NCBI GenBank assembly: GCA_965206745.1 | Contig: OZ242220.1 | Location: 384,001-448,000 of the forward strand | Source of the DNA: Nitrosopumilus sp. | GTDB taxonomy: Archaea > Thermoproteota > Nitrososphaeria > Nitrososphaerales > Nitrosopumilaceae | Direction of reading: 5' to 3' | Length of the DNA stretch: 64,000 bases | Shown: piece after piece, positions 1 through 64,000 of the stretch | Numbering within the stretch: the first letter of the stretch is position 1 | How the letters are laid out: each line of letters starts with the position of its first letter | Notes under the pieces: generated by a model | Seen by the model: the letters and a program-made list of their open reading frames with translations, nothing else | Databases searched by the model: none | Told to the model about the DNA's origin: nothing | Position numbers and translations under genes: made by a program

Positions 1-110
1 GGGGATATGAGATAGCTGTGATTTTTTGGTCTCACAAAAAACCGCGTGGCTTTTGCTTAAAAGTATGGCAATCAAGAGGTAGAATTTGTTGGTACTAAAA
101 AAAGATGGTG

Positions 111-776
111 TCAGCACGCCATGTGCTGTACTGTTTTGGCTCTCCCAGATAGCATGTTGCAGATGGCAGCCATCGCGTGCACAGACACCATGATTGCAAG
201 GATTGTGTATGCTCCCCCGAGGAGGACTGATCCGATGCCAACTATTACGCCATACGATGCGGCATAGAGAATCCATGTCTTTTTCATCCCCACCCTCTTG
301 TACATGACGGAGATTATGACGTTGCGCTCCTGCCTTGGGAATCTCCCTGACCTTACTGTACTGATCACGTCAAATGAGAGGGCAGCCACATAGAGGGGTA
401 CCATGACGTGCAGTGCAATCGCATCCTGGAGCAGCACCAGCAGCGCTGCAAGCGCAACAGATGCCACTACTACATACAGTGTCCTGTCTAAAGAGAGGAC
501 TCCCAGCCCGACTGCAACCATGATCACCCCGACTATGGGGAACCAGAATGCAAGCAGCCCTACGAATCCCTTGCCGATGAGATGGAACTGCCCGATGATC
601 TTTGTCGCATTTTTTGTAGCGTCATCGCCGGCAATATCGGCATAGTCTGTGGTGTCGTTTGCCACCATCGTTGCAAGCGTTCCACCTATCACTGCAAGGA
701 TCAATCCGACTACAAACACCAGCCCCATCGCCTTTGAGGCCTCGCCTATGTCGGCCTTGCCGAGTTTCTCTAACAT
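111..776 (-). CDS. Multi-pass membrane protein; N-terminal hydrophobic hairpin (pilin/spindle-virus capsid-like), C-terminal DUF5658-like segment
   Basis: Two long hydrophobic helices flanking a polar linker with NDT/NAT sequons; D-x-x-S-T...E-R-N motif in the C-terminal half. Confidence 0.5.
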   Translation of the reverse strand: MLEKLGKADIGEASKAMGLVFVVGLILAVIGGTLATMVANDTTDYADIAGDDATKNATKIIGQFHLIGKGFVGLLAFWFPIVGVIMVAVGLGVLSLDRTLYVVVASVALAALLVLLQDAIALHVMVPLYVAALSFDVISTVRSGRFPRQERNVIISVMYKRVGMKKTWILYAASYGVIVGIGSVLLGGAYTILAIMVSVHAMAAICNMLSGRAKTVQHMAC

Positions 777-825
777 GGCAAATCGTATAAAATTCGGATT
801 TAAGTAAAATTATCTGATACATTCT

Positions 826-1329
826 GTGTTAATAATAGATCTCGTCAATGTCGTGGCACGTGCCAGGATTGCAAGGGTGGATGTGGCAGACATATCATGC
901 AGGGTGCCGTGCAACTATGTCCCCTCCAGGTTTGCAGCACTGGTGATTCCCATCAAAAAGTCAAAGATGGTACACGTCAACTTGTATTCTTGCACCATCA
1001 CATCCACCGGTGCAAACAGTACCGATGATGCGATATCTGCAATATGGGATGCAGTAGGGATCATCGAAGAGTCCGGAGAATACCTAAAGTTTCTTAAACC
1101 TCCAAGTATTAGCAGCATCACTGCCGTGGTATATCCGACAGACGAGAAAATGATACCTATAGTACCTGCAGACGCGCAGAAGGTGCCGTTCTTCTCCTCG
1201 CATTGCAAGATAAGGGATCCCCTTAACAATGCGACCCTGATGATTGCAAAGTCAGGCAGGGTGACGATAACAGGCGCCACCTCGCTTCATGATGTGATTG
1301 CAGCAGCCAAGAGGCTTTTTGGCATTTGA
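826..1329 (+). CDS. Divergent TATA-box-binding protein (TBP) homolog
   Basis: Two TBP-like repeats: VNVVA...YVPSRFAALV...TITSTGANSTDDAISAI and ...ATLMIAKSGRVTITGATSLHDVIAAAKRL, compared with canonical ENIVA...YEPEQFPGL...LIFSSGKIVCTGAKS; 167 aa. Confidence 0.8.
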   Translation: MLIIDLVNVVARARIARVDVADISCRVPCNYVPSRFAALVIPIKKSKMVHVNLYSCTITSTGANSTDDAISAIWDAVGIIEESGEYLKFLKPPSISSITAVVYPTDEKMIPIVPADAQKVPFFSSHCKIRDPLNNATLMIAKSGRVTITGATSLHDVIAAAKRLFGI

Positions 1330-1436
1330 TGTGTCTAATTCAAAGGCATCATGCTGATGCGAGACGAGTGATTCATCAACAGTACATTACAGGTGGAACT
1401 GACGACCCTTAACCCTGTTTTTTACTGCATGGTACA

Positions 1437-1838
1437 ATGCTGCTTGCAAACGAGAGCCTCCTGATGACGGTGGCATTTGTAGGACTTGCCGGAGTAATTG
1501 TCGTAATAATTGGAGACGACTATGGGGATACCATCCAGGCAATTAACAGCATGTCGGACTCTAGAAGTGCCGGGATTGCAGAATCAGTCGGCGTGCTTGA
1601 CGTGCAGAAGGGGGGTGACATAGCATACATCATACTCTCAAACCATTCCGAGGATGCAGTAATGCTCATCGGCTTTTGGGACGAGGACGGCGATGAGCTA
1701 GTATGCAGTGATTCGGGGGGCATGTTGGATGGGCTGCAGATACCTGCAGGTGGGACTGTCACGATATCATGTGCCATCAGCGGCACACACGTCATAGTCT
1801 CGACTGCAAACTATAACCTCATCCGCATCAAAACATGA
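1437..1838 (+). CDS. Archaeal type IV pilin-like protein
   Basis: N-terminal hydrophobic helix then beta-rich domain with ILSN, IPAGGTVTI and VSTANYN patterns typical of archaeal pilins. Confidence 0.55.
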   Translation: MLLANESLLMTVAFVGLAGVIVVIIGDDYGDTIQAINSMSDSRSAGIAESVGVLDVQKGGDIAYIILSNHSEDAVMLIGFWDEDGDELVCSDSGGMLDGLQIPAGGTVTISCAISGTHVIVSTANYNLIRIKT

Positions 1839-1955
1839 ATCAACATGACTCATCCGTTCTAATTGGGATGCCGCAGTTTAGAATCTGCCTCTGGCATCAC
1901 GATTCCCTGTACCCCAGTCCCCTCCCCTTTTATTCAAAAGAACCATGTCCTGCCA

Positions 1956-2444
1956 ATGGATTCAAAACCGATTGCCATAATACTTGGCATCGTCATCACT
2001 GTAGGCGCAATGGGCGCTGCCACAGTATATGCTGGAAACATCTTTTCTGGGACCAGCACCAGCACCGACCTGATTCCAAAGACAGTCGAGATCTTTTCAA
2101 TCGACAAGGATCACCTTGAGGCAAACGTCCAGCTTACAAATCAGGGAACAGGAACGCTGCAGAACATCAGGGGACAGGTGGAGGTCAACGGGCTGACAAA
2201 CCACACGCTGACTGTCAAGACATCCAGTGTGGGGCCATACAAGACCCTCGTGCTCTCCGGACCCATAAGGGACATAGAGTCGGCAGGAGCTACGGGCAAA
2301 GGCACGCTCATTGGAACTGCCACCTCACAGGACCAGGCAAGCCAGTGGGACATGTATCCTGGCCAGAGCGTGCTGCTAAGAATCACGGCAGAGACGACAT
2401 CTGGCGACAGCATAGAGAAGCTCCATGAGATAACAGTGAGATAG
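1956..2444 (+). CDS. Archaeal type IV pilin-like protein
   Basis: MDSKPIAIILGIVITVGAMGAATVYAG resembles a pilin N-helix; LTNQGTG and PGQSVLLRITAETTSG motifs. Start reassigned to ATG 1956, with a TTTTATT box about 25 nt upstream. Confidence 0.65.
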   Translation: MDSKPIAIILGIVITVGAMGAATVYAGNIFSGTSTSTDLIPKTVEIFSIDKDHLEANVQLTNQGTGTLQNIRGQVEVNGLTNHTLTVKTSSVGPYKTLVLSGPIRDIESAGATGKGTLIGTATSQDQASQWDMYPGQSVLLRITAETTSGDSIEKLHEITVR

Positions 2445-2458
2445 GCCCGGTCTCCAAC

Positions 2459-2472
2459 CCCCATTTTTTTTT
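2459..2472 (+). terminator. Archaeal oligo-T terminator after the pilin-like gene
   Basis: T9 run about 20 nt downstream of the stop codon. Confidence 0.45.
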
Positions 2473-2518
2473 AAAATCCCTGCCAGTCTCCTTTAATGTA
2501 AAAGGGATACCGTGCTTT

Positions 2519-3139
2519 GTGACGTTTGAAAAGTATTTTGTGGCAATAAGACACGAGTCCGAACTGATGACCCCGCTTGTGGAGAGTCCGCTTATGAACT
2601 TCAGCCTCAGGGAGATTGGATACCTCGGGGTCTTTGGACTCTCGGCAGTCTTTGCAGCAATCGGCTCGATACCGTCATTTTCTACTATCTTTACGTTCCC
2701 CCTCCTTGTCCTGGCACTGTTCAGGTGGCACGGGGAGATCCCCGAGATGTACCTGTACTTTATGGCAATGCCGTTCTTTGAGCCATCAAAAAAGAAGAGA
2801 CGCAAGGCAAAGCACCCGAGGTCGGAGGTTTCAGGGTATGGGGAGAGAATGCCCATTACGGGGGAGCAGGCAGTACGTGAGAGGATACAGAAGGTAAGGT
2901 TCTCCGATGAGATGACGCCCCTTGATATGACCCTTGAGATCGGAGGATCCCACGTACATGAGACAGTATCTGTATTCATCGATGATAGAAAGATAGTCTG
3001 CGACAGCACAAACGGGGCAGGCCAGATTGTAGTCAGCGTCATGCCGCAGAGGGGGCAGAGGCGGCTATCAATCAGAGACAGAGACGGCCACATCCTAATC
3101 TCAAAGACAGTACAGTTTGAGGGGGCAGGGCGCCAGTAG
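2519..3139 (+). CDS. PrgI/VirB3-like membrane protein
   Basis: FSLREIGYL followed by two TM helices and G-x-x-P-E; overlaps the start of the VirB6-like gene. Confidence 0.55.
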   Translation: MTFEKYFVAIRHESELMTPLVESPLMNFSLREIGYLGVFGLSAVFAAIGSIPSFSTIFTFPLLVLALFRWHGEIPEMYLYFMAMPFFEPSKKKRRKAKHPRSEVSGYGERMPITGEQAVRERIQKVRFSDEMTPLDMTLEIGGSHVHETVSVFIDDRKIVCDSTNGAGQIVVSVMPQRGQRRLSIRDRDGHILISKTVQFEGAGRQ

Positions 3140-4893
3140 TGAGGGATGCGTCGCAGAACAGAGTCCTGCGGTTTCTCTTTTCATACTCGGAGGCAGATCT
3201 TGGGATATCTGCTGTGATCCTGCTTGTCACCACAATAGGGATGACGGTAGCATTTATCATATTTGCAGCAGAGCAGACCAGACTGTTACAGCTGGAGTTT
3301 ATCAACGTGGGCTTTCACAATCCAAAGTTCTTTGAGGATGTCCGCGGCATTGCCGGATTCACCGAGGGCGCACTCTCGTACTCTGAGCCGACATCAAACT
3401 ATGTCACATACGAGCTGATGCGCCAGAACATATTTCCCATCGGTGCTATCCTTGTGTTTGTATACATCCTGATAAACGCGTGGGGCGAGGCATCTGGAAT
3501 ATTCAGGGGAGGTGCGACAAGGCAGATGTTCTTCAAGTTTCTGGGGGTGATGATACTGGTGATGGTCTTTGTTCCGGCATGGGATGTGGCAGCAGTAGGG
3601 ATAGAGAAATTCTCAATATCAATGCTAAACCCGATGTACTCCCATGATGCACAAGACAACTGCGTGGAGAGGCCAGATGCCGTACTGCTGCTGGTAGCAG
3701 AGCAGAACCAGAGGATACACCAGAGACTCGACCAGTCGACACTCGGATTCAATGACTGGGATATGTGCCATCCGCAGCTGAGAATCGCATACGTATACCA
3801 AAAGGCATTCTCCGGTGCGACAAGTGAGATTGACCAGAACGTGATAGGCTTTGAGAGGATACTGTCTGACTTTGCCAATCTGGGCGAGATAATCGGTTCG
3901 ACGATATTTCTTGGCATGACCAAGACCATGCTGCTCTTCTCTGTAACCCTGATAGGACTCATAGTAATGACCATCCGCGAGCTGCTCCTTGCACTGCTCA
4001 TATCGCTGCTGCCGATGTTCATACTGCTGGCATTTGTGCCAAAGGTCGGAGGCATCTTCTCAAGGCTGCTTGAAACCATTGTTCCGCTGCTGCTGATTCC
4101 TGTAATCACTGCTGCAGTCTTTCTGACGGGGGCAGGAATCCTCCTTGACATGGAGGACGAGTTTGTCCAGGCCAGGGCAGACGGCCATGAAAGGTTCACC
4201 TTCTGGATTGCCGCAATATCGCTACTGATTCTGGCAACTGGCATCCCGCTGCTGATGGCCCCGATACTCTCCGGCATTGCAAGTCAGGCCTCCTCAATGG
4301 TGGGTACTGCAGTACTGTCGGGGATAGTGGGGGCAATGAGTGTGGTGAAAGGCGGTGCTGCAGGAACCGCAGCAGGAATCAGGGGTGTCTCTGAATCCGG
4401 ATCCGGATTTATCAGCAGGGCAGGAATGGCCGGAGTGATAGGAGGACTGGGACATGGCACTGCAATGGGCGCCTCAGCGGGTCTGATGTCCGATGTGTCA
4501 ACAGGGGTATCGCACATGGCACCGGGCACCGGTCCTGCAGGCTCTCCGTTCTCGCAGCAGGGACGTGACTTTCTAAGGTTTGCAGGTACCGGTTCTGGGG
4601 GAGGATTTGATCCGCAGGAATCTGCAAGGCTGCGCGGCAACCTGGCAGTGGCACCTGACCCCGCAAGTGTCGTGCCTGCAATCCCTCCGATAGGCCAGGG
4701 CGGCAATTATGCCAGCATGCCTATTATACCGACAAACATCGGCTCGCCGGTACAGTATGCTGACACGACACCGAGAAGCAAGAGCGGGGAGGATGCGCTG
4801 CTTGATACCAATAGTCATATCCGGCCGATATTCAGGGAGAGGCCTGACCTGACAAATGCCGGAGACAAGAAAATCCTGAAAGGGGAAAAGTGA
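3139..4893 (+). CDS. VirB6/TrbL-like conjugative transfer membrane protein
   Basis: Multi-TM core with IRELLLALLISLLPMFILLAFVP motif followed by a Gly/Ala-rich tail, the TrbL/VirB6 architecture. Confidence 0.75.
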   Translation: MRDASQNRVLRFLFSYSEADLGISAVILLVTTIGMTVAFIIFAAEQTRLLQLEFINVGFHNPKFFEDVRGIAGFTEGALSYSEPTSNYVTYELMRQNIFPIGAILVFVYILINAWGEASGIFRGGATRQMFFKFLGVMILVMVFVPAWDVAAVGIEKFSISMLNPMYSHDAQDNCVERPDAVLLLVAEQNQRIHQRLDQSTLGFNDWDMCHPQLRIAYVYQKAFSGATSEIDQNVIGFERILSDFANLGEIIGSTIFLGMTKTMLLFSVTLIGLIVMTIRELLLALLISLLPMFILLAFVPKVGGIFSRLLETIVPLLLIPVITAAVFLTGAGILLDMEDEFVQARADGHERFTFWIAAISLLILATGIPLLMAPILSGIASQASSMVGTAVLSGIVGAMSVVKGGAAGTAAGIRGVSESGSGFISRAGMAGVIGGLGHGTAMGASAGLMSDVSTGVSHMAPGTGPAGSPFSQQGRDFLRFAGTGSGGGFDPQESARLRGNLAVAPDPASVVPAIPPIGQGGNYASMPIIPTNIGSPVQYADTTPRSKSGEDALLDTNSHIRPIFRERPDLTNAGDKKILKGEK

Positions 4894-4945
4894 TGTCTTG
4901 GATATGCAACTGCATGATGTGTCTTCACATCAGACCAGATGGCAA

Positions 4946-7135
4946 TCAGAGATGTTCCTTCTTTGTGATTGCAACATCATAGCTGGCAGTCTCTGCAAAT
5001 AACAGCCTCCTGATTCGCTCATTTAGTGGCAGGGGACTACCCCAAAACGAGTCACCTTCTGTCTGCAGGACAAACTCTTTCTCAGTTGCATATCCCAACG
5101 TACCTGCGTTTGTAATGACCAGGTCCGGCTCTACTGTCTCGTATCTTAGTGTCCTGTGCGTCCTCTTTTCATCTGCCATCTCCTTTGTAATGTTCTCATC
5201 ACTGATAGTGCACAGCAGAACCCACCATCCCCTCTTCTCGTTGTATACTGCCGGATACCCGTGCCTTATCCCCACTGCATCCTCTGAAAATACCGTTGCA
5301 CGATAGCCAAACTTTAGCTCGCATTTGTCAGGACCCATCACCTCCAAGCCGGCCTCTGAGATTCTAAAGTAGGGGTTTGTCGTAAACCACATGTGTCTTG
5401 ACTGGTCATGCCATGCATCAGCATAGGTGTCCTCCTCTGGAATCCCCTTCGGCTTGATGGCCCTCTCCAGCCTCGTCTTTGTGTTCTGTGACTCCATCTC
5501 TGCATCCCTTATCTCGTCGATGGCAGTCTTTTGGGAGCCAAAGTGTTCCCGCCGAAGCTCGAGTCTGCCCTCGTCGAGGCCCTCAATGACATGCTGCACC
5601 CACCCTCTGTCCGTGTGGTCAGTCCACTGGCTTGGTGGATTTGACTTGCACCATGTGTCATAGACGCGCCTTGCCCTCAGCTTTGCCTCCTGGCGTTGCT
5701 CCCGCTCAAAGGTCTTGGCGTACATTGGTCCGCTTTGGAACTTTTCAATATCCTCATATGCCGCATCCAGGGATGCAATGGCAGCAAGTATCAGGGAATA
5801 GTCCTTCTCTGATGCGATTCTTTTGGCCTCATCTGCACCCCATGGGCAGAATATCTCATCAGTCCATGCAAAGCTAAACCCGTCTGGAAGATCATCTAGT
5901 TCCTGTACTGTTATCTTTTCATTGATCTCCTTCTTGAACTGCTGCCACTCTACGAGGGACTGGGGTCTAAATGATTCAGGGACAGAACCGTTCCTTGCAA
6001 TCTCTTGTATGGTGTCAAATATGATGTACGGGTTGCAGCCATCCCTCACCCTCTGCGAATCCTCCTCCTGTAGGTTTTCAGTTACTATCTTCATGGCCTC
6101 TGCAAGCAGAGACTGATGCTCCATATTGTACTGCTCAAACCGCCTGCCGTACCGCAGTATGTCTTCTCTTATTTTTCTGTCCCTGCGTGTCAGGTCACCT
6201 GCAACCTCAAGTGGAATTCCTGTGCAGAGGCATGCAAGTACCACCCTTGCATCGCATTCCCCTATCTCCTTGGTGGTGGGACTGCCCCACCTTCTCTTTG
6301 CAAGTATTGCCAGATAGTCGTTGATGCGCTTGAAGGTGCCGTACTTGCCTGAATAGTATTGCGCATAGATCTCCTCTGGTGTCATCGAGCCGAACTCTTC
6401 TGTGTATGTTGCAAGTGTCCGTATCTCCTTTGCGCCCCCGTCTGAGTATGCCTTTGCTATACTAGTACAGACAGACTCTGCAGGCTCTGATTTTACCCTG
6501 ATCTCGATGCCGCGGTTTCTCCTCGATGACTCGTCATACCCATCCCTCCACGTCGGCTCAAAGTAGTGGATCCTCACTGTCCTGCCCCTGGAGTCATACG
6601 AGTCCAGAATATCCAGTGGCATCTCAAGACACAGCCCCCTATCAAACGTTACAAAGTATATTCCCAAATTAGTTATCAGCATCTGGCCCTTGCCAAACCT
6701 GCACTCCCCGTCATGGCGACTCATCAGGTGCTCACCTGCATGCATTGCCAAGTATCCCTCCATGTTTGGCCTGTTCTTTGGATGGTTCTTTTGTACTGCG
6801 ACAAGCAGCAGATTGGCAAGTCTTTTTGACTCTGTCCTCCCTGCTTTCCTCCTCTGCGTCCTGTCCGGAAATGATCTCCCCAAGTCCAGCCTAAAATCCT
6901 GATGGTATCTGCCATGGTACCTCCCCTGTTCTCCCTCCTTGGATTTTGGCGCCCTCCAGAATATCCTTACCGTGTCACGGGATACTGGAAATGCGCAGCG
7001 GATCACATCGAGATTGACTGTAAACACGTTCTTTTTATCATCATCAATCACAACCAGGGAGGAATCCTTGACGTAGAGCTCCTCGTTATCCCTGAGGTGT
7101 CCGCAGTACAGGGGCTGGCTGCTTGTCAGTACCAT
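4946..7135 (-). CDS. Hypothetical protein with two N-terminal PH/GRAM-like domains
   Basis: ELYVKDSSLVVI...FTVNLDVI and GQMLITNLGIYFV...LEMPLDIL match the PH-like G-x-L-x-I-T-N-x-R-I-x-F pattern; 729 aa. Confidence 0.55.
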   Translation of the reverse strand: MVLTSSQPLYCGHLRDNEELYVKDSSLVVIDDDKKNVFTVNLDVIRCAFPVSRDTVRIFWRAPKSKEGEQGRYHGRYHQDFRLDLGRSFPDRTQRRKAGRTESKRLANLLLVAVQKNHPKNRPNMEGYLAMHAGEHLMSRHDGECRFGKGQMLITNLGIYFVTFDRGLCLEMPLDILDSYDSRGRTVRIHYFEPTWRDGYDESSRRNRGIEIRVKSEPAESVCTSIAKAYSDGGAKEIRTLATYTEEFGSMTPEEIYAQYYSGKYGTFKRINDYLAILAKRRWGSPTTKEIGECDARVVLACLCTGIPLEVAGDLTRRDRKIREDILRYGRRFEQYNMEHQSLLAEAMKIVTENLQEEDSQRVRDGCNPYIIFDTIQEIARNGSVPESFRPQSLVEWQQFKKEINEKITVQELDDLPDGFSFAWTDEIFCPWGADEAKRIASEKDYSLILAAIASLDAAYEDIEKFQSGPMYAKTFEREQRQEAKLRARRVYDTWCKSNPPSQWTDHTDRGWVQHVIEGLDEGRLELRREHFGSQKTAIDEIRDAEMESQNTKTRLERAIKPKGIPEEDTYADAWHDQSRHMWFTTNPYFRISEAGLEVMGPDKCELKFGYRATVFSEDAVGIRHGYPAVYNEKRGWWVLLCTISDENITKEMADEKRTHRTLRYETVEPDLVITNAGTLGYATEKEFVLQTEGDSFWGSPLPLNERIRRLLFAETASYDVAITKKEHL

Positions 7136-7363
7136 GATTATGGTGTGCGGTGACTATTCTTTTTAAAGAAACAATCCCGTCTGGCAGAAATCAGTCCCTC
7201 AATAATCTCACATGATACACCTTGATTCGTGTACGACATCTTTGTGTAACATGTGCCAGCACGGATAAAAAAATATGCAAGTGATCCTTTCCCTACCAAG
7301 TGATGCACATGTGGCAGTAGTTGCTAAATGAGAAAATATATTGTATATCTCTATGATCCTTTT

Positions 7364-7699
7364 ATGGTTTTGAATCTAAAGAAGACTCTATTATTTACAT
7401 TAATGCCGCTTCAGGGAATCTTGTTGATATTGATAGGAGATGGAATAGCCCGCATCAGAGTACCTGATGAGATTGATCCTGTTTTTCAAATCTGGGTTTT
7501 TTTCAACTATGTCCCCTTGCTTGTTTCACGTCTAGCGTGGGCGCCATTTATTTTACAAGAGGACTGGCGTCAGTATGCGGATCCTGTGATTCTAATGTGG
7601 ATTGTAGGATCAAACCTGTTATTCTGGCTCCCAATCACGCATGTCTTGTATAACAAATTTCTCAAACCAAAGGACGTTGGGAATCCTAAGCCTGTCTGA
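7364..7699 (+). CDS. Small membrane protein, unknown function
   Basis: Three hydrophobic segments; ATG 7364 preferred because of an AT-rich box about 25 nt upstream. Confidence 0.55.
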   Translation: MVLNLKKTLLFTLMPLQGILLILIGDGIARIRVPDEIDPVFQIWVFFNYVPLLVSRLAWAPFILQEDWRQYADPVILMWIVGSNLLFWLPITHVLYNKFLKPKDVGNPKPV

Positions 7700-7768
7700 C
7701 TGTTTGGAGTGTATAGAGATGAGCCGGGAATATCTCCTGGCAATTACTCATGGTATCTAATGATGTTT

Positions 7769-7843
7769 TGGTGGACCGGGAGGGAATCGCACCCTCGACC
7801 TCCTCGTTGCGAACGAGGGATTATGCTCCTAAACCACCGGCCC
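7769..7843 (-). tRNA. tRNA-Ala(CGC), CCA encoded, atypical T and D loops
   Basis: Acceptor GGGCCGG/CCGGTCC with G3:U70; anticodon arm CCTCG-TT-CGC-AA-CGAGG; T arm GAGGG-TGCGATT-CCCTC. Confidence 0.9.
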
Positions 7844-7918
7844 ACAGAATACCTGTTTTGGCTGTTCTTTTATTCATTTTCTCAACGCATAATAGCCTGA
7901 ATTCCATAAAACCCACAG

Positions 7919-9331
7919 ATGACATATGACACTATAATTACAGACTCGCACGTAATGCTCCCCCGGGGACTAGTTGAGAGAAACATCCTAATTGATGAGG
8001 GAAGAATAGTAGGACTCACCACTGATACGCCTGCATGTGATAACAGGATTGACGGTGCAGGCCTAGTCTCAGTTCCGGGGCCAATTGACACGCATGTCCA
8101 TTACGGCGTATACTCTCCAATCAACAAGGCTGCACAGACCGAGTCCCATGCAGCGGCAATAGGCGGAATCACAACAATGATGCGAATGCTCCGGCTAGGC
8201 GATCCGTTCTCAGACTCCCTGCAGTCCCAGCTTGACTCCTCTGCCAAAAACCACTATGTCGACTATGCAGTACATGCATCCATCTTTACACCGCAGCAGA
8301 TAGACGAGATGGACCACTGCGTTGAGAGGGGGGTCACCTCTTTTAAGATCTACATGAACCTCGGTGGTGATGTTGGACACGTCTACATGGACATGCCGCC
8401 TGACTCTACAAATTTGGTCGAGGCACAGGTCAACGTCACTGATGAGCTAGTTGAGCAGACAGTAAGGGCTGCAGCCAAGCTTGGCTGTCCAGTACTGGTC
8501 CATGCAGAAGACTATGAGTCGTGCGGCTGCGGAATAAAGACTGCAAAGGAGAAGAACCAGGACGGGCTGGCTGCATGGTCCTCTAGCCGCTCCCCCGAGT
8601 CTGAGGCCAAGTCCATCAGGACGATCTCACGGTTTGGCAGGGACCATGACTGTGTCATTTATTTTGTTCATATTGGTTCAAAGCGCGCACTGGAACAGAT
8701 TCAAGAGGAGAAGAGACTCGGAACCAAGATCTTTGTGGAGACCTGCCCCCACTATCTCACACTATCCCATGAGAGCCAGTCAGGCTACCTTGCCAAGGTC
8801 ATGCCTCCAATCAGGACTGAAGATGACAGAAGGGCAGTGTGGAGTGCCCTCTCAAACAACCAGATTGATACCATCGGCACTGATCACGTTGCAAACCGGC
8901 TGAAGCTCAAGCTGGACGGCCTCAACGTGTGGAGTGCGCTTGCGGGATTTCCTGGAATAGGTACTGCGATCCCAATCCTGCTCAATGACGGGGTCAACCA
9001 AAAGAGGATCTCACTTGAGCAGTTTGTCCAGTTTACCAGTACTAATGCGGCCCGAATATTTGGAATGCATCCTCAAAAAGGCACACTTGAGAAGGGCTCT
9101 GATGCAGACATTGTAATGCTGGATCTCAAAAAGGAAAAGACTGTAACCTCTGATCTGTTTGGAGGGTTCTCAGACTATGTCGTGTACGAGGGAAGAGAAC
9201 TGAAGGGATGGCCTGTAAAGACTATGGTCAGGGGGGAGCTTGTTGCCGAGGACTTTGAAGTCATTGGACGACTGGGCCATGGCAGGCTAGTCAAGAGGGA
9301 GCAGCCCGCTCAGAACCTGAATTTCAAATGA
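7919..9331 (+). CDS. Dihydroorotase/hydantoinase-family cyclic amidohydrolase
   Basis: DTHVH metal motif, SFKIYM carbamylated Lys, HAED, ETCPHYL, GTDH. Confidence 0.9.
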   Translation: MTYDTIITDSHVMLPRGLVERNILIDEGRIVGLTTDTPACDNRIDGAGLVSVPGPIDTHVHYGVYSPINKAAQTESHAAAIGGITTMMRMLRLGDPFSDSLQSQLDSSAKNHYVDYAVHASIFTPQQIDEMDHCVERGVTSFKIYMNLGGDVGHVYMDMPPDSTNLVEAQVNVTDELVEQTVRAAAKLGCPVLVHAEDYESCGCGIKTAKEKNQDGLAAWSSSRSPESEAKSIRTISRFGRDHDCVIYFVHIGSKRALEQIQEEKRLGTKIFVETCPHYLTLSHESQSGYLAKVMPPIRTEDDRRAVWSALSNNQIDTIGTDHVANRLKLKLDGLNVWSALAGFPGIGTAIPILLNDGVNQKRISLEQFVQFTSTNAARIFGMHPQKGTLEKGSDADIVMLDLKKEKTVTSDLFGGFSDYVVYEGRELKGWPVKTMVRGELVAEDFEVIGRLGHGRLVKREQPAQNLNFK

Positions 9332-9998
9332 TGTCAAATTTGCCGTTCTCCCTGGCCCTGTATATGACGTCTGGCCTTTTTAGGAATATTCCCGACTCTA
9401 GGACCCCTGCTGTCTGCTTTATCTTGCCAGAGAGGATTCTGGGATTTTTTATCGTCCCAAAGTCACAGTCCAAAATTATGTTGCCGTTCTCTGTAAAGAA
9501 CGGATATCCCCTATCAAGTGAGCGGATTTTGGGGCTGCCTCCCATCTGTATAATTGACCTTGTGACTGTATTTCTGGCAAGGGGATGAACCTCCACTGGC
9601 ACTGCACATGTGAAATTCTTTACAAACTTTGTCCTGTCTGCCATTACTACTATCTTCTTTGCAAGTCCAAACAGGATGTTCTCGCGCAGCAGTGCGCCTC
9701 CCCCGCCCTTGATGACGTATCCCTGCGAGTCAATCTGGTCTGCACCGTCAAAGACCACATCTATGTATTCTACCTGGTCTGCCTCGACTAGTGGGATGCC
9801 CTCCTTCTCTGCAGTCAGTTTGATTTGCAGCGATGTTGGAACCCCCCTGATATTATATCCTTTTAGCTTGACTAGTTTTGAGAGTGACTTTACAAGTGCA
9901 GTAGCTGCCCGCCCGCTGCCCAGTCCTATCGTGTGACCATCCCTTACAAGCTTTAGCGCGTCACTTGATAATGCCTTTATGGCACCATCGTAGGACAA
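9324..9998 (-). CDS. rpiA: Ribose-5-phosphate isomerase A
   Basis: IGLGSG, DGADQ, IKGGGGALLRE motifs. Confidence 0.95.
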   Translation of the reverse strand: MSYDGAIKALSSDALKLVRDGHTIGLGSGRAATALVKSLSKLVKLKGYNIRGVPTSLQIKLTAEKEGIPLVEADQVEYIDVVFDGADQIDSQGYVIKGGGGALLRENILFGLAKKIVVMADRTKFVKNFTCAVPVEVHPLARNTVTRSIIQMGGSPKIRSLDRGYPFFTENGNIILDCDFGTIKNPRILSGKIKQTAGVLESGIFLKRPDVIYRARENGKFDII

Positions 9999-10904
9999 TC
10001 ATTCCACCTCTGCTTGATCCAGTTTCTTTAGCACCTTCATGATGTTGCTCTTGATCTTGTCGAGATCATCTGCATCATCATCAAAGTGGTCATCTGGCGC
10101 ATCTGGTCCCGCCTTGGGTGGTTCGGGAAGTGCCGCGTATCGTGTAATCTTTGCATTCTCTTCTTCCAAGTCCGGCTTGGCATCCAAGCTGGCTTTCTGT
10201 TTTGGCATGACTGATTGGACTATCTCCATTTTATCATCAATCTTTGGTTTTGGCTGTGCCATCTGCTCGATGATCTGATCATTTGGTTTTGGCATCTGTC
10301 CTGCCTTGTCCTCAAACCGTGTAAATCTTGGTTTCTCTCTTGAAATATTTGTCAGGGTTGTAATCTCAAAACTCTGCCTTGGTTTGGTTGCAGGAATCTC
10401 AATTGGCTCTGGCCTCTTCCCTTTGGGTTTCTCAAAGTTAAATGACTTTGATGGTCTGCTCCTTGTCTCTTGCTTTGCCTCTGCACCCTTTGGCGCATCG
10501 ACTCTGCTTGTCATCTTTGATGACAGCTGATACAACTTGTCATCGAGCTTTGAGAGCTTTTGGTCCATCAGCGTGATCAGGCCATCCCCTACAGGACCGA
10601 GGTCCGGATGACTGCTTGCCTGTTCAAGTTTTTCCATCTTGGCAAGCACTATTCCCAGCTGGTGCTGGTACTTTAGTAATAGCTTGTCCTTTTGAATCTT
10701 GGAGAATTCAGAGTCTGTCTGGTACAGTCTTGAGATGGTCTTGGTCAGAATCTCCTTCTCAATTTTAAGCGAGCTGATCTGGCTCTTGATGTGTGAGCTG
10801 GCACCGAGACTGAGTAATTGGTTCTTGTCTCTTGGCACCCTGCGTACAGCAGCGGCTGTAGCGACACCTGCTATCGAACTAAGAATTAAGACAATTTCCT
10901 GCAT
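9999..10904 (-). CDS. Conserved thaumarchaeal hypothetical coiled-coil protein
   Basis: N-terminal anchor, coiled coil, C-terminal LKKLDQAEVE; tightly packed in the Lsm-L37e operon. Confidence 0.75.
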   Translation of the reverse strand: MQEIVLILSSIAGVATAAAVRRVPRDKNQLLSLGASSHIKSQISSLKIEKEILTKTISRLYQTDSEFSKIQKDKLLLKYQHQLGIVLAKMEKLEQASSHPDLGPVGDGLITLMDQKLSKLDDKLYQLSSKMTSRVDAPKGAEAKQETRSRPSKSFNFEKPKGKRPEPIEIPATKPRQSFEITTLTNISREKPRFTRFEDKAGQMPKPNDQIIEQMAQPKPKIDDKMEIVQSVMPKQKASLDAKPDLEEENAKITRYAALPEPPKAGPDAPDDHFDDDADDLDKIKSNIMKVLKKLDQAEVE

Positions 10905-11072
10905 CTATGTATACCATTTGATCCAAGAATACTTTCTGCGCTTGGCCTCTGGGAATCCACAACTTGCACATTGGTGATGGCGCTTGTGAAGCGAGTTCTT
11001 GCCACATCTTCTGCATCTGATGTGAACTTTCTTCTTTGTAAAACCACCCATCGAAGTTGTGCCTTTAGTCAT
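10905..11072 (-). CDS. rpl37e: 50S ribosomal protein L37e (missing from ORF track)
   Basis: Read by hand: [40 protein letters not shown]; directly downstream of Lsm. Confidence 0.95.
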
Positions 11073-11082
11073 TGCAATTCAC

Positions 11083-11322
11083 CTAACTATGTGCCGGCGG
11101 AGGGGAAATCATTACCACGTTGTCTCCTCTAACCACAATGCTTCCGAGGCTTTTAGAATCGCCTTCAGCGGGAATCTCCTCTGAAGAATCGAGTAGCAGG
11201 TTCATGTGCTGGTCAAAACCTAAAAGAGTACCTCTGATGGTCTTGCTTCCTTTGAGCTTTATCAGTACAACTTGACTGATACTCTCATCCAATACTTTTA
11301 CTGCCATATCAACGGACATCAA
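11083..11322 (-). CDS. Sm-like archaeal protein (Lsm/SmAP1)
   Basis: GFDQHMNL (Sm1) and VVRGDNV (Sm2). Confidence 0.95.
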   Translation of the reverse strand: MMSVDMAVKVLDESISQVVLIKLKGSKTIRGTLLGFDQHMNLLLDSSEEIPAEGDSKSLGSIVVRGDNVVMISPPPAHS

Positions 11323-11377
11323 TAATCACTTATTGACATGGATATCAAGGCATTATATTAAATTTCCATTGGTGAAA

Positions 11378-12094
11378 CTATGATATGTGCCCAGTAAGGC
11401 AAGTTTGACACTTTTTTCCGAGATTTTCGATGATTTCGGCTAGAATCTTCTCCCCGTCCCCCCTTGTGGCCCCTCTTGGATCCCCCCAGATCCCGTTCTT
11501 GGTAGCTTTGGGAAATGACTTGCTTGCAAGTACTCCGATCCTGTCGATCTCCTCCTTTGTCATCCCGTCTGTATCCAGACCCTTCTCTGCCAGGTCCATC
11601 CTGACATTTTCTGATATTGCCAGCATCAGTGATGTCTCTACGAATCCTGCATGATCAAACTCCCTTTCCATAAAGTGCCAGTAGGAGAGCGGAAATACCT
11701 GCAGCTTGCCAAGTTTTACATCCAGGCCCTCCACTGCCTTTAGGTTTCCATGGTGGCCGTTAATTATGAATGCCGTCCTGATGCCGTTTGCTAACAGTGA
11801 TGAGCACAAATCAGCCAGAACCGTCTGCAGGGTTGACTCTCTGAGACTCAGATTAAAAAAAGGCGCATGCTCGTGGGAGACACCATAGTTTATTGTGGGA
11901 AGCAGCAGGTATCCGAACTTTTCTGAGATCCGTCTTGCAACCTCAGTTACTATATCAGAATCAGTCGATACCGGCAGGTGCGGTCCGTGCTGTTCCATTG
12001 AGCCTACCGGTATTACTGCAACCTGGTTCCTCTTTGAGATTGCCTTCCTCAAGATGGGATCAAACTGTGTCTTGATGTCTGTCATCTGTCTCAC
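11378..12094 (-). CDS. Creatininase-family amidohydrolase
   Basis: GSMEQHGPHLP, NGHHGN, HAGFVETS. Confidence 0.9.
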   Translation of the reverse strand: MRQMTDIKTQFDPILRKAISKRNQVAVIPVGSMEQHGPHLPVSTDSDIVTEVARRISEKFGYLLLPTINYGVSHEHAPFFNLSLRESTLQTVLADLCSSLLANGIRTAFIINGHHGNLKAVEGLDVKLGKLQVFPLSYWHFMEREFDHAGFVETSLMLAISENVRMDLAEKGLDTDGMTKEEIDRIGVLASKSFPKATKNGIWGDPRGATRGDGEKILAEIIENLGKKCQTCLTGHIS

Positions 12095-12933
12095 TTTGAT
12101 TTGATGTGAACCTTTCTCCAGCGGACATCAAGCTTGTTTTCCAGATGCATCCTCATTGCCTTTAGCAGCGTGTCTGCCTCTAGCTTTTGTCCCTTGGATC
12201 TTATCTGCTCTAGCGTGTCGTTTGGATCAACCTTGAAGGAGTCTTGCAGTATGATGGGCCCTTGGTCAAGGCTCTCAGTTACATAGTGTGACGTGACGCC
12301 GACGATCTTTGTGCCCCTCTCAAAGGCTTGTGCATATGCCGAAGCTCCCGGAAATGCCGGCAGCAGCGACGGATGAATGTTGATTATCCTGTTTGGGTAT
12401 CTCCAGACAAAGTTGGGACTGAGTATTCTCATGTACCTTGCAAGTGAGATCAGATCAATTTCGTACTTTTTGCATGTCTTGATGATCTTCTCCTCTGCCT
12501 TATCCTGCGTCTTTTCATCTACTGTGACAAATGGAATCTTTGCCTTTCTTGCCAGCGGTTCCAGTGATCTCTCCGTGCCGATGATTACCGAAATTTTCCC
12601 CCTCAGTGATTTATAATCTGCCAGAATTGTCTGCAGGCAGCGCGGTTCCCTGGTTACAAAGACTGCAATGTTCTTCTGCGAGTTTGTCTCGTGGTGAGTA
12701 CTTGCATCCATTCTCTCCTTTCTGGCCAAGCCCTGGATGTCTGAATCAAACTTTTTCACATCGACTGCCTTTGAAAAAGACACCTCCAGATACATTCCAA
12801 AGAGGCCCTTGATCACGTTCTGGTTTACCTTCTCGATGTTCCCTCCCTTGGAGAATGCAAAGTTCGTAAATGCGGCCACAATTCCCTCCCTGTCCTTGCC
12901 AACTACTGTAATTCCGACGACTGTCTTTTTCAT
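12091..12933 (-). CDS. purU: Formyltetrahydrofolate deformylase
   Basis: ACT domain plus LARYMRIL and INIHPSLLPAFPG; true start MKKTVVG at 12933. Confidence 0.9.
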   Translation of the reverse strand: MKKTVVGITVVGKDREGIVAAFTNFAFSKGGNIEKVNQNVIKGLFGMYLEVSFSKAVDVKKFDSDIQGLARKERMDASTHHETNSQKNIAVFVTREPRCLQTILADYKSLRGKISVIIGTERSLEPLARKAKIPFVTVDEKTQDKAEEKIIKTCKKYEIDLISLARYMRILSPNFVWRYPNRIINIHPSLLPAFPGASAYAQAFERGTKIVGVTSHYVTESLDQGPIILQDSFKVDPNDTLEQIRSKGQKLEADTLLKAMRMHLENKLDVRWRKVHIKSK

Positions 12934-12984
12934 GACTTGTTTGCTAAAGTTTTTCTCATTATTAATCATTGACGGAAACCAGAA

Positions 12985-13072
12985 TGGTGCGGGAGGTGGG
13001 ATTTGAACCCACGAAATCCTGAGATATAGGGTCCTAAGCCCTACGCCTTTGACCAGGCTGGGCGACTCCCGC
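12985..13072 (-). tRNA. tRNA-Leu(TAG), CCA encoded
   Basis: GCGGGAG acceptor, TAGGG-CT-TAG-GA-CCCTA anticodon arm, long variable arm, TTCAAAT T-loop. Confidence 0.95.
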
Positions 13073-13214
13073 AATGAGGATGCCATTGAACACAAAGTTA
13101 ACTGTTTTGAGGGATATGCTCAAACTCAGAGTTTGTGGGCTGGCTTGGAATGAAAATATGTCCAATGTCCCCTCCAAAGTAATTAAATACCAATTTCAGT
13201 ACAAGTGTAACATC

Positions 13215-13307
13215 ATGAACAAAGAGGAGAAAGAGACGCTCAGAAGATCAGTGGAGGCTAGTATAAAGCAGAACAAGCTGGTTTATCAGATGCTTCATGA
13301 CCTCTAA
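13215..13307 (+). CDS. Putative 30-aa antitoxin for the downstream Doc/Fic toxin
   Basis: MNKEEKETLRRSVEASIKQNKLVYQMLHDL; AATTAAATA box about 26 nt upstream; overlaps the toxin start. Confidence 0.55.
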   Translation: MNKEEKETLRRSVEASIKQNKLVYQMLHDL

Positions 13308-13881
13308 AAATCTAGCCTCTGAGGAGATCATCTTTATTCACGAGATAATCGAGGAGACATTCAATCTGCCTAGGGGACACATCAAAGTTGGAGACTTGGA
13401 GACACTAATTGTAAAAAGTCAGGGAATTCCATTCTCTGGGAAGAGTTTTGATTTGTTTAGACAAGCAGCAATTCTTTTTGAAGGAATTATCCGGTTGCAT
13501 CTTTTTACGGATGGTAACAAAAGAACGGCATTGGAAACTGCAAGACAGTTTTTGAACCGAAACGATCACGTTCTTGTTGTCCCGTTAAGCGGTACTACTT
13601 TCATATATGAAATTGCCAGAGACAAGACTCTGGACACAGACAAAGTGGTATCTGAAATTTCTGGCTGGATAGAAGCACATTCCCCAAAAGCAAATCAACG
13701 GTACAGGATTTTGGGTTTGCAGTTGTTGTACATGTGGTTACCTGTCAACCTGATAAATTTTTTCTCAAAAATCAAATTAAATGGACTGAGCCGAATGATC
13801 TTATACAGATATCTGAAGAACAGGGATCCAAAAGTGACAGAATTTATGTTCTCAATTTATGAAAAACAGCTTGGCCTCTGA
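13297..13881 (+). CDS. Doc/Fic-family toxin
   Basis: HLFTDGNKRTA is a Doc-type HxFxDGNKR motif. Confidence 0.85.
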   Translation: MTSKNLASEEIIFIHEIIEETFNLPRGHIKVGDLETLIVKSQGIPFSGKSFDLFRQAAILFEGIIRLHLFTDGNKRTALETARQFLNRNDHVLVVPLSGTTFIYEIARDKTLDTDKVVSEISGWIEAHSPKANQRYRILGLQLLYMWLPVNLINFFSKIKLNGLSRMILYRYLKNRDPKVTEFMFSIYEKQLGL

Positions 13882-14297
13882 ATTCTTCCGAAGAGAACAC
13901 GGTAAACACCAGTATCGCATATTTGATCCGTCCCATCCAATCAAAGTTTGCACCAACAATAAAACATCGATGAAGATTTGGAGAGCACCATTGGCAAAAG
14001 ATTTGACTCATTTTGTGACATGATTCTGTTTGTGATTGTTTTTTTCTATCTCTAATGTCGCTTGTATCATTTTGCCCGTTGTCTCTGCAGAATCTTCCCA
14101 ATCCCAAAGGATGGCTTGGCAGCATCATGATTTACTGGTACTGAAAAATTCTTCAACCCTGTCTCTCTGAGAGACTGTCAATGCCTGCACCTTTGGCCCT
14201 TTTGTGCGTATTTCTGAATACCACAGACAATCTTCCTAGAGAGAACCTGTATGACTATCATAGATACCCACAAATTTATCTGTCACTGCACGATAAT

Positions 14298-15647
14298 ATG
14301 GCAAAATATTTTGGAACAAATGGGATTCGCGGGGTCTTTTCTGAGGATTTCACCCTGGAGTTTGTTCATGATATGACACTTGCAATTGGGACATACTTTG
14401 GAGGAGGACCTGTACTGATAGGGTATGACGGACGGGAATCAAGTCCTGCCATATGCAAGATTGCAAGCTCCGCCCTCAACTCTATCGGGATTGACTGCAA
14501 TATTGCAGGAATCATCCCGACCCCCTGTCTGGAATTTGCAGTAAAGAGTCTGGGTTATTCCGGCGGATTGATGATTACTGCATCACACAATCCCCCGCAA
14601 TACAACGGGATCAAGCCTGCGGCCAAAGACGGGGTTGAGATTTCACGCGAGGATGAGCTGATCATTGAGGATATCTACATAAAAAAGACCTGGCTGCAAA
14701 AACCTGCAAGATGGGGAATCACGGGAACAGAAGATCGCGCGATTCCAACATACCTGAAAGGAATCATCTCACATGTTGATTCCAAGCTAATAGAATCAAG
14801 ACACTTCAAGGTTGTACTGGATCTGGGAAACGGGGCACAGGCAGTCTCTGCGCCAAACTTTTGCGCACTGCTTGGCTGCCAGACGTCCCTTCTCAATGAA
14901 ATAATTGACGGCACCTTTCCGGGACGCGGATCAGAGCCGACCCCGCAGAATCTCTCTGAACTATCAAGAATGGTGCGGGAGAATAATGCCGACATGGGAA
15001 TTGCATTTGATGGCGATGGTGATCGGAGCATCTTTTGTGACGACAAAGGAGACATCCTTACCGGGGACAAATCTGCCCTGGTACTTGCACGGCACATTCT
15101 CAAGAAAAACCCGAGCTCCCTGGTTGTAACCTGTCTGAATTCCGGTTCGAGCATCGAGGTTATTGCCAAGCAATACGACTCCCAGGTGGTTAGGACCAAG
15201 GTGGGAAGCGTTGAGGTCTCAAGGAAGATGGTTCCAACCGGCGCACTGATTGGATTCGAAGAGAATGGAGGTTTCATGTATGGACGGCACAACCAGGTCA
15301 GGGACGGATGCATGACCCTGGCACTGATGCTTGACTTGTTGGCAACATCTGCAAGGCCGTTATCTGAGGAGACTGCCAGTCTGCCGCCGTCATTTACTGC
15401 CAAAGACAAGGTGCCGTGTCCTGCAGATACAGTCCCGCATTTGATCTCCTCACTGAGGGATGAATTTCCCGATTCTGACACTTTTGATGGCATCAAGATT
15501 ACCATTGACTCTAAAAACTGGGTAATGATCAGGCCCAGTGGCACGGAACCGATAGTTAGGGTATATGCAGAAGCTGAGAGTCAGGAGAGATTGGATGCTT
15601 TAATGTCTGAATTTCTTGCAAAAGTCAACTCTGTGATTTCCAGATAA
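14298..15647 (+). CDS. glmM: Phosphoglucosamine mutase / PMM-PGM family phosphohexomutase
   Basis: FGTNGIRG, TASHNP, DGDGDR, IRPSGTEP; start MAKYF. Confidence 0.9.
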   Translation: MAKYFGTNGIRGVFSEDFTLEFVHDMTLAIGTYFGGGPVLIGYDGRESSPAICKIASSALNSIGIDCNIAGIIPTPCLEFAVKSLGYSGGLMITASHNPPQYNGIKPAAKDGVEISREDELIIEDIYIKKTWLQKPARWGITGTEDRAIPTYLKGIISHVDSKLIESRHFKVVLDLGNGAQAVSAPNFCALLGCQTSLLNEIIDGTFPGRGSEPTPQNLSELSRMVRENNADMGIAFDGDGDRSIFCDDKGDILTGDKSALVLARHILKKNPSSLVVTCLNSGSSIEVIAKQYDSQVVRTKVGSVEVSRKMVPTGALIGFEENGGFMYGRHNQVRDGCMTLALMLDLLATSARPLSEETASLPPSFTAKDKVPCPADTVPHLISSLRDEFPDSDTFDGIKITIDSKNWVMIRPSGTEPIVRVYAEAESQERLDALMSEFLAKVNSVISR

Positions 15648-15709
15648 CACTTTTAATACCAAACTCATCGATGGATAGAATGGAGAATGAACCCCTAGGG
15701 TGACGAAGT

Positions 15710-16096
15710 ATGGGAAAAGCATATTATGTTAAATTTGAGACGCCAGAAGATCTCGTTAATCCAATCTTAGAAGCTGTCAGGGTCGCATCCACAAGCGGCA
15801 AAGTCAAAAAGGGAACCAACGAGGCAACCAAGGCAATTGAACGCGGAACCAGCAAACTAATTGTAATCGCTGAGGATGTAGAGCCCCCAGAGGTGGTAGC
15901 ACATCTTCCAATCTTATGTGAGGAGCAAGGTGCAGCATACGCATTTATCCCAACCAAGGAGGAACTAGGCAAATCGTTGGGTATTGATATTACCTCTGCC
16001 GCTGCAGCAATTTTGGATGCAGGTGATGCACAACACATTGTAGACCAAGTTGTATCATCCATAGCTAAAATTAAAGGCGGTAAGACCGAAGAATGA
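15710..16096 (+). CDS. rpl7ae: 50S ribosomal protein L7Ae
   Basis: [25 protein letters not shown]. Confidence 0.97.
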
Positions 16097-16305
16097 GCCA
16101 AAACGCCGAAGAAGTAGTACAATCTGAAATTATACAAATCGTTGGCAGGACCGGCATTGCCGGCGAAGTCATCCAGGTCCGAGTCAAGGTTCTCACCGGC
16201 AAGGACAAGGGAAGGATCCTTACAAGAAACGTAAAGGGTTCCATCCGGGTTGGAGAGATACTGATGCTGCGAGAGACTGAGAGGGAAGCGAAGAAAATTC
16301 ACTAG
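16093..16305 (+). CDS. rps28e: 30S ribosomal protein S28e
   Basis: [20 protein letters not shown]. Confidence 0.97.
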
Positions 16306-16315
16306 GTGTTAGGAT

Positions 16316-16516
16316 ATGAGTCTTTTAGTCAAACCATGTAATTTCTGCGACAGGCCAGTTGCAAAGGGATCCGGTACGATGCTTGCAAAAAACGACGGAA
16401 CCGTCCTGTGGTTCTGCTCCTCAAAATGCAAAAAGAACGCGCTAGTCCTAAAACGTGATCCAAGAAAGCTAAAGTGGACGAAAAAATACGTAAAGGGCGG
16501 AATCAGAAAGAAGTAG
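16316..16516 (+). CDS. rpl24e: 50S ribosomal protein L24e
   Basis: CNFC...FCSSKC...PRKLKWT. Confidence 0.97.
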   Translation: MSLLVKPCNFCDRPVAKGSGTMLAKNDGTVLWFCSSKCKKNALVLKRDPRKLKWTKKYVKGGIRKK

Positions 16517-16518
16517 AA

Positions 16519-16920
16519 TTGACTGAACAATCACTATTCATTGTAAAGCCTGATGCAGTAGCCAGGAGTCTGGTCGGTCAGGTCGTCTCAAGATTTGAAA
16601 GCAAGGGCTTTAAGATACTCAAACTAAAAATGTTCACCTTCTCCCAGCAGCAGGCCGAGAACTTTTACGGGGTCCACAAGGACAAGCCGTTCTTCGGCGA
16701 GCTGACATCGTTTATCACATCAGGGCCGGTGGTAGCTGCCATCATTGAGGGAAACAACGCAATTGCCACTACGCGAATAATGATTGGTGCAACAAAGTCA
16801 TTTGAGGCAGAGCCTGGCTCCATCAGAGGGGACTTTGGATTGGGATTTAGTGAAAACATCATTCACGCATCTGATTCACAGGAAAGTTTTGATCACGAAT
16901 CGAGGGTAGCATTTGAGTGA
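16519..16920 (+). CDS. ndk: Nucleoside diphosphate kinase
   Basis: KPDAV, HKDKPFF, GSIRGDF, NIIHASD; TTG start at 16519. Confidence 0.95.
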   Translation: MTEQSLFIVKPDAVARSLVGQVVSRFESKGFKILKLKMFTFSQQQAENFYGVHKDKPFFGELTSFITSGPVVAAIIEGNNAIATTRIMIGATKSFEAEPGSIRGDFGLGFSENIIHASDSQESFDHESRVAFE

Positions 16921-16926
16921 TCCGGT

Positions 16927-18708
16927 TTGCAAATTCGTCAGCCCATAGTGGCAGTACTCGGTCACGTAGACTCTGGAAAAACATCACTCCTAGATAGGAT
17001 TCGCGGAACCGGCGTCCAGGGCAGGGAGGCAGGTGGAATCACCCAGCATATCGGTGCAAGCTTTCTTCCGACCCAGACCATCCGGGAGATGTGCGGCCCG
17101 CTGTACAAAAAACTCGAACAGTCAGAGAATCGGGTTCCTGGCCTGCTGGTAATTGACACCCCCGGACACGAGGTCTTTACGAACCTTCGCTCCAGGGGCG
17201 GCTCTGCTGCCGATATTGCAATACTGGTAGTCGATGTCAATCGGGGTTTTCAGCCGCAGACAAATGAGAGCTTGAGGATTCTGCAAAGCAGAAAGGTCCC
17301 CTTTGTCGTGGCACTAAACAAGTGTGATCAGATATCCGGATGGCGAAAGTCCGATACGAGGTTTATCACCCAGTCAATCAAGGAGCAGGATGCCTCAGTC
17401 CAGACTGATCTGGATCAAAAGGTGTACGATGTAGTAGGAACGCTGTCCATTCTGGGATACAAGTCAGAGGCCTTTTACCGCGTGCAGGACTTTAAATCAG
17501 AGATTGCCATAGTCCCGATCTCTGCACGTTCAGGGGTCGGAATTCCAGAACTGCTCAGCGTTCTAGTGGGCCTGACTCAGCAGTACCTGCAAAAGAGACT
17601 GGACCAGGACGAGAAGGAGCCTCGCGGCATCATACTTGAGGTAAAAGACGAGGTCGGGCTGGGACAGACGGCAAACGTGATCCTAATTGACGGCACAATC
17701 AAAAAGGAGAACCGCATAATTGTTGCAAAGCGTGATGTCGTAATCGTCACAAAACCCAAGGCACTGCTCCTGCCAAAGCCGCTTGATGAGATGCGCGATC
17801 CGCGTGACAAGTTCAAGCCGGTCCCGCAGGTCGATGCCGCTGCAGGCCTAAAGATTGCATCACCGGATCTTGAGGGCGTCCTCCCCGGAAGCACGCTCTA
17901 TGTTGCCACAAGTGACGAGGATGTTGCAAAGTATACGAAACTCATAGAGTCTGAGATGAAGTCAGTCTTTGTCGATACACAGACCAGCGGAATCACTTTA
18001 AAATGTGACACCATAGGCTCCCTTGAGGCAATCATGGAGATGCTAAAGCGCTCCCAGATCCCAGTTGCAAAGGCAGACATTGGTCCCGTGACCAGGCGGG
18101 ATGTGATAGAGGCAAAGGCCATCAAGGAGAAGGACAGGCATCTCGGGGTTGTACTGGCATTCAACGTCAAGACACTGCCTGATGCAAGAGACGAGTCTGA
18201 GACAAGCCACATCAGGCTGTTTGCAGACAGGGTGATCTACAGCCTAATTGACAACTACACCGCATGGGTGGAGGAGGATTCTGCAAACGAGGACGATGCG
18301 ATGTTTGCAGAGCTAGTCCCGATATCAAAGTTCACGTTCCTGAAGGGGATGGTGTTTCGAAACAACAACCCTGCAGTGTTTGGCGTGCGTGTGGATGTCG
18401 GAAACCTGAAACACAAGATCCCGTTTATGAACATGTCCGGCCGCAAGGTTGGATACATTCACCAGCTCCAGCTTGACAAAAAGACGGTATCGACTGCAAA
18501 GACAGGCGACGAGGTCGCATGCTCCGTCAAGGATGTCACCATTGGCAGGCAGATCTTTGAGGAGGAGACATACTATACGTTTCCACCGTCGCATGAGGCA
18601 AAGCAGATCCTCAACAAGTTCATGCACAAGCTCAGCACTGAAGAGCAGGGTGTGTTTGATGAGATTGTGAGAATCCAGCGAGAGATAGAGCCCGTCTACG
18701 GATACTAG
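16927..18708 (+). CDS. infB: Translation initiation factor aIF5B (IF-2)
   Basis: GHVDSGKT, GGITQHIGA, DTPGH, NKCD. Confidence 0.97.
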   Translation: MQIRQPIVAVLGHVDSGKTSLLDRIRGTGVQGREAGGITQHIGASFLPTQTIREMCGPLYKKLEQSENRVPGLLVIDTPGHEVFTNLRSRGGSAADIAILVVDVNRGFQPQTNESLRILQSRKVPFVVALNKCDQISGWRKSDTRFITQSIKEQDASVQTDLDQKVYDVVGTLSILGYKSEAFYRVQDFKSEIAIVPISARSGVGIPELLSVLVGLTQQYLQKRLDQDEKEPRGIILEVKDEVGLGQTANVILIDGTIKKENRIIVAKRDVVIVTKPKALLLPKPLDEMRDPRDKFKPVPQVDAAAGLKIASPDLEGVLPGSTLYVATSDEDVAKYTKLIESEMKSVFVDTQTSGITLKCDTIGSLEAIMEMLKRSQIPVAKADIGPVTRRDVIEAKAIKEKDRHLGVVLAFNVKTLPDARDESETSHIRLFADRVIYSLIDNYTAWVEEDSANEDDAMFAELVPISKFTFLKGMVFRNNNPAVFGVRVDVGNLKHKIPFMNMSGRKVGYIHQLQLDKKTVSTAKTGDEVACSVKDVTIGRQIFEEETYYTFPPSHEAKQILNKFMHKLSTEEQGVFDEIVRIQREIEPVYGY

Positions 18709-19100
18709 TCCGAGTGCTTTTTACATATCATGTGTATTCCTGGTGCCCCCACTGCACCCATCATCTTGTCTATTATCTGCCCTGACTTGAACATGATAAA
18801 CGTCGGAATTGACTGTACGGCATACTTCATCGAGATGTCCTGGTTCTGATCGACATTGACCCTTGCAAACTTTACGTTCGGGTATTGTTTTGACAGGCTT
18901 TCAAATATTGGATGCATTGACTTGCATGGGCCGCACCACTCTGCCCAAAAGTCCACCAGGGTCGGAACCTCTGCAGACACGGTTTGGTCAAAATTAGACC
19001 CGTTCAAATCGACTATCCCCGGCTCGATTACGGGTTTTGGCTTGAGCATCTCGTCCATCTTTCTCTGCATGATCTTTGCAATCTCTGGATCTTCGGACAA
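18705..19100 (-). CDS. trxA: Thioredoxin
   Basis: WCGPC active site. Confidence 0.95.
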   Translation of the reverse strand: MSEDPEIAKIMQRKMDEMLKPKPVIEPGIVDLNGSNFDQTVSAEVPTLVDFWAEWCGPCKSMHPIFESLSKQYPNVKFARVNVDQNQDISMKYAVQSIPTFIMFKSGQIIDKMMGAVGAPGIHMICKKHSD

Positions 19101-19131
19101 TGCGTATCTGAATTCTGCTCTACTAAAAAAT

Positions 19132-19278
19132 CTAGTCCTCGTCTGGATTGATGGGAATGGCCTCGTATCTTCTTGACTTGCAGATTGGGCACTGGTCTAT
19201 GTATCTTGTAAAGCTCACCGAGGTGTATGCGATGCCACACTCCCCACAGATTCTCAGATTTCTGCCTAGTTTGCCCAT
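19132..19278 (-). CDS. Small Zn-ribbon protein, 48 aa (missing from ORF track)
   Basis: MGKLGRNLRICGECGIAYTSVSFTRYIDQCPICKSRRYEAIPINPDED; two CxxC pairs; AT-rich box upstream. Confidence 0.7.
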   Translation of the reverse strand: MGKLGRNLRICGECGIAYTSVSFTRYIDQCPICKSRRYEAIPINPDED

Positions 19279-19323
19279 TACTTGGTTATCTGGGGGCATT
19301 GTGATTAAAACTTAGCTTTTAAC

Positions 19324-22300
19324 TTACCAGAACTGCCACCATGGCTTTTCAACTGGCTTGCTGATAACTGTGCACTTGCCGTCCCTCAGTTCTGTTCCGG
19401 GACCGCAGGTGCCAAACTTTTTCTCTCCTACAACCGGTTCCTTTACAGCGGGCTCCTTTACACTCGGCTTCTCTAGCCCGACTGCCTGATATATGGAGTC
19501 ATACTCTGCAAAGTTGTCATCAAACCATTTTTTGTAGGTCGGCTCTGCATTGTACCTGTCAACATAACTCTGCGGATCCTCTGAACTGTCCACAAATGAT
19601 GCCAGTGCAACTGGCTCCTTTGCAACCGGTTCCTTTACTGCCGGTTTCTCTGCATTCGGATCTTCTAGCCCGACTGCCTGATATATGGAGTCATACTCTG
19701 CAAAGTTGTCATCAAACCATTTTTTGTAGGTCGGCTCTGCATTGTACCTGTCAACGTAGCTCTGCGGATCCTCTGAACTGACCACAAATGATGCCAGTGC
19801 AACGGGCTCCTTTGCAACCGGTTCCTTTACTGCCGGTTTCTCTGCATTCGGATCTTCTAGCCCGACTGCCTGATATATGGAGTCATACTCTGCAAAGTTG
19901 TCATCAAACCATTTTTTGTAGGTCGGCTCTGCATTGTACCTGTCAACGTAGCTCTGCGGATCCTCTGAACTGACCACAAATGATGCCAGCCCTAGTTTTT
20001 TTGGCTCTGCTGGTTTTGGTTCAGGTGCCGGCTCAGGTTTTGGTTCAGGTGCCGGCTCTGCTGGTTTTGGATTAGGTTTTGGACTGGTAGCTATGTCATT
20101 TACGGTGATGGTTATCGATTGCCTGTCTGACACTCCGCCCTTCTTTGCAATTATGTCAAGGGAGTATCTTTTTCCGCCGTCATTGACAGATGGTGTCCAT
20201 GAAAACACGCCTGTCTTTGATCCAATTTTGGCCCCTGCCGGAGGCTTGTCCAGACTAAACACCACGTCCTTGACTGTCTTGTCTGTTAATTTGACGGTAA
20301 ACTGTAATTTTTTGCCTTCGTCTATCTGCAGTTTGCCCAGGGGGCTGATATTTACATTGGGTGTTTTTGGTGTAGCAGACCCCTCGTTTGATGGCTCACT
20401 TGTGCCAACGGTATTGATTGCCGAAACTTTGTATGTGTACTTTGTATCTTCGCTAAGATTTTTATGAGAATACTTCGTCGTGGTGCTCTTGGTATCTGCA
20501 ACTAGTTCCTTGTACGAATCGGCATCCTTTTTTACCTCGATCTTGTAGCCTGTGATCGGTGTATTTCCATCCTTTACAGGCGCACTCCATGACAGATCGA
20601 TCTGAGTCGATGATACAACTGATGCAGTCAGTTTTATTGGCGGGGAAGATTTTTCCATACCCACCTGAGTTGACTTTACTGGTTCAACCTCTGCCACGTC
20701 TTCTGAATCTTCTCTCGGGGTGGCAGATGCAGTTGGGGATTCCTCGGTATAGCCGGCTCCTATCTTTGCACTGACTGCAAATGTGTATGTTTTGTCAGTT
20801 CTCAAATTAGTAACGATATATGACATGGTTCCAGAATTCGTGCTTCCCAAGTCATCATATACGCCTGGAGTCAGTTCTCGCTTGACCTGATAGCTGCTAA
20901 TTGACTGTCCATAGGTTTCAGATGGCGGCAGCCATGATAGTCTGATCTGGCTTGGTGCAATGGCAGTAGCAGTAAGGGATGTCGGCGTGTCTGTATGCTC
21001 TGGCTTTGTTGAGTCGTTTGCCGATCCTTCACTTGTTCCATTTGAATTAAGTGAATAAACGCGGTAATGATGGGTATCAGTTGACTCTAGGCCCTCGTGA
21101 ATAAATGACGTGGTCTTACTTGTAGTGTTTTCTGTAATCGTGACGTATCTTCCTGTGCCTACCTTGTACTCTATCTTGTAACCTGTAATTACAGGAATCT
21201 TTTCTCCCATCTCCGGCTCGACCCATGAAAGGATTATCGAGGTTGGAGATGTCGGGGATGCCTTGAGATTCTCTGGCTTGCTTGGAAGCAAAACTGTAGG
21301 CTCTGAACTAGAACTAGAACCAGAACCAGCACTAAAACTAAACACTTGAACCCTGTTGTTTTCTGTATCTGCCACCATCAGCAATTCGTTCCTTTTATCA
21401 AACGCGATCCCCGTTGGTGACCTGAATTCCCCGTTTCCAGAACCCCTTGTTCCAAACTTTTCAACAAAACAAACTCCGTCTGCCACCTTGTCTGTCCCAC
21501 TAGGGCAAGTGTCACCGTCGACCATCTTGAATACTTGAATTCTATCGTTATTCGTATCTGCAACATAAAGCAAATCATCTGGCGCATACGCTAATCCTGT
21601 TGGCGCGTTAAACTCTCCTTCATCCCTGCCTGTTGATCCAAACTCTTTGAGAAGGCAGACGCCGTCAACTGCCTCTGTTGTCCCACTAGGACACGTCGTA
21701 CCTGTGACTAGCTCGAAGACCACTATCCTGTCGTTGCCGGAATCTGCAACATAAAGAATATTGTTATCCATTACCATGTTTTTGGGATCTTTAAACTTGT
21801 CAGTTGTGTTAAACGTGTTGAACTTGAACGCATATCCTCTGCTTGAATCAAAGACTGATATCAGATCCTTTTCAGTGTTTGAGACTAGGATATTTTCAGT
21901 TGATTCCTGAATTACAATTCCAGAGGCCGAACCAAGATAATCTTCTGCTGACCTAACTGATGAGCCAAATTTTGCTTTGAATTTGCCATCCTCATCGAAG
22001 ATCTGAACACGTTTGTTCTCTGTATCGACTATGTAAAATTTATCATCTGAATCACTTGCGATGCTCATCGGCTTGTTGAACTGTCCATCCCCATCACTGG
22101 CTGCGCCATCACCATCACTGTTGCAGTTCTGAATTGACACAACATCACACAAGGATCCGAATTGAAAGTCAGATCTGCCATCACTTTTAAAAACACTAAT
22201 TCTGTGGTTGTCGCTGTCTACAACGTAGATTTCTCTCCCATTTCTATCAATGACATCTGTAGGCCTGTCAAATTCACTATTTCCCGTGCCTGATGAACCG

Positions 22301-22392
22301 ATTTTAAAAGAGAATTCAGGTTCGGCGTATGCAAATTGGATAGATACGATACAAAGTGTGAATAACAGACCAAGGATTATTTTATTTTTCAA
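19324..22392 (-). CDS. Secreted surface protein: NHL beta-propeller, three FN3 domains, Ig-like domain, three C-terminal repeats
   Basis: Signal peptide; NHL repeats (F-x-x-P-x-G-I-A...YVADTNNDRIQVF); FN3 (LSW...GYKIE...YRV); PWWQFW tail. Confidence 0.9.
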   Translation of the reverse strand: MKNKIILGLLFTLCIVSIQFAYAEPEFSFKIGSSGTGNSEFDRPTDVIDRNGREIYVVDSDNHRISVFKSDGRSDFQFGSLCDVVSIQNCNSDGDGAASDGDGQFNKPMSIASDSDDKFYIVDTENKRVQIFDEDGKFKAKFGSSVRSAEDYLGSASGIVIQESTENILVSNTEKDLISVFDSSRGYAFKFNTFNTTDKFKDPKNMVMDNNILYVADSGNDRIVVFELVTGTTCPSGTTEAVDGVCLLKEFGSTGRDEGEFNAPTGLAYAPDDLLYVADTNNDRIQVFKMVDGDTCPSGTDKVADGVCFVEKFGTRGSGNGEFRSPTGIAFDKRNELLMVADTENNRVQVFSFSAGSGSSSSSEPTVLLPSKPENLKASPTSPTSIILSWVEPEMGEKIPVITGYKIEYKVGTGRYVTITENTTSKTTSFIHEGLESTDTHHYRVYSLNSNGTSEGSANDSTKPEHTDTPTSLTATAIAPSQIRLSWLPPSETYGQSISSYQVKRELTPGVYDDLGSTNSGTMSYIVTNLRTDKTYTFAVSAKIGAGYTEESPTASATPREDSEDVAEVEPVKSTQVGMEKSSPPIKLTASVVSSTQIDLSWSAPVKDGNTPITGYKIEVKKDADSYKELVADTKSTTTKYSHKNLSEDTKYTYKVSAINTVGTSEPSNEGSATPKTPNVNISPLGKLQIDEGKKLQFTVKLTDKTVKDVVFSLDKPPAGAKIGSKTGVFSWTPSVNDGGKRYSLDIIAKKGGVSDRQSITITVNDIATSPKPNPKPAEPAPEPKPEPAPEPKPAEPKKLGLASFVVSSEDPQSYVDRYNAEPTYKKWFDDNFAEYDSIYQAVGLEDPNAEKPAVKEPVAKEPVALASFVVSSEDPQSYVDRYNAEPTYKKWFDDNFAEYDSIYQAVGLEDPNAEKPAVKEPVAKEPVALASFVDSSEDPQSYVDRYNAEPTYKKWFDDNFAEYDSIYQAVGLEKPSVKEPAVKEPVVGEKKFGTCGPGTELRDGKCTVISKPVEKPWWQFW
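19472..19989. repeat. About 2.7 near-identical copies of a 192-bp tandem repeat (64-aa unit)
   Basis: tctagcccgactgcctg recurs at 19472, 19664 and 19856. Confidence 0.95.
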
Positions 22393-22486
22393 TGCGTATA
22401 TAGTGCTCGTAATTCATCGTTAAAAACATCAGATAATAAATTTCACTACCCATTAGATCAATTGAGATTTACCAATTCTGAGATTC

Positions 22487-24064
22487 TCAGATTTTGATGT
22501 ATTTTCTGGTCTTGACAATTATGATTGCCGGAATCCCCACATACATTCCCAGATTCATCAATATCACGCCTATTCCATATGAGACAACCTGTGACTCTGT
22601 CTCTGCATGTGACATGATGTGCAAGGTCGATAGCAGTGGAGTAATTCCAATCTTTACCATCTCCCTGAATGCGGGATTCTCCCTTTGCATATCTGCAATG
22701 TGTGGTGAGAATGAATAGTACAACTGGTTAAAGCCTGTCATAAAGGACATTCCCGAATCTGTCCCCATCAACTGGTTATCCCGAATCTCTCTGAGCAATT
22801 GAACCTGTGGCGCCATCTCTGTGCCATATGCTGCAGTGGCAATCAGACAGCCGCCTCCGTCCTTGGAATCACTTACAACTACACAGACTCCCCTGACTAG
22901 ATCCGTTCCCTCATCACATTCTCCAAAATTCTCTTTGACTACCTCTGGCTTTTCTAGCCCGACTGCCTGATATATGGAATCATACTCTGAAAAATTGTCA
23001 TCAAACCACTTTTTGTAAGTCGGCTCTGCGTTATACCTGTCAACGTAGATCTGCGGATCCTCTGAACTGTCCACAAATGATGCCAGTCCAACTGGCTCCT
23101 TTGCAACAGGTTCCTTTACAGCAGGTTCCTTTATCTCCGGCTCCTTTGCACCCGGCTCTTCTAGCCCGACTGCCTGATATATGGAATCATACTCTGCAAA
23201 GTTGTCATCAAACCACTTTTTGTAAGTCGGCTCCGTATTGTATCTCTCAACGTAGCTCTGCGGATCCTTTGCATCATCCACAAATGATGCCGGCCCTAGC
23301 TTTTTTGGCTCTGCCACTTTTGGTTCAGGTTCAGGCTTTGGCTCTGGTTCGGGTTTTGGTTCAGCTTTTGGCTGTGTAGGTGGTACAGCTTTTGGAACTG
23401 GCTTGTCTGATACTGTAACTGTGATGGTCTCCCTCTCTTCTAGAGGGCCTGCCTCCACTATGATATCAAAAATATATCCTCCTGCTTGAGTATCAGTCGG
23501 AGTCCAAGAAAACGCCCCTGTCTTTTCGTTTATTTTTGCACCGTTGGGATTATTCCTTAATTTGAATTTCTCATCTGTGATTTGTGAATCCGTAATACTT
23601 GCAGTAAAGACTAATCTCTCCCCCTCATCGACTTGCTTGTTTCCAATTGGCTTTAAGATCAATTCAAAGTCCGGCAGTACGGTAGCCCTTCCGCTCTCAA
23701 ACTCTATCTTGATTATTGTTCCATTTGCTGGTTGTTGGGATTCTGTGAATACGTTGATTGTATAGATTCCTTTAGTTCCGAAAAAATTGTCTGCTGCAAT
23801 TGCTGTAAATTCAAATGTCTTTCCGGAGGCAATTGCGTTTCTAACCAGTTTCTCATTAGATGGTCCTTTCATTGCGGCAACCAACAGTCCTCCTCCATCA
23901 TCATCGCTTATTGTTCCCGAAATGATAAAGTCGTCATTAAGTGTGAATGCCTGCTTGTCAAGGACCGCAGTCTTTACATCTGCGTAAACTGGCACAGTAA
24001 CTAGAATGACCAGTGAAAATATTGCAATTAATCCTAGATTTGTCCTCACAATGATGACTTGCAT
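22487..24064 (-). CDS. Surface protein with Ig-like domain, two repeats and CFI-box-CTERM sorting domain
   Basis: GGGCLIATAAYG...LLREIRDN...YYSFSP plus C-terminal TM helix. Confidence 0.9.
   Translation of the reverse strand: MQVIIVRTNLGLIAIFSLVILVTVPVYADVKTAVLDKQAFTLNDDFIISGTISDDDGGGLLVAAMKGPSNEKLVRNAIASGKTFEFTAIAADNFFGTKGIYTINVFTESQQPANGTIIKIEFESGRATVLPDFELILKPIGNKQVDEGERLVFTASITDSQITDEKFKLRNNPNGAKINEKTGAFSWTPTDTQAGGYIFDIIVEAGPLEERETITVTVSDKPVPKAVPPTQPKAEPKPEPEPKPEPEPKVAEPKKLGPASFVDDAKDPQSYVERYNTEPTYKKWFDDNFAEYDSIYQAVGLEEPGAKEPEIKEPAVKEPVAKEPVGLASFVDSSEDPQIYVDRYNAEPTYKKWFDDNFSEYDSIYQAVGLEKPEVVKENFGECDEGTDLVRGVCVVVSDSKDGGGCLIATAAYGTEMAPQVQLLREIRDNQLMGTDSGMSFMTGFNQLYYSFSPHIADMQRENPAFREMVKIGITPLLSTLHIMSHAETESQVVSYGIGVILMNLGMYVGIPAIIIVKTRKYIKI
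22953..23292. repeat. Two more copies (207-bp spacing) of the same repeat family
   Basis: tctagcccgactgcctg at 22953 and 23160; encodes DPQxYVxRYNxEPTYKKWFDDNF. Confidence 0.9.
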
Positions 24065-24128
24065 TAGTTTCTTTTTAAAAAAGACGTATACTTTCTTCTA
24101 GGGAATTGCAAAGAATTATTCACAAACT

Positions 24129-24545
24129 TTACAGATCAAGCAGGAATCGCATATAAACTCCGTCTTCCTGCCTGATCTCCATATCGTAAAATGTCGGGGC
24201 CTTGACCTCGACCTTGAAGTTGTGCTTTTTCACATCCAATGGCTCACCGTGCGCAGTTGCGTTGATTCTGTACCCGTCATCCTCCTTGATATCAAACTCC
24301 AACCTGCTGATTGCAAACCCCTCTGTAATCAGGATAAACGGTATCTCCTCCAGCCAGCTATACAGCAGGTAATGCAGGTCCTTTCCACTGGCTGAAAATC
24401 CCATCTGCCCCTTCTCCTCCACCCTGTCCCGGTCTAGTGTTAGGTTGATCTCTGCATCGGCTGCCACGGCAAATGCCTCTTTGAGGTCCTTTGCAGTGAC
24501 CTCGATTATCGCATCAGTTGCATGATCTAAAAACTTGTAACTCAA
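24129..24545 (-). CDS. Archease
   Basis: YKFLDHATD...EVKAPTFY...LDL. Confidence 0.93.
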   Translation of the reverse strand: MSYKFLDHATDAIIEVTAKDLKEAFAVAADAEINLTLDRDRVEEKGQMGFSASGKDLHYLLYSWLEEIPFILITEGFAISRLEFDIKEDDGYRINATAHGEPLDVKKHNFKVEVKAPTFYDMEIRQEDGVYMRFLLDL

Positions 24546-24585
24546 CTGAAGATCTGTGGCATCTCTGATTATTAATCTAGGTGGT

Positions 24586-24951
24586 CTATTGCGCCTTTGA
24601 GTCCAGTTCTATTATTCCAAACATGTTGCCTTCGGTATCTGCACATTGCGCAAACCATCCGACCTTTAAAATTGCCATTTTTGGAACAAGCATGTGCCCT
24701 CCGCCCTCTGTAATCTTTTTTGAGAACTCGTCAATTGACGGGACATTGATCGTGTTTGTCATTCCCATCTGTCCTGGCATCCTTTTTGACATCCCCCCGT
24801 CAATTCCTGGCTGCTCTGTCCCTGTCCTTGCCATCCAATAGTCCACCGGTCCGTCCCATTTCTCAAACTTCCAATCAAAGACGTCACCATAGAACTTTTG
24901 TGCCCTCTCTGGATCATCAGCCGGTATGTCAAAATGTGAAATTCTTGGCAT
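24586..24951 (-). CDS. VOC/glyoxalase-family protein
   Basis: HFDIPADDPERAQKFY...DTEGNMFGI. Confidence 0.9.
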   Translation of the reverse strand: MPRISHFDIPADDPERAQKFYGDVFDWKFEKWDGPVDYWMARTGTEQPGIDGGMSKRMPGQMGMTNTINVPSIDEFSKKITEGGGHMLVPKMAILKVGWFAQCADTEGNMFGIIELDSKAQ

Positions 24952-25120
24952 GAACTATTTGGCATGCCAAATCACTTAAAAATATTCCCTTGGTACTTTT
25001 GAAAATTTGCTATTTTAAAATTAAAGCACAATCATGATGCTGTGAGGATTCCCCCATTCCATCAAATGCCGATGCTCCGATCACCAGTGTCATCATTGTC
25101 TTGGCAGCTCTTCTTTGGAG

Positions 25121-25420
25121 TCACCTTCTGGTGATCCAAACAAGAACTGACAAGCCTATTGTCTGAGTCACGTTGATTGCAAGCAGATAGTTGGATACCA
25201 TGTCTGCTGACATCATCAGCAATTTGTCATCCCTGTACAGTGTTGACCAAAACAGCACGATTACGATGTTTTGAATCATCAGGAGGGCCGCAACCATGAC
25301 CATGCCTGACGTGTAGTATGATCTAATCACCCTCATGTTTTGAACGTATGTTGCAATCACAACTAGCAGCAGGCCGATGTTGAGAAATGCAGATGCCACT
25401 GCCAGCACAAAATCTACCAA
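25121..25420 (-). CDS. Small three-TM membrane protein
   Basis: Three hydrophobic helices; sits downstream of an ArsR-like gene as is common in archaea. Confidence 0.7.
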   Translation of the reverse strand: MVDFVLAVASAFLNIGLLLVVIATYVQNMRVIRSYYTSGMVMVAALLMIQNIVIVLFWSTLYRDDKLLMMSADMVSNYLLAINVTQTIGLSVLVWITRR

Positions 25421-25447
25421 TGTGGCTTGCCCCTGCAGTTGGCTGGT

Positions 25448-25921
25448 TTACTTTTTTTCAATCTTTCTCATTATCTCTTCTAGAACACTTTGATTGTCTT
25501 TCATGATTTGGGTTAGGTGGTATTCTGCACCGTATTCCTTCTCGTCTTTTGAGAGCAGCTCGTTTTTTGAGAGGACCTTTATGTGGTGAATTACCGTTTT
25601 GTGATCCAGGTTCAGTACAGTTGCAATCTTGTTTGCATTCATCGGGGTATCCTTGACTAGGTTGAGGATCTTTGCCCTGTTTACTCCTCCCCTCGTGCCT
25701 GCAATTATTGACCAGAGTATCATTTTGAATCTGGGATTTGGGTTTGATTCTCCGCTGCCTGAGCCTGAGAGGGAAAACAGTCCCCTGGGAATCAAGCTTG
25801 AGAATGAAAATATTGGGAGGGCAGTTGTTATGATCACTGATTGTTCAGAATTTGCGTCAGTTATAAAAAATCCCTTTTGAAATTTCGTGGTTTTATTGGG
25901 GTGATAACTCTGCACTTCCAA
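25448..25921 (-). CDS. ArsR-like winged-helix regulator (true start probably downstream of 25921)
   Basis: LWSIIAGTRGGVNRAKIL...PMNANKIA...HKTVIHH. Confidence 0.85.
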   Translation of the reverse strand: MEVQSYHPNKTTKFQKGFFITDANSEQSVIITTALPIFSFSSLIPRGLFSLSGSGSGESNPNPRFKMILWSIIAGTRGGVNRAKILNLVKDTPMNANKIATVLNLDHKTVIHHIKVLSKNELLSKDEKEYGAEYHLTQIMKDNQSVLEEIMRKIEKK

Positions 25922-26936
25922 ACAAGACTCCGAATGCCTGACACCAGACTAGTACATTGTTGTATTTATCTAGATCAATATCCTCTGGAATTTGATAGTT
26001 CTGATTCCCTTTGTTTGCCTTGAGTTTTCCCAGGTTGACAAAGTCCGATGCATTATCGTCAGTTGATAAATAAACATACAGGTCTGGACCGTTGGTTGCC
26101 TTGAAATTTTCGAATCTTAGCACATTGCTGCCATCATCTATTGGTATGGTATATGCCTCGCCATCTGCGTTATGGACGCCATCGTTGACTCCGACAAACT
26201 TGCCTGCAAAGGACATTGGAACTGTCTCATCTTCCATAGTGTCAGCCATCATGGCATCCTCTGCCATCATCTCTTCCTCCATGGTGCTCTCCTCTGCCAT
26301 CTCCTCTTCCGTGGTTGTACCTTCAGCCATCATGGCATCCTCTGCCATCATCTCTTCCTCCATAGTGTCACCTATCTCTTCCTCTGCCATCATTTCATCT
26401 TCTATAGTACTCTCTTCAGCCATCAGCTTCTCTGTCATAGTATCATCTTTCATCATCTCTTCGTCCTTCATCATCTCTTCCTCCATAGTATCATCTTTCA
26501 TCATCTCATCAGCCATCATGGCATCCTCTGCCATCATTCCTTCTTCCATAGCATCTTCCTCCATCATCATCTCTTCCTCCATAGTATCATCTTTCATCAT
26601 CTCATCTGCCATCATGGCATCCTCTGCCATCATTCCTTCTTCCATAGCATCTTCCTCCATAGTATCATCTTTCATCATCTCATCAGCCATCATGGCATCT
26701 TCAGCCATCATCTCTTCTTCCATAGCATCTTCAGCCATCATCATCTCTTCCTCCTCCATCATCGTATCATCCTGGCTTGGAGTTACCGTGTCTTTGCCGT
26801 CTATTTTTGGTTGAACTATTGCGCCAGGCGGAAGTGCCTCATCAATTGTTGACTCTGTAAAATATGGCGATAATGCAAATGTTGAAACTGCCGCAACTAT
26901 TATCACTATGGCTATAATTCCCAACCGTTTATTCAT
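25893..26936 (-). CDS. Membrane-anchored DM13-domain protein with Met/Glu/Asp-rich linker
   Basis: C-terminal GPDLYVYL...KGNQNY...WCQAFGVLFG; start MNKRLG at 26936. Confidence 0.9.
   Translation of the reverse strand: MNKRLGIIAIVIIVAAVSTFALSPYFTESTIDEALPPGAIVQPKIDGKDTVTPSQDDTMMEEEEMMMAEDAMEEEMMAEDAMMADEMMKDDTMEEDAMEEGMMAEDAMMADEMMKDDTMEEEMMMEEDAMEEGMMAEDAMMADEMMKDDTMEEEMMKDEEMMKDDTMTEKLMAEESTIEDEMMAEEEIGDTMEEEMMAEDAMMAEGTTTEEEMAEESTMEEEMMAEDAMMADTMEDETVPMSFAGKFVGVNDGVHNADGEAYTIPIDDGSNVLRFENFKATNGPDLYVYLSTDDNASDFVNLGKLKANKGNQNYQIPEDIDLDKYNNVLVWCQAFGVLFGSAELSPQ
26230..26765. repeat. Degenerate coding repeats (EEEMMAEDAMMADEMMKDDTM)
   Basis: Repeated gccatcatggcatcctctgccatcat blocks. Confidence 0.85.
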
Positions 26937-27060
26937 GATGAAACAATAAATTTTCCCTATATAGTGGATCTTCCAGTTTTGACCCCAATCTTTAGGCACA
27001 GATACACCTGTGACTGCTGACTCGTAAGGTAATTTAGTAAGATCTCAGTGCCAGAAACAA

Positions 27061-27603
27061 ATGGAACCCTTTGACTCTTTTCTTATTTGGATTGCCGAGT
27101 TTCTAGGAGATCACCTCTATGAGGGAATCTTTCTGGCAGCCCTGCTTGAAACCATAATTCCGCCCATTCCAACACTTGCAGTGTTTCCGACTGCCGGATT
27201 TCTGGCATCCCAGCAGGGAATAACCCCCTTTGGCCTAATCCCGATGATCATCCTCGGCGCAGTCGGTGCGACCATTGGAACATCTGCAATCTATCTTGTG
27301 GCACTAAAACTGGGACGAGTCGTCCTGCTTCGCTACTTGAAGTATGTCAAGATAAGTGAAAAGAAGCTAGAGCGCGTTGAGGTCTGGTTTGAAAAGCATG
27401 GTGACAAGGCGGTATTCTTGGGCAGGATGATTCCCGTGATGAGGGAGCTGATCTCAGTTCCTGCCGGACTGCTAAAGATGAGAATTCCAAAGTTCGTGCT
27501 GTACACGTTTGCCGGTTCCTGCATCTGGTCTGCTGCAACCATTCTGTCGGGATATTATTTCGGCGAGGCAATCGGCCTCAGTGTCGTGCCGGCACTGTCA
27601 TAA
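27061..27603 (+). CDS. DedA-family membrane protein
   Basis: ETIIPPIP...GRMIPVMRELISVPAG. Confidence 0.9.
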   Translation: MEPFDSFLIWIAEFLGDHLYEGIFLAALLETIIPPIPTLAVFPTAGFLASQQGITPFGLIPMIILGAVGATIGTSAIYLVALKLGRVVLLRYLKYVKISEKKLERVEVWFEKHGDKAVFLGRMIPVMRELISVPAGLLKMRIPKFVLYTFAGSCIWSAATILSGYYFGEAIGLSVVPALS

Positions 27604-27653
27604 ATGCCAAAAATAAAATGTATCCTGCAAGGTACTGCCGGCAACTAGTGCCC

Positions 27654-28445
27654 CTAAAACCCACCAAGTGTCTTTTGCCTCTTTTCATCCCAGAACAACT
27701 CTCGCATTCCAAGCCGCATTCTCAGCGAGTTTGCAGTGTGCGGACCAAACCCCTCAAAGTGGTTGTTTGCCATTACCATTGCCAATGGGATGTCCCTGAT
27801 ACCCTCGAGTCTCTCTGCCCAACCTGCAATTGCATCATCCTTGTTCTTTGAGACCCTGCCAAACTCTGAATCTGGAATGGAGCGATCCCCAATCAGTCTG
27901 ATGTACAGATAGTCCGAGGTAATCGGCATCGAATTGTTCACCCCTGCAACCTCGTTCCAGACAAGGCAGTGCCTGTTCTGCCTCAGATATGTCGCTGCCT
28001 CGTCTGTAAACCATGACTCGTGCCTTCCCTCAATGGGGCATGTCAGGTCATCTGGAAGCAGATCAAAGAGTTCCCCCAGCCTCGGTCTTGCCTCCTCAAA
28101 TGACAGTGACGGCGGCAGCTGTAACACCAGTGCTGAGATCTTTTCATAAATTGGGGCAAGTGATGCCAGAAATGCAAAGACCTCCGAGTTTACCTTCTCG
28201 AGTCTCTTCTCATGCGTGATTAATGATGGGAACTTTGCCGTAAATCTAAAATGCCTCGGGGTGTCTGCATTCCACCGCCGCACTATCTCCTGTGCAGGAA
28301 CCCTGTAAAATGTAGAGTTTATCTCTGTGATATCAAACAGCTGGGAATAGTACTTGAGCCATTGGGAGCTTTTAAGGTTCCTGGGGTAAAATGTGCCAGA
28401 CCACCCCTGATAGCTCCATCCCGTACAGCCTATCTTGACATTCAT
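27654..28445 (-). CDS. DUF72-domain protein
   Basis: IGCTGWSY...EINSTFY...QLPPS. Confidence 0.9.
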   Translation of the reverse strand: MNVKIGCTGWSYQGWSGTFYPRNLKSSQWLKYYSQLFDITEINSTFYRVPAQEIVRRWNADTPRHFRFTAKFPSLITHEKRLEKVNSEVFAFLASLAPIYEKISALVLQLPPSLSFEEARPRLGELFDLLPDDLTCPIEGRHESWFTDEAATYLRQNRHCLVWNEVAGVNNSMPITSDYLYIRLIGDRSIPDSEFGRVSKNKDDAIAGWAERLEGIRDIPLAMVMANNHFEGFGPHTANSLRMRLGMRELFWDEKRQKTLGGF

Positions 28446-28999
28446 TGCAACTGTTACGCTGAAGGGTGTTTTTACAATTAAGGCTAACTGATTTTAAAAA
28501 AATTGGAACTTGAGACCAACAACGGTTAGTTACTTGGTGAGAGTTCCAACTAAACATGATTGGGTGAATCATGTATTTAGATCATACTGATGAATTCTAC
28601 GCCTCAGTTATATGCAGATCCGGTGTATGCAAGACTATTTTGTAAAATAAGAAACGAGGATAGTGAAAAGCCATGAATTTCCATCCTTTTCATGTCTTTT
28701 CCTATCTGCCTGCTTCCTCAAAGATCATTCTCTGAATTTCAGCAGGTATGACAGCCTCGTCAGTTATAGTACGATGGTATGGAATTAAAGTGGTTCTAGT
28801 ATAATCCCTTAAATTTATCCAGAAATACGGTACAATATTCACAGATTTACAGATTTCCAATGATCTGATTTATTATTTAATGAGGCCTACTATACCTGAA
28901 GACAGAGCATCTAGGATATCTGATATCCTATTGTCGTGTTACATGCCAACGCCTACTGCTTGGCATCGTAAAGGATGACCCGCAGAAGGCATCTGTCTT

Positions 29000-29656
29000 C
29001 TATTCTGTTAACTTTTTTGCCTTTGCAAAGACTGCAGACCATTGGCTCCAGGTAAGCCTGCCTGTCTGCGTGTTCTGCCTTGAGGGGTGGTATGATGTCA
29101 GAATTTTAAACCCATCATATTTGTACAGTATGTTGTGTCCGAACTTTTCTGGCCTGACACCGTACAGTCTGCATGCTGCATCGTATCCTATCCTTCCAAG
29201 GCAGAGAACCACTGTGACATTTCTTAGAATCTCCTTCTCCTGCTGCAGATAGCCAAAGCAGGTGTCCATCTCCATGCGTGTCGGTTTGTTCTGAGGTGGC
29301 GCGCATCTGACTGCCGCTGTAATGTATGCGTTGTGTAATACCATTGCATCATCTGCACTCTGACTGGCAGGCATTGATGCAAATCCGTACCTGTGCATTA
29401 CCTTGAATAGCCAGTCCCCAGACGAGTCCCCTGTAAACATTCTCCCCGTCCTGTTCCCACCATGAGCTGCAGGTGCCAGCCCTACCACCAGTAGTCTTGC
29501 GTTGATGTCACCAAACCCTGAAAGCGGCCTGCCATGGTATTTCTCATCCTTGAACCTTCTCACCTTGTCTCTTGCAACATCCCTGATGTATTCTGACAAC
29601 CTTGGACATTTCTTGCAGCCGGCAATTCTTTTGTTCAGGGACTGTATAGTCTTCAA
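29000..29656 (-). CDS. Uracil-DNA glycosylase, family 5
   Basis: CKKCPRL Fe-S motif, GLAPAAHGGNRTGR, YHPSRQN. Confidence 0.92.
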   Translation of the reverse strand: MKTIQSLNKRIAGCKKCPRLSEYIRDVARDKVRRFKDEKYHGRPLSGFGDINARLLVVGLAPAAHGGNRTGRMFTGDSSGDWLFKVMHRYGFASMPASQSADDAMVLHNAYITAAVRCAPPQNKPTRMEMDTCFGYLQQEKEILRNVTVVLCLGRIGYDAACRLYGVRPEKFGHNILYKYDGFKILTSYHPSRQNTQTGRLTWSQWSAVFAKAKKLTE

Positions 29657-29659
29657 ATC

Positions 29660-30274
29660 TCACCTCGGGAACCTGTCTGCAAAGACTATCTCATCTAATG
29701 GCAGCTGCCCGCCGCGCAACATTGCAGGCTTTGCCTGCCTTCCCACTGCAATGAGCATCGAGATTATGTGATTTTTTGGAAGCCTGATGGTATCAGCCAC
29801 CTTCTGGGGATCAAAGCCTATCATCGGATTAGAGTCATATCCCATCGACTTTGCAGCAAGCATTATGGTCTGGGCTGCAATCCCGCAGGACCTGACTGCC
29901 TCGTCTCTTTGCAGCTGCTCTTTTCCCTCGTAAAACTGACCCATTGCAGGTACCATCTGGTCCCGTGTCTCCTTCGGCGCGTTCTTCCAGTACCTGGCAG
30001 GATCATCCTTCCATGCCTTTAGGTCCGCACAGAGCACTATGAGCAGTGAGGCATCAGTTACTTGGGCCTGGCCCCACGATGCGGCACGAATCTGTTCCCT
30101 GATTTTGGGATCCTTGACTAGGACAAACCTCCAGTTCTGCATGTTAAACGAGGTAGGTGACAGTACTGCTAGTGACATTAGCTGGTTAATCTCACCATCT
30201 GTAAATCTGTGATCCGTATCATAGTGTTTTACCGAGCGGCGCTCCCTGATTGCATCAAATGTATCCATGGACAT
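29660..30274 (-). CDS. Nitroreductase-family protein
   Basis: RRSVKHY, PTSFNMQNW, GFDP. Confidence 0.92.
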   Translation of the reverse strand: MSMDTFDAIRERRSVKHYDTDHRFTDGEINQLMSLAVLSPTSFNMQNWRFVLVKDPKIREQIRAASWGQAQVTDASLLIVLCADLKAWKDDPARYWKNAPKETRDQMVPAMGQFYEGKEQLQRDEAVRSCGIAAQTIMLAAKSMGYDSNPMIGFDPQKVADTIRLPKNHIISMLIAVGRQAKPAMLRGGQLPLDEIVFADRFPR

Positions 30275-30405
30275 TCTGCCTGAATCTCTGTATTTATCTA
30301 TTTGAGAAATTTGGATACGGTTCTATCTCCTTTAGTTTTAATTCTTCATTACAGCTTGAACAAATTCATCTTACAGAATTCTTCTCTTTGTATTTATCAC
30401 CTAAC

Positions 30406-31473
30406 TCATTCAATATTTTCAACTAAAATCCAAGTTCTCTTCAAAGGCATCTCTATCTTTAATTCATCGCTGAATTTTTCATAATGCTTCATTGTCTCTT
30501 TAACTATCTCGTCTTCTCGCCACAACCTTGTAGAAAAATATGATGTCTTTATTTCTTGTTCTGCTTTACTGGTGATTCCACCCCATGCAACCAATAGACC
30601 ATAATCAGCTTTGTAACGATTTACAACTCCTTCTATCTCTCGCACTATCCTTACATCCGATGGACTTTCAGAAGACTTTACTTGTACACATATTCTTGGA
30701 CTCTCAAGTCCCAGTGGTCCTGAACCTGCAAGGATGTCTACCCCGCCGTCAGGTCCTGGTGGTGAAACCTTTGTAACAAATCCCTTTGCAACCAGTATCT
30801 CATTGACAAGATCTGTAAGCTTGTGTCCCTTGAAATTTATCTTGATATGCTTTGTAATCTGATCTAGCATGATTTGTTCATAGTCAGTTGACACATCTGC
30901 ATCTTCTTCTTGAATGTTTGTAGAGTCAGATTCATTTTTACCAAGCATTTTTCTGACGCGATTCTCTGCATCTTCTTCTTGAATGTTTGTAGAGTCAGAT
31001 TCATTTTTACCAAGCATTTTTCTGACGCGATTCTCTGCATCTTCAGCTTTGACCTTTCCTATGGTCAGATATGCTCCTAAAGAATACAGAATATCTTGAT
31101 CAAAATGCGAACGAGGAATGGTTTTTATCCATTTGACTGTTCTTTGGTGTCTTTTTGCCTTGTCATCTTGTACAAATTGATAATTTCCTGTAGCTTCTCC
31201 TAGTGCAATCAAGCGTTGTGATTTTAACGGCAATGCAATCAAATCCCCAACTTCTATTCTGTTTGAGAAAGACCAGATTTGTCCAACTTGGTTTGCCATT
31301 CTTGCTTTTACATCTGTGGAATAAATGTCTTGATAGATTTTTTTTAATTCGTCTTTGGTTTTAACGTTGGACAGATCTGGTAATTCATTCCATCCAAAGC
31401 TTATGATATTATTATCTAGAAACTGTTGTTCAAACTCTCCTCTTTTTCCTGCCCTTATTAACCAAAAAGTCAT
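30406..31473 (-). CDS. Mrr-type restriction endonuclease
   Basis: WLIRAG N-terminal domain; GPDGGVDI...VQVK Mrr catalytic motif. Confidence 0.88.
   Translation of the reverse strand: MTFWLIRAGKRGEFEQQFLDNNIISFGWNELPDLSNVKTKDELKKIYQDIYSTDVKARMANQVGQIWSFSNRIEVGDLIALPLKSQRLIALGEATGNYQFVQDDKAKRHQRTVKWIKTIPRSHFDQDILYSLGAYLTIGKVKAEDAENRVRKMLGKNESDSTNIQEEDAENRVRKMLGKNESDSTNIQEEDADVSTDYEQIMLDQITKHIKINFKGHKLTDLVNEILVAKGFVTKVSPPGPDGGVDILAGSGPLGLESPRICVQVKSSESPSDVRIVREIEGVVNRYKADYGLLVAWGGITSKAEQEIKTSYFSTRLWREDEIVKETMKHYEKFSDELKIEMPLKRTWILVENIE
30896..31044. repeat. Perfect in-frame 69-bp tandem duplication inside the Mrr-type gene
   Basis: Unit starts at 30896 and 30965, partial third at 31034; encodes DAENRVRKMLGKNESDSTNIQEE twice. 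Confidence 0.95.
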
Positions 31474-31774
31474 TTCCTTTTTTCCTGTATGGCAGATATC
31501 TTTAATGACATAGAAACTTGTCTGGTTTTTTCATATTTAATTATTTCATATTGATCGGCATATTGTGGAATATGAAAAGTAGCATGTACCAAAAATATGC
31601 ATCAAAAACAACCGCGCAGGACCCCAAGGCAATCACCAATAATACCATAACTGCCCCAAGTCGGCTTGTACCCCATGGCTTTTGCAGGTCTTGAGCTTGA
31701 ACTGTACAAAGATTGTGACTGGCATTCCACATATGCGGACATAACCTGTTTCCACCTATTCTAGTTCAGACGAC

Positions 31775-32074
31775 TCACGCCGGCTTTATCAGATAACCAC
31801 GCTGAACTAACTTGTCCACTGAATCAGGAAAGACGAGAACTGCCTTGCCATGCAAGTTAATCCACCCTTCATGTGTTCTCTCACCTGTGGATTCATAATC
31901 TGCAGGAAACAGCACGATGTTGATCTCACCGCCTATCATGCTTCGTATCCTTTCAAAGTGTCCTGGCACCAAATCTGGTGCAAAGTATGAGGGATCAATT
32001 CCAATTGCAAGGGCCTCGTGGTGTTCATCTGCAAATGACTCTGTTATGAGAAATGCCTTTCTCTTCTCTTCCAA
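31775..32074 (-). CDS. Hypothetical protein
   Basis: 99-aa ORF with protein-like composition. Confidence 0.55.
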   Translation of the reverse strand: MEEKRKAFLITESFADEHHEALAIGIDPSYFAPDLVPGHFERIRSMIGGEINIVLFPADYESTGERTHEGWINLHGKAVLVFPDSVDKLVQRGYLIKPA

Positions 32075-32118
32075 GGTTAACCCCTTCCCGCCGCCTTAGA
32101 TGAGAATCAAATTTGAGG

Positions 32119-32247
32119 CTAGTCCTCGTCTGACTCGTTGCTTATCCTTTCAAAAGTCATCTCCTTTCCCTGGCATGACTCGCATCTCTCCATTGTGCCA
32201 AACTCATTTTTGAACTTGCCTTTTCCATCGCATCTAAAACAAACCAT
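32119..32247 (-). CDS. 42-aa DnaJ-type Zn-finger microprotein (missing from ORF track)
   Basis: MVCFRCDGKG...RCESCQGK carries CxxCxGxG motifs; TTTTAAGT box about 25 nt upstream on minus strand. Confidence 0.65.
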   Translation of the reverse strand: MVCFRCDGKGKFKNEFGTMERCESCQGKEMTFERISNESDED

Positions 32248-32465
32248 GACTTCCTATACGACGGCAATTTACTTAAAAATATCGATAGCAATCAAGGCCA
32301 AACAGTCATTTGGTGAGGACTGTTCTGACCCAAACATCATTTCATGATGTTATTACTAGTTGATTACCATCAAGTGATGGTTGCCTGATTGTAACATAAA
32401 AACAGGATTCATTGCGATCATGAAAAACTGTTCAAAACTGCCATGGAATCCCATACAAACTTGAT

Positions 32466-33125
32466 CTAAAGCGAGTTGACATACTTGCGCAGTTTCTCTG
32501 TCTTTTCCTCGACTGACAGGGGCAGCAGGTCCTTCATCATCTGCTTTAACTCCATCCTCTTGGCATCTCTCCCATCAGAACCGTCCTCTAGCTGCGTCTT
32601 CATTGACATAAAGTGCATTATCATCCTTGCCCGCTCATCAATGGATAGTGCAAAAAATGCATCCTTTACCTCACCCCACTGCTTCATTTTGAGCTCTCGC
32701 TCCTGCGGAGTCAGGTCGGCATGGTGGCCTCTCCATTTTCCGGACTTGTCTGAATGCTTCCAGCTGTTCTTGGGGATGCCGTCTGAAACATGCAAAACAG
32801 TACCATCCCCTGCATCAATAATCACCTTGTAAAACAAGTCGTTACCAGACAGTAATCCGACCTTGTATACCAGGTACCCTTGAATCACCTTTAACTTGCC
32901 CCACATTGCATCAGAATCATCAACTGAATCCTGCGCAGCTGTCATGGCATCAGATAAAGTGATCTGCTCAAGACCCTGATAGTCAGAGTCAGTCACTGTC
33001 ATGCTTCCGGAGATCTCTGGAATTTTGTAACTGCCATACTCTGCAAGAACATCAGACGGTGAAAGTGACATAATTGCAAATATTGATGCTGCGATGATTG
33101 CAGGTATGATGATCTTCTTTTTCAA
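32466..33125 (-). CDS. Secreted PepSY-domain protein
   Basis: Signal peptide; ITLSDAMTAA...LVYKV...VIIDAGDGTVL. Confidence 0.8.
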   Translation of the reverse strand: MKKKIIIPAIIAASIFAIMSLSPSDVLAEYGSYKIPEISGSMTVTDSDYQGLEQITLSDAMTAAQDSVDDSDAMWGKLKVIQGYLVYKVGLLSGNDLFYKVIIDAGDGTVLHVSDGIPKNSWKHSDKSGKWRGHHADLTPQERELKMKQWGEVKDAFFALSIDERARMIMHFMSMKTQLEDGSDGRDAKRMELKQMMKDLLPLSVEEKTEKLRKYVNSL

Positions 33126-33341
33126 GTGATCAGCATTTCATTATTATCAGTAATAACCATTACCGCTGATTCTGTCTGGTTCCACAAACTTGTCTCAAAA
33201 ATGATGAAAATCTTGCAGTTGCTAGTGTATCAAATCTGAGAGATTTTTGATATCTTGGTTGCAAAACTTTTGGTGTATTTGGCATGTAGTTTGTACAGAA
33301 AAAGTCAGTTTGTAGTGAATATTTCGTATATGCTCGACTTT

Positions 33342-33379
33342 TTATATTATAATATACCCTAGTATACTATGGTATACCA
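33342..33379. promoter_or_regulatory. Phased palindromic operator (TAGTATACTA-TGGTATACCA) over the start of an antitoxin-like gene
   Basis: GTATAC at 33362 and 33372, ATATAC at 33352, 10-bp period, just after a TTTATATT box. Confidence 0.5.
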
Positions 33380-33953
33380 AAGTGCACCAAAGCGGGCAAA
33401 TCCGGCCAAATCTGGGAAAAAGATTCACACCATCAAGATCACCTCAACTACAAAGCAAATTCTGGATTCCTCTAAAAATCATCCCCGTGAGACATACAAT
33501 GAACTTATTTTAAAATTGGTCAATGCTACATTACGCAAATTCTCCTTCAAGGAAATACTTGATTTGGCACGTGATGCCGGTCTTCGTACTGTTGTTGATG
33601 ATGTGATCGGTGGAATCAGGATATTTCGCGCCACAGGGGATAACCTGCGTTTGGAGTGCATACAGGATCCTTCTGATTCCAAAGTCCATGCAACGCTGGT
33701 AAAATCAATTCCAGACATAGACTATTCCACATTTAAAACACTAAGGAACACCCACAAGGGATCGACTGTTCGGTTCTCTGGAGACTTGAATGCAGTTCGT
33801 ATATTGGAGGATCCCTCCAGATATGATCTGGATCATAAAACTGTCTTTAAAAAATTACTTGAGATGAAAAAAGAGGTTGGACTTGACATCTCATACCAGT
33901 TCAACAATGAGGAAGATGATCTCAAAAAAATCAAGGAAAAATTAGACATCTAG
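33369..33953 (+). CDS. Protein with N-terminal antitoxin/RHH-like DNA-binding segment
   Basis: TIKITSTTKQILD...RETYNELILKL resembles archaeal RHH/VapB-type N-domains; rest unknown. Confidence 0.6.
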   Translation: MVYQSAPKRANPAKSGKKIHTIKITSTTKQILDSSKNHPRETYNELILKLVNATLRKFSFKEILDLARDAGLRTVVDDVIGGIRIFRATGDNLRLECIQDPSDSKVHATLVKSIPDIDYSTFKTLRNTHKGSTVRFSGDLNAVRILEDPSRYDLDHKTVFKKLLEMKKEVGLDISYQFNNEEDDLKKIKEKLDI

Positions 33954-34511
33954 ACTTTTTTTAATCAGTGATGCAACAGCCGATATGATTTTTGGTGTTT
34001 CTCCTATGTTGGATACGTCCAAATTTGAAATTCTTCCAACAATGATCCCATTTTCTTCTTCAATATTTTCTTGTCCTGTTTGATTGCTGGTTAAAATCGC
34101 CAGTATCTTTATGTTTTTTCTATTGAAGAGTTTTTCCCATTCTTTGATTTTATCCAACTCATCGTCTTTACACAAAATTACTGCATGAGTTCCCACAGAA
34201 ACAAGTATCTCTGTAATATCAGTGGGTTTTCCTGGAAGATCCCCTATGACTAATCTATTTGGTAATGATGCAAATTCTTTAACACATAGCCTAGTCTCTT
34301 TCTCAGTGGGAATTTTCTTTGTACCGTCTCGCTCTTCTTTTGAGATCAAACCTTCTGCATATCGTTTGGTCTCCCCCCAAGGATCATAATCATAATTGTA
34401 CGCATCTGTGCCTAAATCCTGTAGTGCCCTCTCAAGATATAGCGCAAAAGTGCTTTTTCCAGAATGTGGTGGTCCTCCTACAACAATTCTAATTTTTTTT
34501 ATATGTGTCAC
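33942..34511 (-). CDS. Small P-loop NTPase (SIMIBI-like; resembles the ATPase domain fused to some Csx3 proteins)
   Basis: GGPPHSGKST Walker A, YDYDP, IGDLPG, THAVIL. Confidence 0.75.
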   Translation of the reverse strand: MTHIKKIRIVVGGPPHSGKSTFALYLERALQDLGTDAYNYDYDPWGETKRYAEGLISKEERDGTKKIPTEKETRLCVKEFASLPNRLVIGDLPGKPTDITEILVSVGTHAVILCKDDELDKIKEWEKLFNRKNIKILAILTSNQTGQENIEEENGIIVGRISNLDVSNIGETPKIISAVASLIKKSLDV

Positions 34512-35581
34512 CCTATGGATTTAATATCTTTGAGCAATTGCCCAAATTCCTTATGTAATTCTTTAAAATCTTTTAACTTGTTATTATCCTTGGCAATTTC
34601 TTGCATCTTACTTCTTGGAAAATTATGAATTAATTCATAGAGATCTTGAACTCGACTATCAACATTTTCAGAAAATGAACTCGTTAGAGATTTTCTTTGT
34701 TTCTGCCGCTTCATGATTTCTATGGCTTTTTCAATTGTTGCATTATTTTGCATGGCTTTGTATGCATCTTTGCTTTCTAAAATTATTTTATCTAATTTTC
34801 TCACATGTATGGCCATTGGAATTTTATTATTATATATCCAATCCATGAATTTTTCAAGATGTACCGGATCCTCTGTCCATTCTTTAAGGTCTCTCTTTTT
34901 ATATAATTCTAGAAAATGTGAAAATCGTTGCAACCATCGATCATCATCAGGATATTTTTTATGATATAATAATGTGGCATCATATGCTTTAACATTTTGA
35001 CTAATAGTATTTTTACCTATGCTTATTGCTTTTGCAACTTCTTCATAATCGTAATCATATTTTTTTATTAAATCATAAACATGAACACCTTTATTCAATG
35101 CTGCCCAATTTTTTTTCCCACTAACATGTATTCTGGCAAGAAACAATGCCACATCTGCATTACTTGTATCTTTGGGAAGTATGATACATTGTATTGGATC
35201 AATTTGATTGCTGGAAATATTTTTTTCTTTTCCAGAATTAATCTCCTCTATAATTTTTCTCATACATACTGTTCTTCGATTTCCTTCAATTACTGAATAT
35301 TGGGAATTGGAAATTTGACGTACGTATGGTTTTTCAGTCAATCCTTTTGAGAATTTTATTTCTCGAATCAAACTTTTTGTGTCTGTTTCTTGCCATATCC
35401 GATCTTCAATCTGCTCGTTTGTCATTGGTTCTGGAACATGCTTGAATCGAACATTTGTAGGATCAAGAACAAGTTGAGTTAAAGGTATGAATCTAATATC
35501 TGCCTCAATTCTCTCCTCTCCTGTTATGCTTAATTGGATTTTTGATGGGCTTACTGAATTTTTTGTAGTCTTTAGAGTCAC
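34508..35581 (-). CDS. ParB/Srx-fold protein with HTH
   Basis: LVLDPTNVRF...VIEGNRR nucleotide motif; YEEVAKAISIGKNTISQ HTH; GTGA overlap with the NTPase gene. Confidence 0.8.
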   Translation of the reverse strand: MTLKTTKNSVSPSKIQLSITGEERIEADIRFIPLTQLVLDPTNVRFKHVPEPMTNEQIEDRIWQETDTKSLIREIKFSKGLTEKPYVRQISNSQYSVIEGNRRTVCMRKIIEEINSGKEKNISSNQIDPIQCIILPKDTSNADVALFLARIHVSGKKNWAALNKGVHVYDLIKKYDYDYEEVAKAISIGKNTISQNVKAYDATLLYHKKYPDDDRWLQRFSHFLELYKKRDLKEWTEDPVHLEKFMDWIYNNKIPMAIHVRKLDKIILESKDAYKAMQNNATIEKAIEIMKRQKQRKSLTSSFSENVDSRVQDLYELIHNFPRSKMQEIAKDNNKLKDFKELHKEFGQLLKDIKSIG

Positions 35582-35600
35582 GCTTTGTTGTATATGTAAT

Positions 35601-35651
35601 AGTATTAAAAAGTATTGAATACTAGAAAATACTATGAATACTTACAATACT
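35601..35651. repeat. Array of six AGTATT/AATACT hexamers with 9-10 bp spacing
   Basis: AGTATT at 35601, 35611; AATACT at 35618, 35628, 35637, 35646. Confidence 0.8.
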
Positions 35652-35787
35652 TATGGCTATAGAGTAATTTTGTATTCAAGAAACTGATCAAAATTTACTG
35701 AAATATTAAAATCTAAATTTGAAATGTTTCTGGATATTTTTTCTTTTACATGATCGGTTTTATTTACCCGTAATCCATGAAAATATC

Positions 35788-36861
35788 ATGGGTTTTTGTG
35801 GGGGATGTGGAAAACAAGCAGGCGTTAAAGACAGTTTCTGTACTGGATGTGGAACCTCCATAATAGAGTCCAAGATCTCCGTTTTAGAAAATACATCTCA
35901 AATAATTAAAGAAGAATACAAACAAAGCACTGCTTCCCCAGAAGCAGAAATCTCTCAAGGTACACACATTGGTAATCAAAAAAGAAGTGGAGAATGGTTG
36001 GAATCTACCACTTCACATATTTTGAAATTTGCAGGTTTTGATGTTGATAGAGAAGTTTCATTTGTTTTTAATGACAGCACTAATGATAAATTTAGAATAG
36101 ATGTTCTAGCGCGTGATCCAAATATAGAAATTTTTGTCGAATGTAAAGATTACGCTGATTTGAAAATGTCAGAAAAAATAATGTACACATTAACTGGTCA
36201 GTTGAATGATTACAGAAAAAGACAGAGCAAAGATGTAGTGGGACTTCTTGTTATGACTGCAAAAGATGATGGACGTAATCAGGGAATTAGAGAAAATCTA
36301 AAAAAACATAATTGCTTTTTGTGGGATGGTGCATTTTTAGAACATTTGGAAAACAAAATTATCGAACTAGGAAATAAAGAAGATTTTCGTAGATATATTT
36401 TAGATCACCTGGGTATTTTTGAAGAACTTGAAAAGAAAGCTAAAGGTGAATACTATGATTTCATGATAAAATACTCTGTACATACAATTCCCCCTGATCA
36501 ATATGTTGGAAAATCATTTGATATTATGAATATAGTTGATGAATTAAAAGAGCAATTGCCTGAAAAAGTAAGCATTGTAAATCATACTTACCATGCAATT
36601 AAGAATAACAAGCAAATTCTTAGCTATAACATAGTTGTAGATTTTAGCTTTAAACTTACAATGGATGAAATCAATAAAATTGCTAAATCTAGATGTAAGT
36701 TTGGTGAAAGAATACGAAGGCGAAAACCTGAAGAAATTACATATCGGAGCTTCCGAGAAGACATTTACAATATTTTATCTAGAGTTTATGGTATTAGTTA
36801 CAACCCTAAGAAAAATAGCCAATATTATGATATTGAATTCATGGGAAGTAGGATCAAATAG
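35788..36861 (+). CDS. Zn-ribbon + PD-(D/E)XK restriction-endonuclease-like protein
   Basis: MGFCGGCG...FCTGCG; GEWLE...RIDVLA...VECKDY. Confidence 0.8.
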   Translation: MGFCGGCGKQAGVKDSFCTGCGTSIIESKISVLENTSQIIKEEYKQSTASPEAEISQGTHIGNQKRSGEWLESTTSHILKFAGFDVDREVSFVFNDSTNDKFRIDVLARDPNIEIFVECKDYADLKMSEKIMYTLTGQLNDYRKRQSKDVVGLLVMTAKDDGRNQGIRENLKKHNCFLWDGAFLEHLENKIIELGNKEDFRRYILDHLGIFEELEKKAKGEYYDFMIKYSVHTIPPDQYVGKSFDIMNIVDELKEQLPEKVSIVNHTYHAIKNNKQILSYNIVVDFSFKLTMDEINKIAKSRCKFGERIRRRKPEEITYRSFREDIYNILSRVYGISYNPKKNSQYYDIEFMGSRIK

Positions 36862-36923
36862 TCTTTTTAGATTTTTTATCATATATTCGTTCTTTAGAAT
36901 CGATCAATTTCATTTGAATATCG

Positions 36924-37157
36924 ATGATTTTACAATTTAGATCAAAATTCAACGTAGAAAATCCTCAGTCAATTGAAACTATGAAAACCCATTTGATAGA
37001 AAATCTTGATGATTTTGGGGTCTGGTCTGACAATTATCAGGATTTTATGGATAAGCGAGCAGATGTATTGAGTAAAGAAATTAGGAAGCGAATTATTCCA
37101 CAAAAAATTGACAAACAACCTCACTCTAATTCAGAAGAAGATTATTCAAAAAATTGA
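36924..37157 (+). pseudogene. C-terminal remnant of a GmrSD/DUF262-family protein
   Basis: MKTHLI...WSDNYQDFMDKRADVL resembles DUF262-protein C-termini; no N-terminal part present. Confidence 0.5.
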
Positions 37158-37186
37158 GTAATTATTCTTTAATTTTTAAAGATAAT

Positions 37187-37717
37187 TTATTCTACAGGCT
37201 GTAAAGTATACATAATTACATTGCGTAAATGTCCGTTTACATCGTATTGTGACTCATTACCTGTTTTTTTTACTTTAACTTTACCGATATACTTGTGATC
37301 ACTACCCTGATTATCTTGCCAGAACAAATGTATTTCTTGTCTCTTGGATTCTGCATTTTTTAATCCAGAATTGTTTGAATTGTCATAACTCTGATTACCT
37401 GATAACCCTTGACCCGTATATCGATAAAATCCATCTTTACCAATTCTGTCATTATAGCTATTATTATTTTTATTTTTAATTACGATCCAACACTTGTATT
37501 TTTTGTTGTAACTTATTCCCCATCGTGGATGTCCTACGCGTTTTCGAATAAGTTTTTGTTTATAATATTTTCCTTGTTCAAATGGAAAAGAATCATTTGA
37601 AAGAATTTCATTTTCATCTTCTCTTTTTGGAATTTGAGATAAATCATCACATTTTTTACATTTTAAACCCATTATTGTTTCAATTTTCAATTTTCCACAG
37701 TTTTCACAAAACTCCAA
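37187..37717 (-). CDS. Zn-ribbon + SRA/YDG-like modified-base reader, no nuclease domain
   Basis: FCENCG...CKKC; GISY...YNDR...YRYTGQGLSGNQ...IHLF...YIGKV. Confidence 0.8.
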   Translation of the reverse strand: MEFCENCGKLKIETIMGLKCKKCDDLSQIPKREDENEILSNDSFPFEQGKYYKQKLIRKRVGHPRWGISYNKKYKCWIVIKNKNNNSYNDRIGKDGFYRYTGQGLSGNQSYDNSNNSGLKNAESKRQEIHLFWQDNQGSDHKYIGKVKVKKTGNESQYDVNGHLRNVIMYTLQPVE

Positions 37718-38065
37718 TAAATTTAATTAAATTATTCATATTTTAATTTAAATCACATATTTTGTGTTTGAAGATGTTGTAAATATAACTCGGATCAAAA
37801 TTCATCAAAAGACATGCGATCATATTAAAAATAAGTCTACATAGACTACAAAATGTATGAATATGTCAGTTTAGATGATGTAAAATCAAAATTCACAGAA
37901 TATTAATCAAATGATAAATTAATTGAATGCTGTTTTAAATAACAAAAAATGGTTCTGTATAATTTTGGGGATAAATTCACAATTTATTATCTCTACAAAG
38001 GTAACTATAATCATTTTCTTGGTTTGCCGATAATTGGCATTATTATAACTCTGATTATCTGATAT

Positions 38066-38629
38066 TTATTCTACTGGTCTTAGTAAGAATTCATAGACTT
38101 TTCTATCCTTTCCTTCCTCATCTGGTTGAATATTTTGTATAGTATCTTCAAGTTTTACTAATCCAATGTACTTGTGTTTACTTTCACCGTTTTGTTGTCG
38201 AAACAAATGAATCTCTGTTTTGTTCTTGCTGGAATTATGTACACGGTCATTGGCTCCGGTCAAAGCTTGATCTCCTTTATTTCCTCTTCCAGTATAGTGA
38301 TACAAATTGGTTTGAGGATCAAACCTATCAAGATGTGGATTGTTTTCTTGAAATTGGGGATTATGTGCACTGATAAAAAGTACTAGGAAATTCCCCCTTA
38401 CATGATAATTTATTCCAGGCATCAAACCTAATCCTAATCTATGTCTAACATGACTGTGCAAGTAATATTGTCCCTTTTGAAATGGAAAACTTGGACTATT
38501 GTAGATGACTGCTTTTTTCCTCTGCTCTGCCATCTCTTCCATTTTTTCTAGTTCCTCTTTATCACATTTTGGACATTTTCCCATCTTTGTCTTGAGTAAT
38601 TTTGAACCACATGTATTGCAGAACTTCAA
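38066..38629 (-). CDS. Zn-ribbon + SRA/YDG-like reader, paralog of 37187-37717
   Basis: FCNTCG...CPKC; GINY...HLDR...YHYTGRGNKGDQ...IHLF...YIGLV. Confidence 0.8.
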   Translation of the reverse strand: MKFCNTCGSKLLKTKMGKCPKCDKEELEKMEEMAEQRKKAVIYNSPSFPFQKGQYYLHSHVRHRLGLGLMPGINYHVRGNFLVLFISAHNPQFQENNPHLDRFDPQTNLYHYTGRGNKGDQALTGANDRVHNSSKNKTEIHLFRQQNGESKHKYIGLVKLEDTIQNIQPDEEGKDRKVYEFLLRPVE

Positions 38630-38825
38630 CGAGTCAAACTATGACTTTTCTCTATATGAGTTCTTTTGATTCTCTTAAATTCTGTTATACTAACATATGA
38701 TAAATCCGAGATGTGGATCTTTTTTAATTCAAAAAATCCTATATTTGGGGACGGGCAATCCAACCAATCGACACAATTCTCCAGTCATAGAAATATTCAA
38801 ATTATGATGATTTTACACCAAACCA

Positions 38826-39497
38826 TTGCAGTATGAGATTCTAAAAAACCCGATGGGACTAATCGAGTTCACACTAGACAAGGGCGAAAAGGTAACAGCA
38901 GAGGCTGCAGCCATGGTATACATCAAAGGGAATCTCATAACTGAGACCAAGATGAGAAAGGGTGGATTCCTAAAGTCCATAAAGGCAGCAGCATTTGGCG
39001 GGGAATCATTCTTTGTAAACGAGTTCATTGCACAGGAGGACAACTGCAAGCTGGGACTGACCGGAAACACGCTTGGTGATATCCAGGTGATCAACATACA
39101 GGAGGAATACATCATACAATCAGGCGCATTTGTGGGATCCACCGGAGAACTGACCCTTGACACCAAATGGCAGGGATTCACAAAGGGAATATTTGGAACA
39201 AACATGTTCATGCTAAAGACAGTCGGCAACGGAGACATCTTTGTAAACGCATGGGGCGGAATCATCTCACACACGCTAAAGGCAGGGGAGAAAATGACAC
39301 TTGACAACTATCAGCTCGTTGCACTGAGTTCCACTGCAGGTTACAACGTCACAAGACATGGCAACCTAAAGACCACGCTGTTTGGCGGGGAGGCACTAGT
39401 AATAGAGATCACAGGACCTGGAACCGTATACATTCAGACCAAGAATGTGATGGAGTTTGTACGCTCTATAATCCCGTTCCTCCCAAATAGACGCTAG
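38826..39497 (+). CDS. AIM24 (TIGR00266) family protein
   Basis: AEAAAMV...GGESFFVNEF...GGEALV...GPGTVYIQT. Confidence 0.9.
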   Translation: MQYEILKNPMGLIEFTLDKGEKVTAEAAAMVYIKGNLITETKMRKGGFLKSIKAAAFGGESFFVNEFIAQEDNCKLGLTGNTLGDIQVINIQEEYIIQSGAFVGSTGELTLDTKWQGFTKGIFGTNMFMLKTVGNGDIFVNAWGGIISHTLKAGEKMTLDNYQLVALSSTAGYNVTRHGNLKTTLFGGEALVIEITGPGTVYIQTKNVMEFVRSIIPFLPNRR

Positions 39498-40732
39498 CTT
39501 TTCAGTCTTTTATACGCAAAGAACACAATGATGACTCCAAGTGCAGCCAGACCCAGATAGATGTAAATCATACCTGCCAGATCACTTGACTCGTTATAGT
39601 CTGATACCCTGACTGGTTGAATGGTACTGTCTGGACTATCAATTGGAACGACCCTGAGGATTTTGTCGTCATTGGTGCCAGGAGACCCGCGTCCGTCCTG
39701 ATTGCTAGTCAGAATGTACAGAAATCCGTCCGGCCCCGTCTGGACATCCCTTAACCGTCCAAACTCGTCTTGGAATATCTTTTGATGGGAGATAACAGAG
39801 TTGTTTTGCAGGTCAAAGTCAATCATGTGCAGATGACTTCCACGAAGAGTTGCAACAAAGTACTTTCCAGACCACTGTGGAATTTTTTTGCCATGGTAAA
39901 ACTCTGCCCCCGATGGCGCCCATGTGTCCTCTCCTGTGTGCAGAATCGAATTCTGCAGGCCCTCGACTGTCTCATCTCCAATCACATCTGGCCATCCATA
40001 ATTTCCCCCTGGCACTATCACGTTGACTTCATCATGTGCTGTTCCCCTAAATCCGGAAGGCCCGTGTTCCGTTGCAACCAGATTCCCTGCATCATCCCAG
40101 TCAAGTCCCTGGGGGTTTCTATGCCCTATGGAGTAGATTGGAGAGTCCTTCCATGGGTTGTCCTCCGGTATTGTTCCGTCTGGGTTGATTCGCAGAATCT
40201 TTCCCCCCAATGAATCCAGATCCTGTGAGAGTTCTGGATTTCCTGCATCCCCTGTAGTCACGTAGAGTTTCCCGTCAGGCCCGAACTGAATCCTCCCCCC
40301 GTCATGGAACGGGCCTCCGGGAATCCCTTCAATCAAAACCCTGTCCTCATTTATCATCCCGTTTACCATTTGGTAGCGGACCAGCTTGTTTAGTGTCGAG
40401 AGAAACTCGTTGTATGTATAGTATACATAGATGTAATGGTTCTCTGAATAGTTTGGATCAACTGCAACCCCGAGCATTCCTCCCTCCACACCCCCGACTC
40501 CCAGTGAGAGCAGTGGCTCTTGTAATAACTGTCCGTTTTTAATGGCCCTTAGTTCCCCCTCCCTTTCAGTAAAGAGGATCATTCCATCAGGAGTCCAGTC
40601 TATACTCCATGGTATGGTCAGGTTTTCGGCAACAGTCTCCACCCTTACTCCCAATTCGGGATATTCTTGGGCAAATGCTGCTGGAATCAGTGATAATAAC
40701 ATCAAACAGATAATGATTTGTCTCATTGCCAT
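39494..40732 (-). CDS. PQQ-dependent sugar dehydrogenase (GSDH family), membrane-anchored
   Basis: HDGGRIQFGPDGKLYVTTGD, GHRNPQG, GRLRDV. Confidence 0.92.
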   Translation of the reverse strand: MAMRQIIICLMLLSLIPAAFAQEYPELGVRVETVAENLTIPWSIDWTPDGMILFTEREGELRAIKNGQLLQEPLLSLGVGGVEGGMLGVAVDPNYSENHYIYVYYTYNEFLSTLNKLVRYQMVNGMINEDRVLIEGIPGGPFHDGGRIQFGPDGKLYVTTGDAGNPELSQDLDSLGGKILRINPDGTIPEDNPWKDSPIYSIGHRNPQGLDWDDAGNLVATEHGPSGFRGTAHDEVNVIVPGGNYGWPDVIGDETVEGLQNSILHTGEDTWAPSGAEFYHGKKIPQWSGKYFVATLRGSHLHMIDFDLQNNSVISHQKIFQDEFGRLRDVQTGPDGFLYILTSNQDGRGSPGTNDDKILRVVPIDSPDSTIQPVRVSDYNESSDLAGMIYIYLGLAALGVIIVFFAYKRLKS

Positions 40733-41000
40733 TCAATCTCTGATTCCTATTTTAGTCCTGTTTATGTCTCTGTAACTGTGTAACCCTTGCAACAAGATTG
40801 TCAATTTGGGCCCTTAGTTGTATTATGACCTCGTTGGATTTTTGCAAGTTCATTTCAAGCTCTCTGTTTGTAGTTCTTTCGTCTTTCATGATTGTAAGAT
40901 ATAGTCATGATTGTTGGTTCATACTTACATCTTGCTGACAAAACTGTAAGCACTGTCCTCATACTTGATTTCTCATGTTCAAAATTTGTTAATTTTCAAA

Positions 41001-41185
41001 AATACTCCTAAAATTTACTTAAATACTGTTTTTTGAAATAGTATTTAAAACATGAGCATAAACCTAGAAAAATCCCATTTTTCTCGATTATACGATTATT
41101 TTAAAACGTATAATCAGGCGTAATTGTACACACAATTCATGGCTTTGTTGAATTAAAACCTAGAAAAAGCGATAAATTCTCGATT
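41001..41185. repeat. Non-coding cluster of hairpins and a bipartite direct repeat
   Basis: AAACCTAGAAAAA-N8-TTCTCGATT at 41060 and 41156; inverted repeats at 41019-41048 and 41086-41115. Confidence 0.7.
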
Positions 41186-41412
41186 TAAGTTCATAGAACA
41201 TGGATCCGTATTTCAAGTCTCGAAGATTACACAGAACCATCCAGACATGATTTATTTTGTAATCTTTATCTTCTTTGATTTAATTTTGTTAAACTGTAGA
41301 TCTAAAAGATGATACAAACAGAATCATGCAACAAAACCAAATATTTATCCTAAATCTTGATCCAATTGTTTGATTCCACATTCAATTTAGATTTATGAAT
41401 ACATGTCGTTTT

Positions 41413-42204
41413 TTAAAGTAAAACCGGATAAAATCCGTCTTCTTCATGATAAGCATATTTTCCACCTTCTATCGTCGTCGTTATCGGTTCGGTAATGTCA
41501 TGGCCTGATCCAACTGTTTCCTCGATAGTTGTAATTGGATGCATTTTTCCTGTTCGTTCAAATTTAGATCGTTTGTTAGATGAATAGTCATAACGAATTA
41601 GAAATTTTTCGTGACATAGATATTCAATTGCTGCTTTTGTTGGCTGATTATTTTGAATTATTTTTTTTGGAAGATTTGTTTTCAGATCCTCTTTGGTAAA
41701 TAATCTATTTTTGAATCGTGAATCAATTTCTTTTAAAAATGTAGAAATCTTTGATGCTGGATCATATATGCTTCCTAAGTGTATTGCATGCCTGTTTCCT
41801 TTATGATTAATCACAAAACAAGTAATATCGTAAGAATCTTTGTGTGTGTGGCAAAAAACATACTTGGAAACTTTCCCGTGAATTTTCTTTTCTCCCTCTT
41901 TTATCAAAAATGGCGAACTGTATTTTTTTGGAATTGATTCTTCAATTGAAGATAGAACTTGTTTATTGAATTTAATGGAACTTACTATGTTGTTTGCGTC
42001 ATGAATTTTATTTTGAGGTAACACAATAGTTATTCCATCTTCAGAATAATCTCTGGTAATTAGTAATTTATATTCCAAGTGTGCAATTGCATCTAACATG
42101 TGAGGCCTATCTCTGGTGGTAAACGTACCTAGAAATTGCCTTTGTTCTAAGGCATAACTTGATTTTAGGAGATTTACAAGTACTATCTCTTCGTATTTAT
42201 TCAA
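41413..42204 (-). CDS. Hypothetical protein sharing a domain with the C-terminus of the nearby DNA methyltransferase
   Basis: aa ~91-220 align by eye to the C-terminal extension of 43944-45308. Confidence 0.8.
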   Translation of the reverse strand: MNKYEEIVLVNLLKSSYALEQRQFLGTFTTRDRPHMLDAIAHLEYKLLITRDYSEDGITIVLPQNKIHDANNIVSSIKFNKQVLSSIEESIPKKYSSPFLIKEGEKKIHGKVSKYVFCHTHKDSYDITCFVINHKGNRHAIHLGSIYDPASKISTFLKEIDSRFKNRLFTKEDLKTNLPKKIIQNNQPTKAAIEYLCHEKFLIRYDYSSNKRSKFERTGKMHPITTIEETVGSGHDITEPITTTIEGGKYAYHEEDGFYPVLL

Positions 42205-42339
42205 CAGTAAATCCCTGTATTGATACTATAAATATTTTATGGCATATACCTTACTTTGTTCATTAAAATAACTAAAACTATCATATATGTTAACTATTTT
42301 ACAAGTAAATATCATATAGGAGGATCTTTCAGTATTTTC

Positions 42340-42708
42340 ATGCCAGTCACACCTCCCGAGGAACAAGAGGGAGTCTTTACAAGAATCTTCCAAAATGGTT
42401 CTACAGCAAAAGTGATTGATTTCTTTTTGGATCATAGAGACCTTGATTATTCACTAGCTGAAGTATCAGACAAGGCAAAGATCTCAATCCAGACTACATC
42501 CAAAGAAATAAGCAATTTAGAAAAAATGGGTTTTCTAACAAATCAACGAACTATTGGAAAAACCATGATGTATAGGTGGAATTCGGACACAGATGTGTTA
42601 AGATTATTGCAGGAATTTGCTTTACTGATAGCACAGACACCTTCTTTCCAAAATTATCCTGAAAAAACAGAAAGGCAGGATATTATTGAAAGTACAATAA
42701 ATCACTAG
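42340..42708 (+). CDS. Winged-helix (ArsR-like) transcriptional regulator
   Basis: AKVIDFFL...YSLAEVSDKAKIS...RTIGKTMMYRWN; start at ATG 42340. Confidence 0.8.
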   Translation: MPVTPPEEQEGVFTRIFQNGSTAKVIDFFLDHRDLDYSLAEVSDKAKISIQTTSKEISNLEKMGFLTNQRTIGKTMMYRWNSDTDVLRLLQEFALLIAQTPSFQNYPEKTERQDIIESTINH

Positions 42709-43203
42709 TTTTTTTATATAAATTCGTATGATGCCATCACATCTTTTAGTTGGGTATAAATCAACATTGTTGAGAATTTTTTTGTACTTAGTTTTTTTGA
42801 ATAACTGATCTCATACATAAATTCTAGAGTTTCATAATGCTCTGTAAAATGTTTCTAACACTTAATATCAATCTATTAACATAAAACATTGTGATTAGAT
42901 TTCAGATGATATCAATACAAAATATCTGTATATAGTGCTGTTCAAAAATTCATCCCTATCTTTACTGCCTTCGCTTAAGGTAAATAACTGGATCTACTCC
43001 GATGAACTTTTGTTTGTCACTATGTAGGAAAAAACATATGGCATTGTAATGCCTCATCCTTAATCTGTGGGATTGGTTCTTGTTTACAGATTCTAACTTG
43101 TTTTGGATGATTTTGACATCTTGATTGCAAAATTTATTCGTATTTGACGTCTGATTTTGATGTGCAGAAAAGTTCCATTTACAGACAACGCTATTTAGAA
43201 CAA

Positions 43204-43947
43204 CTAAATCTGACTGATTCTTTTGTGAGCTATTTTATAGTTTTTTTCATCTTTTTCAAAACAAATGTATTTCCTGTTTAATTCTGTTGCCACTTTACAT
43301 ACTATGCCTTGTCCTGCAAATGGATCTAGAATAATGTCTTTTTCATACGTGAAAATCTGGATTAATCTTGCTATGATTTCATAGGGAATTCTATCTTGAA
43401 ATTCTGATTTCTTTTTAGGCTGCACAAACCATACTGAATCGTTCCACTCCGTTTTGACTTCACCATCAATATCTATTTTTGATATGCGCTCCTCACTGTC
43501 TACATACTCAAATTCAGAACCCTTTCTTTGAAATATATGAATGGTTGAAAATGGTGTATCTTCATAATTTATCAAAATCCCACTTTCCATAGGATTGATA
43601 CTTTCAGTTGATGATTTTGGACTTTTTACCCATATGATCTCTTCATGTTTCTCCCAATCCTCCAAATTCTTTGATTCCATCATCTGAAAAATATTTTTGG
43701 ACACCGAGGACATTGTCTGATTTGAATTCTTTTCTTCATCAAGAATTAAGCAACAAATTCCTCCGTTTTTTGTAACTTTGGCAATCTGTTTTATGATGAT
43801 TTGAAGTTTTGTCAAATATTCCTCATTCAAATCCTCACAAGTGATGTATGGTGGTTTAATTATTGAAAGAGTAATGTTTTTTTCATTATGCCATTTTGTA
43901 ATATTTTGACTATCATCACAAATTATTTGTTCAACTTTTGATTTCAT
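43204..43947 (-). CDS. Beta-class DNA methyltransferase homolog with degenerate catalytic motif
   Basis: IIKPPY in place of (D/S)PPY; IIWVK; LDPFAGQG SAM motif; ATGA overlap with upstream MTase. Confidence 0.8.
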   Translation of the reverse strand: MKSKVEQIICDDSQNITKWHNEKNITLSIIKPPYITCEDLNEEYLTKLQIIIKQIAKVTKNGGICCLILDEEKNSNQTMSSVSKNIFQMMESKNLEDWEKHEEIIWVKSPKSSTESINPMESGILINYEDTPFSTIHIFQRKGSEFEYVDSEERISKIDIDGEVKTEWNDSVWFVQPKKKSEFQDRIPYEIIARLIQIFTYEKDIILDPFAGQGIVCKVATELNRKYICFEKDEKNYKIAHKRISQI

Positions 43948-45308
43948 TTGGTATTTTTCTTTGCTCTAGTCTTTATTTTAGTTTTTACGGTTAGTTTCAA
44001 TTTGATTCCTGTTTTCTGATATAATTCAGCCATGCGTTTTTTTCTACCTGTTTTTTCAATTTTCTTTTCATAAAGAAGAATATCAATAATTGCTTTTACC
44101 GGTTGTCTATTTTCAACTAGTCTTTCTGGTAAAATTGTATTCAAACTTGCTTTATGAAATTCACTATTTGGTAATTTTTTCAATGCAGTGCCCAAATGTG
44201 ATTTAGGATCTTTGATATTTCCTAAATTTATTCGTGTGGTTAGTTTCATATCTCTTCCCATTATATAACATATGTAATTCCCTGTGTTGTTTTTGTAATA
44301 GACGTAAGTACTTTTGAATCCTCTTATTTCTTTTTCAGAGACTTCTTTGAATTTGAATTTATAACCTTTTGGAACTTTTGGAACATCAAGATGTACATCA
44401 TCTTTCTTGCCTGATTCTTCTGCATCAGTCCACTCAATTGGATGATAAACTGGAATCATAAAATTTGATGATGTGAATTTTTCATCTAGTCTTTTTTTTG
44501 CTAATTCTACATATTGTTTTCTTAAATCCACTCCGATGAAATTTCTTTTTAGTAATTTTGCCATTTTTGTTGTCTGACCGCTTCCATTCATTGGATCTAG
44601 TACCGCGTCTCCTTTCTTTGAATATAGTTGGATTAGCCTCCATGGAATTTGCTCTGGAAATACTGCAGGATGTTTAACCACTCTCGGCGGGACAGGCGTA
44701 ATATCCCAAATGGATAGTGATACCTGTCTTTTCATAGCCCTGTTTAATGGAATTGTTTCGGTATTTCTTCTATCAAATATCTCTTTCTCTCCTCCCTTTT
44801 CTAACACTATGATGTATTCATGCATGATATTTGATCTATAGTATGTTGGATAGGAATACTGTACAAAAATGCCAAATCTATTTCCTGCTCCATTTCTTCC
44901 TGCAGTCACTTTATTCCAAATTATGGTGTCTCGTAAATGCCATCCCAATTCATTTTCTTCTTCTTTGATTAGTCTTGATATCAACAAACTTGACAGTGGT
45001 ATTAATTTTCCATTTGAAACTTCATCACCAATTACAATACAGCAGAATCCTCCCGGTTTGGTCACTTTTAATACTTCGGAAAATATTTGCTCCATTTCAT
45101 CCAAGTATTTCTTAGTGGTAGTTCCACCATTTCCACGAAATGATGCTTTTTGAGAATTTTTTTCATTTTTTACGTGCTGTGAATAGTTTATTGCGTTTCC
45201 ATAAGGTGGTGAAGTGATAGTTAGAGAAATACTATTTGGCTTGATAAATTTGGATAGTTCTTTGCTATTTGCATTAATGATGTCATTTACTATGAATTTT
45301 TTTGCCAT
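43944..45308 (-). CDS. Beta-class N4-C/N6-A DNA methyltransferase with extra C-terminal domain
   Basis: TSPPY, IIWNK, HPAVFP, LDPMNGSG. Confidence 0.9.
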   Translation of the reverse strand: MAKKFIVNDIINANSKELSKFIKPNSISLTITSPPYGNAINYSQHVKNEKNSQKASFRGNGGTTTKKYLDEMEQIFSEVLKVTKPGGFCCIVIGDEVSNGKLIPLSSLLISRLIKEEENELGWHLRDTIIWNKVTAGRNGAGNRFGIFVQYSYPTYYRSNIMHEYIIVLEKGGEKEIFDRRNTETIPLNRAMKRQVSLSIWDITPVPPRVVKHPAVFPEQIPWRLIQLYSKKGDAVLDPMNGSGQTTKMAKLLKRNFIGVDLRKQYVELAKKRLDEKFTSSNFMIPVYHPIEWTDAEESGKKDDVHLDVPKVPKGYKFKFKEVSEKEIRGFKSTYVYYKNNTGNYICYIMGRDMKLTTRINLGNIKDPKSHLGTALKKLPNSEFHKASLNTILPERLVENRQPVKAIIDILLYEKKIEKTGRKKRMAELYQKTGIKLKLTVKTKIKTRAKKNTK

Positions 45309-45648
45309 GCTCTGATCCCTTGATGTTCAAGCTATAAAGGTTTCGAAAGATAAAATCTTTTATAATTTTTTCCTAGTTCTAAATTTTAATTTCTATATTT
45401 TTAGTAACCAGTTTAATCGTTATCTGATTAGTTTTATTTTTATACATTAATCACGTATTGGTAAAAGAATGTACTAGCTAACATCTCTAAAAATTTTGTA
45501 GATTCTTTTAATTTCTGAAATCTATTTTTTAATCAATTTAATGGATTCAGTTTTTTTCATAATTATTTTATTTATATTTTGTAAGTTGTATGTGATATGA
45601 TTTTTCAATATCTATAATAACAAAAGATAATCTGTTACTGGACAGTCT

Positions 45649-45963
45649 TCATGGTTTGACATCGGCAGGCGGATTCAACCTCTGCTCCTCACCGATTCTA
45701 TCAAAGCAGTCCTCTAGTTCCTCTGACTGGCCGATGTATAGTTCCCTGCACTCCTGTTCGAGGTACGTCTTTTGATATAGCTGCCATGTGTCCTCATCTC
45801 GCTGTCCCTCATCTGTGCTGATTTTGGGATTCTCCTGCGGAACGAGGAATTCACTCCAAACATCCTTGTCCTGATGATCCTCCTGCACTACTAACTGGAC
45901 TAGAAATACTCCAAGTATTGCGGCAACTGGAATCACTATTGCCATTATTATCACTGGTCTCAT
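45649..45963 (-). CDS. Membrane-anchored hypothetical protein
   Basis: N-terminal TM helix, Cys pair; overlaps upstream ORF. Confidence 0.65.
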   Translation of the reverse strand: MRPVIIMAIVIPVAAILGVFLVQLVVQEDHQDKDVWSEFLVPQENPKISTDEGQRDEDTWQLYQKTYLEQECRELYIGQSEELEDCFDRIGEEQRLNPPADVKP

Positions 45964-46256
45964 TTCTTGTCCTTTTCTTTCTTGTTAAAGATGAGATCAG
46001 AGTCCCCTTCTTTGAGCTTGTATTCCTCAAACTCTTTCTTCTGCTTTATCATCGTCTTTCTATACTCCTCTTCCATGAAATCCCCTGCAAGGATTCTCAA
46101 CTTAAGGGTATGGAATTCAAAACCAGTTCTCTCAAATGCACGTCTCTTGTCATCAAATGAGAAATCATCAATTCTCTCTTGGTACTTGCACTCCTCATCA
46201 CATGGAAGTAATCGGCTGCAAATTGCACAGACACGCTCAATCCTGCTACAAATCAA
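45960..46256 (-). CDS. Small Cys-rich hypothetical protein
   Basis: C-x5-VCAIC...PC...C; overlaps both neighbours by 4 nt. Confidence 0.6.
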   Translation of the reverse strand: MICSRIERVCAICSRLLPCDEECKYQERIDDFSFDDKRRAFERTGFEFHTLKLRILAGDFMEEEYRKTMIKQKKEFEEYKLKEGDSDLIFNKKEKDKK

Positions 46257-46978
46257 ACCATGATATCTCGAGAGCCCAGCCTGTCTGGAACATTATGTAT
46301 CTCAAATGACTCTAAATATTCCAGCTGCTCTGAGATCAGTTTTGAATCGCCAAATGATATCAGAATCCTGTCATCGTGCCTTATCTCATACAGGCTGATG
46401 TTGTTCTGGGCCTTTCCATTTACCAGGACCGTCACGGATCTCTCTGCGTCTGCACAGTATCTCTTCCCAGCCCCCACATCGGGTCTCATCTCTATGCATC
46501 CTGATGTAACCTTTAATCCAAATGACGCAAACAGCATGTCCAGCGGAACCCTGCTTGCATGCTTGTGAATCTGGTATGCGTTGCCATTCTCAAAGTGAAT
46601 GTACTTGCTTTGCAGCTGGAACTGTGGAACCGAGAAATCAAGCGCGTCACCTTCCACAAACACCGCTATTGCAGCATGTGCGTGATCACTGCCCGGCAAT
46701 CCCACTTTATAATGACTTACCATCCTGTCCTCGAGTGTCTCAAATGCGGAGCTGTCCAAAATCCGCGAATCAATCTCACTCTGATTCAGGAAATAATATG
46801 AAAATGCCCCGGCAGCTACCAGGATGAAAACTATTCCAAATATGGCAAGTGATATGTTCTTTGGTCTGGGTTCACCTGCAGGTTCACTGGCACGCTCAAA
46901 ACATGCCAAATCACTCTCCTCCATCCTCCCCGGGAGGCTAAAATCCGAATCCTCAGTAGGCAATGTCTTTTCAGTCAA
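46253..46978 (-). CDS. Conserved thaumarchaeal membrane-anchored protein with His motifs
   Basis: TM helix; DHAHAAI...YIHFE...IHKHA...DRILISFG. Confidence 0.75.
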   Translation of the reverse strand: MTEKTLPTEDSDFSLPGRMEESDLACFERASEPAGEPRPKNISLAIFGIVFILVAAGAFSYYFLNQSEIDSRILDSSAFETLEDRMVSHYKVGLPGSDHAHAAIAVFVEGDALDFSVPQFQLQSKYIHFENGNAYQIHKHASRVPLDMLFASFGLKVTSGCIEMRPDVGAGKRYCADAERSVTVLVNGKAQNNISLYEIRHDDRILISFGDSKLISEQLEYLESFEIHNVPDRLGSRDIMV

Positions 46979-47043
46979 ACACTAGTCATAGTTGCCGTAT
47001 GGTATAAATTCCAATGTCTAAATTATCACCACTTTGCAGTCCC

Positions 47044-48030
47044 CTACCTGTACTCCCCGCCGCAGTCGCCGATAGTCTCAAAGAGATCCTCTGATTTTGC
47101 AGTGACCGAGTCGATCAGCGAGACGTCCTTTTCATCCAGTGTCACAGAAAACACCCTGCCGTTATCCTCCCGGTGCTCTGCAATACCCAGTCTTGCACCT
47201 ACTATCACTCCTGCAACCTGTGGCCTATCCAGTATGTATCGCACTGCGACATTTGCAATGCTGCAACCGTGCTTTTGTGCTATTTCACTTAATGCCTCCA
47301 GCAGTTCCTGGAACAGCTGCCATCCGCCCCATGCATCTATCATGTTTTTGTATTTTTGCAGGCTTGAGGTATCTAGTTGGTCCCTGTGCGGCTCGTCTGC
47401 TCCCAGATATCTCTCTGAGAGCAAACCTCCAAGCAGGGTTCCATAGGATAGGATCTTTATCCCATGCTTGAGAAAGAACGGTACCATCACCTTCTCCGGT
47501 CTCCTGTCCAGTATGGAGTACTGGACCTGGTTTGAGACTATTTTATATCCGTGCTCCCTGATGGTCCTGATCCGCTCTGTATCAAAGTTTGTCAGTCCTA
47601 TATGCTTGATCTTGTTTTCCCTTTGCAGTTTTGACAAATTATTTAACGCATCAAGATAGCCTGCATCATTGTAATCCCACCAGTGAAACTGGAGCAGGTC
47701 TATACAGTTTACATTCATCTTTTGCAGTGACTGCTCGATATGGTGAGTTACAATGCTGTAACTCATGGGGCCTGGACTTGGAACAAACTTTGTCAGTGCC
47801 TCAAACTTTGCATCACCTGCCCTCTCCCTGAACGCTCCAATCATGGACTCTGCAGGACCGTAAATGTCTGCCAGATCCCACGTTGTAAATCCTGCGGCCT
47901 GATACTTCTGCATGTCTGAAACTGCCGACTCGTGCTCAATCTGGCCGTGACCTCCTGCCACCTGCCACATCCCGTTGAGAATCCTACAAATCTCAAGGTC
48001 TCCTGCAAGTACTGTTCTGTCCACTGGCAC
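47044..48030 (-). CDS. Aldo/keto reductase
   Basis: GMWQ, DLADIYG, DLLQFHWW, NQVQYS; start reassigned to GTG 48030. Confidence 0.9.
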   Translation of the reverse strand: MPVDRTVLAGDLEICRILNGMWQVAGGHGQIEHESAVSDMQKYQAAGFTTWDLADIYGPAESMIGAFRERAGDAKFEALTKFVPSPGPMSYSIVTHHIEQSLQKMNVNCIDLLQFHWWDYNDAGYLDALNNLSKLQRENKIKHIGLTNFDTERIRTIREHGYKIVSNQVQYSILDRRPEKVMVPFFLKHGIKILSYGTLLGGLLSERYLGADEPHRDQLDTSSLQKYKNMIDAWGGWQLFQELLEALSEIAQKHGCSIANVAVRYILDRPQVAGVIVGARLGIAEHREDNGRVFSVTLDEKDVSLIDSVTAKSEDLFETIGDCGGEYR

Positions 48031-48109
48031 AGTTATGACTGATCTCCCCTTTGGGATATAGTTTACTAGAATCATATTGAGCGGGTCATTTGATGGATGC
48101 AGAGTAATC

Positions 48110-48667
48110 TTGAATCTGGTGAAAAGTGCCGAGCTGTTTGCAAAGGACAGACATGCAGGACAGTTGAGGGCTGATGAGGCCACCTACTCCAAGCATCTGG
48201 AGGATGTCGTAAGCAGACTCAAGAGCTTGGGTGTCATTGACGAGCAGATACTCTGCGCCGGATGGCTCCATGATACAATTGAGAACACTGGTACTACCTT
48301 TGATGATGTGTATGAGCAGTTTGAAAGTGAGATCGCAGTACTTGTCTCATCAATATCCCAGGACATGTCGCTGACCAGAAAGAAGAGGGAGCAGGCATAT
48401 ACTGTCCAGCTCAGGGAGGCCTCGTTTGGTGCAAAGCTGATAAAGCTGTGTGACATCTCTGCAAACCTGGGGGAACTGAAAAACTATGACGCATCAAGAT
48501 CAAGAAAGATGCGTCTGGTAAGGCGGCAAAGGCACTATCTTGGTATCATCAAGGATGACATCATCGGGAACCTGCACTATCCCCACGTGCAGTATCTGAT
48601 GGAGAGTGCAAATGTAATCTTTAAAAAGTTCCGCCAGCGACCAGTATCGATGCGGCCAAAGCAATAG
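48110..48667 (+). CDS. HD-domain (p)ppGpp hydrolase-like protein (Mesh1/SAH type)
   Basis: HAGQLR...YSKH...LHDTIE...IKLCD; TTG start at 48110. Confidence 0.85.
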   Translation: MNLVKSAELFAKDRHAGQLRADEATYSKHLEDVVSRLKSLGVIDEQILCAGWLHDTIENTGTTFDDVYEQFESEIAVLVSSISQDMSLTRKKREQAYTVQLREASFGAKLIKLCDISANLGELKNYDASRSRKMRLVRRQRHYLGIIKDDIIGNLHYPHVQYLMESANVIFKKFRQRPVSMRPKQ

Positions 48668-48708
48668 TCTATACAAAATCTTAAATCCACATACCCTATA
48701 CAACACAC

Positions 48709-49107
48709 ATGGCAGAAAACCATGACATACTCGACCAGATAAGCGGCAGGTATTTTGCAGAACTGGAGCATGCAGTCCCGTACATGCAGCAGTCCCTCTT
48801 TGATTTACAAAACGAGTACTACAAGATATGGAAGAATGCAACAACTGCAAATACGACACTGTACAAGGAATTTCTGCGCAGTTTGGGATGCGAGTTCCCA
48901 GAGGCCGCAAAGGATGCCATGAAAAGCATGGGTGAGGAGACGCTGAAACTTTGCGCAATGTACAGCAAGCTTGCAATATCAAACATCGAGACTGCAAAAG
49001 ATGCGGCAAAGAGATACAATGAGAACGCAGGTGCGTTTGTGGAACTGAATCGACAAATCACCGGCTATTGGCCTGATGCATTCCTCCCCCAAAAGCAGGC
49101 AGCCTGA
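48709..49107 (+). CDS. Helical hypothetical protein (phasin-like composition)
   Basis: All-helical amphipathic pattern; PYMQQSLFDLQNEY. Confidence 0.6.
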   Translation: MAENHDILDQISGRYFAELEHAVPYMQQSLFDLQNEYYKIWKNATTANTTLYKEFLRSLGCEFPEAAKDAMKSMGEETLKLCAMYSKLAISNIETAKDAAKRYNENAGAFVELNRQITGYWPDAFLPQKQAA

Positions 49108-49168
49108 CTATACCAGTAACTCCCATCACAGAAATATCTAAATCACAATCATTTGAGAACTATGTATC

Positions 49169-50452
49169 TTGGAACTGCCACGCGGAATGAAGGACTTTGA
49201 GGGCAAGGAGAATGCCAACATAGAGCACATAAGGTCCCATTTTAGGAGACTGTCCCACCTGTACGGGTTTTCATTTATGGATCCCTCTCCAATTGAGCTG
49301 TTATCCACCCTTGAGACAAAGTCCGGTCCTGGAATCAGGGATGAAATTTACTATTTCCGGGACAAGGGGGACAGGGAGGTGGCACTGCGTTTTGACTTTA
49401 CCATGGGCCTCACAAGGTATGCCGCATCCCAAAAGTCGATGAGGCTGCCAGCCAAGATCTCGGCATTTGGCGGGGTGTTTCGATATGACGAGCCACAGAA
49501 GGGAAGATACAGGTACTTTCACCAGTGGGATGTCGAGATTTACGGCAGGGCCAGTCTGGAGTCTGAAGCAGAGATAATAGAGGTCACATCCAGGCTGTTT
49601 GATTCGTTACTACTCAAGGATATTACAATTGACATCAACCACAGAAACCTTGTAGAGTCATACATCAACAAGGTGTTTAGTTCAAGGGAGCCAGAACTGG
49701 TTGCAGACATTCTGCGGGCAGTCGACAAGGTCGCAAAAAAATCTGAAGAGCAGATCCTAGAAGAGTTTGAGAAAAAGGGATACTCTGCTGAAAAACTCAA
49801 AAAAATCCTAGAGTTTGCAAAAACCAAGGGAACCATACTGCAGGTGGAGGAAGCATTTGACACGGCACAGCTGGAATCATGGGATGAGCTCAAGCAGCTC
49901 TTTGACTCACTTGAGAATCGGGGCGTCTCAAACATCAGGATCAACTTTGGAATCGTACGCGGACTGGACTATTATTCTGGAATCGTCTTTGAGGTGTTTG
50001 ACAAAAACTCCACACTTGGTGCACTGGCTGGTGGAGGACGATACGACACGCTGACTAGGGCATTTAACAGGGAAGACATTGGTGCGACAGGGGTTGCAGG
50101 AGGGGTTGAGAGAATCATCCTGACGATGCAGGAGCAAGGAATAATCCCCGATGCAAAACAGGACAGGGTCGCAGTACTATACATCAATGACTCTATGCAA
50201 AAAGTCGCCCACTCTATCACATCACTGCTCCGTCTAAACGGCATTGCAGCTGACATTGATCTTGCAGGACGCAGCATCCGGAAGCAGATGGATATTGCAA
50301 CCGGTGCAAAACTTGCAATCATAGTCGGACCCCAGGAGCTGGAGAACGGGGATGTCGTTCTCAAGGACATGACAAGCGGAACAGAAGGGACGATATCTTT
50401 GGAGGAACTCACAGAGAATCCGAGGTCAGTTCTTAGTTTAGAAAGGCCCTAG
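49169..50452 (+). CDS. hisS: Histidine--tRNA ligase
   Basis: PRGMKDF, LRFDFT, RYDEPQKGRYR, RGLDYY, GGGRYD. Confidence 0.97.
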   Translation: MELPRGMKDFEGKENANIEHIRSHFRRLSHLYGFSFMDPSPIELLSTLETKSGPGIRDEIYYFRDKGDREVALRFDFTMGLTRYAASQKSMRLPAKISAFGGVFRYDEPQKGRYRYFHQWDVEIYGRASLESEAEIIEVTSRLFDSLLLKDITIDINHRNLVESYINKVFSSREPELVADILRAVDKVAKKSEEQILEEFEKKGYSAEKLKKILEFAKTKGTILQVEEAFDTAQLESWDELKQLFDSLENRGVSNIRINFGIVRGLDYYSGIVFEVFDKNSTLGALAGGGRYDTLTRAFNREDIGATGVAGGVERIILTMQEQGIIPDAKQDRVAVLYINDSMQKVAHSITSLLRLNGIAADIDLAGRSIRKQMDIATGAKLAIIVGPQELENGDVVLKDMTSGTEGTISLEELTENPRSVLSLERP

Positions 50453-51098
50453 TAAGCATCATGATCTCAGGGCCGCTAGTCAGGGAGCCTACGACCATGC
50501 AGTGGTTGTTGACCAAAATTCCTGATGAGACATACGGGATGCCGTTGTTTATCGAGCTCTGCTCAATCCTTACGCCTAGGACGTTGGCTATGGTCTTCAT
50601 GTCTTCCTCGTCTGCTTCGGGATGGATTGCAGCCCCCGAGTCGTTTGCAACTAGTACCACCCCTGTCTGGTTGAACCCTGCAATCCTTTTCTGAATCACC
50701 TCGACTCCCAGCACGTCTGATATGGTATTACAGTCATTCTTTGAGAGCCATGGGGATACAACTGCCCCCTTGTCATTGGCACAGATTACGTTTCCAAGCG
50801 CGTTGAACTTTGTATCCAGTACCCCGACCTCCAGATCTGTTTCTACCTTTAGATAGTCGTACTCATTTTGGTATGCCGTATTTGGCAGCAGCACCCCCTT
50901 GTTGTTCATAACTGAGAGTGCGCCAATCAGTCTGGTATTTGCAATTGCAGTGTGATGAATTGTAATGTCTAGATATTTTGCAAGCTTGTCAGCTTTTGTC
51001 TGGGCAAATCCCATCGGAACCAGTCCTATATTGTCATTGACTGTAATGTACACCCCGAGGTTTGGTCCCTTGTACACGTCATACTTGATAATATCCAT
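50433..51098 (-). CDS. eif6: Translation initiation factor aIF6
   Basis: Pentein repeats (NNKGVL, NDKGAVV, NDSGAAIHP), GSLTSGPE. Confidence 0.95.
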   Translation of the reverse strand: MDIIKYDVYKGPNLGVYITVNDNIGLVPMGFAQTKADKLAKYLDITIHHTAIANTRLIGALSVMNNKGVLLPNTAYQNEYDYLKVETDLEVGVLDTKFNALGNVICANDKGAVVSPWLSKNDCNTISDVLGVEVIQKRIAGFNQTGVVLVANDSGAAIHPEADEEDMKTIANVLGVRIEQSSINNGIPYVSSGILVNNHCMVVGSLTSGPEIMMLTRAFLN

Positions 51099-51208
51099 AT
51101 CCGAAGAGTTGTTCCTTGATCGTTATGAACGTAGGGAAATCCTCCCTTCCTGTCTGATCGGCATTATCCTGTATACCCATACACAGGTTATCTAGCTTTA
51201 AATAATAA

Positions 51209-51736
<528 letters not shown>

Positions 51737-51840
51737 TCTCATCTCAGGCCTGAAATCTTTGATTTTTATATCCTCTTTTTTGAATTTAGTCCCAACTAAT
51801 TTTGTCTAGATTTAAATAATATTCCCAAGGTAATTAGGTC

Positions 51841-52389
51841 ATGGCAGATCTACAAATACCTGAAGACTTTTGTCACAACGATGTAAAACCAAAGGGAAAG
51901 ACCAGCCATGCAGATGGTGAAAATTTCCACTATATCTGGGGTGACGGAAGGACAGACGGTGCAGCATTCTCAAACGATGATGTAAAGGCAGCCTATGAAG
52001 CAAGAGGAGAGAAACAGGTTCCTCTGGGAATTCATGGTACTACCGTTGCAGTCGATTGGGATTCATGTGTTGCAGCTGGTTCATGCATGAGTGTATGTCC
52101 AGTTCAGACATTCCAATGGTTCAGAACAGAAAAGGACATCCCTGCTGAAAAATGCTTGGGGGAGACCTTTGAGGGAACTGGCCTGACAGAACAAGATGAA
52201 AGATTAGATTATACAGACAAATCACAGCCAATCAGAGAACACGATTGCACAGTTTGTATGGCTTGTCAAGAAATCTGTCCTGAAGGGGCTATTCTAATCG
52301 AATCAGCCAACCAGGAATGGCACGAAAAGGCAGCTGGAACATATGTACTTATGAAATCCGGTTCTGAGAATCCGCACGCACACGATTAA
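51841..52389 (+). CDS. Dicluster ferredoxin paralog
   Basis: CVAAGSCMSVCP and CTVCMACQEICP. Confidence 0.92.
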   Translation: MADLQIPEDFCHNDVKPKGKTSHADGENFHYIWGDGRTDGAAFSNDDVKAAYEARGEKQVPLGIHGTTVAVDWDSCVAAGSCMSVCPVQTFQWFRTEKDIPAEKCLGETFEGTGLTEQDERLDYTDKSQPIREHDCTVCMACQEICPEGAILIESANQEWHEKAAGTYVLMKSGSENPHAHD

Positions 52390-52464
52390 AAAGAAATCTT
52401 TTCTTTTTTCCTATTTTTCTATTTTATATCAACAAATTTTAACCGCTATAATGCAAGATTCTTT

Positions 52465-52548
52465 GCAGAGGTCGCCTAGCTCGGTAGGGCGCGGGCCTTG
52501 AGAGCCTGTGTGCGCAAGCATACGGGGGTTCAAATCCCTCTCTCTGCG
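52465..52548 (+). tRNA. tRNA-Ser(TGA)
   Basis: GCAGAGG/TCTCTGC acceptor, CGGGC-CT-TGA-GA-GCCTG anticodon arm, long variable arm, G discriminator. Confidence 0.95.
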
Positions 52549-52550
52549 TT

Positions 52551-53501
52551 TTAACTTTTTATCCTTGCCATCTCTGCCAGCATTGCGGATAGCTGGATCT
52601 CAGAGTTTGCCCCAACTAGGATCCTGTAATCGTACTTTGCAATTATCTCCAGAATTTCTGACAGTCTGGCATGTTTTGATTTGAAGACTGCCGCATTGAT
52701 GTATTTTAAAAAGTCTGATTCGGACATTCCATAAACCTTGACTAGCTCTATCATCTTCTCCCTTGCATCTGCAACATTTCCTGCAAGTGCAATCTTTAGA
52801 ACCTCGTCAACATCGCTTGTCTTTGTCAGTCCTGCAGACGATCTTACGTTCTCCTCAGTTATTCCGCCGAGACTTGCAGTTGCCTGCATGATGTTGATGG
52901 CATGCCTCAGGTCGCCTTCGGAATAGTCATAAACTGCCTTGAGGCCCTTTTTGTCAGTCTTTACCTTCTCCTTCTTGGCAATCTCCTCTAGCCTGCCAAT
53001 GATGTCCTGCTCAGAAACCCTGGTAAACTTGAAGGTGGCGCACCTGCTCTGAATCGGGTCTATGATCTTTGAGATGTTGTTGGCTATGAAGATGAACCTG
53101 CAGAACTTTGCAGTGTCCTCTATGATTCGCCTCAGTGCCGTCTGTGCGTCATTGGTCATCTCGTCTGCCTCATCGAGTATTATGATTTTAAATGGCACCT
53201 CTGCCATGCCTGCAAACCTTGAGAATTTTTTTACCTTCTCCCTGACCATTCCTATCCCCCTCTCATCTGATGCGTTTAGTTCCAGGGTATAGTCCCTGGC
53301 ATGCTCTCCGAGAATCTGCCTTGCAATGCACAGTGCGGTGGTCGTCTTTCCGACTCCTGCAGAACCTGAGAACATCAGGTGCGGCATGTCTGTCGGGTCC
53401 TTGATTAATGCCTCAAGGCTGCCGATAATTTCTGTCTGATTTACGATATCTGAAAGCTTTACCGGTCGATACTTTTCCACCCACATTCCGGTCTCAATCA
53501 T
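52551..53501 (-). CDS. rfcS: Replication factor C small subunit
   Basis: WVEKYRP, GVGKTT, ELNASDERGI, DEAD, SRC; start MIETG at 53501. Confidence 0.97.
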   Translation of the reverse strand: MIETGMWVEKYRPVKLSDIVNQTEIIGSLEALIKDPTDMPHLMFSGSAGVGKTTTALCIARQILGEHARDYTLELNASDERGIGMVREKVKKFSRFAGMAEVPFKIIILDEADEMTNDAQTALRRIIEDTAKFCRFIFIANNISKIIDPIQSRCATFKFTRVSEQDIIGRLEEIAKKEKVKTDKKGLKAVYDYSEGDLRHAINIMQATASLGGITEENVRSSAGLTKTSDVDEVLKIALAGNVADAREKMIELVKVYGMSESDFLKYINAAVFKSKHARLSEILEIIAKYDYRILVGANSEIQLSAMLAEMARIKS

Positions 53502-53591
53502 GTGAATCTGATGCCAAATCCCACTAATAAATCCGAATTGGTTACTACAAAATACCCTATTATTATAATCAAATTCTGTCCTATTTGATGC

Positions 53592-53688
53592 GATCAGCCT
53601 CAAATTAATTTAGATCAATTGATCTAGCTAAATTGTGAATTGAATTGATCGATCCGATACATGAGGATCTAAAACATAAAAAGTGATC
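53592..53688. promoter_or_regulatory. GATC-dense divergent promoter region with a 16-bp palindrome
   Basis: Seven GATC in 97 bp; TAGATCAATTGATCTA at 53611-53626. Confidence 0.6.
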
Positions 53689-53692
53689 TCAA

Positions 53693-54220
53693 ATGGAAAT
53701 AGACAAAGTAGAAAGAGTACATTCAATCGGATATAGGCTAAAGGATGCCAAGGTTACAATTAATCGTGATTTCAAGTATAACGTTGCAGGCATAAAGATT
53801 GAGGGCACGCAGGGGGACACCAACAACATGCCGCAGTGGATAGGAAAGATCCTCTCTGATGGTGAGGTAGGCTTGCTTAATTCCCCTGACATGATAACCC
53901 ATCTAAAGCAGGCACTCTCAAAGGAGAAGATGGTCGGAGAGTACCAGATCTCCACGCTTGATCCCCACTTTTACATCAAGCTAAAAGAGTCGATGAGGGA
54001 GCTTGACCGTGATGACTTTGACAAAGTTGAAAGCATGATGCTTGAGCTGTTCAGGATGAGGAGGGGCAAGCTGGTAAAGACTGCAGACACTATGAAACTA
54101 AACTCGGAACTATACAGCAAACTGACAGTTGAGGAGAGCATCTTTTACAAGACAATTAGTGACAACAGTGTCGAGTTTGAAAAACAGATAAGGGGAGAAC
54201 AAAGACGTGGCTCAAGCTAG
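53693..54220 (+). CDS. GINS complex subunit (Gins23-type)
   Basis: MPQWIG B-domain, LDPHFY, RRGKLV, LTVEE; directly upstream of MCM. Confidence 0.88.
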   Translation: MEIDKVERVHSIGYRLKDAKVTINRDFKYNVAGIKIEGTQGDTNNMPQWIGKILSDGEVGLLNSPDMITHLKQALSKEKMVGEYQISTLDPHFYIKLKESMRELDRDDFDKVESMMLELFRMRRGKLVKTADTMKLNSELYSKLTVEESIFYKTISDNSVEFEKQIRGEQRRGSS

Positions 54221-56288
54221 CACGTTTACAGACTCTGCCTTGTCTGACAAGGTAAAGGAGTTTCTGACCAGATTCAAGGACAGGGGTGGCAACTACAAGT
54301 ATGTAGATGCAATCGACGAGATGATGGCAAAGAATGCAAAGTACATCATTGTAAATTACAACGACTTGGTGGTGGAGCCGCAGATTGAGGTAATATTTAC
54401 CACGGATCCTGACAGGCTCTTTGATGCGTTTTCAAGGGCAATCAAGGAGGCACTGCAGACAAGGTTTCCCGAGTATGCAGAAAAGATCAAAGACGAAGTC
54501 CGTGTCAGGCTGATTAACTTCCCACTAGAGCGCAGCCTGAGGCAGATCAACGCTGAGACCATTGGGCATATCACAAGTGTCTCTGGAATGGTGGTCCGGG
54601 CATCAGAGGTAAAGCCGCTTGCAAAGGAGCTAGTCTTTGTATGTCCTGATGAGCACCAGACCAAACTGGTCCAGATAAAGGGAATGGATGTCAAGATGCC
54701 CCTGGTCTGTAACAATCCAAGCTGCAAGCACAGGGACTTTGAGCTAAAGCCTGAGGCAAGCAAGTTTATTGATTTTCAGATGTTGAGACTACAGGAGCTT
54801 CCAGAGGACCTGCCTCCGGGACAACTCCCCCACTATATCGATGTCACAATCAGGCAGGATCTGGTGGATAATTCAAGACCTGGGGACAGAATCATCCTCA
54901 CAGGCGTGGTCCGGGTCGAGCAGGAGTCAGTTGCAGGGGTTCCAAGGGGGAACAGCGGACTGTACCGGTTGAGAATAGAGGGAAACAACATCGAGTTTCT
55001 CAGCGGACGGGGTTCAAAGACTGACAGAAAGATCGGCAGGGAGGAAGTCTCACCTGAGGAAGAAAAGATGATCAAATCACTGAATCAGAGCTCCGATGTC
55101 TATCAGAGACTCATTGACTCGTTTGCCCCCCACATCCAAGGCCAGTCCCTGATAAAGGAGGCCATCCTGCTGCTTATTGTCGGTTCCAACCAGAGACAGC
55201 TTGGCGATGGAAGCAAGATCCGAGGCGACATCAACGTGTTCCTGGTTGGAGATCCCGGTACTGCAAAGTCTGAGATGCTAAAGTTCTGTGCAAGAATTGC
55301 GCCAAGGGGACTGTACACCTCTGGCAGGGGTTCTACTGCTGCAGGCCTTACAGCTGCTGTAGTCAGGGACAAGACAGGAATCATGATGCTCGAAGCTGGT
55401 GCCGTCGTACTAGGTGATCAGGGACTTGTAAGCATAGACGAATTTGACAAGATGAAACCCGAAGACAGAAGTGCACTGCACGAGGTCATGGAACAACAGT
55501 CTGCAAGTATTGCAAAGGGCGGCATTGTGGCAACGCTCAATGCGCGAACATCCATACTGGCTGCAGCAAACCCTATGTATGGAAAATATGATCCGTTCAA
55601 AAACATTACAGAAAACGTCAACCTGCCAATTCCGCTGCTCACAAGGTTTGACCTGATCTTTGTAGTCAGGGACATTCCCACCAAGGAGAAGGACATGATG
55701 ATTGCAAAGCACATCATCCGCAGAAACACCACCAAGGGTATCGACAAGAAATCTACTGTAGAGGTTGACCTGCTGACAAAGTATCTCTCATACGCAAAAC
55801 GTGGCGAGCCAGAACTGACACCAGAGGCTGAGAAAAAAATTCTTGATTACTATATGCAGATGAGAAACGTCGAATCCGAGGAGATGATCACAGTAACTCC
55901 AAGGCAGCTGGAGGGAATCATCAGGCTCTCGACTGCAAGGGCAAGGCTGCTCATGAAGGACAGGGTCGAGGAGGAGGATGCAGAGCGTGCAATATTCCTG
56001 ATTCAGAGCATGCTTCAGGATGCCGGGGTGGATGTCAACACCGGAAAGGTCGATCTCGGCGTACTGCAGGGAAAGCCGCGAAGCGAGGTCTCAAAGATGC
56101 AGCTGTTCATGGATGTCCTGAGGAGTCTTGAGGGTGACAACAAGATTCCAGTAGAGGAGAGGATATTTGTCAAGGAACTAGAAAAGAGTGAGAAATTCAC
56201 AGAGGAGGAGGCAAGAAACTTTATCAGGAGGATGCTCAGGGAAGCATCTATTTATGAATCAAAACCCGGTCACTATAACCGAGTATGA
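54207..56288 (+). CDS. mcm: Replicative helicase MCM
   Basis: GDPGTAKS, IDEFDKM, AAANP, TRFD; no intein. Confidence 0.98.
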   Translation: MAQASTFTDSALSDKVKEFLTRFKDRGGNYKYVDAIDEMMAKNAKYIIVNYNDLVVEPQIEVIFTTDPDRLFDAFSRAIKEALQTRFPEYAEKIKDEVRVRLINFPLERSLRQINAETIGHITSVSGMVVRASEVKPLAKELVFVCPDEHQTKLVQIKGMDVKMPLVCNNPSCKHRDFELKPEASKFIDFQMLRLQELPEDLPPGQLPHYIDVTIRQDLVDNSRPGDRIILTGVVRVEQESVAGVPRGNSGLYRLRIEGNNIEFLSGRGSKTDRKIGREEVSPEEEKMIKSLNQSSDVYQRLIDSFAPHIQGQSLIKEAILLLIVGSNQRQLGDGSKIRGDINVFLVGDPGTAKSEMLKFCARIAPRGLYTSGRGSTAAGLTAAVVRDKTGIMMLEAGAVVLGDQGLVSIDEFDKMKPEDRSALHEVMEQQSASIAKGGIVATLNARTSILAAANPMYGKYDPFKNITENVNLPIPLLTRFDLIFVVRDIPTKEKDMMIAKHIIRRNTTKGIDKKSTVEVDLLTKYLSYAKRGEPELTPEAEKKILDYYMQMRNVESEEMITVTPRQLEGIIRLSTARARLLMKDRVEEEDAERAIFLIQSMLQDAGVDVNTGKVDLGVLQGKPRSEVSKMQLFMDVLRSLEGDNKIPVEERIFVKELEKSEKFTEEEARNFIRRMLREASIYESKPGHYNRV

Positions 56289-58411
56289 ATATAGACAGAC
56301 TGAAACTTCCCAAACCTGCAATCGAATTTTTAAAATCACAGGGTTTTACTAAACTGTATCCACCACAGGCAGACAGCGTAAAGTCCGGCCTGCTTGATGG
56401 CAAGAGCATTCTGGTATCTGCCCCCACTGCAAGTGGCAAGACCCTCATTGCAATGCTTGCAATGCTGAGCTTTCTATCTAGCAAAAAGGGCAAGGTGATT
56501 TATCTTAGCCCGCTGCGCGCACTGGCAGCTGAAAAGTTTGCAGAGTTTAAAAAATTAGAAAAGATAGCCCTTGCAAACAGGCCAAAGGTTGCAATATCGA
56601 CTGGCGACTTTGAGACCATTGAAAAGAACCTGGAGAGAAGCAACGTGTTGGTCCTGACAAATGAAAAGATGGATTCGGTAATCAGGCACAGTGCCGAGTG
56701 GATAGACGAGATAGGGCTTGTGATATCTGATGAGGTTCACCTCATCGGCGATGAGGGCAGGGGCCCGACACTAGAGATGATTCTCACGCAGCTCAAGCTG
56801 CTCGAATCCAGGCCCCAGATAGTCGGCCTTAGTGCGACAATTACAAACTCTGATGAGATTGCAGACTGGCTTGAATGTAAATTGGTAAAAAATGACTGGC
56901 GTCCTGTACCGCTCTCTGAAGGGGTGTGCGATGAGGGACAGGTGATCATGAATGATGGCAGAAGCTTTGAGGTTGAGCGCAGCCTGATGGGAACCCCCAT
57001 TGATCTGGGAGTGCAATCAGTGCACCAGGGGGGACAGTCACTGGTATTTGCCGAGACTAGGACCCGCGCAAAGTCCCTTGCCACAAAGGCATCTGATGCT
57101 ATTTGTAAAACGCTGGAGAAGAAGGAGATTACTACACTGGCAAAGACATCAAGGAAGATTCTGTCTGAGAACGAGCATACGGAGCTGGTCAAGACGCTGG
57201 CGCTGCTTGTAAAAAAAGGGGTCGCCTTTCACCATGCAGGGCTAAACCAGAGATGCAGGGAGACAATAGAGAAAGAGTTTCGCAAGGGTACAATCAAGCT
57301 GCTGTCATCGACTCCCACCCTTGCAGCCGGCGTCAACCTTCCTGCAAGGCGGGTCGTGATATCCAGTGTCAACCGATACAATGCCAAGGTCGGTGCCAAC
57401 ATGCCGATTAGCATCCTAGAATACAAGCAGCTCTGCGGAAGGGCCGGAAGGCCGCAGTACGATGATTACGGGGAGTCAATCATCGTCGGAAAATCAAACG
57501 CAGAGGATCTGATTGAACATTACGTCAACGGCCAGCCTGAGGCAATCGAGTCCAAGATCACAGATGACAAGTCCCTGCGAACCCACATACTCAGTGTTAT
57601 AGTTACGCATCCGGGAATCAAGAGAGACGAGATACTGGAATTCTTTTTGCAGACACTTGGAGGCCTGCAGTCAAGAAAGGCCACGATAAAGTTTGCAATT
57701 GACATCTCGCTGCGGTTTCTCTCAAGCAAGTCGCTGATAATTAGGAAAGGCGAGAGGCATGCTGCCACCGAATTTGGAAAAAAGGCATCGATGCTGTACA
57801 TAGATCCGCTGACTGCCACACACTTTAGGGACTCCATTGAGAATGTCTCTGAGAAGGGAGGGCAGACATTTGGATTTTTGCACCTCATTACAAGCTGTGA
57901 GGAGTTTTTCCCAAAGTTCTCACTGCGGCAAAAGGACTATGAGACTGCAAGCCTGATGATAGAGAACCACTCATCACAGCTACTGGAGCAGATCTCAGAG
58001 TACGACTGCTCAAGAAGCCTTCTTGCTTTGCAGTCCTGGATAACAGAATCCACCGAACTGTCACTCTCTGACTCCCTTGGAATCGAGTCAGGGGACATGC
58101 ATAGGATGACTGAGAATGCCAACTGGCTTGCATACTGCCTCAGGGAGATCTCAAAGCACGTGGAGAGGGCAGACCTGCTTGAGGAGTTTGATGATCTGAG
58201 AAACAGGATAGCCTATGGGATTAGGGAGGAGCTGCTTGATCTGGTCAGGGTCAAGGGTATTGGCAGGGTAAGGGCGCGGGTTCTCTTCAAGCACGGGATA
58301 AGAAATCTTGATGACCTGAGGAAGATTCCAGTCAACAAGCTAGGCGAGATTGACAAGATTGGCTCGACCATTGCAGATAACATAAAAGCAGAGCTACGAA
58401 AGGTTAGATAG
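56285..58411 (+). CDS. hel308: Hel308/Ski2-like SF2 DNA helicase
   Basis: PTASGKT, DEVH, FHHAGL, GRAGRP, RVRAR. Confidence 0.93.
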   Translation: MNIDRLKLPKPAIEFLKSQGFTKLYPPQADSVKSGLLDGKSILVSAPTASGKTLIAMLAMLSFLSSKKGKVIYLSPLRALAAEKFAEFKKLEKIALANRPKVAISTGDFETIEKNLERSNVLVLTNEKMDSVIRHSAEWIDEIGLVISDEVHLIGDEGRGPTLEMILTQLKLLESRPQIVGLSATITNSDEIADWLECKLVKNDWRPVPLSEGVCDEGQVIMNDGRSFEVERSLMGTPIDLGVQSVHQGGQSLVFAETRTRAKSLATKASDAICKTLEKKEITTLAKTSRKILSENEHTELVKTLALLVKKGVAFHHAGLNQRCRETIEKEFRKGTIKLLSSTPTLAAGVNLPARRVVISSVNRYNAKVGANMPISILEYKQLCGRAGRPQYDDYGESIIVGKSNAEDLIEHYVNGQPEAIESKITDDKSLRTHILSVIVTHPGIKRDEILEFFLQTLGGLQSRKATIKFAIDISLRFLSSKSLIIRKGERHAATEFGKKASMLYIDPLTATHFRDSIENVSEKGGQTFGFLHLITSCEEFFPKFSLRQKDYETASLMIENHSSQLLEQISEYDCSRSLLALQSWITESTELSLSDSLGIESGDMHRMTENANWLAYCLREISKHVERADLLEEFDDLRNRIAYGIREELLDLVRVKGIGRVRARVLFKHGIRNLDDLRKIPVNKLGEIDKIGSTIADNIKAELRKVR

Positions 58412-59404
58412 TTGACTGACCTGCTGATTCCCGCTGTAATCTCCTGTATAGTTGCATTTGCAGTGGTGTTTTTGATGACACCCCCACTAATCAGAATCCT
58501 GGAAAAAAGAAATTTTACGGTAAAAGACGTCCTCAAAAAAGGCAATGTTATGGTGGCAAGGCCCGGCGGTCCTGCAATAATTGCAGGCATTGTAGCATCA
58601 GAGGTCACACTCTATGCATTTTTGCAGACAAATGATATTCTTGCCATAATCATCACGACATCTGCGGCATTTGTAATTGGGTATGTCGATGATAGAAGGG
58701 TGATGGGCGGATGGTTCAAGCCTGTCGCACTTGCAGTAGCTGCAGTCCCGATAATCGCACTTGGTGCATATGATCCACACCTTGCCTTCCCTCTGTTTGG
58801 TACGGTGAACATACCTGTGCTGTACATTGTCCTGGTTCTACTTATGATACCAATCACCGGAAACACCGTCAACTCCATTGACGTCTTAAATGGGGTTGCA
58901 AGCGGGTTTATGGTGATTGCAAGCTTTTCGCTGACCCTCTGCCTGCTTATCGTGCAAAATTATGAGGTGGCAGTGATCAGCCTGCCGCTTGGGATTGTCT
59001 CATTGGCCTTTTACAAGTACCACAAGATTCCAAGCAGGATATTTCCCGGGGACTCTGGGGCGCTGACACTTGGGGCAATGTATGGCGCCATTGCAATCGT
59101 TGGCGGCGTGGAGATCATAGCTGCAGTTGCCCTCTTGCCTGCAGTCATCAACTCCTTTATGTTCCTGTCAAGCGTAAAACGGATAGTCGAGCACAGACAG
59201 GTCAAGGCAAAATCGGTAATAATCACTGATGACTTTGAACTGAGGGCAACTGATGAGAAAAAGGCCCCTGTCACCCTAGTCAGGCTGATTCTTGCAGGCA
59301 GACAGATGACTGAAAGACAGGTAGGACTTGTAATATTCAAGCTGGCAGTATTCTCAGGGGTCCTGGCAGTGATTACTGCACTTATGACGGTGTTTCTAAT
59401 TTGA
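58412..59404 (+). CDS. Glycosyltransferase family 4 (GlcNAc-1-P transferase, GPT/MraY-like)
   Basis: GYVDD, NSIDVLNG, IFPGDSG. Confidence 0.9.
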   Translation: MTDLLIPAVISCIVAFAVVFLMTPPLIRILEKRNFTVKDVLKKGNVMVARPGGPAIIAGIVASEVTLYAFLQTNDILAIIITTSAAFVIGYVDDRRVMGGWFKPVALAVAAVPIIALGAYDPHLAFPLFGTVNIPVLYIVLVLLMIPITGNTVNSIDVLNGVASGFMVIASFSLTLCLLIVQNYEVAVISLPLGIVSLAFYKYHKIPSRIFPGDSGALTLGAMYGAIAIVGGVEIIAAVALLPAVINSFMFLSSVKRIVEHRQVKAKSVIITDDFELRATDEKKAPVTLVRLILAGRQMTERQVGLVIFKLAVFSGVLAVITALMTVFLI

Positions 59405-59634
59405 AGAACTTTGATATCTTTGCATTCCTGCTTGGAATGTGGGCCCTGATTGTTGTAGGCGGTGGAATCATGGTTAAGATTTTGGGACCGATCTCAATTT
59501 CTGGCTATGGTGATCTTGATTACTTTCTCACGTCCGGATCCAAAGCCATCATTGCAATTGTACTGGTGATAATCTGGATAGTCATCTTGTCTAAAATGAA
59601 GAACCAGATCTTTAGCAAGAAATTTAATTTTTAG
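59401..59634 (+). CDS. Small two-TM membrane protein
   Basis: Two hydrophobic helices; overlaps upstream stop codon. Confidence 0.65.
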   Translation: MKNFDIFAFLLGMWALIVVGGGIMVKILGPISISGYGDLDYFLTSGSKAIIAIVLVIIWIVILSKMKNQIFSKKFNF

Positions 59635-59781
59635 GCATCTCCTATCATGTTGTGTGTAACGGCATTGTATGCCATGGAATAGTTTGGAGGGATGTATTTG
59701 TGATAAAGTGGCGCATCCCGATCAGAGTATTCCCCCTGACTTGGAACAGTTTACTGATCTTTAATCCTGCATCATGCAGTG

Positions 59782-60051
59782 CTAGATGTGCCATGGCAGT
59801 CCTGCACTTGAGATCTTTTCGGGCAGCTGGTCCTTGTACTTTTTTAGAAACTCCATCTCCTGCTTTTTGTCCCGCAGTTCGTCTGGCAGCATGATTGGGA
59901 TCTCCTCGATAATTGGATAGAATCTGGAACATTTTGGGCAAAATATTGCACCTTCCATGACGACATCATCCCTCTCCTTTATCCCAAATAGTTCCAGGGG
60001 GTGGTTTTTGTCAATTGGGCATGCCAAAATATCCATCATTGTCTTGTTCAT
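59782..60051 (-). CDS. Trm112-family protein
   Basis: DILACPIDK...CPKCSRFYPIIEEIPIML. Confidence 0.9.
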   Translation of the reverse strand: MNKTMMDILACPIDKNHPLELFGIKERDDVVMEGAIFCPKCSRFYPIIEEIPIMLPDELRDKKQEMEFLKKYKDQLPEKISSAGLPWHI

Positions 60052-60974
60052 TTTAGATCCAGATAGATGGGAATCCCCTTTTGACTAGATAAAAGTGCAG
60101 CTTCTGCAATCTTTGTGATGTTTGCCGCCTCCCGTGCCCCCACTATATCACTGGCCTTGCCGCCAACTGCATCAAGAAAACCCTGAACTTCCAGCCTCAG
60201 CGTATCTTGCATCTCACTATGGGCAGTCTCTGACTCTTTCTCCTTTGTTACGATGGTCTCCTGGCTGATAAGATCAGATGATACTGTCGCATCAGTACAC
60301 ACTATACTGAGCCTTCTTGTCCTTTTTGGAGTGATCCAGTTTGTTGATATGACTGCAACCTTGCCATTGCTATACCCCAGCATTATGCTTGCAAAGTCCT
60401 CGCACTCTTGTCTTGCCTTTCCAGCCCTTGCAAATACCATCTGTGGCATTTCACCAAACAGCCAGTTTGCAGTATCTATGTCATGAAATGATGCGTCGTA
60501 AATGATTCCGACATCCTTGCTGTGGGGAGGCATCCTGAGCTCCCTGTGGGATTCAAGTGTGACCATCTCCCCGTATTGTTTACTATCAATCATCTCCTTT
60601 ACCTTGGAGGCTGCAGGATTGAACCTCTCACTGCTGCAAGCTAGGATCACCTTGTTTCTTTCTGCCAGTCCTGCAAGCATCTGGCTGTCTTCTGACTTGT
60701 AGGTTATTGGTCCATCCACAAAGACGTGCTTTCCTGCCTCTAGCATCTTTTTTACAATCCCTGCATTGGTTGAGGCAGACATTACTACAAGGGCCGCATC
60801 AAACTCTTCTACATCTAGCAGCTCATCAGATGTTGTGTAATGGTTGACAGAGTATGTCTGCCCGCACTCTTTGCTTCTCTGAGGATCCAAATCACACACG
60901 GCTACCAGTACTCCTAGATGCGACAAGACTTTTGCATGCTCATTAATGTCCAGCCCAATCTGAACGATCCTCAT
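60048..60974 (-). CDS. Gfo/Idh/MocA-family oxidoreductase
   Basis: AGKHVFVDGPI (EKP variant), ERFNP, HDID. Confidence 0.85.
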   Translation of the reverse strand: MRIVQIGLDINEHAKVLSHLGVLVAVCDLDPQRSKECGQTYSVNHYTTSDELLDVEEFDAALVVMSASTNAGIVKKMLEAGKHVFVDGPITYKSEDSQMLAGLAERNKVILACSSERFNPAASKVKEMIDSKQYGEMVTLESHRELRMPPHSKDVGIIYDASFHDIDTANWLFGEMPQMVFARAGKARQECEDFASIMLGYSNGKVAVISTNWITPKRTRRLSIVCTDATVSSDLISQETIVTKEKESETAHSEMQDTLRLEVQGFLDAVGGKASDIVGAREAANITKIAEAALLSSQKGIPIYLDLK

Positions 60975-61892
60975 CTAGTACACCTCAGTCAGCCAGTGCA
61001 GATAGTCCTCATTTCTGCCCATCACTATATCTGCATACTCTGACATCATCTTTTTTGTAATGTCACCTGGCCTGCCGTTGCCTATCTTCTTTGAGTCCAT
61101 CCTTGTGATCGGCGTGATCTCAGCTGCCGTACCTGTAAGGAAGATCTCCTCTGAGATGACCAGCTCGCTCCTTGTAACTTCCCGCTCAACTATGTCCATG
61201 TCCAGATCCCTTGCAATTTTTATTACCGTATCGCGCGTGATTCCCTCTAGTGCAGATGATGACAGCGACGGGGTTGCCAGCTGGCCGTCCCTTACAATGA
61301 AGATGTTCTCGCCTGGCGCCTCACTGACGTTTCCGCTGTGATCAAGCAGGATTGCCTCATCGACCCCGTTTCTCTTTGCCTCCTGTGTGGCAATTATGGA
61401 GTTTAGATAGTTTCCGCCCATCTTTGCCTGTGGCGGCGTGGACATGTCTGAGAACTTTCTCCATGACGAGACCCCAGCACTGATTCCGTTCTTGTCAAAC
61501 AGATCCCCGAAGGGAAATGCAAGGATTGCGACATTGGTCGGCGCCTTTTGAGTCACATGCAGGTTTATCCCATAGTCCCCGACAAAATAAAACGGCCTGA
61601 TGTAGCATGATTTTTTTATCTTGTTTTTTCTGCAGATCCCGATTACCGCATCTGTAATCTCATCGTCTGAGTAACCAAGTGAAATATTGTAAAACTGTCC
61701 GGATCTTCTGAACCGTTTTATGTGCTGGTCCAGCCTGAACACGTTGAGGTTCTTCCCGTTCCAGTACGCCCTGATCCCCTCAAAGACTGAGGTGCCATAG
61801 TGGATTGCATGTGTCGTGATTGGAACCTGTGCCTTTTCTGCAAGTACGTACCTTCCATCAAACCACACGTATTTTGAGGTGGAGGTTGCCAT
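60975..61892 (-). CDS. ilvE: Branched-chain amino acid aminotransferase
   Basis: HYGTSVFEGIRAY, AKMGGNY, LEGITR, GTAAE. Confidence 0.95.
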   Translation of the reverse strand: MATSTSKYVWFDGRYVLAEKAQVPITTHAIHYGTSVFEGIRAYWNGKNLNVFRLDQHIKRFRRSGQFYNISLGYSDDEITDAVIGICRKNKIKKSCYIRPFYFVGDYGINLHVTQKAPTNVAILAFPFGDLFDKNGISAGVSSWRKFSDMSTPPQAKMGGNYLNSIIATQEAKRNGVDEAILLDHSGNVSEAPGENIFIVRDGQLATPSLSSSALEGITRDTVIKIARDLDMDIVEREVTRSELVISEEIFLTGTAAEITPITRMDSKKIGNGRPGDITKKMMSEYADIVMGRNEDYLHWLTEVY

Positions 61893-61926
61893 GGAACTTT
61901 TTTGCCACCTTCGTATTAATCTCTAT

Positions 61927-62529
61927 TTATTTTGAATAGCCCTCTTTTGGAAACTTCATTCCCACAATTCTGGTGGTCTGATCCTCCTGGCTTGCAAATT
62001 TCTTGACTGTCTCCCACTCTTCCTGTATTATCTTGATTATGCTCTCTGGAACATCGTCCTTCCATGACGACTTGTCCTCATTGACTGCGTCATACAGTTT
62101 CTCCTTTACTGATGTTGCAGACAGTGACTTTCTCTCCCCAATCTTTGGTTTTAGTCCGTATATCTTCAGCATGTACCCTTCTGCCTTGTCGCCGGTGTAT
62201 GAGAAAAAATCCCCCTTCACACCGTCAAGGATCTGCCTTCTTAGCTTCCACGACTTTCTTCTGACTAGTGGCGGCAGATATTTTTTGAATGGCGCATAAA
62301 ACGCATAATCGTCCGTGATACGAATCGTATCCCCAAAAATGGATTCGAGCATCTTCTTTCTGGTCTCAAAGTTAAACGGGAAACTCTTGCTGTTTATCTC
62401 CCTGTCCTCATCCTTGAAGACTACCGGCATGACCTTGACGATGTCTGCCTGTTTCTTCAGCTCTGTAATGATCTCCACATGGGCGTTTGTCACCGGATTT
62501 AGATGTGCTAGGTATAGTGCCGTAGTCAA
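61927..62529 (-). CDS. Cytidylyltransferase-like (HxGH superfamily) nucleotidyltransferase
   Basis: HLNPVTNAH, PFNFETR, SATSVK, WKDDVP. Confidence 0.8.
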   Translation of the reverse strand: MTTALYLAHLNPVTNAHVEIITELKKQADIVKVMPVVFKDEDREINSKSFPFNFETRKKMLESIFGDTIRITDDYAFYAPFKKYLPPLVRRKSWKLRRQILDGVKGDFFSYTGDKAEGYMLKIYGLKPKIGERKSLSATSVKEKLYDAVNEDKSSWKDDVPESIIKIIQEEWETVKKFASQEDQTTRIVGMKFPKEGYSK

Positions 62530-62581
62530 CTAACATCACCTGAATATTCTCATATTTCAATGGTTGATTTTTTAAAAAATC

Positions 62582-63427
62582 CTATCCGTATGATTCGTAC
62601 TTGACTTCAAAGCTTCCATCCTCGCGTTTGCTGTGTTCTGTGATGAAGCCCTTTGGATTCAAAAAGTCCATGACGCCGTCTATGGTTCCCTGCCAGCCGC
62701 AGACATAGAACATTGTGTTCTCCTTGGTTATCTTGTCCCCGACTAGCTCCTCTAATGGCGAGAGTCCGTTCTCCCTTGGTCTTAGGAATGTCTCGACCCT
62801 TCCCACCTGTCCTGCCCATGACCTGTTAAACCACTCTTGCGGCCTGCTGATTGCGGCCCTGTACCTAAAGTTCCACTGATCCTTGCCTCTTGTGACGCTC
62901 TCATTTTCAAGATTGCTCAGCAAATCCTTGTAGCTTAGCTCATCTACATAGCTTGCACCGTGCAAAACTATGATCTCCCGCTTGTCACCGGTATCGTGCA
63001 GGTGCTGTGCAAAGCTTACAAACGGTGCCAGGCCCGTTCCGCCGCCGATGCAGATGATTCGGCGTTTGTCCTTTTGGCCGTTTGGCAGTTCCTCGTTAAT
63101 CAGTAATGCCTTGCCTGTGGGCTTTAGCCAGAGGATCTCATCACCCTCTTTGATGTTAAACAGCTGGGTAGTCAGTCTTCCTGGAAGCGGCTTTTTGACC
63201 CACCTGATGACCAGCTCGATGTATTCCTTGTTCTCTGGATGCGATGCAATTGAATACGCGCGTCGGACAATCTTGCCGCCCTCCACGGGGTTTGGCAGTC
63301 CCAGTGTGATGAACTGACCTGCCTGATATTCTGGAACCGGTCCGTCCTTTGGCACGATTCGCATAATTACAAGATCCTCTTTTAGCAATTGAACATAAGT
63401 GACTGTTGCCTTGTTATCTACTACCAT
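62582..63427 (-). CDS. Ferredoxin--NADP+ reductase
   Basis: RRAYSIAS, GGTGLAPF, YVCG, C-terminal ESYG. Confidence 0.92.
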   Translation of the reverse strand: MVVDNKATVTYVQLLKEDLVIMRIVPKDGPVPEYQAGQFITLGLPNPVEGGKIVRRAYSIASHPENKEYIELVIRWVKKPLPGRLTTQLFNIKEGDEILWLKPTGKALLINEELPNGQKDKRRIICIGGGTGLAPFVSFAQHLHDTGDKREIIVLHGASYVDELSYKDLLSNLENESVTRGKDQWNFRYRAAISRPQEWFNRSWAGQVGRVETFLRPRENGLSPLEELVGDKITKENTMFYVCGWQGTIDGVMDFLNPKGFITEHSKREDGSFEVKYESYG

Positions 63428-63552
63428 AACGATTCAATCAGAGTTTTCAAGGTTAAATATATTGTGTTGATTCTGGAATCTGGTTTTCTCATCAATCGCT
63501 AAACGTTAATAACCAATTTGAAAAACGTATTTTGATCAGAATTCTGATTATT

Positions 63553-63626
63553 GGGCCGGTCGTCTAGTCCGGTAGGATAGGTGCATGGCATGCATCGGAT
63601 CGAGGGTTCAAATCCCTTCCGGTCCA
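63553..63626 (+). tRNA. tRNA-Ala(GGC)
   Basis: GGGCCGG/CCGGTCC acceptor with G3:U70, GGTGC-AT-GGC-AT-GCATC anticodon arm, TTCAAAT T-loop. Confidence 0.95.
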
Positions 63627-64000
63627 CTTTTATTTTGGGCTCAAGCTGCCTTTCTCCAAGACAACCTGTGAGCCTGTCAGACAATACTGTGATGTATCTC
63701 AAACCTCCCTAGTTTACCTTTGATAAAATTTGTTACAATCATATGTGATTTGGTCATTCTTGATAATGTCTATCTTTTGAAATATCTCTGACATTTGACC
63801 AATCTTTTAGGGGACTATTGTACATGGATTCTAGATCATTTGTTTTTAATCTAGTATGGGAATTCTTCAGAGCGAATAAATGATTAGTGCATTTCAGAAA
63901 TCAGAATTTTTGGTAGAATTTCTTTGCTTGCTGCGTATTTTTTCTCTCTAGTTCTCAGTTTTATACAATCGAAAAAGAATCAGAAATGAGGCATCTCTTA

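Follow-up and report, generated by a model that had tools for sequence, protein, structure and literature searches.

The gene run that opens the window (the whole stretch of 64,000 nucleotides of Nitrosopumilus sp. DNA analysed here) is probably part of an immobilised, dispersed conjugation module of the thaumarchaeal ICE type that is no longer self-mobile. We refer to this part as block 1 (C1:381661-391768); it comprises positions 1-7768 of the window and 2.3 kb upstream. The preliminary description had proposed an ICE integrated at a tRNA gene. The view of a T4SS conjugation-type module of mobile-element origin was retained, while that of an intact ICE was abandoned, since a tyrosine recombinase match, an att repeat and a relaxase were all missing and the gene kit proved to be split over the chromosome.

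Block 1 ends at tRNA-Ala(CGC), whose encoded CCA and 3′ end face the gene run. This tRNA gene and the amidohydrolase gene next to it (7919-9331) are adjacent in all five same-genus genomes compared, and in all five the nucleotide homology to the window breaks at 7770-7772, just as expected from the earlier claim that a run of non-core genes ends at the 3′ CCA. In four of these relatives (G012, G007, G002 and G009), the 3′ flank of the tRNA is occupied by core genes, the orthologs of which lie in our genome (G000) at C1:1724489-1755919, i.e., from about 1.7245 Mb; in the fifth, G018, unrelated giant ORFs represent a different insertion at the same flank. The synteny break exactly at the tRNA end, together with the core flank in the relatives, shows that the gene run is accessory. 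The GC content revealed no contrast between the run and the neighbouring core genes; a drop to 0.43-0.46 was seen around 7328..7699. The accessory run extends about 2.3 kb upstream of the window, where it includes the VirB4 gene and a third pilin-like ORF. The core genes argH and sdhABCD start 11.6 kb upstream of the window, and all that separates them from the module is one giant Ig/He_PIG adhesin gene (2972 aa) of a host multigene family with at least five other copies elsewhere in the genome.

Table 1. Features of block 1 and of the distant block 2. Positions are those of the window unless a locus is named.
Feature	Position	Strand	Evidence and remarks
VirB4-type ATPase	L002:18227-19993	-	just upstream of the window
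Polytopic membrane protein, 221 aa	111..776	-	about 4-6 hydrophobic segments
Divergent TBP paralog, 167 aa, two repeats	826..1329	+	PF00352, 2e-12, 47.2 bits (cut-off 22.9)
Pilin-like protein 1, 133 aa	1437..1838	+	N-terminal hydrophobic helix (residues 8-26), then soluble domain
Pilin-like protein 2, 162 aa from conserved Met	1956..2444	+	ORF opens at 1863
VirB3/PrgI-like candidate, 206 aa	2519..3139	+	two-TM hairpin and C-terminal domain; PF12666 (PrgI) at E 0.18 only
VirB6/TrbL-like polytopic membrane protein, 584 aa	3139..4893	+	PF04610, E 6.5e-4, 20 bits, below the cut-off of 25.9
Tandem-PH cytoplasmic protein, 729 aa	4946..7135	-	PH-like domains and a large unassigned C-terminal region
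Small membrane ORF, putative gene, 123 aa	7328..7699	+	2 hydrophobic segments (hydropathy scan); adjoins the tRNA
tRNA-Ala(CGC)	7769..7843	-	ARAGORN; right-hand boundary of the gene run at its 3′ end
TFIIB-like protein, 251 aa	in block 2		nearest Atlas clusters TFIIB (0.92, 185/256 features)
Prepilin-peptidase-like protein, 214 aa	in block 2		matches a G021 protein at 3.4e-7
VirD4-like ATPase, 861 aa	in block 2		AAA_10, DUF87; SXT_TraD 4.8e-8

A VirB4 gene had been predicted upstream of the window, and we found it directly there. The ORF matches P-loop_TraG (3.3e-11), AAA_10 and DUF87, as well as the VirB4-type NCBIfam models conju_CD1110 (3.2e-30), TraC and VirB4_CagE, and its assignment is solid. 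Its best full-length plasmid-borne homologs belong to a Thermococcus nautili plasmid and to the conjugative plasmids of the Sulfolobus pNOB8 type (20-25% identity, 85-98% coverage); these are extrachromosomal replicons of hyperthermophiles, and the comparison concerns VirB4 alone. The assignment of the 584-aa protein to VirB6/TrbL is moderately supported. Five of its 33 database homologs bear a TrbL-type Pfam domain (PF04610 in three and PF19590 in two), and its gene lies no more than about 15 kb from a VirB4-like gene in the five relatives' loci examined and in G162; none of five distant homologs matches TrbL, and the AF2 prediction, with a pLDDT of 42.6, could not be used. For the VirB3/PrgI-like candidate, with its TM hairpin at residues 33-68, the assignment is weak and comes mostly from context. 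Thus, of the coupled PrgI/VirB3 and VirB6/TrbL pair described earlier, the coupling itself stood, given the 1-nt overlap of the two genes and the candidate's homologs directly upstream of the TrbL-like gene in four genomes (G007, G009, G162 and G055), while the family matches stayed below threshold.

The TBP homolog noticed in the preliminary description is a solid assignment as judged from its Pfam score. It gives the weakest match among the six TBP genes of the genome (27.8 and 21.2 bits vs. 41.6-102). Its identity is 23-27% with the host's three TBPs of canonical type and 17-21% with the host's other two paralogs; the module TBPs of G007 and G009 share 26-28% with it. A divergent TBP paralog is close to the TrbL-like gene in six of the 12 genomes carrying the latter, and it is missing from the equivalent slot in the module loci of G162 and G055. 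The 221-aa membrane protein had no match in the Pfam search. Counterparts placed likewise next to VirB4 are found in G162 (63% identity) and G055 (51%), and G007 has a weak homolog (phmmer 6.3e-4) ahead of its TBP-like gene. Both pilin-like proteins have the layout of an N-terminal hydrophobic helix followed by a domain of about 100 aa. Protein 1 has orthologs in G162 (50%) and G055 (40%) with a conserved N-terminus; in protein 2, which is 70% identical to its G162 ortholog and weakly matches CARDB (0.0034), the conserved N-terminus begins at the Met encoded at position 1956 in G000 and at the corresponding residue in G162 and G055. The claim of two type IV pilin-like genes holds as far as this layout is concerned, but the Pfam search returned no pilin match for either protein and the canonical class III signal motif was not seen by eye, so that the "type IV pilin" identity remains weak and mostly contextual. 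The model of the 729-aa protein (AF2, pLDDT 82, pTM 0.65) resembles the double PH domains of the FACT/Rtt106 type in Foldseek (E 4e-5 to 1e-3), and its residues 139-237 gave VIA Z 12.0 with an rmsd of 2.3 over 88 residues. This protein is part of the module in G162, G055 and G009 and has a 57% identical paralog at C1:893307-895466; the database search yielded only 13 homologs, all of them lacking Pfam matches. For the 123-aa ORF, family searches yielded no match, and no homolog was found in the module loci of G162 or G055.

Further components of the kit are located elsewhere in the chromosome. VirD4, suggested to lie upstream of the window, was not there: a VirD4/TraD-like ATPase is encoded 1.32 Mb away from block 1 in block 2 (C1:1713958-1724106), along with the TFIIB-like, prepilin-peptidase-like and 325-aa proteins and two unknown genes. 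The very genes found next to the tRNA-Ala 3′ end in the four relatives have their G000 copies directly beside block 2. The G009 homolog of the VirD4-like ATPase (33% identity) matches TraG-D_C and T4SS-DNA_transf and adjoins VirB4, and the G021 homolog of the 214-aa protein passes the Peptidase_A24 threshold (5.8e-6, 27.1 bits vs. a cut-off of 26.5). The TFIIB-like protein bears a conserved CC...CxxC motif; the Pfam TFIIB and ParB models had no match in block 2. Block 3 (C1:~1540121-1553178) abuts the 3′ end of tRNA-Lys(TTT) and encodes a T2SSE ATPase of the FlaI/PilB type (2.3e-26), a platform-like protein with about 9 TM segments, and secreted proteins. In other genomes of the genus, the blocks are joined pairwise: block 3 is contiguous with block 1 in G162, with the gene order as in G000 (VirB4 83.5% and TrbL-like 79% identical); block 3 genes are directly followed by the block 2 operon in G055:C42; and VirB4 adjoins the VirD4-like gene in G009. 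In G162, too, the VirD4-like block is far from the VirB4 block (C1:95548 vs. ~1.68 Mb), which may mean that the separation is of long standing or that each block is a module in its own right.

The reading in which tRNA-Ala(CGC) carries a complete and potentially active ICE, whose integrase and att site would lie further upstream, has hardly any probability left. The boundary exactly at the tRNA 3′ end, VirB4 upstream, and the other insertion at the same flank in G018 would all suit such an element, and thaumarchaeal ICEs usually insert at tRNA 3′ ends according to the text of Abby 2018 (PMC5797428). However, PF00589, used as the model for tyrosine recombinases, had no match across this 99.6%-complete genome vs. 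1-16 matches in each of the nine other genomes searched. The expected repeat of the tRNA-Ala 3′ half was found neither anywhere in the genome nor at any block boundary, so there is no such support for integration at the tRNA; no relaxase was seen, and the VirD4-like gene is remote. An excision joint was not found in the contigs of four runs, which drop rare variants. The core genes upstream, the missing att repeat and the missing PF00589 match taken together contradict this reading. Nor is it at all likely that the locus is a surface-structure or secretion system that transfers no DNA, i.e., a T4P-like adhesion apparatus or a protein-secreting T4SS tied to giant adhesins. Pilin-like proteins, a prepilin-peptidase-like gene and a T2SSE ATPase would fit it, as would the giant adhesins flanking the blocks, both in G000 and in G162 (three next to block 1, one next to block 2). 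On the other hand, these giant genes belong to a family dispersed over the genome, the VirB4 and VirD4/TraD-like pair is a signature of conjugative DNA transfer according to the text of Krupovic 2019 (PMC6563490), and the closest plasmid-borne VirB4 homologs reside on archaeal conjugative plasmids.

We also consider it unlikely, though clearly worth weighing, that the blocks are a domesticated, chromosomally fixed DNA-exchange apparatus acting in trans for the host and inherited vertically, as in crenarchaeal Ced/Ted. All module genes are intact, without internal stops, though the genome has no tyrosine recombinase match. The dN/dS values for G000 vs. G162 are 0.056-0.24 in the six of 14 module genes where they could be computed (dS being saturated in the other eight), compared with 0.018-0.081 for five core control genes; these six genes are thus under purifying selection. 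The G000-G162 identities of VirB4 (84%) and TrbL-like (79%) are near those of slower core genes (79-96%), and a second strain from another study (run X3) carries the module at 95-99% identity. In G162, PF00589 is absent inside the module blocks, the nearest match being about 97 kb away. Ced/Ted, described in the text of Beltran 2023 (PMC9905601) as a domesticated T4SS of VirB4, VirB6 and pilin, share with the G000 set a chromosomal VirB4-like ATPase, a VirB6-like protein, small membrane or pilin proteins and the lack of an integrase. Yet sequence similarity to CedB and CedD does not go beyond the P-loop (37.9 and 20.5-24.2 bits; cut-offs 700 and 600), and unlike Ced/Ted as presented there, the G000 set includes a VirD4-like ATPase, parts of the T4P type, and TBP and TFIIB-like genes of its own, and has no recognised VirB2-type pilin. 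It is also patchy within one genus, in agreement with the absence of genus-wide synteny implied by the earlier ICE proposal: VirB4-like genes occur in seven of 24 sampled same-genus genomes (at most 31% identity) and TrbL-like genes in 12 of 151, and neither was found in G012, which is as close as G162. Moreover, the chromosomal site differs between G000 and G162, and the module is accompanied by restriction-modification genes in G162 and, in G009, by methylase, HNH and partition-like genes. Intact genes kept by purifying selection would suit a domesticated system still at work and, equally well, an element immobilised not long ago.

The preferred reading of an immobilised ICE-derived module agrees with published thaumarchaeal ICEs, as far as their accounts in PMC6563490 and PMC5797428 describe them: VirB4 and VirD4-like ATPases, a VirB6-like protein, a VirB3-like candidate, a prepilin-peptidase-like gene, pilin-like proteins, a FlaI-type ATPase and a divergent basal transcription factor are in common, as are the lack of a relaxase, the association with tRNA 3′ ends and the non-syntenic gene order between elements. 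Judged against the content listed in PMC6563490 (VirB4/VirD4, VirB6, VirB3, prepilin peptidase, pilins and the basal factor TFIIB), the kit is therefore not unusual as had been claimed, TBP excepted. Unlike those ICEs, the G000 module has neither an integrase match nor att repeats, its genes are spread over three chromosomal sites vs. one island of 40-65 kb, and its TFIIB-like gene is too divergent for Pfam. Of the two elements of Ca. Nitrosocaldus cavascurensis, ICE-1 and ICE-2, the latter is reported in PMC5797428 as an integrase-less "immobilized conjugative element" that has kept its conjugation genes, as in G000, and is proposed there to be vertically inherited; in contrast to the G000 module, it is contiguous and still has 24-bp att repeats on either side, located in a tRNA.

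We infer that the three blocks may go back to a single element that inserted at the 3′ end of a tRNA; its integrase and att sites would then have disappeared, and at least two chromosomal rearrangements would have split it. The junction pattern is not reducible to one simple inversion. By homology, any activity of the module would involve a mating pilus, for which the pilin-like proteins would be processed and assembled with the T2SSE ATPase, the A24-type peptidase and the platform protein. VirB4 would energise a membrane channel of the VirB6 type that receives DNA from the VirD4-like ATPase, while the TBP and TFIIB paralogs might direct the host RNA polymerase to module promoters. The TBP paralog beside T4SS genes sets the module apart from published thaumarchaeal ICEs: the term "TBP" is absent from the main texts of both PMC6563490 and PMC5797428 and appears once in the supplement of the former, in a cargo-type element where it does not adjoin T4SS genes. 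Relative to what these two papers present, TBP in the role of the ICE basal factor is the sole novelty of the dispersed module described here.

The run of genes at window positions 1-7768 stops at a tRNA-Ala(CGC) gene which lies on the minus strand and ends in an encoded CCA, so that the 3′ end of the tRNA faces the run. In all five genomes of the same genus compared here, tRNA-Ala(CGC) and an amidohydrolase gene adjoin as they do in the window, and the nucleotide homology of these genomes to the window ends at 7770-7772. In four of them (G012, G007, G002 and G009), the tRNA 3′ end is followed by a small conserved ORF (119-168 aa) and further core genes, thus presenting an empty site; the orthologs of these core genes in G000, the Nitrosopumilus sp. 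genome (1.86 Mb, two contigs, 99.6% complete, GC 0.41; the window is its C1:384001-448000), are found at C1:1724489-1755919 (1.7245 Mb). In the fifth relative, G018, the same flank is taken by giant ORFs (1318 and 2088 aa; locus L018, G018 C1:699000-714000) unrelated to any G000 gene. Since both the synteny and the homology of the relatives stop at 7770-7772, the break at the tRNA end is real, and the preliminary description was correct in seeing non-core genes that end exactly at the CCA. The flank varies in at least two lineages and is a recurrent insertion or rearrangement site. It is not restored beyond the gene run, which speaks for an insertion followed by rearrangement rather than a clean insertion.

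The genes of the run are not syntenic in all relatives, the TrbL-like gene being present in 12 of the 151 genus genomes. VirB4-like genes were detected in 11 of 41 sampled relatives, G000 counted, and in 7 of 24 within the genus, at no more than 31% identity except for an 85%-identical short fragment in G015. This fragment is a 244-nt relic of the VirB4 lineage (81.6% nucleotide identity; positions 1508-1749 of L012 = G015:C133:3757-5658) with an internal TAG stop, adjoining core genes near a contig end, which hints that a different species of the genus has an element in decay. GC content was rejected as an island marker as uninformative: the region has 0.46-0.53, the same as the neighbouring core genes, vs. 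the genome mean of 0.41.

Features of the three blocks and of the rest of the window (plain numbers, window positions; C1, contig of G000; L, extracted loci)
Feature	Position	Strand	Evidence and remarks
Adhesin gene, He_PIG/Big_9, 2972 aa	L002:8633-17551 (C1:372633-381551)		just upstream of the window
Third pilin-like ORF, 123 aa	between adhesin gene and VirB4, upstream of the window		
VirB4-type ATPase, 588 aa	L002:18227-19993	-	P-loop_TraG 3.3e-11 (Pfam); start codon 8 nt before window position 1
Polytopic membrane protein, 221 aa	111-776	-	
TBP homolog	826-1329	+	PF00352 2e-12, 47.2 bits vs. cut-off 22.9
Two pilin-like small proteins	1437-1838, 1956-2444	+	one N-terminal hydrophobic helix each
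206-aa protein	2519-3139	+	two-TM hairpin
TrbL-like polytopic protein, 584 aa	3139-4893	+	sub-threshold TrbL 6.5e-4, 20 bits vs. 25.9
729-aa soluble protein	4946-7135	-	
Membrane ORF, 123 aa	7328-7699	+	
tRNA-Ala(CGC)	7769-7843	-	ends with encoded CCA
Adjacent N6/N4 DNA methylase genes	43204-43947, 43944-45308	-	
Four tandem serpin genes	C1:1705932-1713590 (L024:1332-8990)		PF00079 E ~1e-117 each; beside the VirD4-like block
VirD4-like ATPase, 861 aa	C1:1713958-1716543 (L024:9359-11944)		AAA_10, DUF87; SXT_TraD 4.8e-8; CedD 1.2e-5
214-aa membrane protein	block 2		G021 homolog (3.4e-7) passes Peptidase_A24 (5.8e-6)
TFIIB-like protein, 251 aa	L024:14763-15518	-	nearest Atlas clusters TFIIB (0.92, 185/256 features); conserved Cys4 motif

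The run continues beyond the window start. The 20-kb stretch preceding it (L002) carries core genes, namely sdhABCD, one for Fe-S assembly and argH, and these are followed by a giant adhesin gene, a pilin-like ORF and the VirB4 gene, whose presence upstream had been predicted. The encoded ATPase gave VirB4-type NCBIfam matches (conju_CD1110 3.2e-30, TraC, VirB4_CagE; 3e-30 to 2e-18), all below the equivalog cut-offs, and its best full-length matches in PLSDB were a Thermococcus nautili plasmid and Sulfolobus conjugative plasmids of the pNOB8 type (20-25% identity). This is the VirB4/TrbE-type ATPase expected of a thaumarchaeal ICE. The C-terminal 330-900 residues of the adhesin are common to at least five other giant G000 genes (50-82% identity), and therefore we treat it as a member of a host gene family and not as a part of the element. 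Giant adhesin genes also flank the blocks in the relative G162; they may be rearrangement substrates, or mating adhesins.

The VirB6/TrbL-like assignment is moderately supported: the match to PF04610 is sub-threshold, and the protein is polytopic and linked to VirB4 in every locus examined, with 5 of its 33 database homologs carrying a TrbL-type Pfam domain (PF04610 in three, PF19590 in two). None of five distant genus homologs gave a TrbL match, and the AF2 model built from six sequences (pLDDT 42.6) was unusable. The proposal that the 206-aa protein is PrgI/VirB3-like draws on a PF12666 match with E 0.18 over residues 23-83, on the hairpin and on the 1-nt overlap of its gene with the TrbL-like start. 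The two genes also form an adjacent pair in G007, G009, G162 and G055. A profile of three homologs of the 206-aa protein found nothing relevant in the PDB, where searches with the TrbL-like and 206-aa alignments returned only spurious membrane or ribosomal matches. A tRNA-Leu gene lies just upstream of the pair in two relatives, TAA in G162 (L047, C1:~1681983-1682072), where it is inside the block, and AAG in G007 (L027:13066-13137), where the element begins right after it; this tRNA could be an integration site or borne by the element.

An N-terminal hydrophobic helix is found in three small pilin-like proteins, and for the two encoded in the window the N-terminal conservation extends to the G162 and G055 orthologs. 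None of the three has a Pfam pilin match. Class III signal peptides are cleaved at a [KR][GA] motif, and no canonical signal or motif of this kind was seen by eye in the orthologs from G000, G162 and G055. A candidate A24-like peptidase that could serve them is encoded in block 2, as deduced transitively through the G021 homolog. A PHROGs search gave nothing for the window genes, and generic ATPase matches for the two ATPases only.

The preliminary description placed all this in an intact ICE integrated at tRNA-Ala and expected an integrase, a VirD4 and a direct repeat of the tRNA 3′ half upstream; none of the three was found there. The tyrosine recombinase profile PF00589, the class covered by the integrase search, had zero matches at E <= 0.01 anywhere in G000 (99.6% complete), with the search control positive in 14 of 14 genomes and with 1-16 matches in each of nine other genomes of the group. 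Within the G162 blocks there is likewise no PF00589 match, the nearest lying about 97 kb away. No exact tRNA-Ala repeat of 13 nt or more occurs within 150 kb upstream; blastn-short over the genome gave only chance-level 11-13-mers, and local alignments at all block boundaries stayed within the range of shuffled controls with one exception, a match to tRNA-Asp downstream of argH, which was gapped over 28 columns and rejected as unconvincing. A VirD4/TraG-type coupling ATPase is absent from the 20 kb upstream and from window positions 1-7843; the only G000 homolog lies 1.32 Mb from block 1 (C1:381661-391768, the run with VirB4) rather than in the same element. Assembled contigs of four sequencing runs contained no joint skipping the module, such contigs being blind to rare excision forms; the joints listed in them (4 of 4) fall inside the giant adhesin gene.

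The VirD4-like gene belongs to block 2 (C1:1713958-1724106, about ten ORFs, L024), which lies directly beside the ancestral tRNA-Ala flank. Close to the C-terminus of the encoded protein, the peptide (KPDDT)n is repeated in perfect tandem, with about 11 units. Block 3 is found at another tRNA. The genes for tRNA-Lys(TTT) and tRNA-Asp adjoin argH in relatives and lie at 1.539 Mb in G000, where the tRNA-Lys 3′ end is followed on the right by secreted proteins, a 617-aa protein with about nine TM segments, a T2SSE ATPase of the FlaI/PilB type (2.3e-26) and a 1919-aa protein. Between the tRNA-Asp(GTC) 3′ end and the genes that follow in relatives, some 57 kb (C1:1482662-1539207, L023 and beyond) are filled with giant repetitive ORFs, the product of one being 6251 aa long, which makes another tRNA-adjacent variable region.

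Every pair of blocks is contiguous in some genome, and therefore we read the three as one gene set. In G162, block 1 has the same order and orientation as in G000 (VirB4 83.5% identical, membrane protein 63%, pilin-like proteins 50% and 70%, 206-aa protein 58%, TrbL-like 79%, 729-aa protein 58%), without the TBP gene, and homologs of block 3 are directly attached on its VirB4 side; the VirD4-like operon, with the internal order of block 2, lies far away at C1:95548-97980. Contig C42 of G055 has the genes of block 3 and then directly the operon of block 2. In G009, a VirD4-like gene (33% identity) adjoins a VirB4-like one, with 729-like and TrbL-like genes alongside, and the TrbL-like and membrane protein genes of G007 have a block 2 homolog between them.

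In G000, the junctions argH/adhesin-123aa-VirB4 and tRNA-Lys/163-237-836 are the reciprocal products expected of an exchange between the argH/tRNA-Lys junction of relatives and the 231/123 junction of the G162 type. In the same way, block 1 is now flanked by tRNA-Ala, and block 2 by the gene that once adjoined this tRNA. A one-step model was rejected: junctions of this kind, which resemble reciprocal exchanges in the same orientation, would not arise from one inversion.

The gene for the TBP homolog claimed in the preliminary description is indeed present. Of the six TBP genes in G000, the module copy matches PF00352 far more weakly than the rest. The whole protein matches in two stretches; in a genome scan, repeat 1 reached 27.8 bits and repeat 2 21.2 bits, and both are visible in the alignment with host TBPs, the second being degenerate. 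It is 23-27% identical to three canonical-type host TBPs, 17-21% to two other host paralogs and 26-28% to the TBP-like proteins of the G007 and G009 elements, which both have a degenerate second repeat as well. Across the genus, the best four matches to this copy apart from itself (G154, G156, G145 and G007) all lay 2-34 kb from the TrbL-like gene of the respective genome; with G000 and G009 added, a divergent TBP paralog occurs within 35 kb of this gene in 6 of 12 TrbL-positive genus genomes. This query gave no paralog in the remaining six, and it failed to pick up the G009 copy too. Two further homologs (56-58%) share long contigs with TrbL-like and 729-like homologs, and a single-protein search of genome contigs for TBP-paralog loci returned nothing.

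TFIIB is the factor reported to be borne by thaumarchaeal ICEs (PMC6563490, Krupovic et al. 2019; PMC5797428, Abby et al. 2018). The main texts of these two papers do not contain the word "TBP", which appears once in the supplement of PMC6563490, for an element of the cargo type and with no T4SS genes next to it; a further literature search met "TATA-binding protein" in no paper among the matches listed. In a thaumarchaeal ICE, a TFIIB homolog is expected upstream of a ParB-like gene. The candidate TFIIB-like protein of block 2 is assigned by its Atlas neighbours and Cys4 motif; genome scans with Pfam TFIIB and ParB_N matched neither this protein nor its downstream neighbour, nor anything else in block 2. 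A complex prediction for the TFIIB-like protein with the TBP paralog (score 0.00, mark 0.32) speaks neither for nor against their pairing.

The 729-aa protein is shared by the modules of G162, G055 and G009, and 13 database homologs were found. In its AF2 model (pLDDT 82, pTM 0.65), the N-terminal 240 residues form tandem PH-like domains, for which Foldseek returned the double PH domains of FACT Spt16/Pob3 and Rtt106 (E 4e-5 to 1e-3), and the VIA match had Z 12.0 and rmsd 2.3 over 88 residues. For the C-terminal ~480 residues, both fold searches were filled by PH-domain matches. A 57% paralog is encoded at C1:893307-895466. At its locus (C1:891033-895505, L052:7033-11505), an EF-2 gene is followed by the paralog and a PD-(D/E)XK nuclease gene; a GmrSD restriction gene lies not far off.

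Elsewhere in the window, positions 33000-46000 hold two low-GC stretches (0.28-0.37) with ORFs mostly without assignment and the two adjacent DNA methylase genes, which probably make up an accessory island of their own. At 35267-35413, ParB_N matched weakly (E 0.05).

Block 1 thus belongs to a set of three blocks, intact but scattered over a genome without a tyrosine recombinase match. With no PF00589 match, no att repeat and the VirD4-like gene 1.32 Mb away, the intact tRNA-integrated ICE is rejected: what the preliminary description observed was largely right, but its interpretation only half so. The module is most likely the remnant of an ICE that became immobilised; a domesticated system for DNA exchange that still works is a serious alternative. 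No internal stops were present in the 14 module genes compared, and dN/dS between G000 and G162 was 0.056-0.24 in the six genes with computable dS (the other eight being saturated) vs. 0.018-0.081 in five core control genes. Contigs of run X1, which may come from the source sample, read through either end of block 1 and show no differences, and run X3, from another study, contains VirB4, the membrane protein with TBP, the pilin-like proteins, TrbL-like and the 729-aa gene at 95-99% identity. In its fullest form, the alternative is a mesophilic counterpart of Ced/Ted with a private transcription apparatus: a hybrid T4SS/type IV pilus DNA-exchange machine fixed in the clade, its parts at three loci acting together and switched on by a dedicated pre-initiation complex of TBP and TFIIB. 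This we consider unlikely. Compared with Ced/Ted, the module VirB4 reaches 37.9 bits against the CedB model NF041017 (E 8.1e-10; cut-off 700), and no VirB2-like pilin of the CedA1/TedC type was recognised in the module.

The module is of a conjugation type already described for Thaumarchaeota, an integrase-less precedent included; it is a relative of the published thaumarchaeal ICEs, and the basic classification is unchanged. What is new, as far as the literature searched here goes, is a TBP paralog that recurs and a kit that is dispersed yet retained. The TBP near the TrbL-like gene in 6 of 12 genomes extends the known association with TFIIB and suggests that both members of the promoter-recognition pair come with the elements. 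The sites of the blocks, at tRNA 3′ ends or their former neighbours and beside giant adhesin paralogs, have the look of hot spots at which these small genomes are rearranged. To our knowledge, conjugation-type DNA transfer in ammonia-oxidising archaea is known from genome annotation only. The module indicates that a complete kit can stay intact, and remain under purifying selection, when its integrase has been lost and its genes have been split over three chromosomal sites. This is what one would expect to see if a mobile element were turning into a DNA-exchange system owned by the host, a route put forward for Ced and Ted.

What the first reader, a model, noticed from the sequence alone, without database searches (positions are those of the whole stretch)
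826..1329. Element-borne, highly divergent TBP lacking two DNA-kinking phenylalanines
Seen: both TBP repeats are recognisable, but the LIFxSG motif reads NLYSC in repeat 1 and MIAKSG in repeat 2. The second NxV motif reads SIT and the second stirrup region is degenerate. Known: TBP bends TATA DNA using two Phe pairs and recruits TFB through a stirrup. Inference: either an alternative TBP for element promoters (boxes upstream of neighbours read CTTAACC at ~1408, CTTTTATT at ~1927, CTTTAAT at ~2491), or a decoy/repurposed TBP fold that modulates host transcription.
Basis: partly seen in the sequence, partly recalled or inferred. Interest (0 to 1): 0.8.

Follow-up and report, generated by a model that had tools for sequence, protein, structure and literature searches.

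The report
Divergent TBP tied to archaeal DNA-transfer genes
This gene encodes a real but strongly altered TATA-binding protein that belongs to a small, separate branch of the family found almost only next to conjugation-type DNA-transfer genes in Nitrosopumilus genomes, which suggests that these mobile modules carry their own version of a basic transcription factor.

Summary
Window 826-1329 (+) encodes a 167-aa two-repeat TBP: PF00352 47.2 bits against a cut-off of 22.9, AlphaFold pLDDT 96, TM 0.83 to solved TBPs. Two of the four DNA-kinking Phe positions are changed (L53, A141), the second Asn/Val reads S97/T99, and the second stirrup is degenerate.

It lies in a 19.4-kb GC-rich island ending at a tRNA-Ala. 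Two relatives lack the island. Its neighbours are VirB4-like and VirB6-like genes.

With a sister group it forms a separate TBP clade (96% SH-aLRT). All 17 aligned members match PF00352. The four closest sister-group pairs give dN/dS 0.13-0.31.

Of 401 Nitrosopumilaceae genomes, 12 carry the clade. All 12 are among the 13 that carry one VirB4 clade, and in 11 the two genes lie 0.8-16 kb apart. The gene usually sits in a tight operon: pilin-like, membrane protein, TBP, pilin-like.

Module promoters use the host's TTTAA[AT] core. I found no evidence for a new TATA specificity.

Function is inferred, most likely transcriptional control of the transfer module. An architectural role in DNA transfer is the main rival. 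New variant of a known kind.

The parts
826..1329 (+). Divergent TBP gene (167 aa, GTG start). It belongs to the transfer-module TBP clade, group G1.
   Evidence: PF00352 47.2 bits. AlphaFold pLDDT 96.2, pTM 0.87. Foldseek TM 0.83 to TBPs. Clade support in the tree.
777..825 (.). A 49-bp divergent promoter region. One A/T box at 798-804 (ATTTAAG) lies 27 nt from both start codons, 776 on the minus strand and 826 on the plus strand.
   Evidence: Sequence. Box positions.
111..776 (-). Polytopic membrane protein (221 aa). It is a homologue of the ~130-aa 'fam1' gene that directly precedes the TBP gene in the sister elements.
   Evidence: BLASTP family clustering and gene maps. Hydropathy and alignment. 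No Pfam family.
1..35 (-). 5' end of the VirB4-like ATPase gene (602 aa, C1:382227-384035). Most of the gene lies upstream of the window.
   Evidence: Pfam TraG P-loop 42.8 bits, AAA_10 30.9, DUF87 25.4. 27-30% identity over the full length to the VirB4 genes of the sister elements.
1437..1838 (+). Small protein (133 aa) with an N-terminal hydrophobic segment; pilin-like by appearance only.
   Evidence: Translation. 50% identical homologue in the syntenic island of G299. No Pfam family.
1956..2444 (+). Small protein with an N-terminal hydrophobic segment. It is listed as an ORF from TTG 1863, but ATG 1956 with a box at -28 is the likelier start.
   Evidence: Weak CARDB match, 17.5 bits, below the cut-off.
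2519..3139 (+). 206-aa protein of unknown family. A TTTAAT box begins 27 nt before its start.
3139..4893 (+). VirB6/TrbL-like integral membrane protein (584 aa).
   Evidence: PF04610 20.0 bits, E 6.5e-4, below the cut-off of 25.9. Homologues in L032 and L034. 79% identical in G299.
4946..7135 (-). 729-aa protein of unknown family ('fam7') that travels with the module.
   Evidence: No Pfam family. Homologues in L032, L034 and G299.
7328..7699 (+). 123-aa ORF, the last ORF of the island. Its status as a gene is not tested.
7769..7843 (-). tRNA-Ala(CGC). Its 3' end marks the right border of the island.
   Evidence: ARAGORN. Homology to relatives G183 and G195 resumes at window 7771.

Best explanation
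The gene encodes a genuine but highly derived TATA-binding protein of a separate clade. That clade is a standing component of one lineage of VirB4/VirB6 (usually also VirD4) DNA-transfer modules carried by integrated elements of Nitrosopumilus.

The window's copy sits in a reduced 19.4-kb island with no VirD4, integrase or TFB gene found. It is transcribed divergently from the membrane-protein gene that precedes it in the other elements, and the two share a single A/T box.

Proposed mechanism (inferred, not shown): the protein keeps the saddle and part of the minor-groove contact set (N8, V10, F36, T59/T61, F123, T147/T149, basic pI). It therefore still sits on the TTTAA[AT] boxes of the module's promoters and controls transcription of the transfer genes.

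The canonical C-terminal stirrup that recruits TFB is degenerate, and two kinking Phe are lost. So the protein either works with a non-canonical partner or surface (an element TFB where one exists), or it occupies the boxes without recruiting TFB and acts as an in-operon autorepressor.

Shown: family membership by sequence and fold, the separate clade, the genomic linkage, and purifying selection in the sister group. Inferred: DNA binding, its targets, and the sign of regulation.
For: Sequence and fold:
- PF00352 at 47.2 bits against a cut-off of 22.9.
- 35 of the 39 listed PDB sequence hits are TBPs.
- Model pLDDT 96.2.
- 44 Foldseek hits are TBP chains at E<=1e-7, with TM about 0.8.

Separate clade:
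- G1 (8 rows) and G2 (12 rows) are each supported at 99%, and together at 96% SH-aLRT, apart from 48 other TBPs that include the 5 host ones.
- 17 of 17 members match PF00352.

Linkage:
- Full-length matches of at least 116 bits occur in 12 of 401 sampled family genomes. Canonical TBPs reach at most 87 bits, and only over the first repeat.
- The related VirB4 clade (at least 807 bits) occurs in 13 of the same 401, including all 12. In 11 of the 12 the two genes lie on one contig 0.8-15.9 kb apart.
- The order fam4(VirB2-like)-fam1-TBP-fam3, with overlapping stops and starts, is seen in L028, L031, L033, L034, L039, L040 and L043.

Selection: dN/dS is 0.13-0.31 in the four closest G2 pairs.

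Charge: pI is 7.7-10.2 across the clade, similar to the host TBPs at 9.3-10.0.

Promoters: the host TATA core and the module boxes coincide in sequence and position. The flank is module-specific, with C at -1 in 7 of 9 module boxes against 21 of 102 host boxes.

Precedent:
- All thaumarchaeal ICEs analysed by Krupovic et al. encode TFIIB homologues (PMC6563490, passages).
- Sulfolobus TFB3 co-regulates the Ced, Ups and HerA operons (PMC9905601, passage).
- A divergent TFB lies 16 kb upstream of the TBP gene in one sister element.
Against: - The C-terminal stirrup lacks the acidic YEPE motif, and helix 1' is nearly gone. Canonical TFB recruitment is therefore doubtful.
- Two of the four kinking Phe are lost in this copy (L53, A141), and the second Asn is Ser.
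- The gene sits inside a tightly packed operon of membrane and pilin-like genes, which is more typical of a machine part than of an initiation factor.
- No TFB gene lies in the window's island.
- Of the five long sister loci whose genomes were searched for TFIIB, only one has a TFB within 20 kb.
- A syntenic island in G299 keeps VirB4, fam1, VirB6 and fam7, and keeps the fam1 box, but has no TBP gene and no remnant of one. The gene is therefore not required for the module to persist.
- The module boxes have the host core, so the host TBPs could serve them.
- I obtained no expression data.
Confidence: 0.5

Rival explanations
1. The protein is an architectural or DNA-handling part of the transfer machinery. 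The TBP saddle would be re-used to bend or mark DNA (an origin-of-transfer or substrate DNA) for the VirD4/VirB4 apparatus, as IHF and relaxosome accessory proteins do in bacterial conjugation. It would not act in transcription.
For: The gene is internal to a translationally coupled operon of apparatus genes: VirB2-like pilin, 4-TM protein, TBP, pilin-like protein. In most elements it lies one to two genes after VirD4. It co-occurs strictly with one VirB4 clade. The TFB-binding stirrup is degenerate. The passages I read from the archaeal Ced/Ted paper propose NurA-HerA instead of a dedicated relaxosome (PMC9905601). TBP-fold domains do serve DNA processing in Rep_trans initiators (PMC13107129, passages).
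Against: The window's island and the G299 island have no VirD4, yet the window keeps the gene. G299 lost the gene while keeping the apparatus genes. I know of no precedent for a true TBP homologue in DNA transfer. No transfer origin is known for these elements.
Confidence: 0.25
2. The protein is a decoy that titrates host TFB or other TBP partners and so modulates host transcription.
For: The TBP fold is kept while DNA-kinking residues are partly lost. The gene is element-borne.
Against: The surface a decoy would need, the C-terminal stirrup, is the least conserved part. The DNA-facing residues N8, F36 and F123 are the invariant or nearly invariant ones. The tight linkage to one module argues for a module-directed role.
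Confidence: 0.08
3. This copy is a decaying remnant with no present function, a leftover in a degraded island.
For: The island lacks an integrase, VirD4 and att repeats. A syntenic island has lost the gene. This copy alone has N97S.
Against: The frame is intact. A 99%-identical protein occurs on three long contigs, and 55-58% identical homologues keep the same motifs. The model is very confident. The box lies at the right distance from the start. Contigs of a second study that are 95-99% alike hold parts of the island.
Confidence: 0.05
4. The protein is a Rep_trans/MOBT-like nicking enzyme (relaxase) built on the TBP-like fold.
For: Rep_trans initiators share the fold and occur on conjugative elements of bacteria (PMC13107129, passages). 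The gene lies in a conjugation module.
Against: No PF02486 match at E<=10. All significant fold hits are TBPs. The only invariant Tyr (Y31) is the stirrup Tyr shared with ordinary TBPs, and no invariant acidic residues exist. At 167 aa the protein is only the double repeat.
Confidence: 0.02

Closest known systems
Archaeal TATA-binding protein (PF00352), including the multiple TBP paralogues of ammonia-oxidising archaea
   Same: Two tandem repeats and the saddle fold. The first-repeat Asn/Val, both stirrup Phe and the S5 Thr residues are kept, and the pI is basic. AOA genomes are reported to hold 2-5 TBP and 4-11 TFB copies (PMC7554672, passage). This genome has five others.
   Different: About 20 aa shorter, and 19-27% identical to ordinary TBPs. 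It scores far below every NCBIfam TBP cut-off. Two S4 Phe are lost, the second stirrup and helix 1' are degenerate, and it forms a separate clade linked to a transfer module rather than to housekeeping loci.
TFIIB/TFB homologues carried by thaumarchaeal integrative-conjugative elements (Krupovic et al. 2019)
   Same: A paralogue of a general transcription factor carried by the same kind of element, next to VirB4, VirD4 and VirB6 genes.
   Different: That paper reports TFB usually coupled to ParB. 'TBP' and 'TATA' do not occur in its main text, and its supplementary annotation could not be read. Here the factor is a TBP inside the pilus and membrane gene operon.
Sulfolobus TFB3, activator of the Ced DNA-import and Ups pilus operons
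   Same: A truncated or derived general-factor paralogue dedicated to a VirB4-type DNA-exchange system (PMC9905601, passage; PMC6101591, listing and start of abstract only).
   Different: TFB3 is a host-encoded TFB fragment. It is not a TBP and is not encoded inside the system.
Eukaryotic TBP-related factors (TRF2/TLF) that lack the kinking Phe (recalled, not from a call)
   Same: A TBP paralogue with the fold kept but intercalating Phe replaced, used for a dedicated gene set.
   Different: A different domain of life with an independent origin. TRF2 keeps its TFIIA and TFIIB surfaces, whereas here the TFB stirrup is the degenerate part.
Ced/Ted DNA-import systems and archaeal conjugative plasmids (Beltran et al. 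2023)
   Same: The surrounding module: a VirB4-like ATPase, a VirB6-like membrane protein and small pilin-like proteins. The window's island, like Ced, has no VirD4.
   Different: No TBP is mentioned in that paper's main text. Homology of the island proteins to Ced/Ted proteins was not tested here.

Membership tests
TBP (Pfam PF00352) | Two tandem TBP repeats recognised by the family model above its gathering score | tested here: met
   47.2 bits against a cut-off of 22.9, with two stretches. 17 of 17 clade members match. The second repeat alone scores 21.2 bits, below the cut-off.
TBP (Pfam PF00352) | Saddle fold: two alpha/beta repeats forming a ten-strand sheet with four helices on top | tested here: met
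   pLDDT 96.2, pTM 0.87. The strand and helix order is as in TBP, except that helix 1' is reduced to residues 107-109. TM 0.83 to solved TBPs.
TBP (Pfam PF00352) | Four DNA-kinking Phe, two per repeat (role recalled from the TBP-DNA structures) | tested here: not met
   F36 and F123 are kept. The S4 positions are L53 (Y54 follows it) and A141. In the sister group the S4 positions are Y or F: 9 of 9 in repeat 1 and 8 of 9 in repeat 2.
TBP (Pfam PF00352) | An Asn and a Val on strand S1 of each repeat facing the minor groove (role recalled) | tested here: inconclusive
   In repeat 1, N8 and V10 are kept, and N8 is invariant in 17 of 17. Repeat 2 reads S97/T99 in this copy. The Asn is kept in 7 of 8 G1 members but not in G2.
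TBP (Pfam PF00352) | C-terminal stirrup with an acidic YEPE-type motif that contacts TFB (role recalled) | tested here: not met
   AQKVPFFS replaces YEPEQFPG, and the region is about 7 residues shorter.
TBP (Pfam PF00352) | Binds TATA DNA and nucleates a TFB-RNAP complex | not testable with these tools
   This needs EMSA or footprinting and in vitro transcription.
NCBIfam archaeal TBP equivalogs (PRK00394 set) | Score above the curated cut-off | tested here: not met
   The best of 10 models scores 41.8 bits against a cut-off of 278.
Thaumarchaeal integrative-conjugative element (Krupovic et al. 2019) | [quoted passage not shown] | tested here: not met
   The island has a VirB4-like gene but no homologue of the sister elements' VirD4 (fam5). 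The sister elements have both.
Thaumarchaeal integrative-conjugative element (Krupovic et al. 2019) | An integrase and att repeats at a tRNA gene | tested here: not met
   The island ends at the 3' end of tRNA-Ala. No repeat of at least 14 nt of the tRNA region exists elsewhere in the island. No integrase domain was found in the ORFs scanned. The small ORFs were not all scanned.
Thaumarchaeal integrative-conjugative element (Krupovic et al. 2019) | An element-encoded TFIIB homologue | tested here: not met
   The six TFB genes of the genome all lie outside C1:372,400-391,770.
Rep_trans / MOBT nicking enzymes (TBP-like fold) | A PF02486 match with a catalytic Tyr and acidic metal ligands on the sheet | tested here: not met
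   No PF02486 match at E<=10. The invariant residues are N8, Y31, P33, A38, S60 and F123 only. Fold hits are TBPs.

The most novel reading that the evidence does not exclude
The transfer-module TBP is not a transcription factor. It is a working part of archaeal conjugative DNA transfer: a saddle protein that bends or marks the DNA to be transferred for the VirD4/VirB4 machine. That would make it the first DNA-processing accessory factor recognised for archaeal conjugation, and the first case of a true TBP recruited to a job outside transcription.
Probability: 0.25. Interest if true: 0.85.

Novelty: new variant of a known kind. Interest (0 to 1): 0.6.

Why it matters
General transcription factor paralogues are the archaeal counterpart of alternative sigma factors. 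TFB homologues on thaumarchaeal conjugative elements are in print (PMC6563490).

I found no report of a TBP lineage tied to such modules. My literature searches returned none, and neither 'TBP' nor 'TATA' occurs in the main text of the two most relevant papers. Their supplementary tables could not be read and may list the gene.

If the protein regulates the module, mobile elements of abundant marine nitrifiers carry their own copy of the promoter-recognition step. It would also be a natural experiment in how far a TBP can lose kinking Phe and the TFB stirrup and still work.

If instead it handles DNA for transfer, it would fill a gap in archaeal conjugation, for which no relaxosome is known.

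Either way the clade is a compact marker gene for one lineage of Nitrosopumilus transfer modules: 12 of the 13 genomes with that VirB4 clade carry it, and none of the other 388 sampled does.

Tried and rejected
- **Related-locus scans that found nothing.** Profiles of the closest homologues found nothing in genome contigs (A1), viral contigs (A2) or metagenome contigs (A3).
- **G1-only profile searches.** These matched only the window's genome: the next best hit in 200 family genomes scored 55.9 bits, and 1 of 401 class genomes matched at E<=1e-18.
- **att repeat search.** No repeat of at least 14 nt of the tRNA region lies inside the island. The only two hits are elsewhere in the genome.
- **Expression.** No RNA holder is listed. 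The runs laid were contigs only, and they say nothing about transcription. Some are only guessed to be RNA.
- **Complex prediction.** The window's protein was tried with the core domain of one host TFB. The tool gave no answer: score 0.00 against a mark of 0.32. This is neither for nor against binding.
- **De novo promoter matrix.** A position-weight matrix for host promoters did not separate promoter windows from control windows, so I dropped it in favour of exact-core counts.
- **TFB near the sister TBP genes.** tblastn with the six host TFBs found none within +-10 kb. A Pfam search of five of those genomes found one divergent TFB 16 kb away (G482), and others only 60-110 kb away or not at all. 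A general TBP-TFB pairing on the elements is therefore not shown.
- **Tyr54 as the Phe equivalent.** I first read Tyr54 as a conservative replacement of the repeat-1 Phe, following the alignment with the sister group. The ungapped register places L53 there, so I withdrew that reading.
- **dN/dS for G1.** This could not be computed because no DNA of the other G1 members was available.
Full report
**The gene and the observation**

Window 826-1329 (+) is an open frame of 167 codons starting with GTG. Homologues begin at the same place.

- Pfam finds one family at E<=10: TBP, PF00352, 47.2 bits against a gathering score of 22.9, with two matched stretches.
- All ten NCBIfam TBP models match weakly, 19-42 bits against cut-offs of 181-347.
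- 35 of the 39 listed PDB sequence hits are TBPs, the best at E 1.7e-6.
- An AlphaFold2 model built on an 83-row alignment has pLDDT 96.2 and pTM 0.87. It shows the TBP order of strands and helices, except that helix 1' shrinks to residues 107-109.
- Foldseek against the PDB returns 44 TBP chains at E<=1e-7, with TM about 0.8. The next hit is at 7e-4 with TM 0.29.
- The ESM Atlas look-up also lands on TBP clusters, score 0.95.

So both repeats and the fold are real.

**The altered motifs**

Three results agree on an ungapped register: HMMER against P. woesei TBP, MAFFT with the five host TBPs, and the near-invariant Gly at position 56 in the 83-row alignment.

- Canonical LIFxSG of repeat 1 reads VNLYSC. 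The Phe position is L53, and Y54 is the residue after it.
- Repeat 2 reads LMIAKSG, so the Phe position is A141.
- The two stirrup Phe, F36 and F123, are kept.
- N8/V10 of repeat 1 are kept. Repeat 2 reads S97/T99.
- The second stirrup reads AQKVPFFS where the host has YEPEQFPG, and the preceding helix region is about 7 residues shorter.

The roles of these residues (kinking Phe, groove-facing Asn/Val, TFB-binding stirrup) are recalled from the published TBP-DNA-TFB structures. They do not come from a call.

**The island**

The window is G000:C1:384001-448000 of a 1.86-Mb genome with 41% G+C.

- tblastx and blastn against two relatives of the same genus (G183, G195) lose homology right after argH, near C1:372,395. 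Homology resumes at C1:391,771, the 3' end of tRNA-Ala(CGC).
- In those relatives the two flanks lie 53 and 82 kb apart.
- The 19.4 kb between the flanks has 44-53% G+C. In order, it holds:
  - a 2,972-aa Ig-domain protein
  - a VirB4-like ATPase
  - a 221-aa membrane protein
  - the TBP gene
  - three small proteins
  - a weak VirB6/TrbL match of 20 bits
  - a 729-aa protein of no family
- I found no integrase and no VirD4. I found no repeat of the tRNA region in the island, and none of the genome's six TFB genes lies there.

It is therefore a horizontally acquired island with a reduced transfer-type module, not a complete ICE.

**Relatives of the protein**

- The word-based search found only the protein's own cluster and two proteins of 56-58% identity.
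- The exhaustive profile search of 1.84 billion representatives found 256 proteins at E<=1e-3, but only 8 at E<=1e-10. After six short proteins of 161-174 aa (308.9 down to 80.4 bits) the scores drop to 70.9 bits and below, mostly ordinary TBPs.
- All of these are single-member clusters, some on contigs of 77 kb to 2.3 Mb.
- Among the weaker hits was a second set of short TBPs. A scan with them returned seven loci in records titled Nitrosopumilus sp. MAGs.
- In a quick IQ-TREE of 68 rows, the window's group (G1, 8 rows) and this second group (G2, 12 rows) are each supported at 99%. Together they split from the 48 other TBPs, the five host copies included, at 96% SH-aLRT. Long branches are a caveat.
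- All 17 aligned members match PF00352.
- Across the 17, the invariant residues are N8, Y31, P33, A38, S60 and F123.
- G2 has Tyr or Phe at the S4 positions, 9 of 9 in repeat 1 and 8 of 9 in repeat 2. The loss of these aromatics is therefore specific to G1: repeat 1 is L, V or I in 8 of 8, and repeat 2 is Ala or Ser in 6 of 8.
- The pI is 7.7-10.2 throughout the clade.
- For the four closest G2 pairs dN/dS is 0.13-0.31, at dS 1.1-2.2, which is close to saturation.
- No G1 DNA other than the window's was available.

**Linkage to the transfer module**

- Five of the seven G2 loci have, within 10 kb, a VirB4 homologue about 30% identical over its full length to the island's. Of the other two, L033 is a 2.8-kb contig and L030 has none.
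- Family clustering shows a recurring order: fam8, fam3, VirB4, a VirD4/TraG-like protein (Pfam T4SS-DNA_transf 21.8 bits and TraG-D_C 24.3 bits, both just over their cut-offs), fam4 (weak TrbC/VirB2 match, 18 bits, below cut-off), fam1 (about 130 aa, four hydrophobic segments), then the TBP. Stops and starts overlap.
- The island's 221-aa membrane protein is a fam1 homologue. Its VirB6-like and 729-aa proteins also recur in these loci.
- In a sample of 401 Nitrosopumilaceae genomes, the G1+G2 profile gives full-length matches of 116-208 bits in 12. Everything else reaches at most 87 bits, and only over the first repeat.
- The VirB4 profile gives at least 807 bits in 13 genomes: those 12 plus G299. 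In 11 of the 12 the two genes lie on one contig 0.8-15.9 kb apart. In G281 they lie on different contigs of a 100-contig assembly.
- Ninety further genomes have more distant VirB4 genes (at most 618 bits) and no such TBP.
- These counts include four genomes flagged unpublished, all as negatives. Related genomes are not independent, so I give no P value.
- Five more loci were fetched. Three repeat the order fam4-fam1-TBP-fam3 in full (L039, L040, L043). L042 shows the same order but fam1 was not called there. In L041 the TBP frame was found only by hmmsearch and no neighbour was assigned to a family.

**A syntenic island without the gene**

G299 carries an island like the window's. Amino-acid identities are VirB4 83%, fam1 67%, VirB6 79% and the 729-aa protein 59%. 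It has no TBP gene.

The window's segment C1:384,777-385,405 is replaced there by 278 unrelated bases, with no tblastn remnant (best E 1.2). The fam1 box is kept. The gene can therefore be lost without loss of the module.

**Promoters**

- In 937 host upstream regions the core TTTAA[AT] peaks sharply 26-30 nt before start codons: 80 occurrences in that 5-nt bin against about 6-25 in the others. It is present in 183 of 937 regions at -45..-16, against 61 of 937 in a control window. That is the host TATA box, and it implies mostly leaderless messages.
- Boxes at -23 to -32 are found upstream of 16 of the 27 module and island gene starts examined.
- A single box at window 798-804 lies 27 nt from both divergent start codons, 776 and 826.
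- The core is therefore the host's own.
- The flank differs. C stands at -1 in 7 of 9 strict module boxes against 21 of 102 host boxes (Fisher p 8.5e-4, inflated because several promoters are orthologous). The flank just upstream of the box is where TFB reads the BRE (recalled), not where TBP binds.

**Reading**

Shown:
- a true TBP by sequence and fold
- a separate clade under purifying selection, at least in G2
- tight, specific linkage to one lineage of VirB4-type transfer modules
- an island acquired horizontally

Inferred: what the protein does.

I favour control of the module's transcription at its TTTAA[AT] boxes (confidence 0.5). The reasons are homology, the retained groove-facing residues, and the precedent of general-factor paralogues tied to such systems. 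TFB homologues occur on all thaumarchaeal ICEs analysed (PMC6563490, passages). TFB3 co-regulates the Ced, Ups and HerA operons (PMC9905601, passage). A divergent TFB (PF00382, 30.1 bits) lies 16 kb upstream of the TBP gene in one sister element.

Four observations fit a box-occupying autorepressor at least as well as an activator: the degenerate TFB stirrup, the lost Phe, the position inside a structural operon, and the dispensability seen in G299.

The main rival (0.25) is a non-transcriptional, architectural role in DNA transfer. The remaining rivals are less likely:
- a decoy for host TFB (0.08)
- a decaying remnant (0.05)
- a Rep_trans-like nickase (0.02), given no PF02486 match, no catalytic set of residues, and fold hits that are all TBPs

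**Novelty**

Six literature searches returned no report of a TBP lineage on thaumarchaeal or other archaeal conjugative modules. 'TBP' and 'TATA' are absent from the main texts of PMC6563490 and PMC9905601.

Supplementary annotation tables were closed and may list the gene. Subscription-only papers were not searched.

I rate it a new variant of a known kind, interest 0.6.

Noticed in passing
G000:C1:372633-381551 (just upstream of the window; L009:6633-15551): A 2,972-aa protein with six He_PIG and four Big_9 Ig-type domain matches fills the left half of the island. It is probably a giant surface adhesin travelling with the transfer module.
   Followed up: partly
L038 (G299:C1:1667501-1687500), 9452-19964: A syntenic island (VirB4 83%, fam1 67%, VirB6 79% and the 729-aa protein 59% identical) lacks the TBP gene. 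There, 278 unrelated bases replace the 629 bases that hold it in the window's genome.
   Followed up: yes
G000:C1:522329-522931 (+) and 526348-527046 (-): Two further host TBP paralogues lie 3.4 kb apart. Their first repeat is degenerate (41.6-47.6 bits against 67.6-76.6 for the second), and they cluster together in the tree apart from the three canonical host TBPs.
   Followed up: partly
window 34001-38000, 42001-46000; also C1:448001-456000: Stretches of very low G+C (25-33% against a genome mean of 41%) suggest further foreign islands in and just beyond the window.
   Followed up: no
L035:12996-13862 (G482:C1:546996-547862): A divergent 289-aa TFB (PF00382 30.1 bits, weak Zn ribbon) lies 16 kb upstream of the module-type TBP gene of one sister element. 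Between the two lie an ATP-grasp-like gene, a helicase and a restriction-modification methylase.
   Followed up: partly
window 111-776 (-) and fam1 genes of L028-L034: The membrane protein that accompanies the TBP gene has about four hydrophobic segments and conserved D-x-x-S-T and E-x-N motifs. It has no Pfam family, and in most elements its stop overlaps the TBP start.
   Followed up: partly
Upstream regions of module genes in L028, L029, L031, L032 and the window's island: Module promoters share an extended pattern around the host TATA core, roughly (G/C)C-TTTAA[AT]-N(1-3)-CAAA. C stands at -1 in 7 of 9 module boxes against 21 of 102 host boxes, and CAAA lies just downstream in 3 of 9 against 7 of 102.
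   Followed up: partly
window 1-12000, run X1: Contigs of a run from a different study than the best holders cover parts of the island at 95-99% identity. A somewhat diverged strain therefore also carries the island.
   Followed up: no

Follow-up and report, generated by a model that had tools for sequence, protein, structure and literature searches.

The window analysed here is a 64,000-nucleotide stretch of the genome of Nitrosopumilus sp. (contig OZ242220.1), in which two minus-strand genes encode a ParB-like protein of 357 amino acids (34508..35581) and a small NTPase of 189 amino acids (33942..34511), both single-copy in the 1.86-Mb genome. The two genes share the four bases GTGA (34508..34511, minus strand), with the TGA stop codon of the ParB-like gene at 34508-34510 and the GTG start codon of the NTPase gene at 34509-34511. 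A third gene, on the plus strand (33369..33953), encodes a 194-amino-acid protein, the partner of the NTPase, and converges on the NTPase gene so that the 3′ ends overlap by 12 bases, TTAGACATCTAG (33942..33953); within this overlap the stop codon of either gene is the complement of a Leu codon in the other. Before the ParB-like gene lies an array of six AGTATT/AATACT hexamers (35601..35652, minus strand), a candidate binding or loading site for the ParB-like protein.

Contigs from two DNA-type runs, spanning 32894-35395 and 33107-36868, showed no differences to the window. A preliminary description of this DNA had reported the overlapping minus-strand pair, and its reading frames and shared bases were confirmed, as was the presence in the translations of the motifs LDPTNVRF and IEGNRR (ParB-like protein) and GGPPHSGKST, YDYDP and GDLPG (NTPase). 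The GTGA overlap itself is possibly not conserved, as the called protein of a relative with 88% identity begins three residues later. The locus is embedded in a low-GC island of the defence or variable kind: GC content is 0.28-0.33 at 34-38 kb of the window versus 0.46-0.49 in the flanks, and an Mrr-like PDC-S02 gene, an SRA-like gene and two N6_N4 methylase genes lie near the locus.

The ParB-like protein comprises a predicted N-terminal ParB/Srx-type NTP-binding domain, a helix-turn-helix (HTH) region and a helical C-terminal half. N43, R45 and E99-G100-N101-R102-R103 are invariant across 28 ParB-like sequences, so that the N-terminal domain carries invariant LDxxNxR and EGNRR motifs. Foldseek comparison of an AlphaFold2 model (pLDDT 89.1) returned 27 PDB matches at E ≤ 0.001, the best being Noc (7ol9, 1.3e-6), ParB (7bnk, 2.1e-6), KorB (8qa9, 5.1e-5) and Spo0J (1vz0, 2.7e-4), with CTP- or CDP-bound ParB among the top matches and sulfiredoxin also present at weaker E-values; the ParB/Srx fold with HTH that had been read from the sequence is thus borne out by the model. 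Pfam ParB_N (PF02195) gave no match to the ParB-like protein at E ≤ 0.01, PDB searches with either single sequence, ParB-like or NTPase, returned no match below E 0.1, and a scan of the genome contigs with the single ParB-like sequence found one weak partial locus. Two distant relatives (25-29% identity) do pass the ParB_N cut-off of 26.3 bits, with 27.5 bits (L038) and 31.9 bits (L039).

The P-motif of the ParB/Srx superfamily (GERRxR, Box II) is present in the ParB-like protein as the invariant EGNRR, which is aligned with GERR in the profile match to Noc, Asn standing at the position of the Glu. We take this Glu to be E102 of Caulobacter crescentus ParB. In the C. crescentus protein, the E102A substitution keeps CTP binding and abolishes hydrolysis (PMC8367383).

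The upstream array ends about 20 bp before the start of the ParB-like gene and, read on the gene strand, has four AGTATT hexamers in direct orientation and then two inverted ones (AATACT), spaced 7-10 bp apart. It holds six of the 38 AGTATT/AATACT hexamers in the window, a number reached in none of 20000 shuffles, and its triple-repeat pattern is found nowhere else in the genome. A similar AGTA[TC]/ATACT array is kept upstream of 12 ParB-like relatives of 50-73% identity, and other ParB-like lineages carry different repeat cores. The array is likely to be the binding site of the ParB-like protein. Such binding would serve autoregulation, loading of the protein or both, as with ParB, KorB and Noc at their sites.

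Downstream genes were tallied at the 63 assessable loci among 80 metagenome loci with ParB-like relatives. A small PD-(D/E)xK-like ORF follows the ParB-like gene at 10 of the 63, which are all ten assessable loci of 50-73% identity, and RusA follows it at a further ten, in a further clade; the remainder have a second canonical ParB (9), a methylase (1), other ORFs (13) or no coupled downstream ORF (20). RusA was above the Pfam cut-off in four genome loci (31.9-38.4 bits vs 22.8), and ten further metagenome ORFs cluster with the RusA of these four. The PD-(D/E)xK call rests on an E...PD...DxK motif and sub-threshold Pfam matches, and a profile of these small ORFs returned nothing below E 0.29 from the PDB. 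The downstream genes lie close to the ParB-like gene: the gap measures −4 to +3 bases where RusA follows, between −23 and +34 where the PD-(D/E)xK-like ORF does, and −4 at the NTPase. PADLOC had no match for the PD-(D/E)xK-like ORF, RusA, the 194-amino-acid family, a radical-SAM-like ORF or the second ParB, and none of the papers listed by a literature search dealt with a ParB and RusA pair in archaeal defence. The ParB-like family thus appears, from gene neighbourhoods, to have partners of its own (small nucleases, with methylases or a second ParB elsewhere) and a site of its own. The most likely role of a family that keeps such company is to target or mark DNA, be it in defence or in the upkeep of a mobile element.

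Two PADLOC systems touch the ParB-like protein through their subunit-A models. PDC-M38A matches residues 32-350 (E 1.8e-20) over profile positions 12-359 of 715 only, and PD-Lambda-5_A matches the first ~100 residues (3.5e-7); no other PDC-M38 or PD-Lambda-5 model had a match among the 23 proteins scanned from the window and related loci. In the literature PD-Lambda-5 figures as an ‘RM+Abi’ system of prophages, compacted and labelled as a methyltransferase (PMC9519451), whereas the ParB-like protein has no methyltransferase domain. Distant ParB-like relatives do adjoin C5 methylases in P2-like prophages. PDC-M38 was not mentioned by any paper of the searched library.

The closest described company for the ParB-like protein is found among orphan proteins of the ParB-CTPase fold (Noc, KorB, VirB and BisD type). 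It shares with them a ParB N-domain joined to an HTH, a GxRR-type P-motif (with Asn in place of the Glu of GERR), a gene that belongs to no parAB operon and lies in a mobile or variable region, and an adjoining repeated and putatively cognate DNA site. It differs in its helical C-terminal half, for which there was no match, in falling short of E 0.01 with ParB_N, and in the small-nuclease partners of its family, which are not mentioned in those parts of a 2025 survey of such proteins that were available (bioRxiv 10.1101/2025.10.10.680097); the word ‘RusA’ has no occurrence in the same portion of its text (PMC12704722). The survey reports many orphan ParB homologues on mobile elements and finds archaeal HTH forms rarely accompanied by ParA (bioRxiv 10.1101/2025.10.10.680097, PMC12704722).

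The NTPase carries the Walker A sequence GGPPHSGKST and a D91xPG motif, and all of 35 NTPases compared share G13, P14, G18, K19, D43, D91, G94 and W125. It is matched over positions 5-183 of 183 by the PADLOC ‘Csx3’ model PDLC01515 (1.2e-23), and the models ‘Csx3’, ‘AAA-Csx3’ and ‘Csx3-AAA’ together match at 1.2e-23 to 8.6e-18, covering the NTPase half of the fusion models only; weak Pfam matches were to AAA_18 and KTI12. The full-length profile match and the Walker A, D and DxPG motifs place the protein in the Csx3-associated family of P-loop NTPases, which has 810 representatives at E ≤ 0.001 and in which 18 of 65 long members contain Pfam Cas_csx3. The preliminary description was therefore right in setting it apart from ParA and in linking it to the P-loop NTPases that are fused to Csx3. 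The Csx3 domain itself (PF09620) had no match in the NTPase or the 194-amino-acid protein; a genome-wide PF09620 search matched nothing, its control included, and so carries no weight. In viral contigs, none of 13 pattern matches to the NTPase family was confirmed.

Could the NTPase and its partner have been left behind here by a type III CRISPR system, as an accessory to its cyclic-oligoadenylate signalling and with no connection to ParB? The fusions to Csx3 among the long family members speak for this, as do relatives on plasmids of the cyanobacteria Nostoc and Pseudanabaena that adjoin Cas10, CARF and RAMP genes. The NTPase here nevertheless differs from the Csx3′ and Csx3-AAA proteins of type III CRISPR loci: it corresponds along its full length to their non-Csx3 half, is free-standing, and is paired with a 194-amino-acid protein for which PADLOC had no matching model and Pfam no family above its cut-off. 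Neither member of the pair has a Csx3 domain. The genome, 99.6% complete, also yielded no Cas10 above the cut-off in a search that did match the control genomes (Csm1 reached 20.5 bits with internal stops and Cmr2 had no match), and the family is spread across archaeal genomes in non-CRISPR contexts. We regard this origin as very improbable. The absence of CRISPR-cas and replicon genes nearby, noted from the sequence at the outset, held for Cas10 across the genome and for replicon genes within the island.

The constant partner of the NTPase is the 194-amino-acid gene on the opposite strand. Among 401 genomes of the class, the 194-amino-acid family occurs in seven, namely the same six as the NTPase and a further genome with a 45-residue remnant, and it is, like the NTPase, sporadically distributed and sometimes multi-copy (one genome has four copies). 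At each of the seven assessable places the genes converge, and their 3′ ends overlap by 12-27 bp (12, 12, 12, 12, 27, 24 and 18 bases). Homologues of the two proteins, of 63-65% and 70% identity, were also found on contigs of the same lengths, 1579 and 1829 bp.

A complex of the two proteins was predicted with an ipSAE of 0.90 in three runs against 0.33 for the best control; of the solved complexes, 116 of 157 attain the mark applied, as do two of 215 mismatched pairs, counts that hold only roughly here because our own alignments were used. Contacts agreed by at least 96% between runs and the pLDDT of the partner was at least 89. The predicted interface includes NTPase residues 20-21, 24 and 47-49 and, on the partner side, residues 133-145, among them the invariant G138 and D139, such that the invariant Gly-Asp loop of the partner faces the P-loop side of the NTPase.

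The C-terminal domain of the 194-amino-acid protein (about residues 55-194) is confidently folded in its AF2 model, and the N-terminal ~55 residues have low pLDDT and are swapped between subgroups. No Pfam family reached its cut-off in the 194-amino-acid protein; DUF7557 matched the N-terminal region at 20 bits, below its cut-off of 25, and was sub-threshold in four of 11 members. AbrB/SpoVT-like N-termini had been suspected by eye in other homologues and were discarded, as Pfam at E ≤ 1 gave no such match in 11 members. For the C-terminal domain, Foldseek returned no match at E ≤ 0.001, and VIA-align gave as best matches type III secretion chaperones, YbjN-like proteins and a Mediator subunit, with a best Z of 6.9 that lies under the trust level of ~8, so that no fold family is claimed. 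An Atlas search with the whole protein had a best score of 0.78, which we treat as a lead only.

Among type II toxin-antitoxin pairs, those of the zeta/epsilon type have a P-loop kinase as toxin. The NTPase and its partner resemble them in joining a small P-loop protein to a small protein that is predicted, by the same complex model, to sit over the nucleotide face, and in their patchy, multi-copy occurrence with exchange of the partner's N-terminus between subgroups. They differ in that their genes are convergent with overlapping 3′ ends and do not form a co-directional operon, an orientation that is unusual in toxin-antitoxin pairs, and there was no sequence match to the zeta or epsilon families. 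The 194-amino-acid protein may regulate or neutralise its partner, an effector that would be an NTPase or resemble a kinase, much as in toxin-antitoxin or abortive-infection pairs; type III CRISPR loci couple this NTPase domain to a Csx3 domain that binds cA4.

The ParB-like gene and the NTPase gene were proposed in the preliminary description to form a new, recurrent two-gene system. They were found in 14 and six of the 401 class genomes, respectively, and together in the present genome only: the NTPase is missing from the other 13 genomes that carry the ParB-like gene, as is the ParB-like gene from the other five that carry the NTPase. No ORF at the 80 metagenome loci with ParB-like relatives matched the NTPase. 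Within the genus, the NTPase profile matched two of 151 genomes, the present one and another through a 22.8-bit match inside a 443-amino-acid frame. The best 149 NTPase-family representatives contained no ParB-like, 194-amino-acid-family or small-nuclease domains. Outside the present genome, the trio is apparently kept in one relative of ~90% identity, adjacency there being deduced solely from a shared contig size of 980225 bp. The proposed two-gene system fails the test that the preliminary description had set for it, co-occurrence elsewhere: the pair does not recur across these genomes and metagenome loci, and each gene has a different, conserved partner. We consider it probable that the two overlapping genes are separate accessory modules, lying side by side only in this lineage.

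An atypical partition system had been among the functions envisaged; in it the ParB-like protein would bind the upstream repeats as its centromere, and the small NTPase would stand in for ParA. The ParB fold, the adjacent iteron-like array and an NTPase encoded directly downstream suit that idea. ParA carries a ‘deviant’ Walker A motif. The locus has instead a 189-amino-acid, Csx3-associated NTPase whose Walker A motif (GGPPHSGKST) and place in the gene order are not ParA-like, and no ParA was found among the scanned neighbours. The locus is moreover chromosomal, the island has no replicon genes, the NTPase has another conserved partner and the pairing is not recurrent, all of which make partition extremely unlikely. 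The 2025 survey, according to which chromosomal ParABS is generally absent in archaea, counts against it as well (bioRxiv 10.1101/2025.10.10.680097, PMC12704722).

The stop and start codons of the two genes overlap by four bases, which leaves no room for a separate NTPase promoter, so the NTPase is probably co-transcribed with the ParB-like gene in this lineage. In this arrangement the NTPase gene would fill the slot that elsewhere in the family appears to belong to a nuclease gene, for a PD-(D/E)xK-like protein among the closest relatives and for RusA in the further clade. The co-expression could reflect real functional coupling, following capture of the NTPase by the ParB-like operon.

Taken further, that coupling would make the ParB-like protein the constant DNA-sensing or clamp subunit of a modular system with a swappable downstream effector, the three genes here forming one defence system. 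The downstream slot is indeed tightly coupled in several lineages (the RusA, PD-(D/E)xK-like and NTPase gaps), its content varies while the ParB-like gene and upstream array persist, and the NTPase sits exactly in this variable position, in a locus that lies within a defence island and whose trio is apparently retained in the ~90% relative. The NTPase pair, however, occurs without the ParB-like gene in all five other genomes, in some of them between housekeeping genes; the combination is seen in one lineage only, 20 of the 63 assessable ParB-like loci lack a coupled downstream ORF, and no fusion of the two families appeared among the best 149 NTPase representatives. We think a single three-gene system unlikely on balance. 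Its fullest form is similarly doubtful, in which the ParB-like protein would be the site-loaded clamp of an undescribed modular archaeal defence family whose array travels with the gene, whose effectors are interchangeable and whose NTPase brings its own tail-to-tail inhibitor; so, too, is the corollary that the NTPase would there be the free-standing form of the effector domain coupled to Csx3 in type III CRISPR.

We therefore favour, as the probable account, a composite of two independent accessory modules set in the low-GC island. The first would be an orphan ParB-fold and HTH protein acting at the array before its own gene, with a downstream gene that varies among relatives. The second would be the NTPase and its tail-to-tail 194-amino-acid partner, which are inherited together and for which a complex is predicted.

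If so, the locus illustrates how tight gene overlap can mislead, as the proposed ‘system’ would be a lineage-specific junction of two modules, each of which is uncharacterised. The ParB-like module belongs to an archaeal orphan ParB family whose candidate binding sites co-vary with protein lineage and whose partners are small nucleases, and it offers a tractable case for the roles of ParB-CTPase folds outside chromosome partition, a question that the 2025 survey leaves open. The NTPase and its partner are strictly co-inherited, their interface is confidently predicted to lie at the nucleotide face, and they may provide a way into the function of the ‘kinase/transferase’ domain that is fused to the ring nuclease Csx3. 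Both modules are present in ammonia-oxidising archaea, organisms whose defence repertoire has been little studied.

The two genes at issue lie on the minus strand of the window, where a 357-aa ORF encoding a ParB-like protein (34508..35581) runs into a 189-aa ORF encoding an NTPase (33942..34511), four bases being common to the TGA stop of the first and the GTG start of the second. This overlapping arrangement, reported in the preliminary description, is borne out by the ORF list and the sequence, and the motifs quoted there are present and correspond to conserved positions of both families: N43, R45, E99-G100-N101-R102-R103, H152, G155 and W159 are invariant in 28 ParB-like sequences, as are G13, P14, G18, K19, D43, D91, G94 and W125 in 35 NTPases. 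Each gene occurs in one copy in the 1.86-Mb genome (99.6% complete). The homologues are labelled Marine Group I thaumarchaeote, Nitrososphaerota or Nitrosopumilales in their sources, making the organism an ammonia-oxidising archaeon.

The 357-aa protein gave no significant Pfam match, lying below the ParB_N threshold. An AlphaFold2 model built from the 28 sequences (pLDDT 89.1) found its best PDB matches in Noc, CDP/CTP-bound ParB, KorB and Spo0J (E 1.3e-6 to 2.7e-4), with sulfiredoxin ranked lower, and a profile search aligned EGNRR to the GERR motif of Noc; the initial reading as a ParB N-domain followed by an HTH is therefore right. The standout variant is the replacement of the Glu of GERR by Asn. 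A partition system seems unlikely. The protein resembles the orphan members of the ParB-CTPase fold that a 2025 survey describes on mobile elements (bioRxiv 10.1101/2025.10.10.680097, PMC12704722), and it fits that class. Against the PADLOC defence-system models, it matched PDC-M38A at 1.8e-20 (profile positions 12-359 of 715), making up only half of that candidate, for which our literature search found no publication, while its first ~100 residues matched PD-Lambda-5_A (3.5e-7). A near precedent for a ParB-nuclease link comes from Asgard virus genomes: a variable region in these is reported to encode ParB-like proteins, which may or may not end in an endonuclease domain (PMC11529989).

The pair had been proposed as a candidate new two-gene system. 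Among 401 genomes sampled from the class, the ParB-like protein was matched in 14 and the NTPase in six, and the window's genome was the only one with both. The genus was represented by 151 genomes, of which the NTPase profile matched that of the window alone, besides one 22.8-bit match in a 443-aa frame. From 383 confirmed relatives found in metagenomes with the ParB-like alignment, 80 loci were retained, and BLAST with the NTPase against every ORF of at least 50 aa in these loci gave 0 matches. A ParB-like domain was absent from all 149 of the best NTPase-family representatives. With one class genome in 401 and none of 80 metagenome loci, a recurrent two-gene unit is not supported. We infer a second co-occurrence in a relative with proteins 91% (ParB-like), 88% (NTPase) and 95% (a 194-aa protein encoded beside the NTPase) identical to those of the window, each from a 980225-bp contig; the NTPase as called there starts three residues later.

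A ParB-like ORF was called at 75 metagenome loci, and the usual neighbours of the family were tallied at the 63 of these that have at least 400 bp downstream. A 108-125-aa PD-(D/E)xK-like ORF follows at ten loci, which are all ten of 50-73% identity, a 115-aa RusA at ten, a second, canonical ParB at nine, a methylase at one and other ORFs at 13; the remaining 20 have no coupled ORF. Such variety might suggest a modular system with a constant ParB and a swappable effector, which we regard as rather improbable. The small nuclease-like ORF has an invariant E...PD...DxK motif and sub-threshold Pfam matches only, and as a query it found no homologue in the window's genome (best E 0.027). It follows the nearest ParB-like relatives (L046-L055 and L029:2313-2941), and at L029 a second small Hjc/Mrr-like ORF comes after it. 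ParB-like genes of 33-38% identity are coupled translationally, mostly by a 4-base overlap, to the RusA-family resolvase, both in the ten metagenome loci (L106, L110, L112, L113, L115, L117, L118, L120, L122 and L123) and in four genome loci where RusA exceeds its Pfam cut-off (L032:6417-7795, L033:7055-8445, L034:7511-8946 and L035:2634-3999). Neighbours of the ParB-like/RusA loci include Fic, TPR, NACHT and Shedu genes.

Upstream, a B12-binding/radical-SAM-like gene (~380 aa, sub-threshold Pfam) directly precedes, and is co-oriented with, the ParB-like gene in 15 loci (L058, L059, L061, L063, L065-L067, L071, L073, L075, L077, L093, L104, L107 and L119), and a divergent N6_N4 methylase lies on that side of the gene in 11. 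A three-gene set combines a divergent 433-aa N6_N4 methylase, the ParB-like gene and then the second canonical ParB, which has a GERRFR motif and matches Pfam ParB_N at 2.2e-29 (L068, L072, L074, L076, L078, L081, L084, L085 and L111); GGTCC/GGACC repeats lie upstream at these loci. Other neighbours in genome loci include Mrr, SNF2 helicase, MT-A70, OLD-TOPRIM, TdeIII, Shedu and NACHT. Two ParB-like genes have internal stop codons (L031 in genome G303 and L045 in G037), the former flanked by IS240-type DDE transposase genes. Two viral contigs from P2-like bacterial prophages (L127 and L128) encode distant relatives, 25-30% identical over the N-domain; downstream of each come an ORF of 330-340 aa and then a C5 cytosine methylase.

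The 137-bp spacer upstream of the ParB-like gene (35582-35718) holds an array of six AGTATT/AATACT hexamers (35601-35652) spaced by 7-10 bp, about one helical turn. These are six of the 38 such hexamers in the whole window, a number reached in 0 of 20000 spacer shuffles, and the genome has no further instance of the triple-repeat pattern. Irrespective of their surroundings, the 12 relatives of 50-73% identity carry a similar AGTA[TC]/ATACT array upstream, and alignment of the 13 upstream regions left the AGTA, A-TAT and ATAC columns invariant. More distant lineages have arrays with other cores (ACGGTTTAGC, GGTCC/GGACC and CAGTACCAT), again at about one helical turn and just before an AT-rich TATA-like box. 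Overall, a 5-mer in at least four copies within 60 bp was found in 17 of 72 distinct upstream regions, against 0 of 72 in-gene control windows. Since the repeat core co-varies with the protein lineage, these comparisons point to the array as the putative cognate binding site of the ParB-like protein.

The NTPase keeps other company. A homologue of the 194-aa gene (33369..33953 in the window, plus strand) adjoins every NTPase homologue on the opposite strand, and its family profile matched seven of the 401 class genomes, namely the same six as the NTPase and a 45-residue remnant in a seventh (G152). The two genes are convergent at all seven assessable places, with 3' overlaps of 12, 12, 12, 12, 27, 24 and 18 bases, and metagenome homologues of both come from contigs of matching lengths, 1579 and 1829 bp. 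One genome, G203, has four copies of the pair (L042, L043, L138 and L139); two sit amid housekeeping genes, one being flanked by polyprenyl synthase, NUDIX and mevalonate-pathway kinases and another by RtcB.

The C-terminal domain of the 194-aa protein (residues ~55-194) was modelled confidently (pLDDT above 90), and the N-terminus, which varies among subgroups, poorly; structure comparison of the model assigned no known fold family. Residues 55-194 and the NTPase gave a predicted complex with an ipSAE of 0.90 in three runs (best control 0.33), with at least 96% contact agreement and a partner pLDDT of at least 89. Of 157 solved complexes, 116 attain the ipSAE mark, as do 2 of 215 mismatched pairs; these counts are approximate because our own alignments were used. 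In the predicted interface, the partner's invariant G138-D139 loop packs against NTPase residues 20-21 and 24, beside the P-loop, and 47-49, around the invariant T48. The modelling thus supports the 194-aa protein as a real partner of the NTPase. No PADLOC model matched this pairing, and no Pfam family did so at its cut-off.

The kinship of the NTPase domain with Csx3 fusions, put forward in the preliminary description, held up. The non-Csx3 part of the PADLOC models 'Csx3', 'AAA-Csx3' and 'Csx3-AAA' was matched at 1.2e-23 to 8.6e-18; among 1.84 billion representatives searched by profile there were 810 relatives, and Pfam Cas_csx3 was present in 18 of 65 scanned long relatives (of 76 listed above 260 aa). 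Relatives on Nostoc and Pseudanabaena plasmids lie within type III CRISPR loci. We consider it unlikely that the window's NTPase is a stranded CRISPR accessory; no Cas10 scored above cut-off in its genome. The protein belongs to the Csx3-associated NTPase domain family and is not Csx3 itself.

Both genes lie in an island whose GC content is 0.28-0.33 at 34-38 kb versus 0.46-0.49 in the flanks. It contains a minus-strand Mrr-type restriction endonuclease (30406-31473; PADLOC PDC-S02, 1.8e-130); a plus-strand zinc-ribbon protein with a weak RRG7/REase-like core (35719-36861), in the lowest-GC part; a minus-strand SRA-like gene (38066-38629) with a CxxC...CxxC N-terminal zinc ribbon and a weak SAD/SRA match; a minus-strand neighbour (37187-37717) with the same type of ribbon and no Pfam match, its likeness judged by eye only; a plus-strand PDC-M05A-like ORF (42256-42708; 1e-6); and, further along, two adjacent minus-strand N6_N4 DNA methylases (43204-45308). 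Within the product of the Mrr-type gene, a stretch of ~22 residues (AEDAENRVRKMLGKNESDSTNIQEED...) is exactly duplicated in tandem. In DNA sequencing run X2, one contig matched up to window position 30309 and then continued into unrelated sequence, and summed contig depth was 4.5-37 inside the island (30.3-46.3 kb) versus 40-53 in the flanks, which hints weakly at variation of the island between co-occurring strains.

The observation and the fold and family calls of the preliminary description thus stand, and recurrence as a two-gene unit does not. In our reading, two accessory modules have come together at this locus, within a low-GC island. The first would be a DNA-binding protein of ParB type that has a site of its own and normally works with a nuclease or methylase, and the second would be an NTPase with a partner dedicated to holding it. 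In this lineage, the position of the nuclease is taken by the NTPase, which probably shares a transcript with the ParB-like gene; the data are compatible with either a neutral deletion product or a functional capture. What emerges, instead of a recurrent two-gene system, is two uncharacterised modules of moderate interest.
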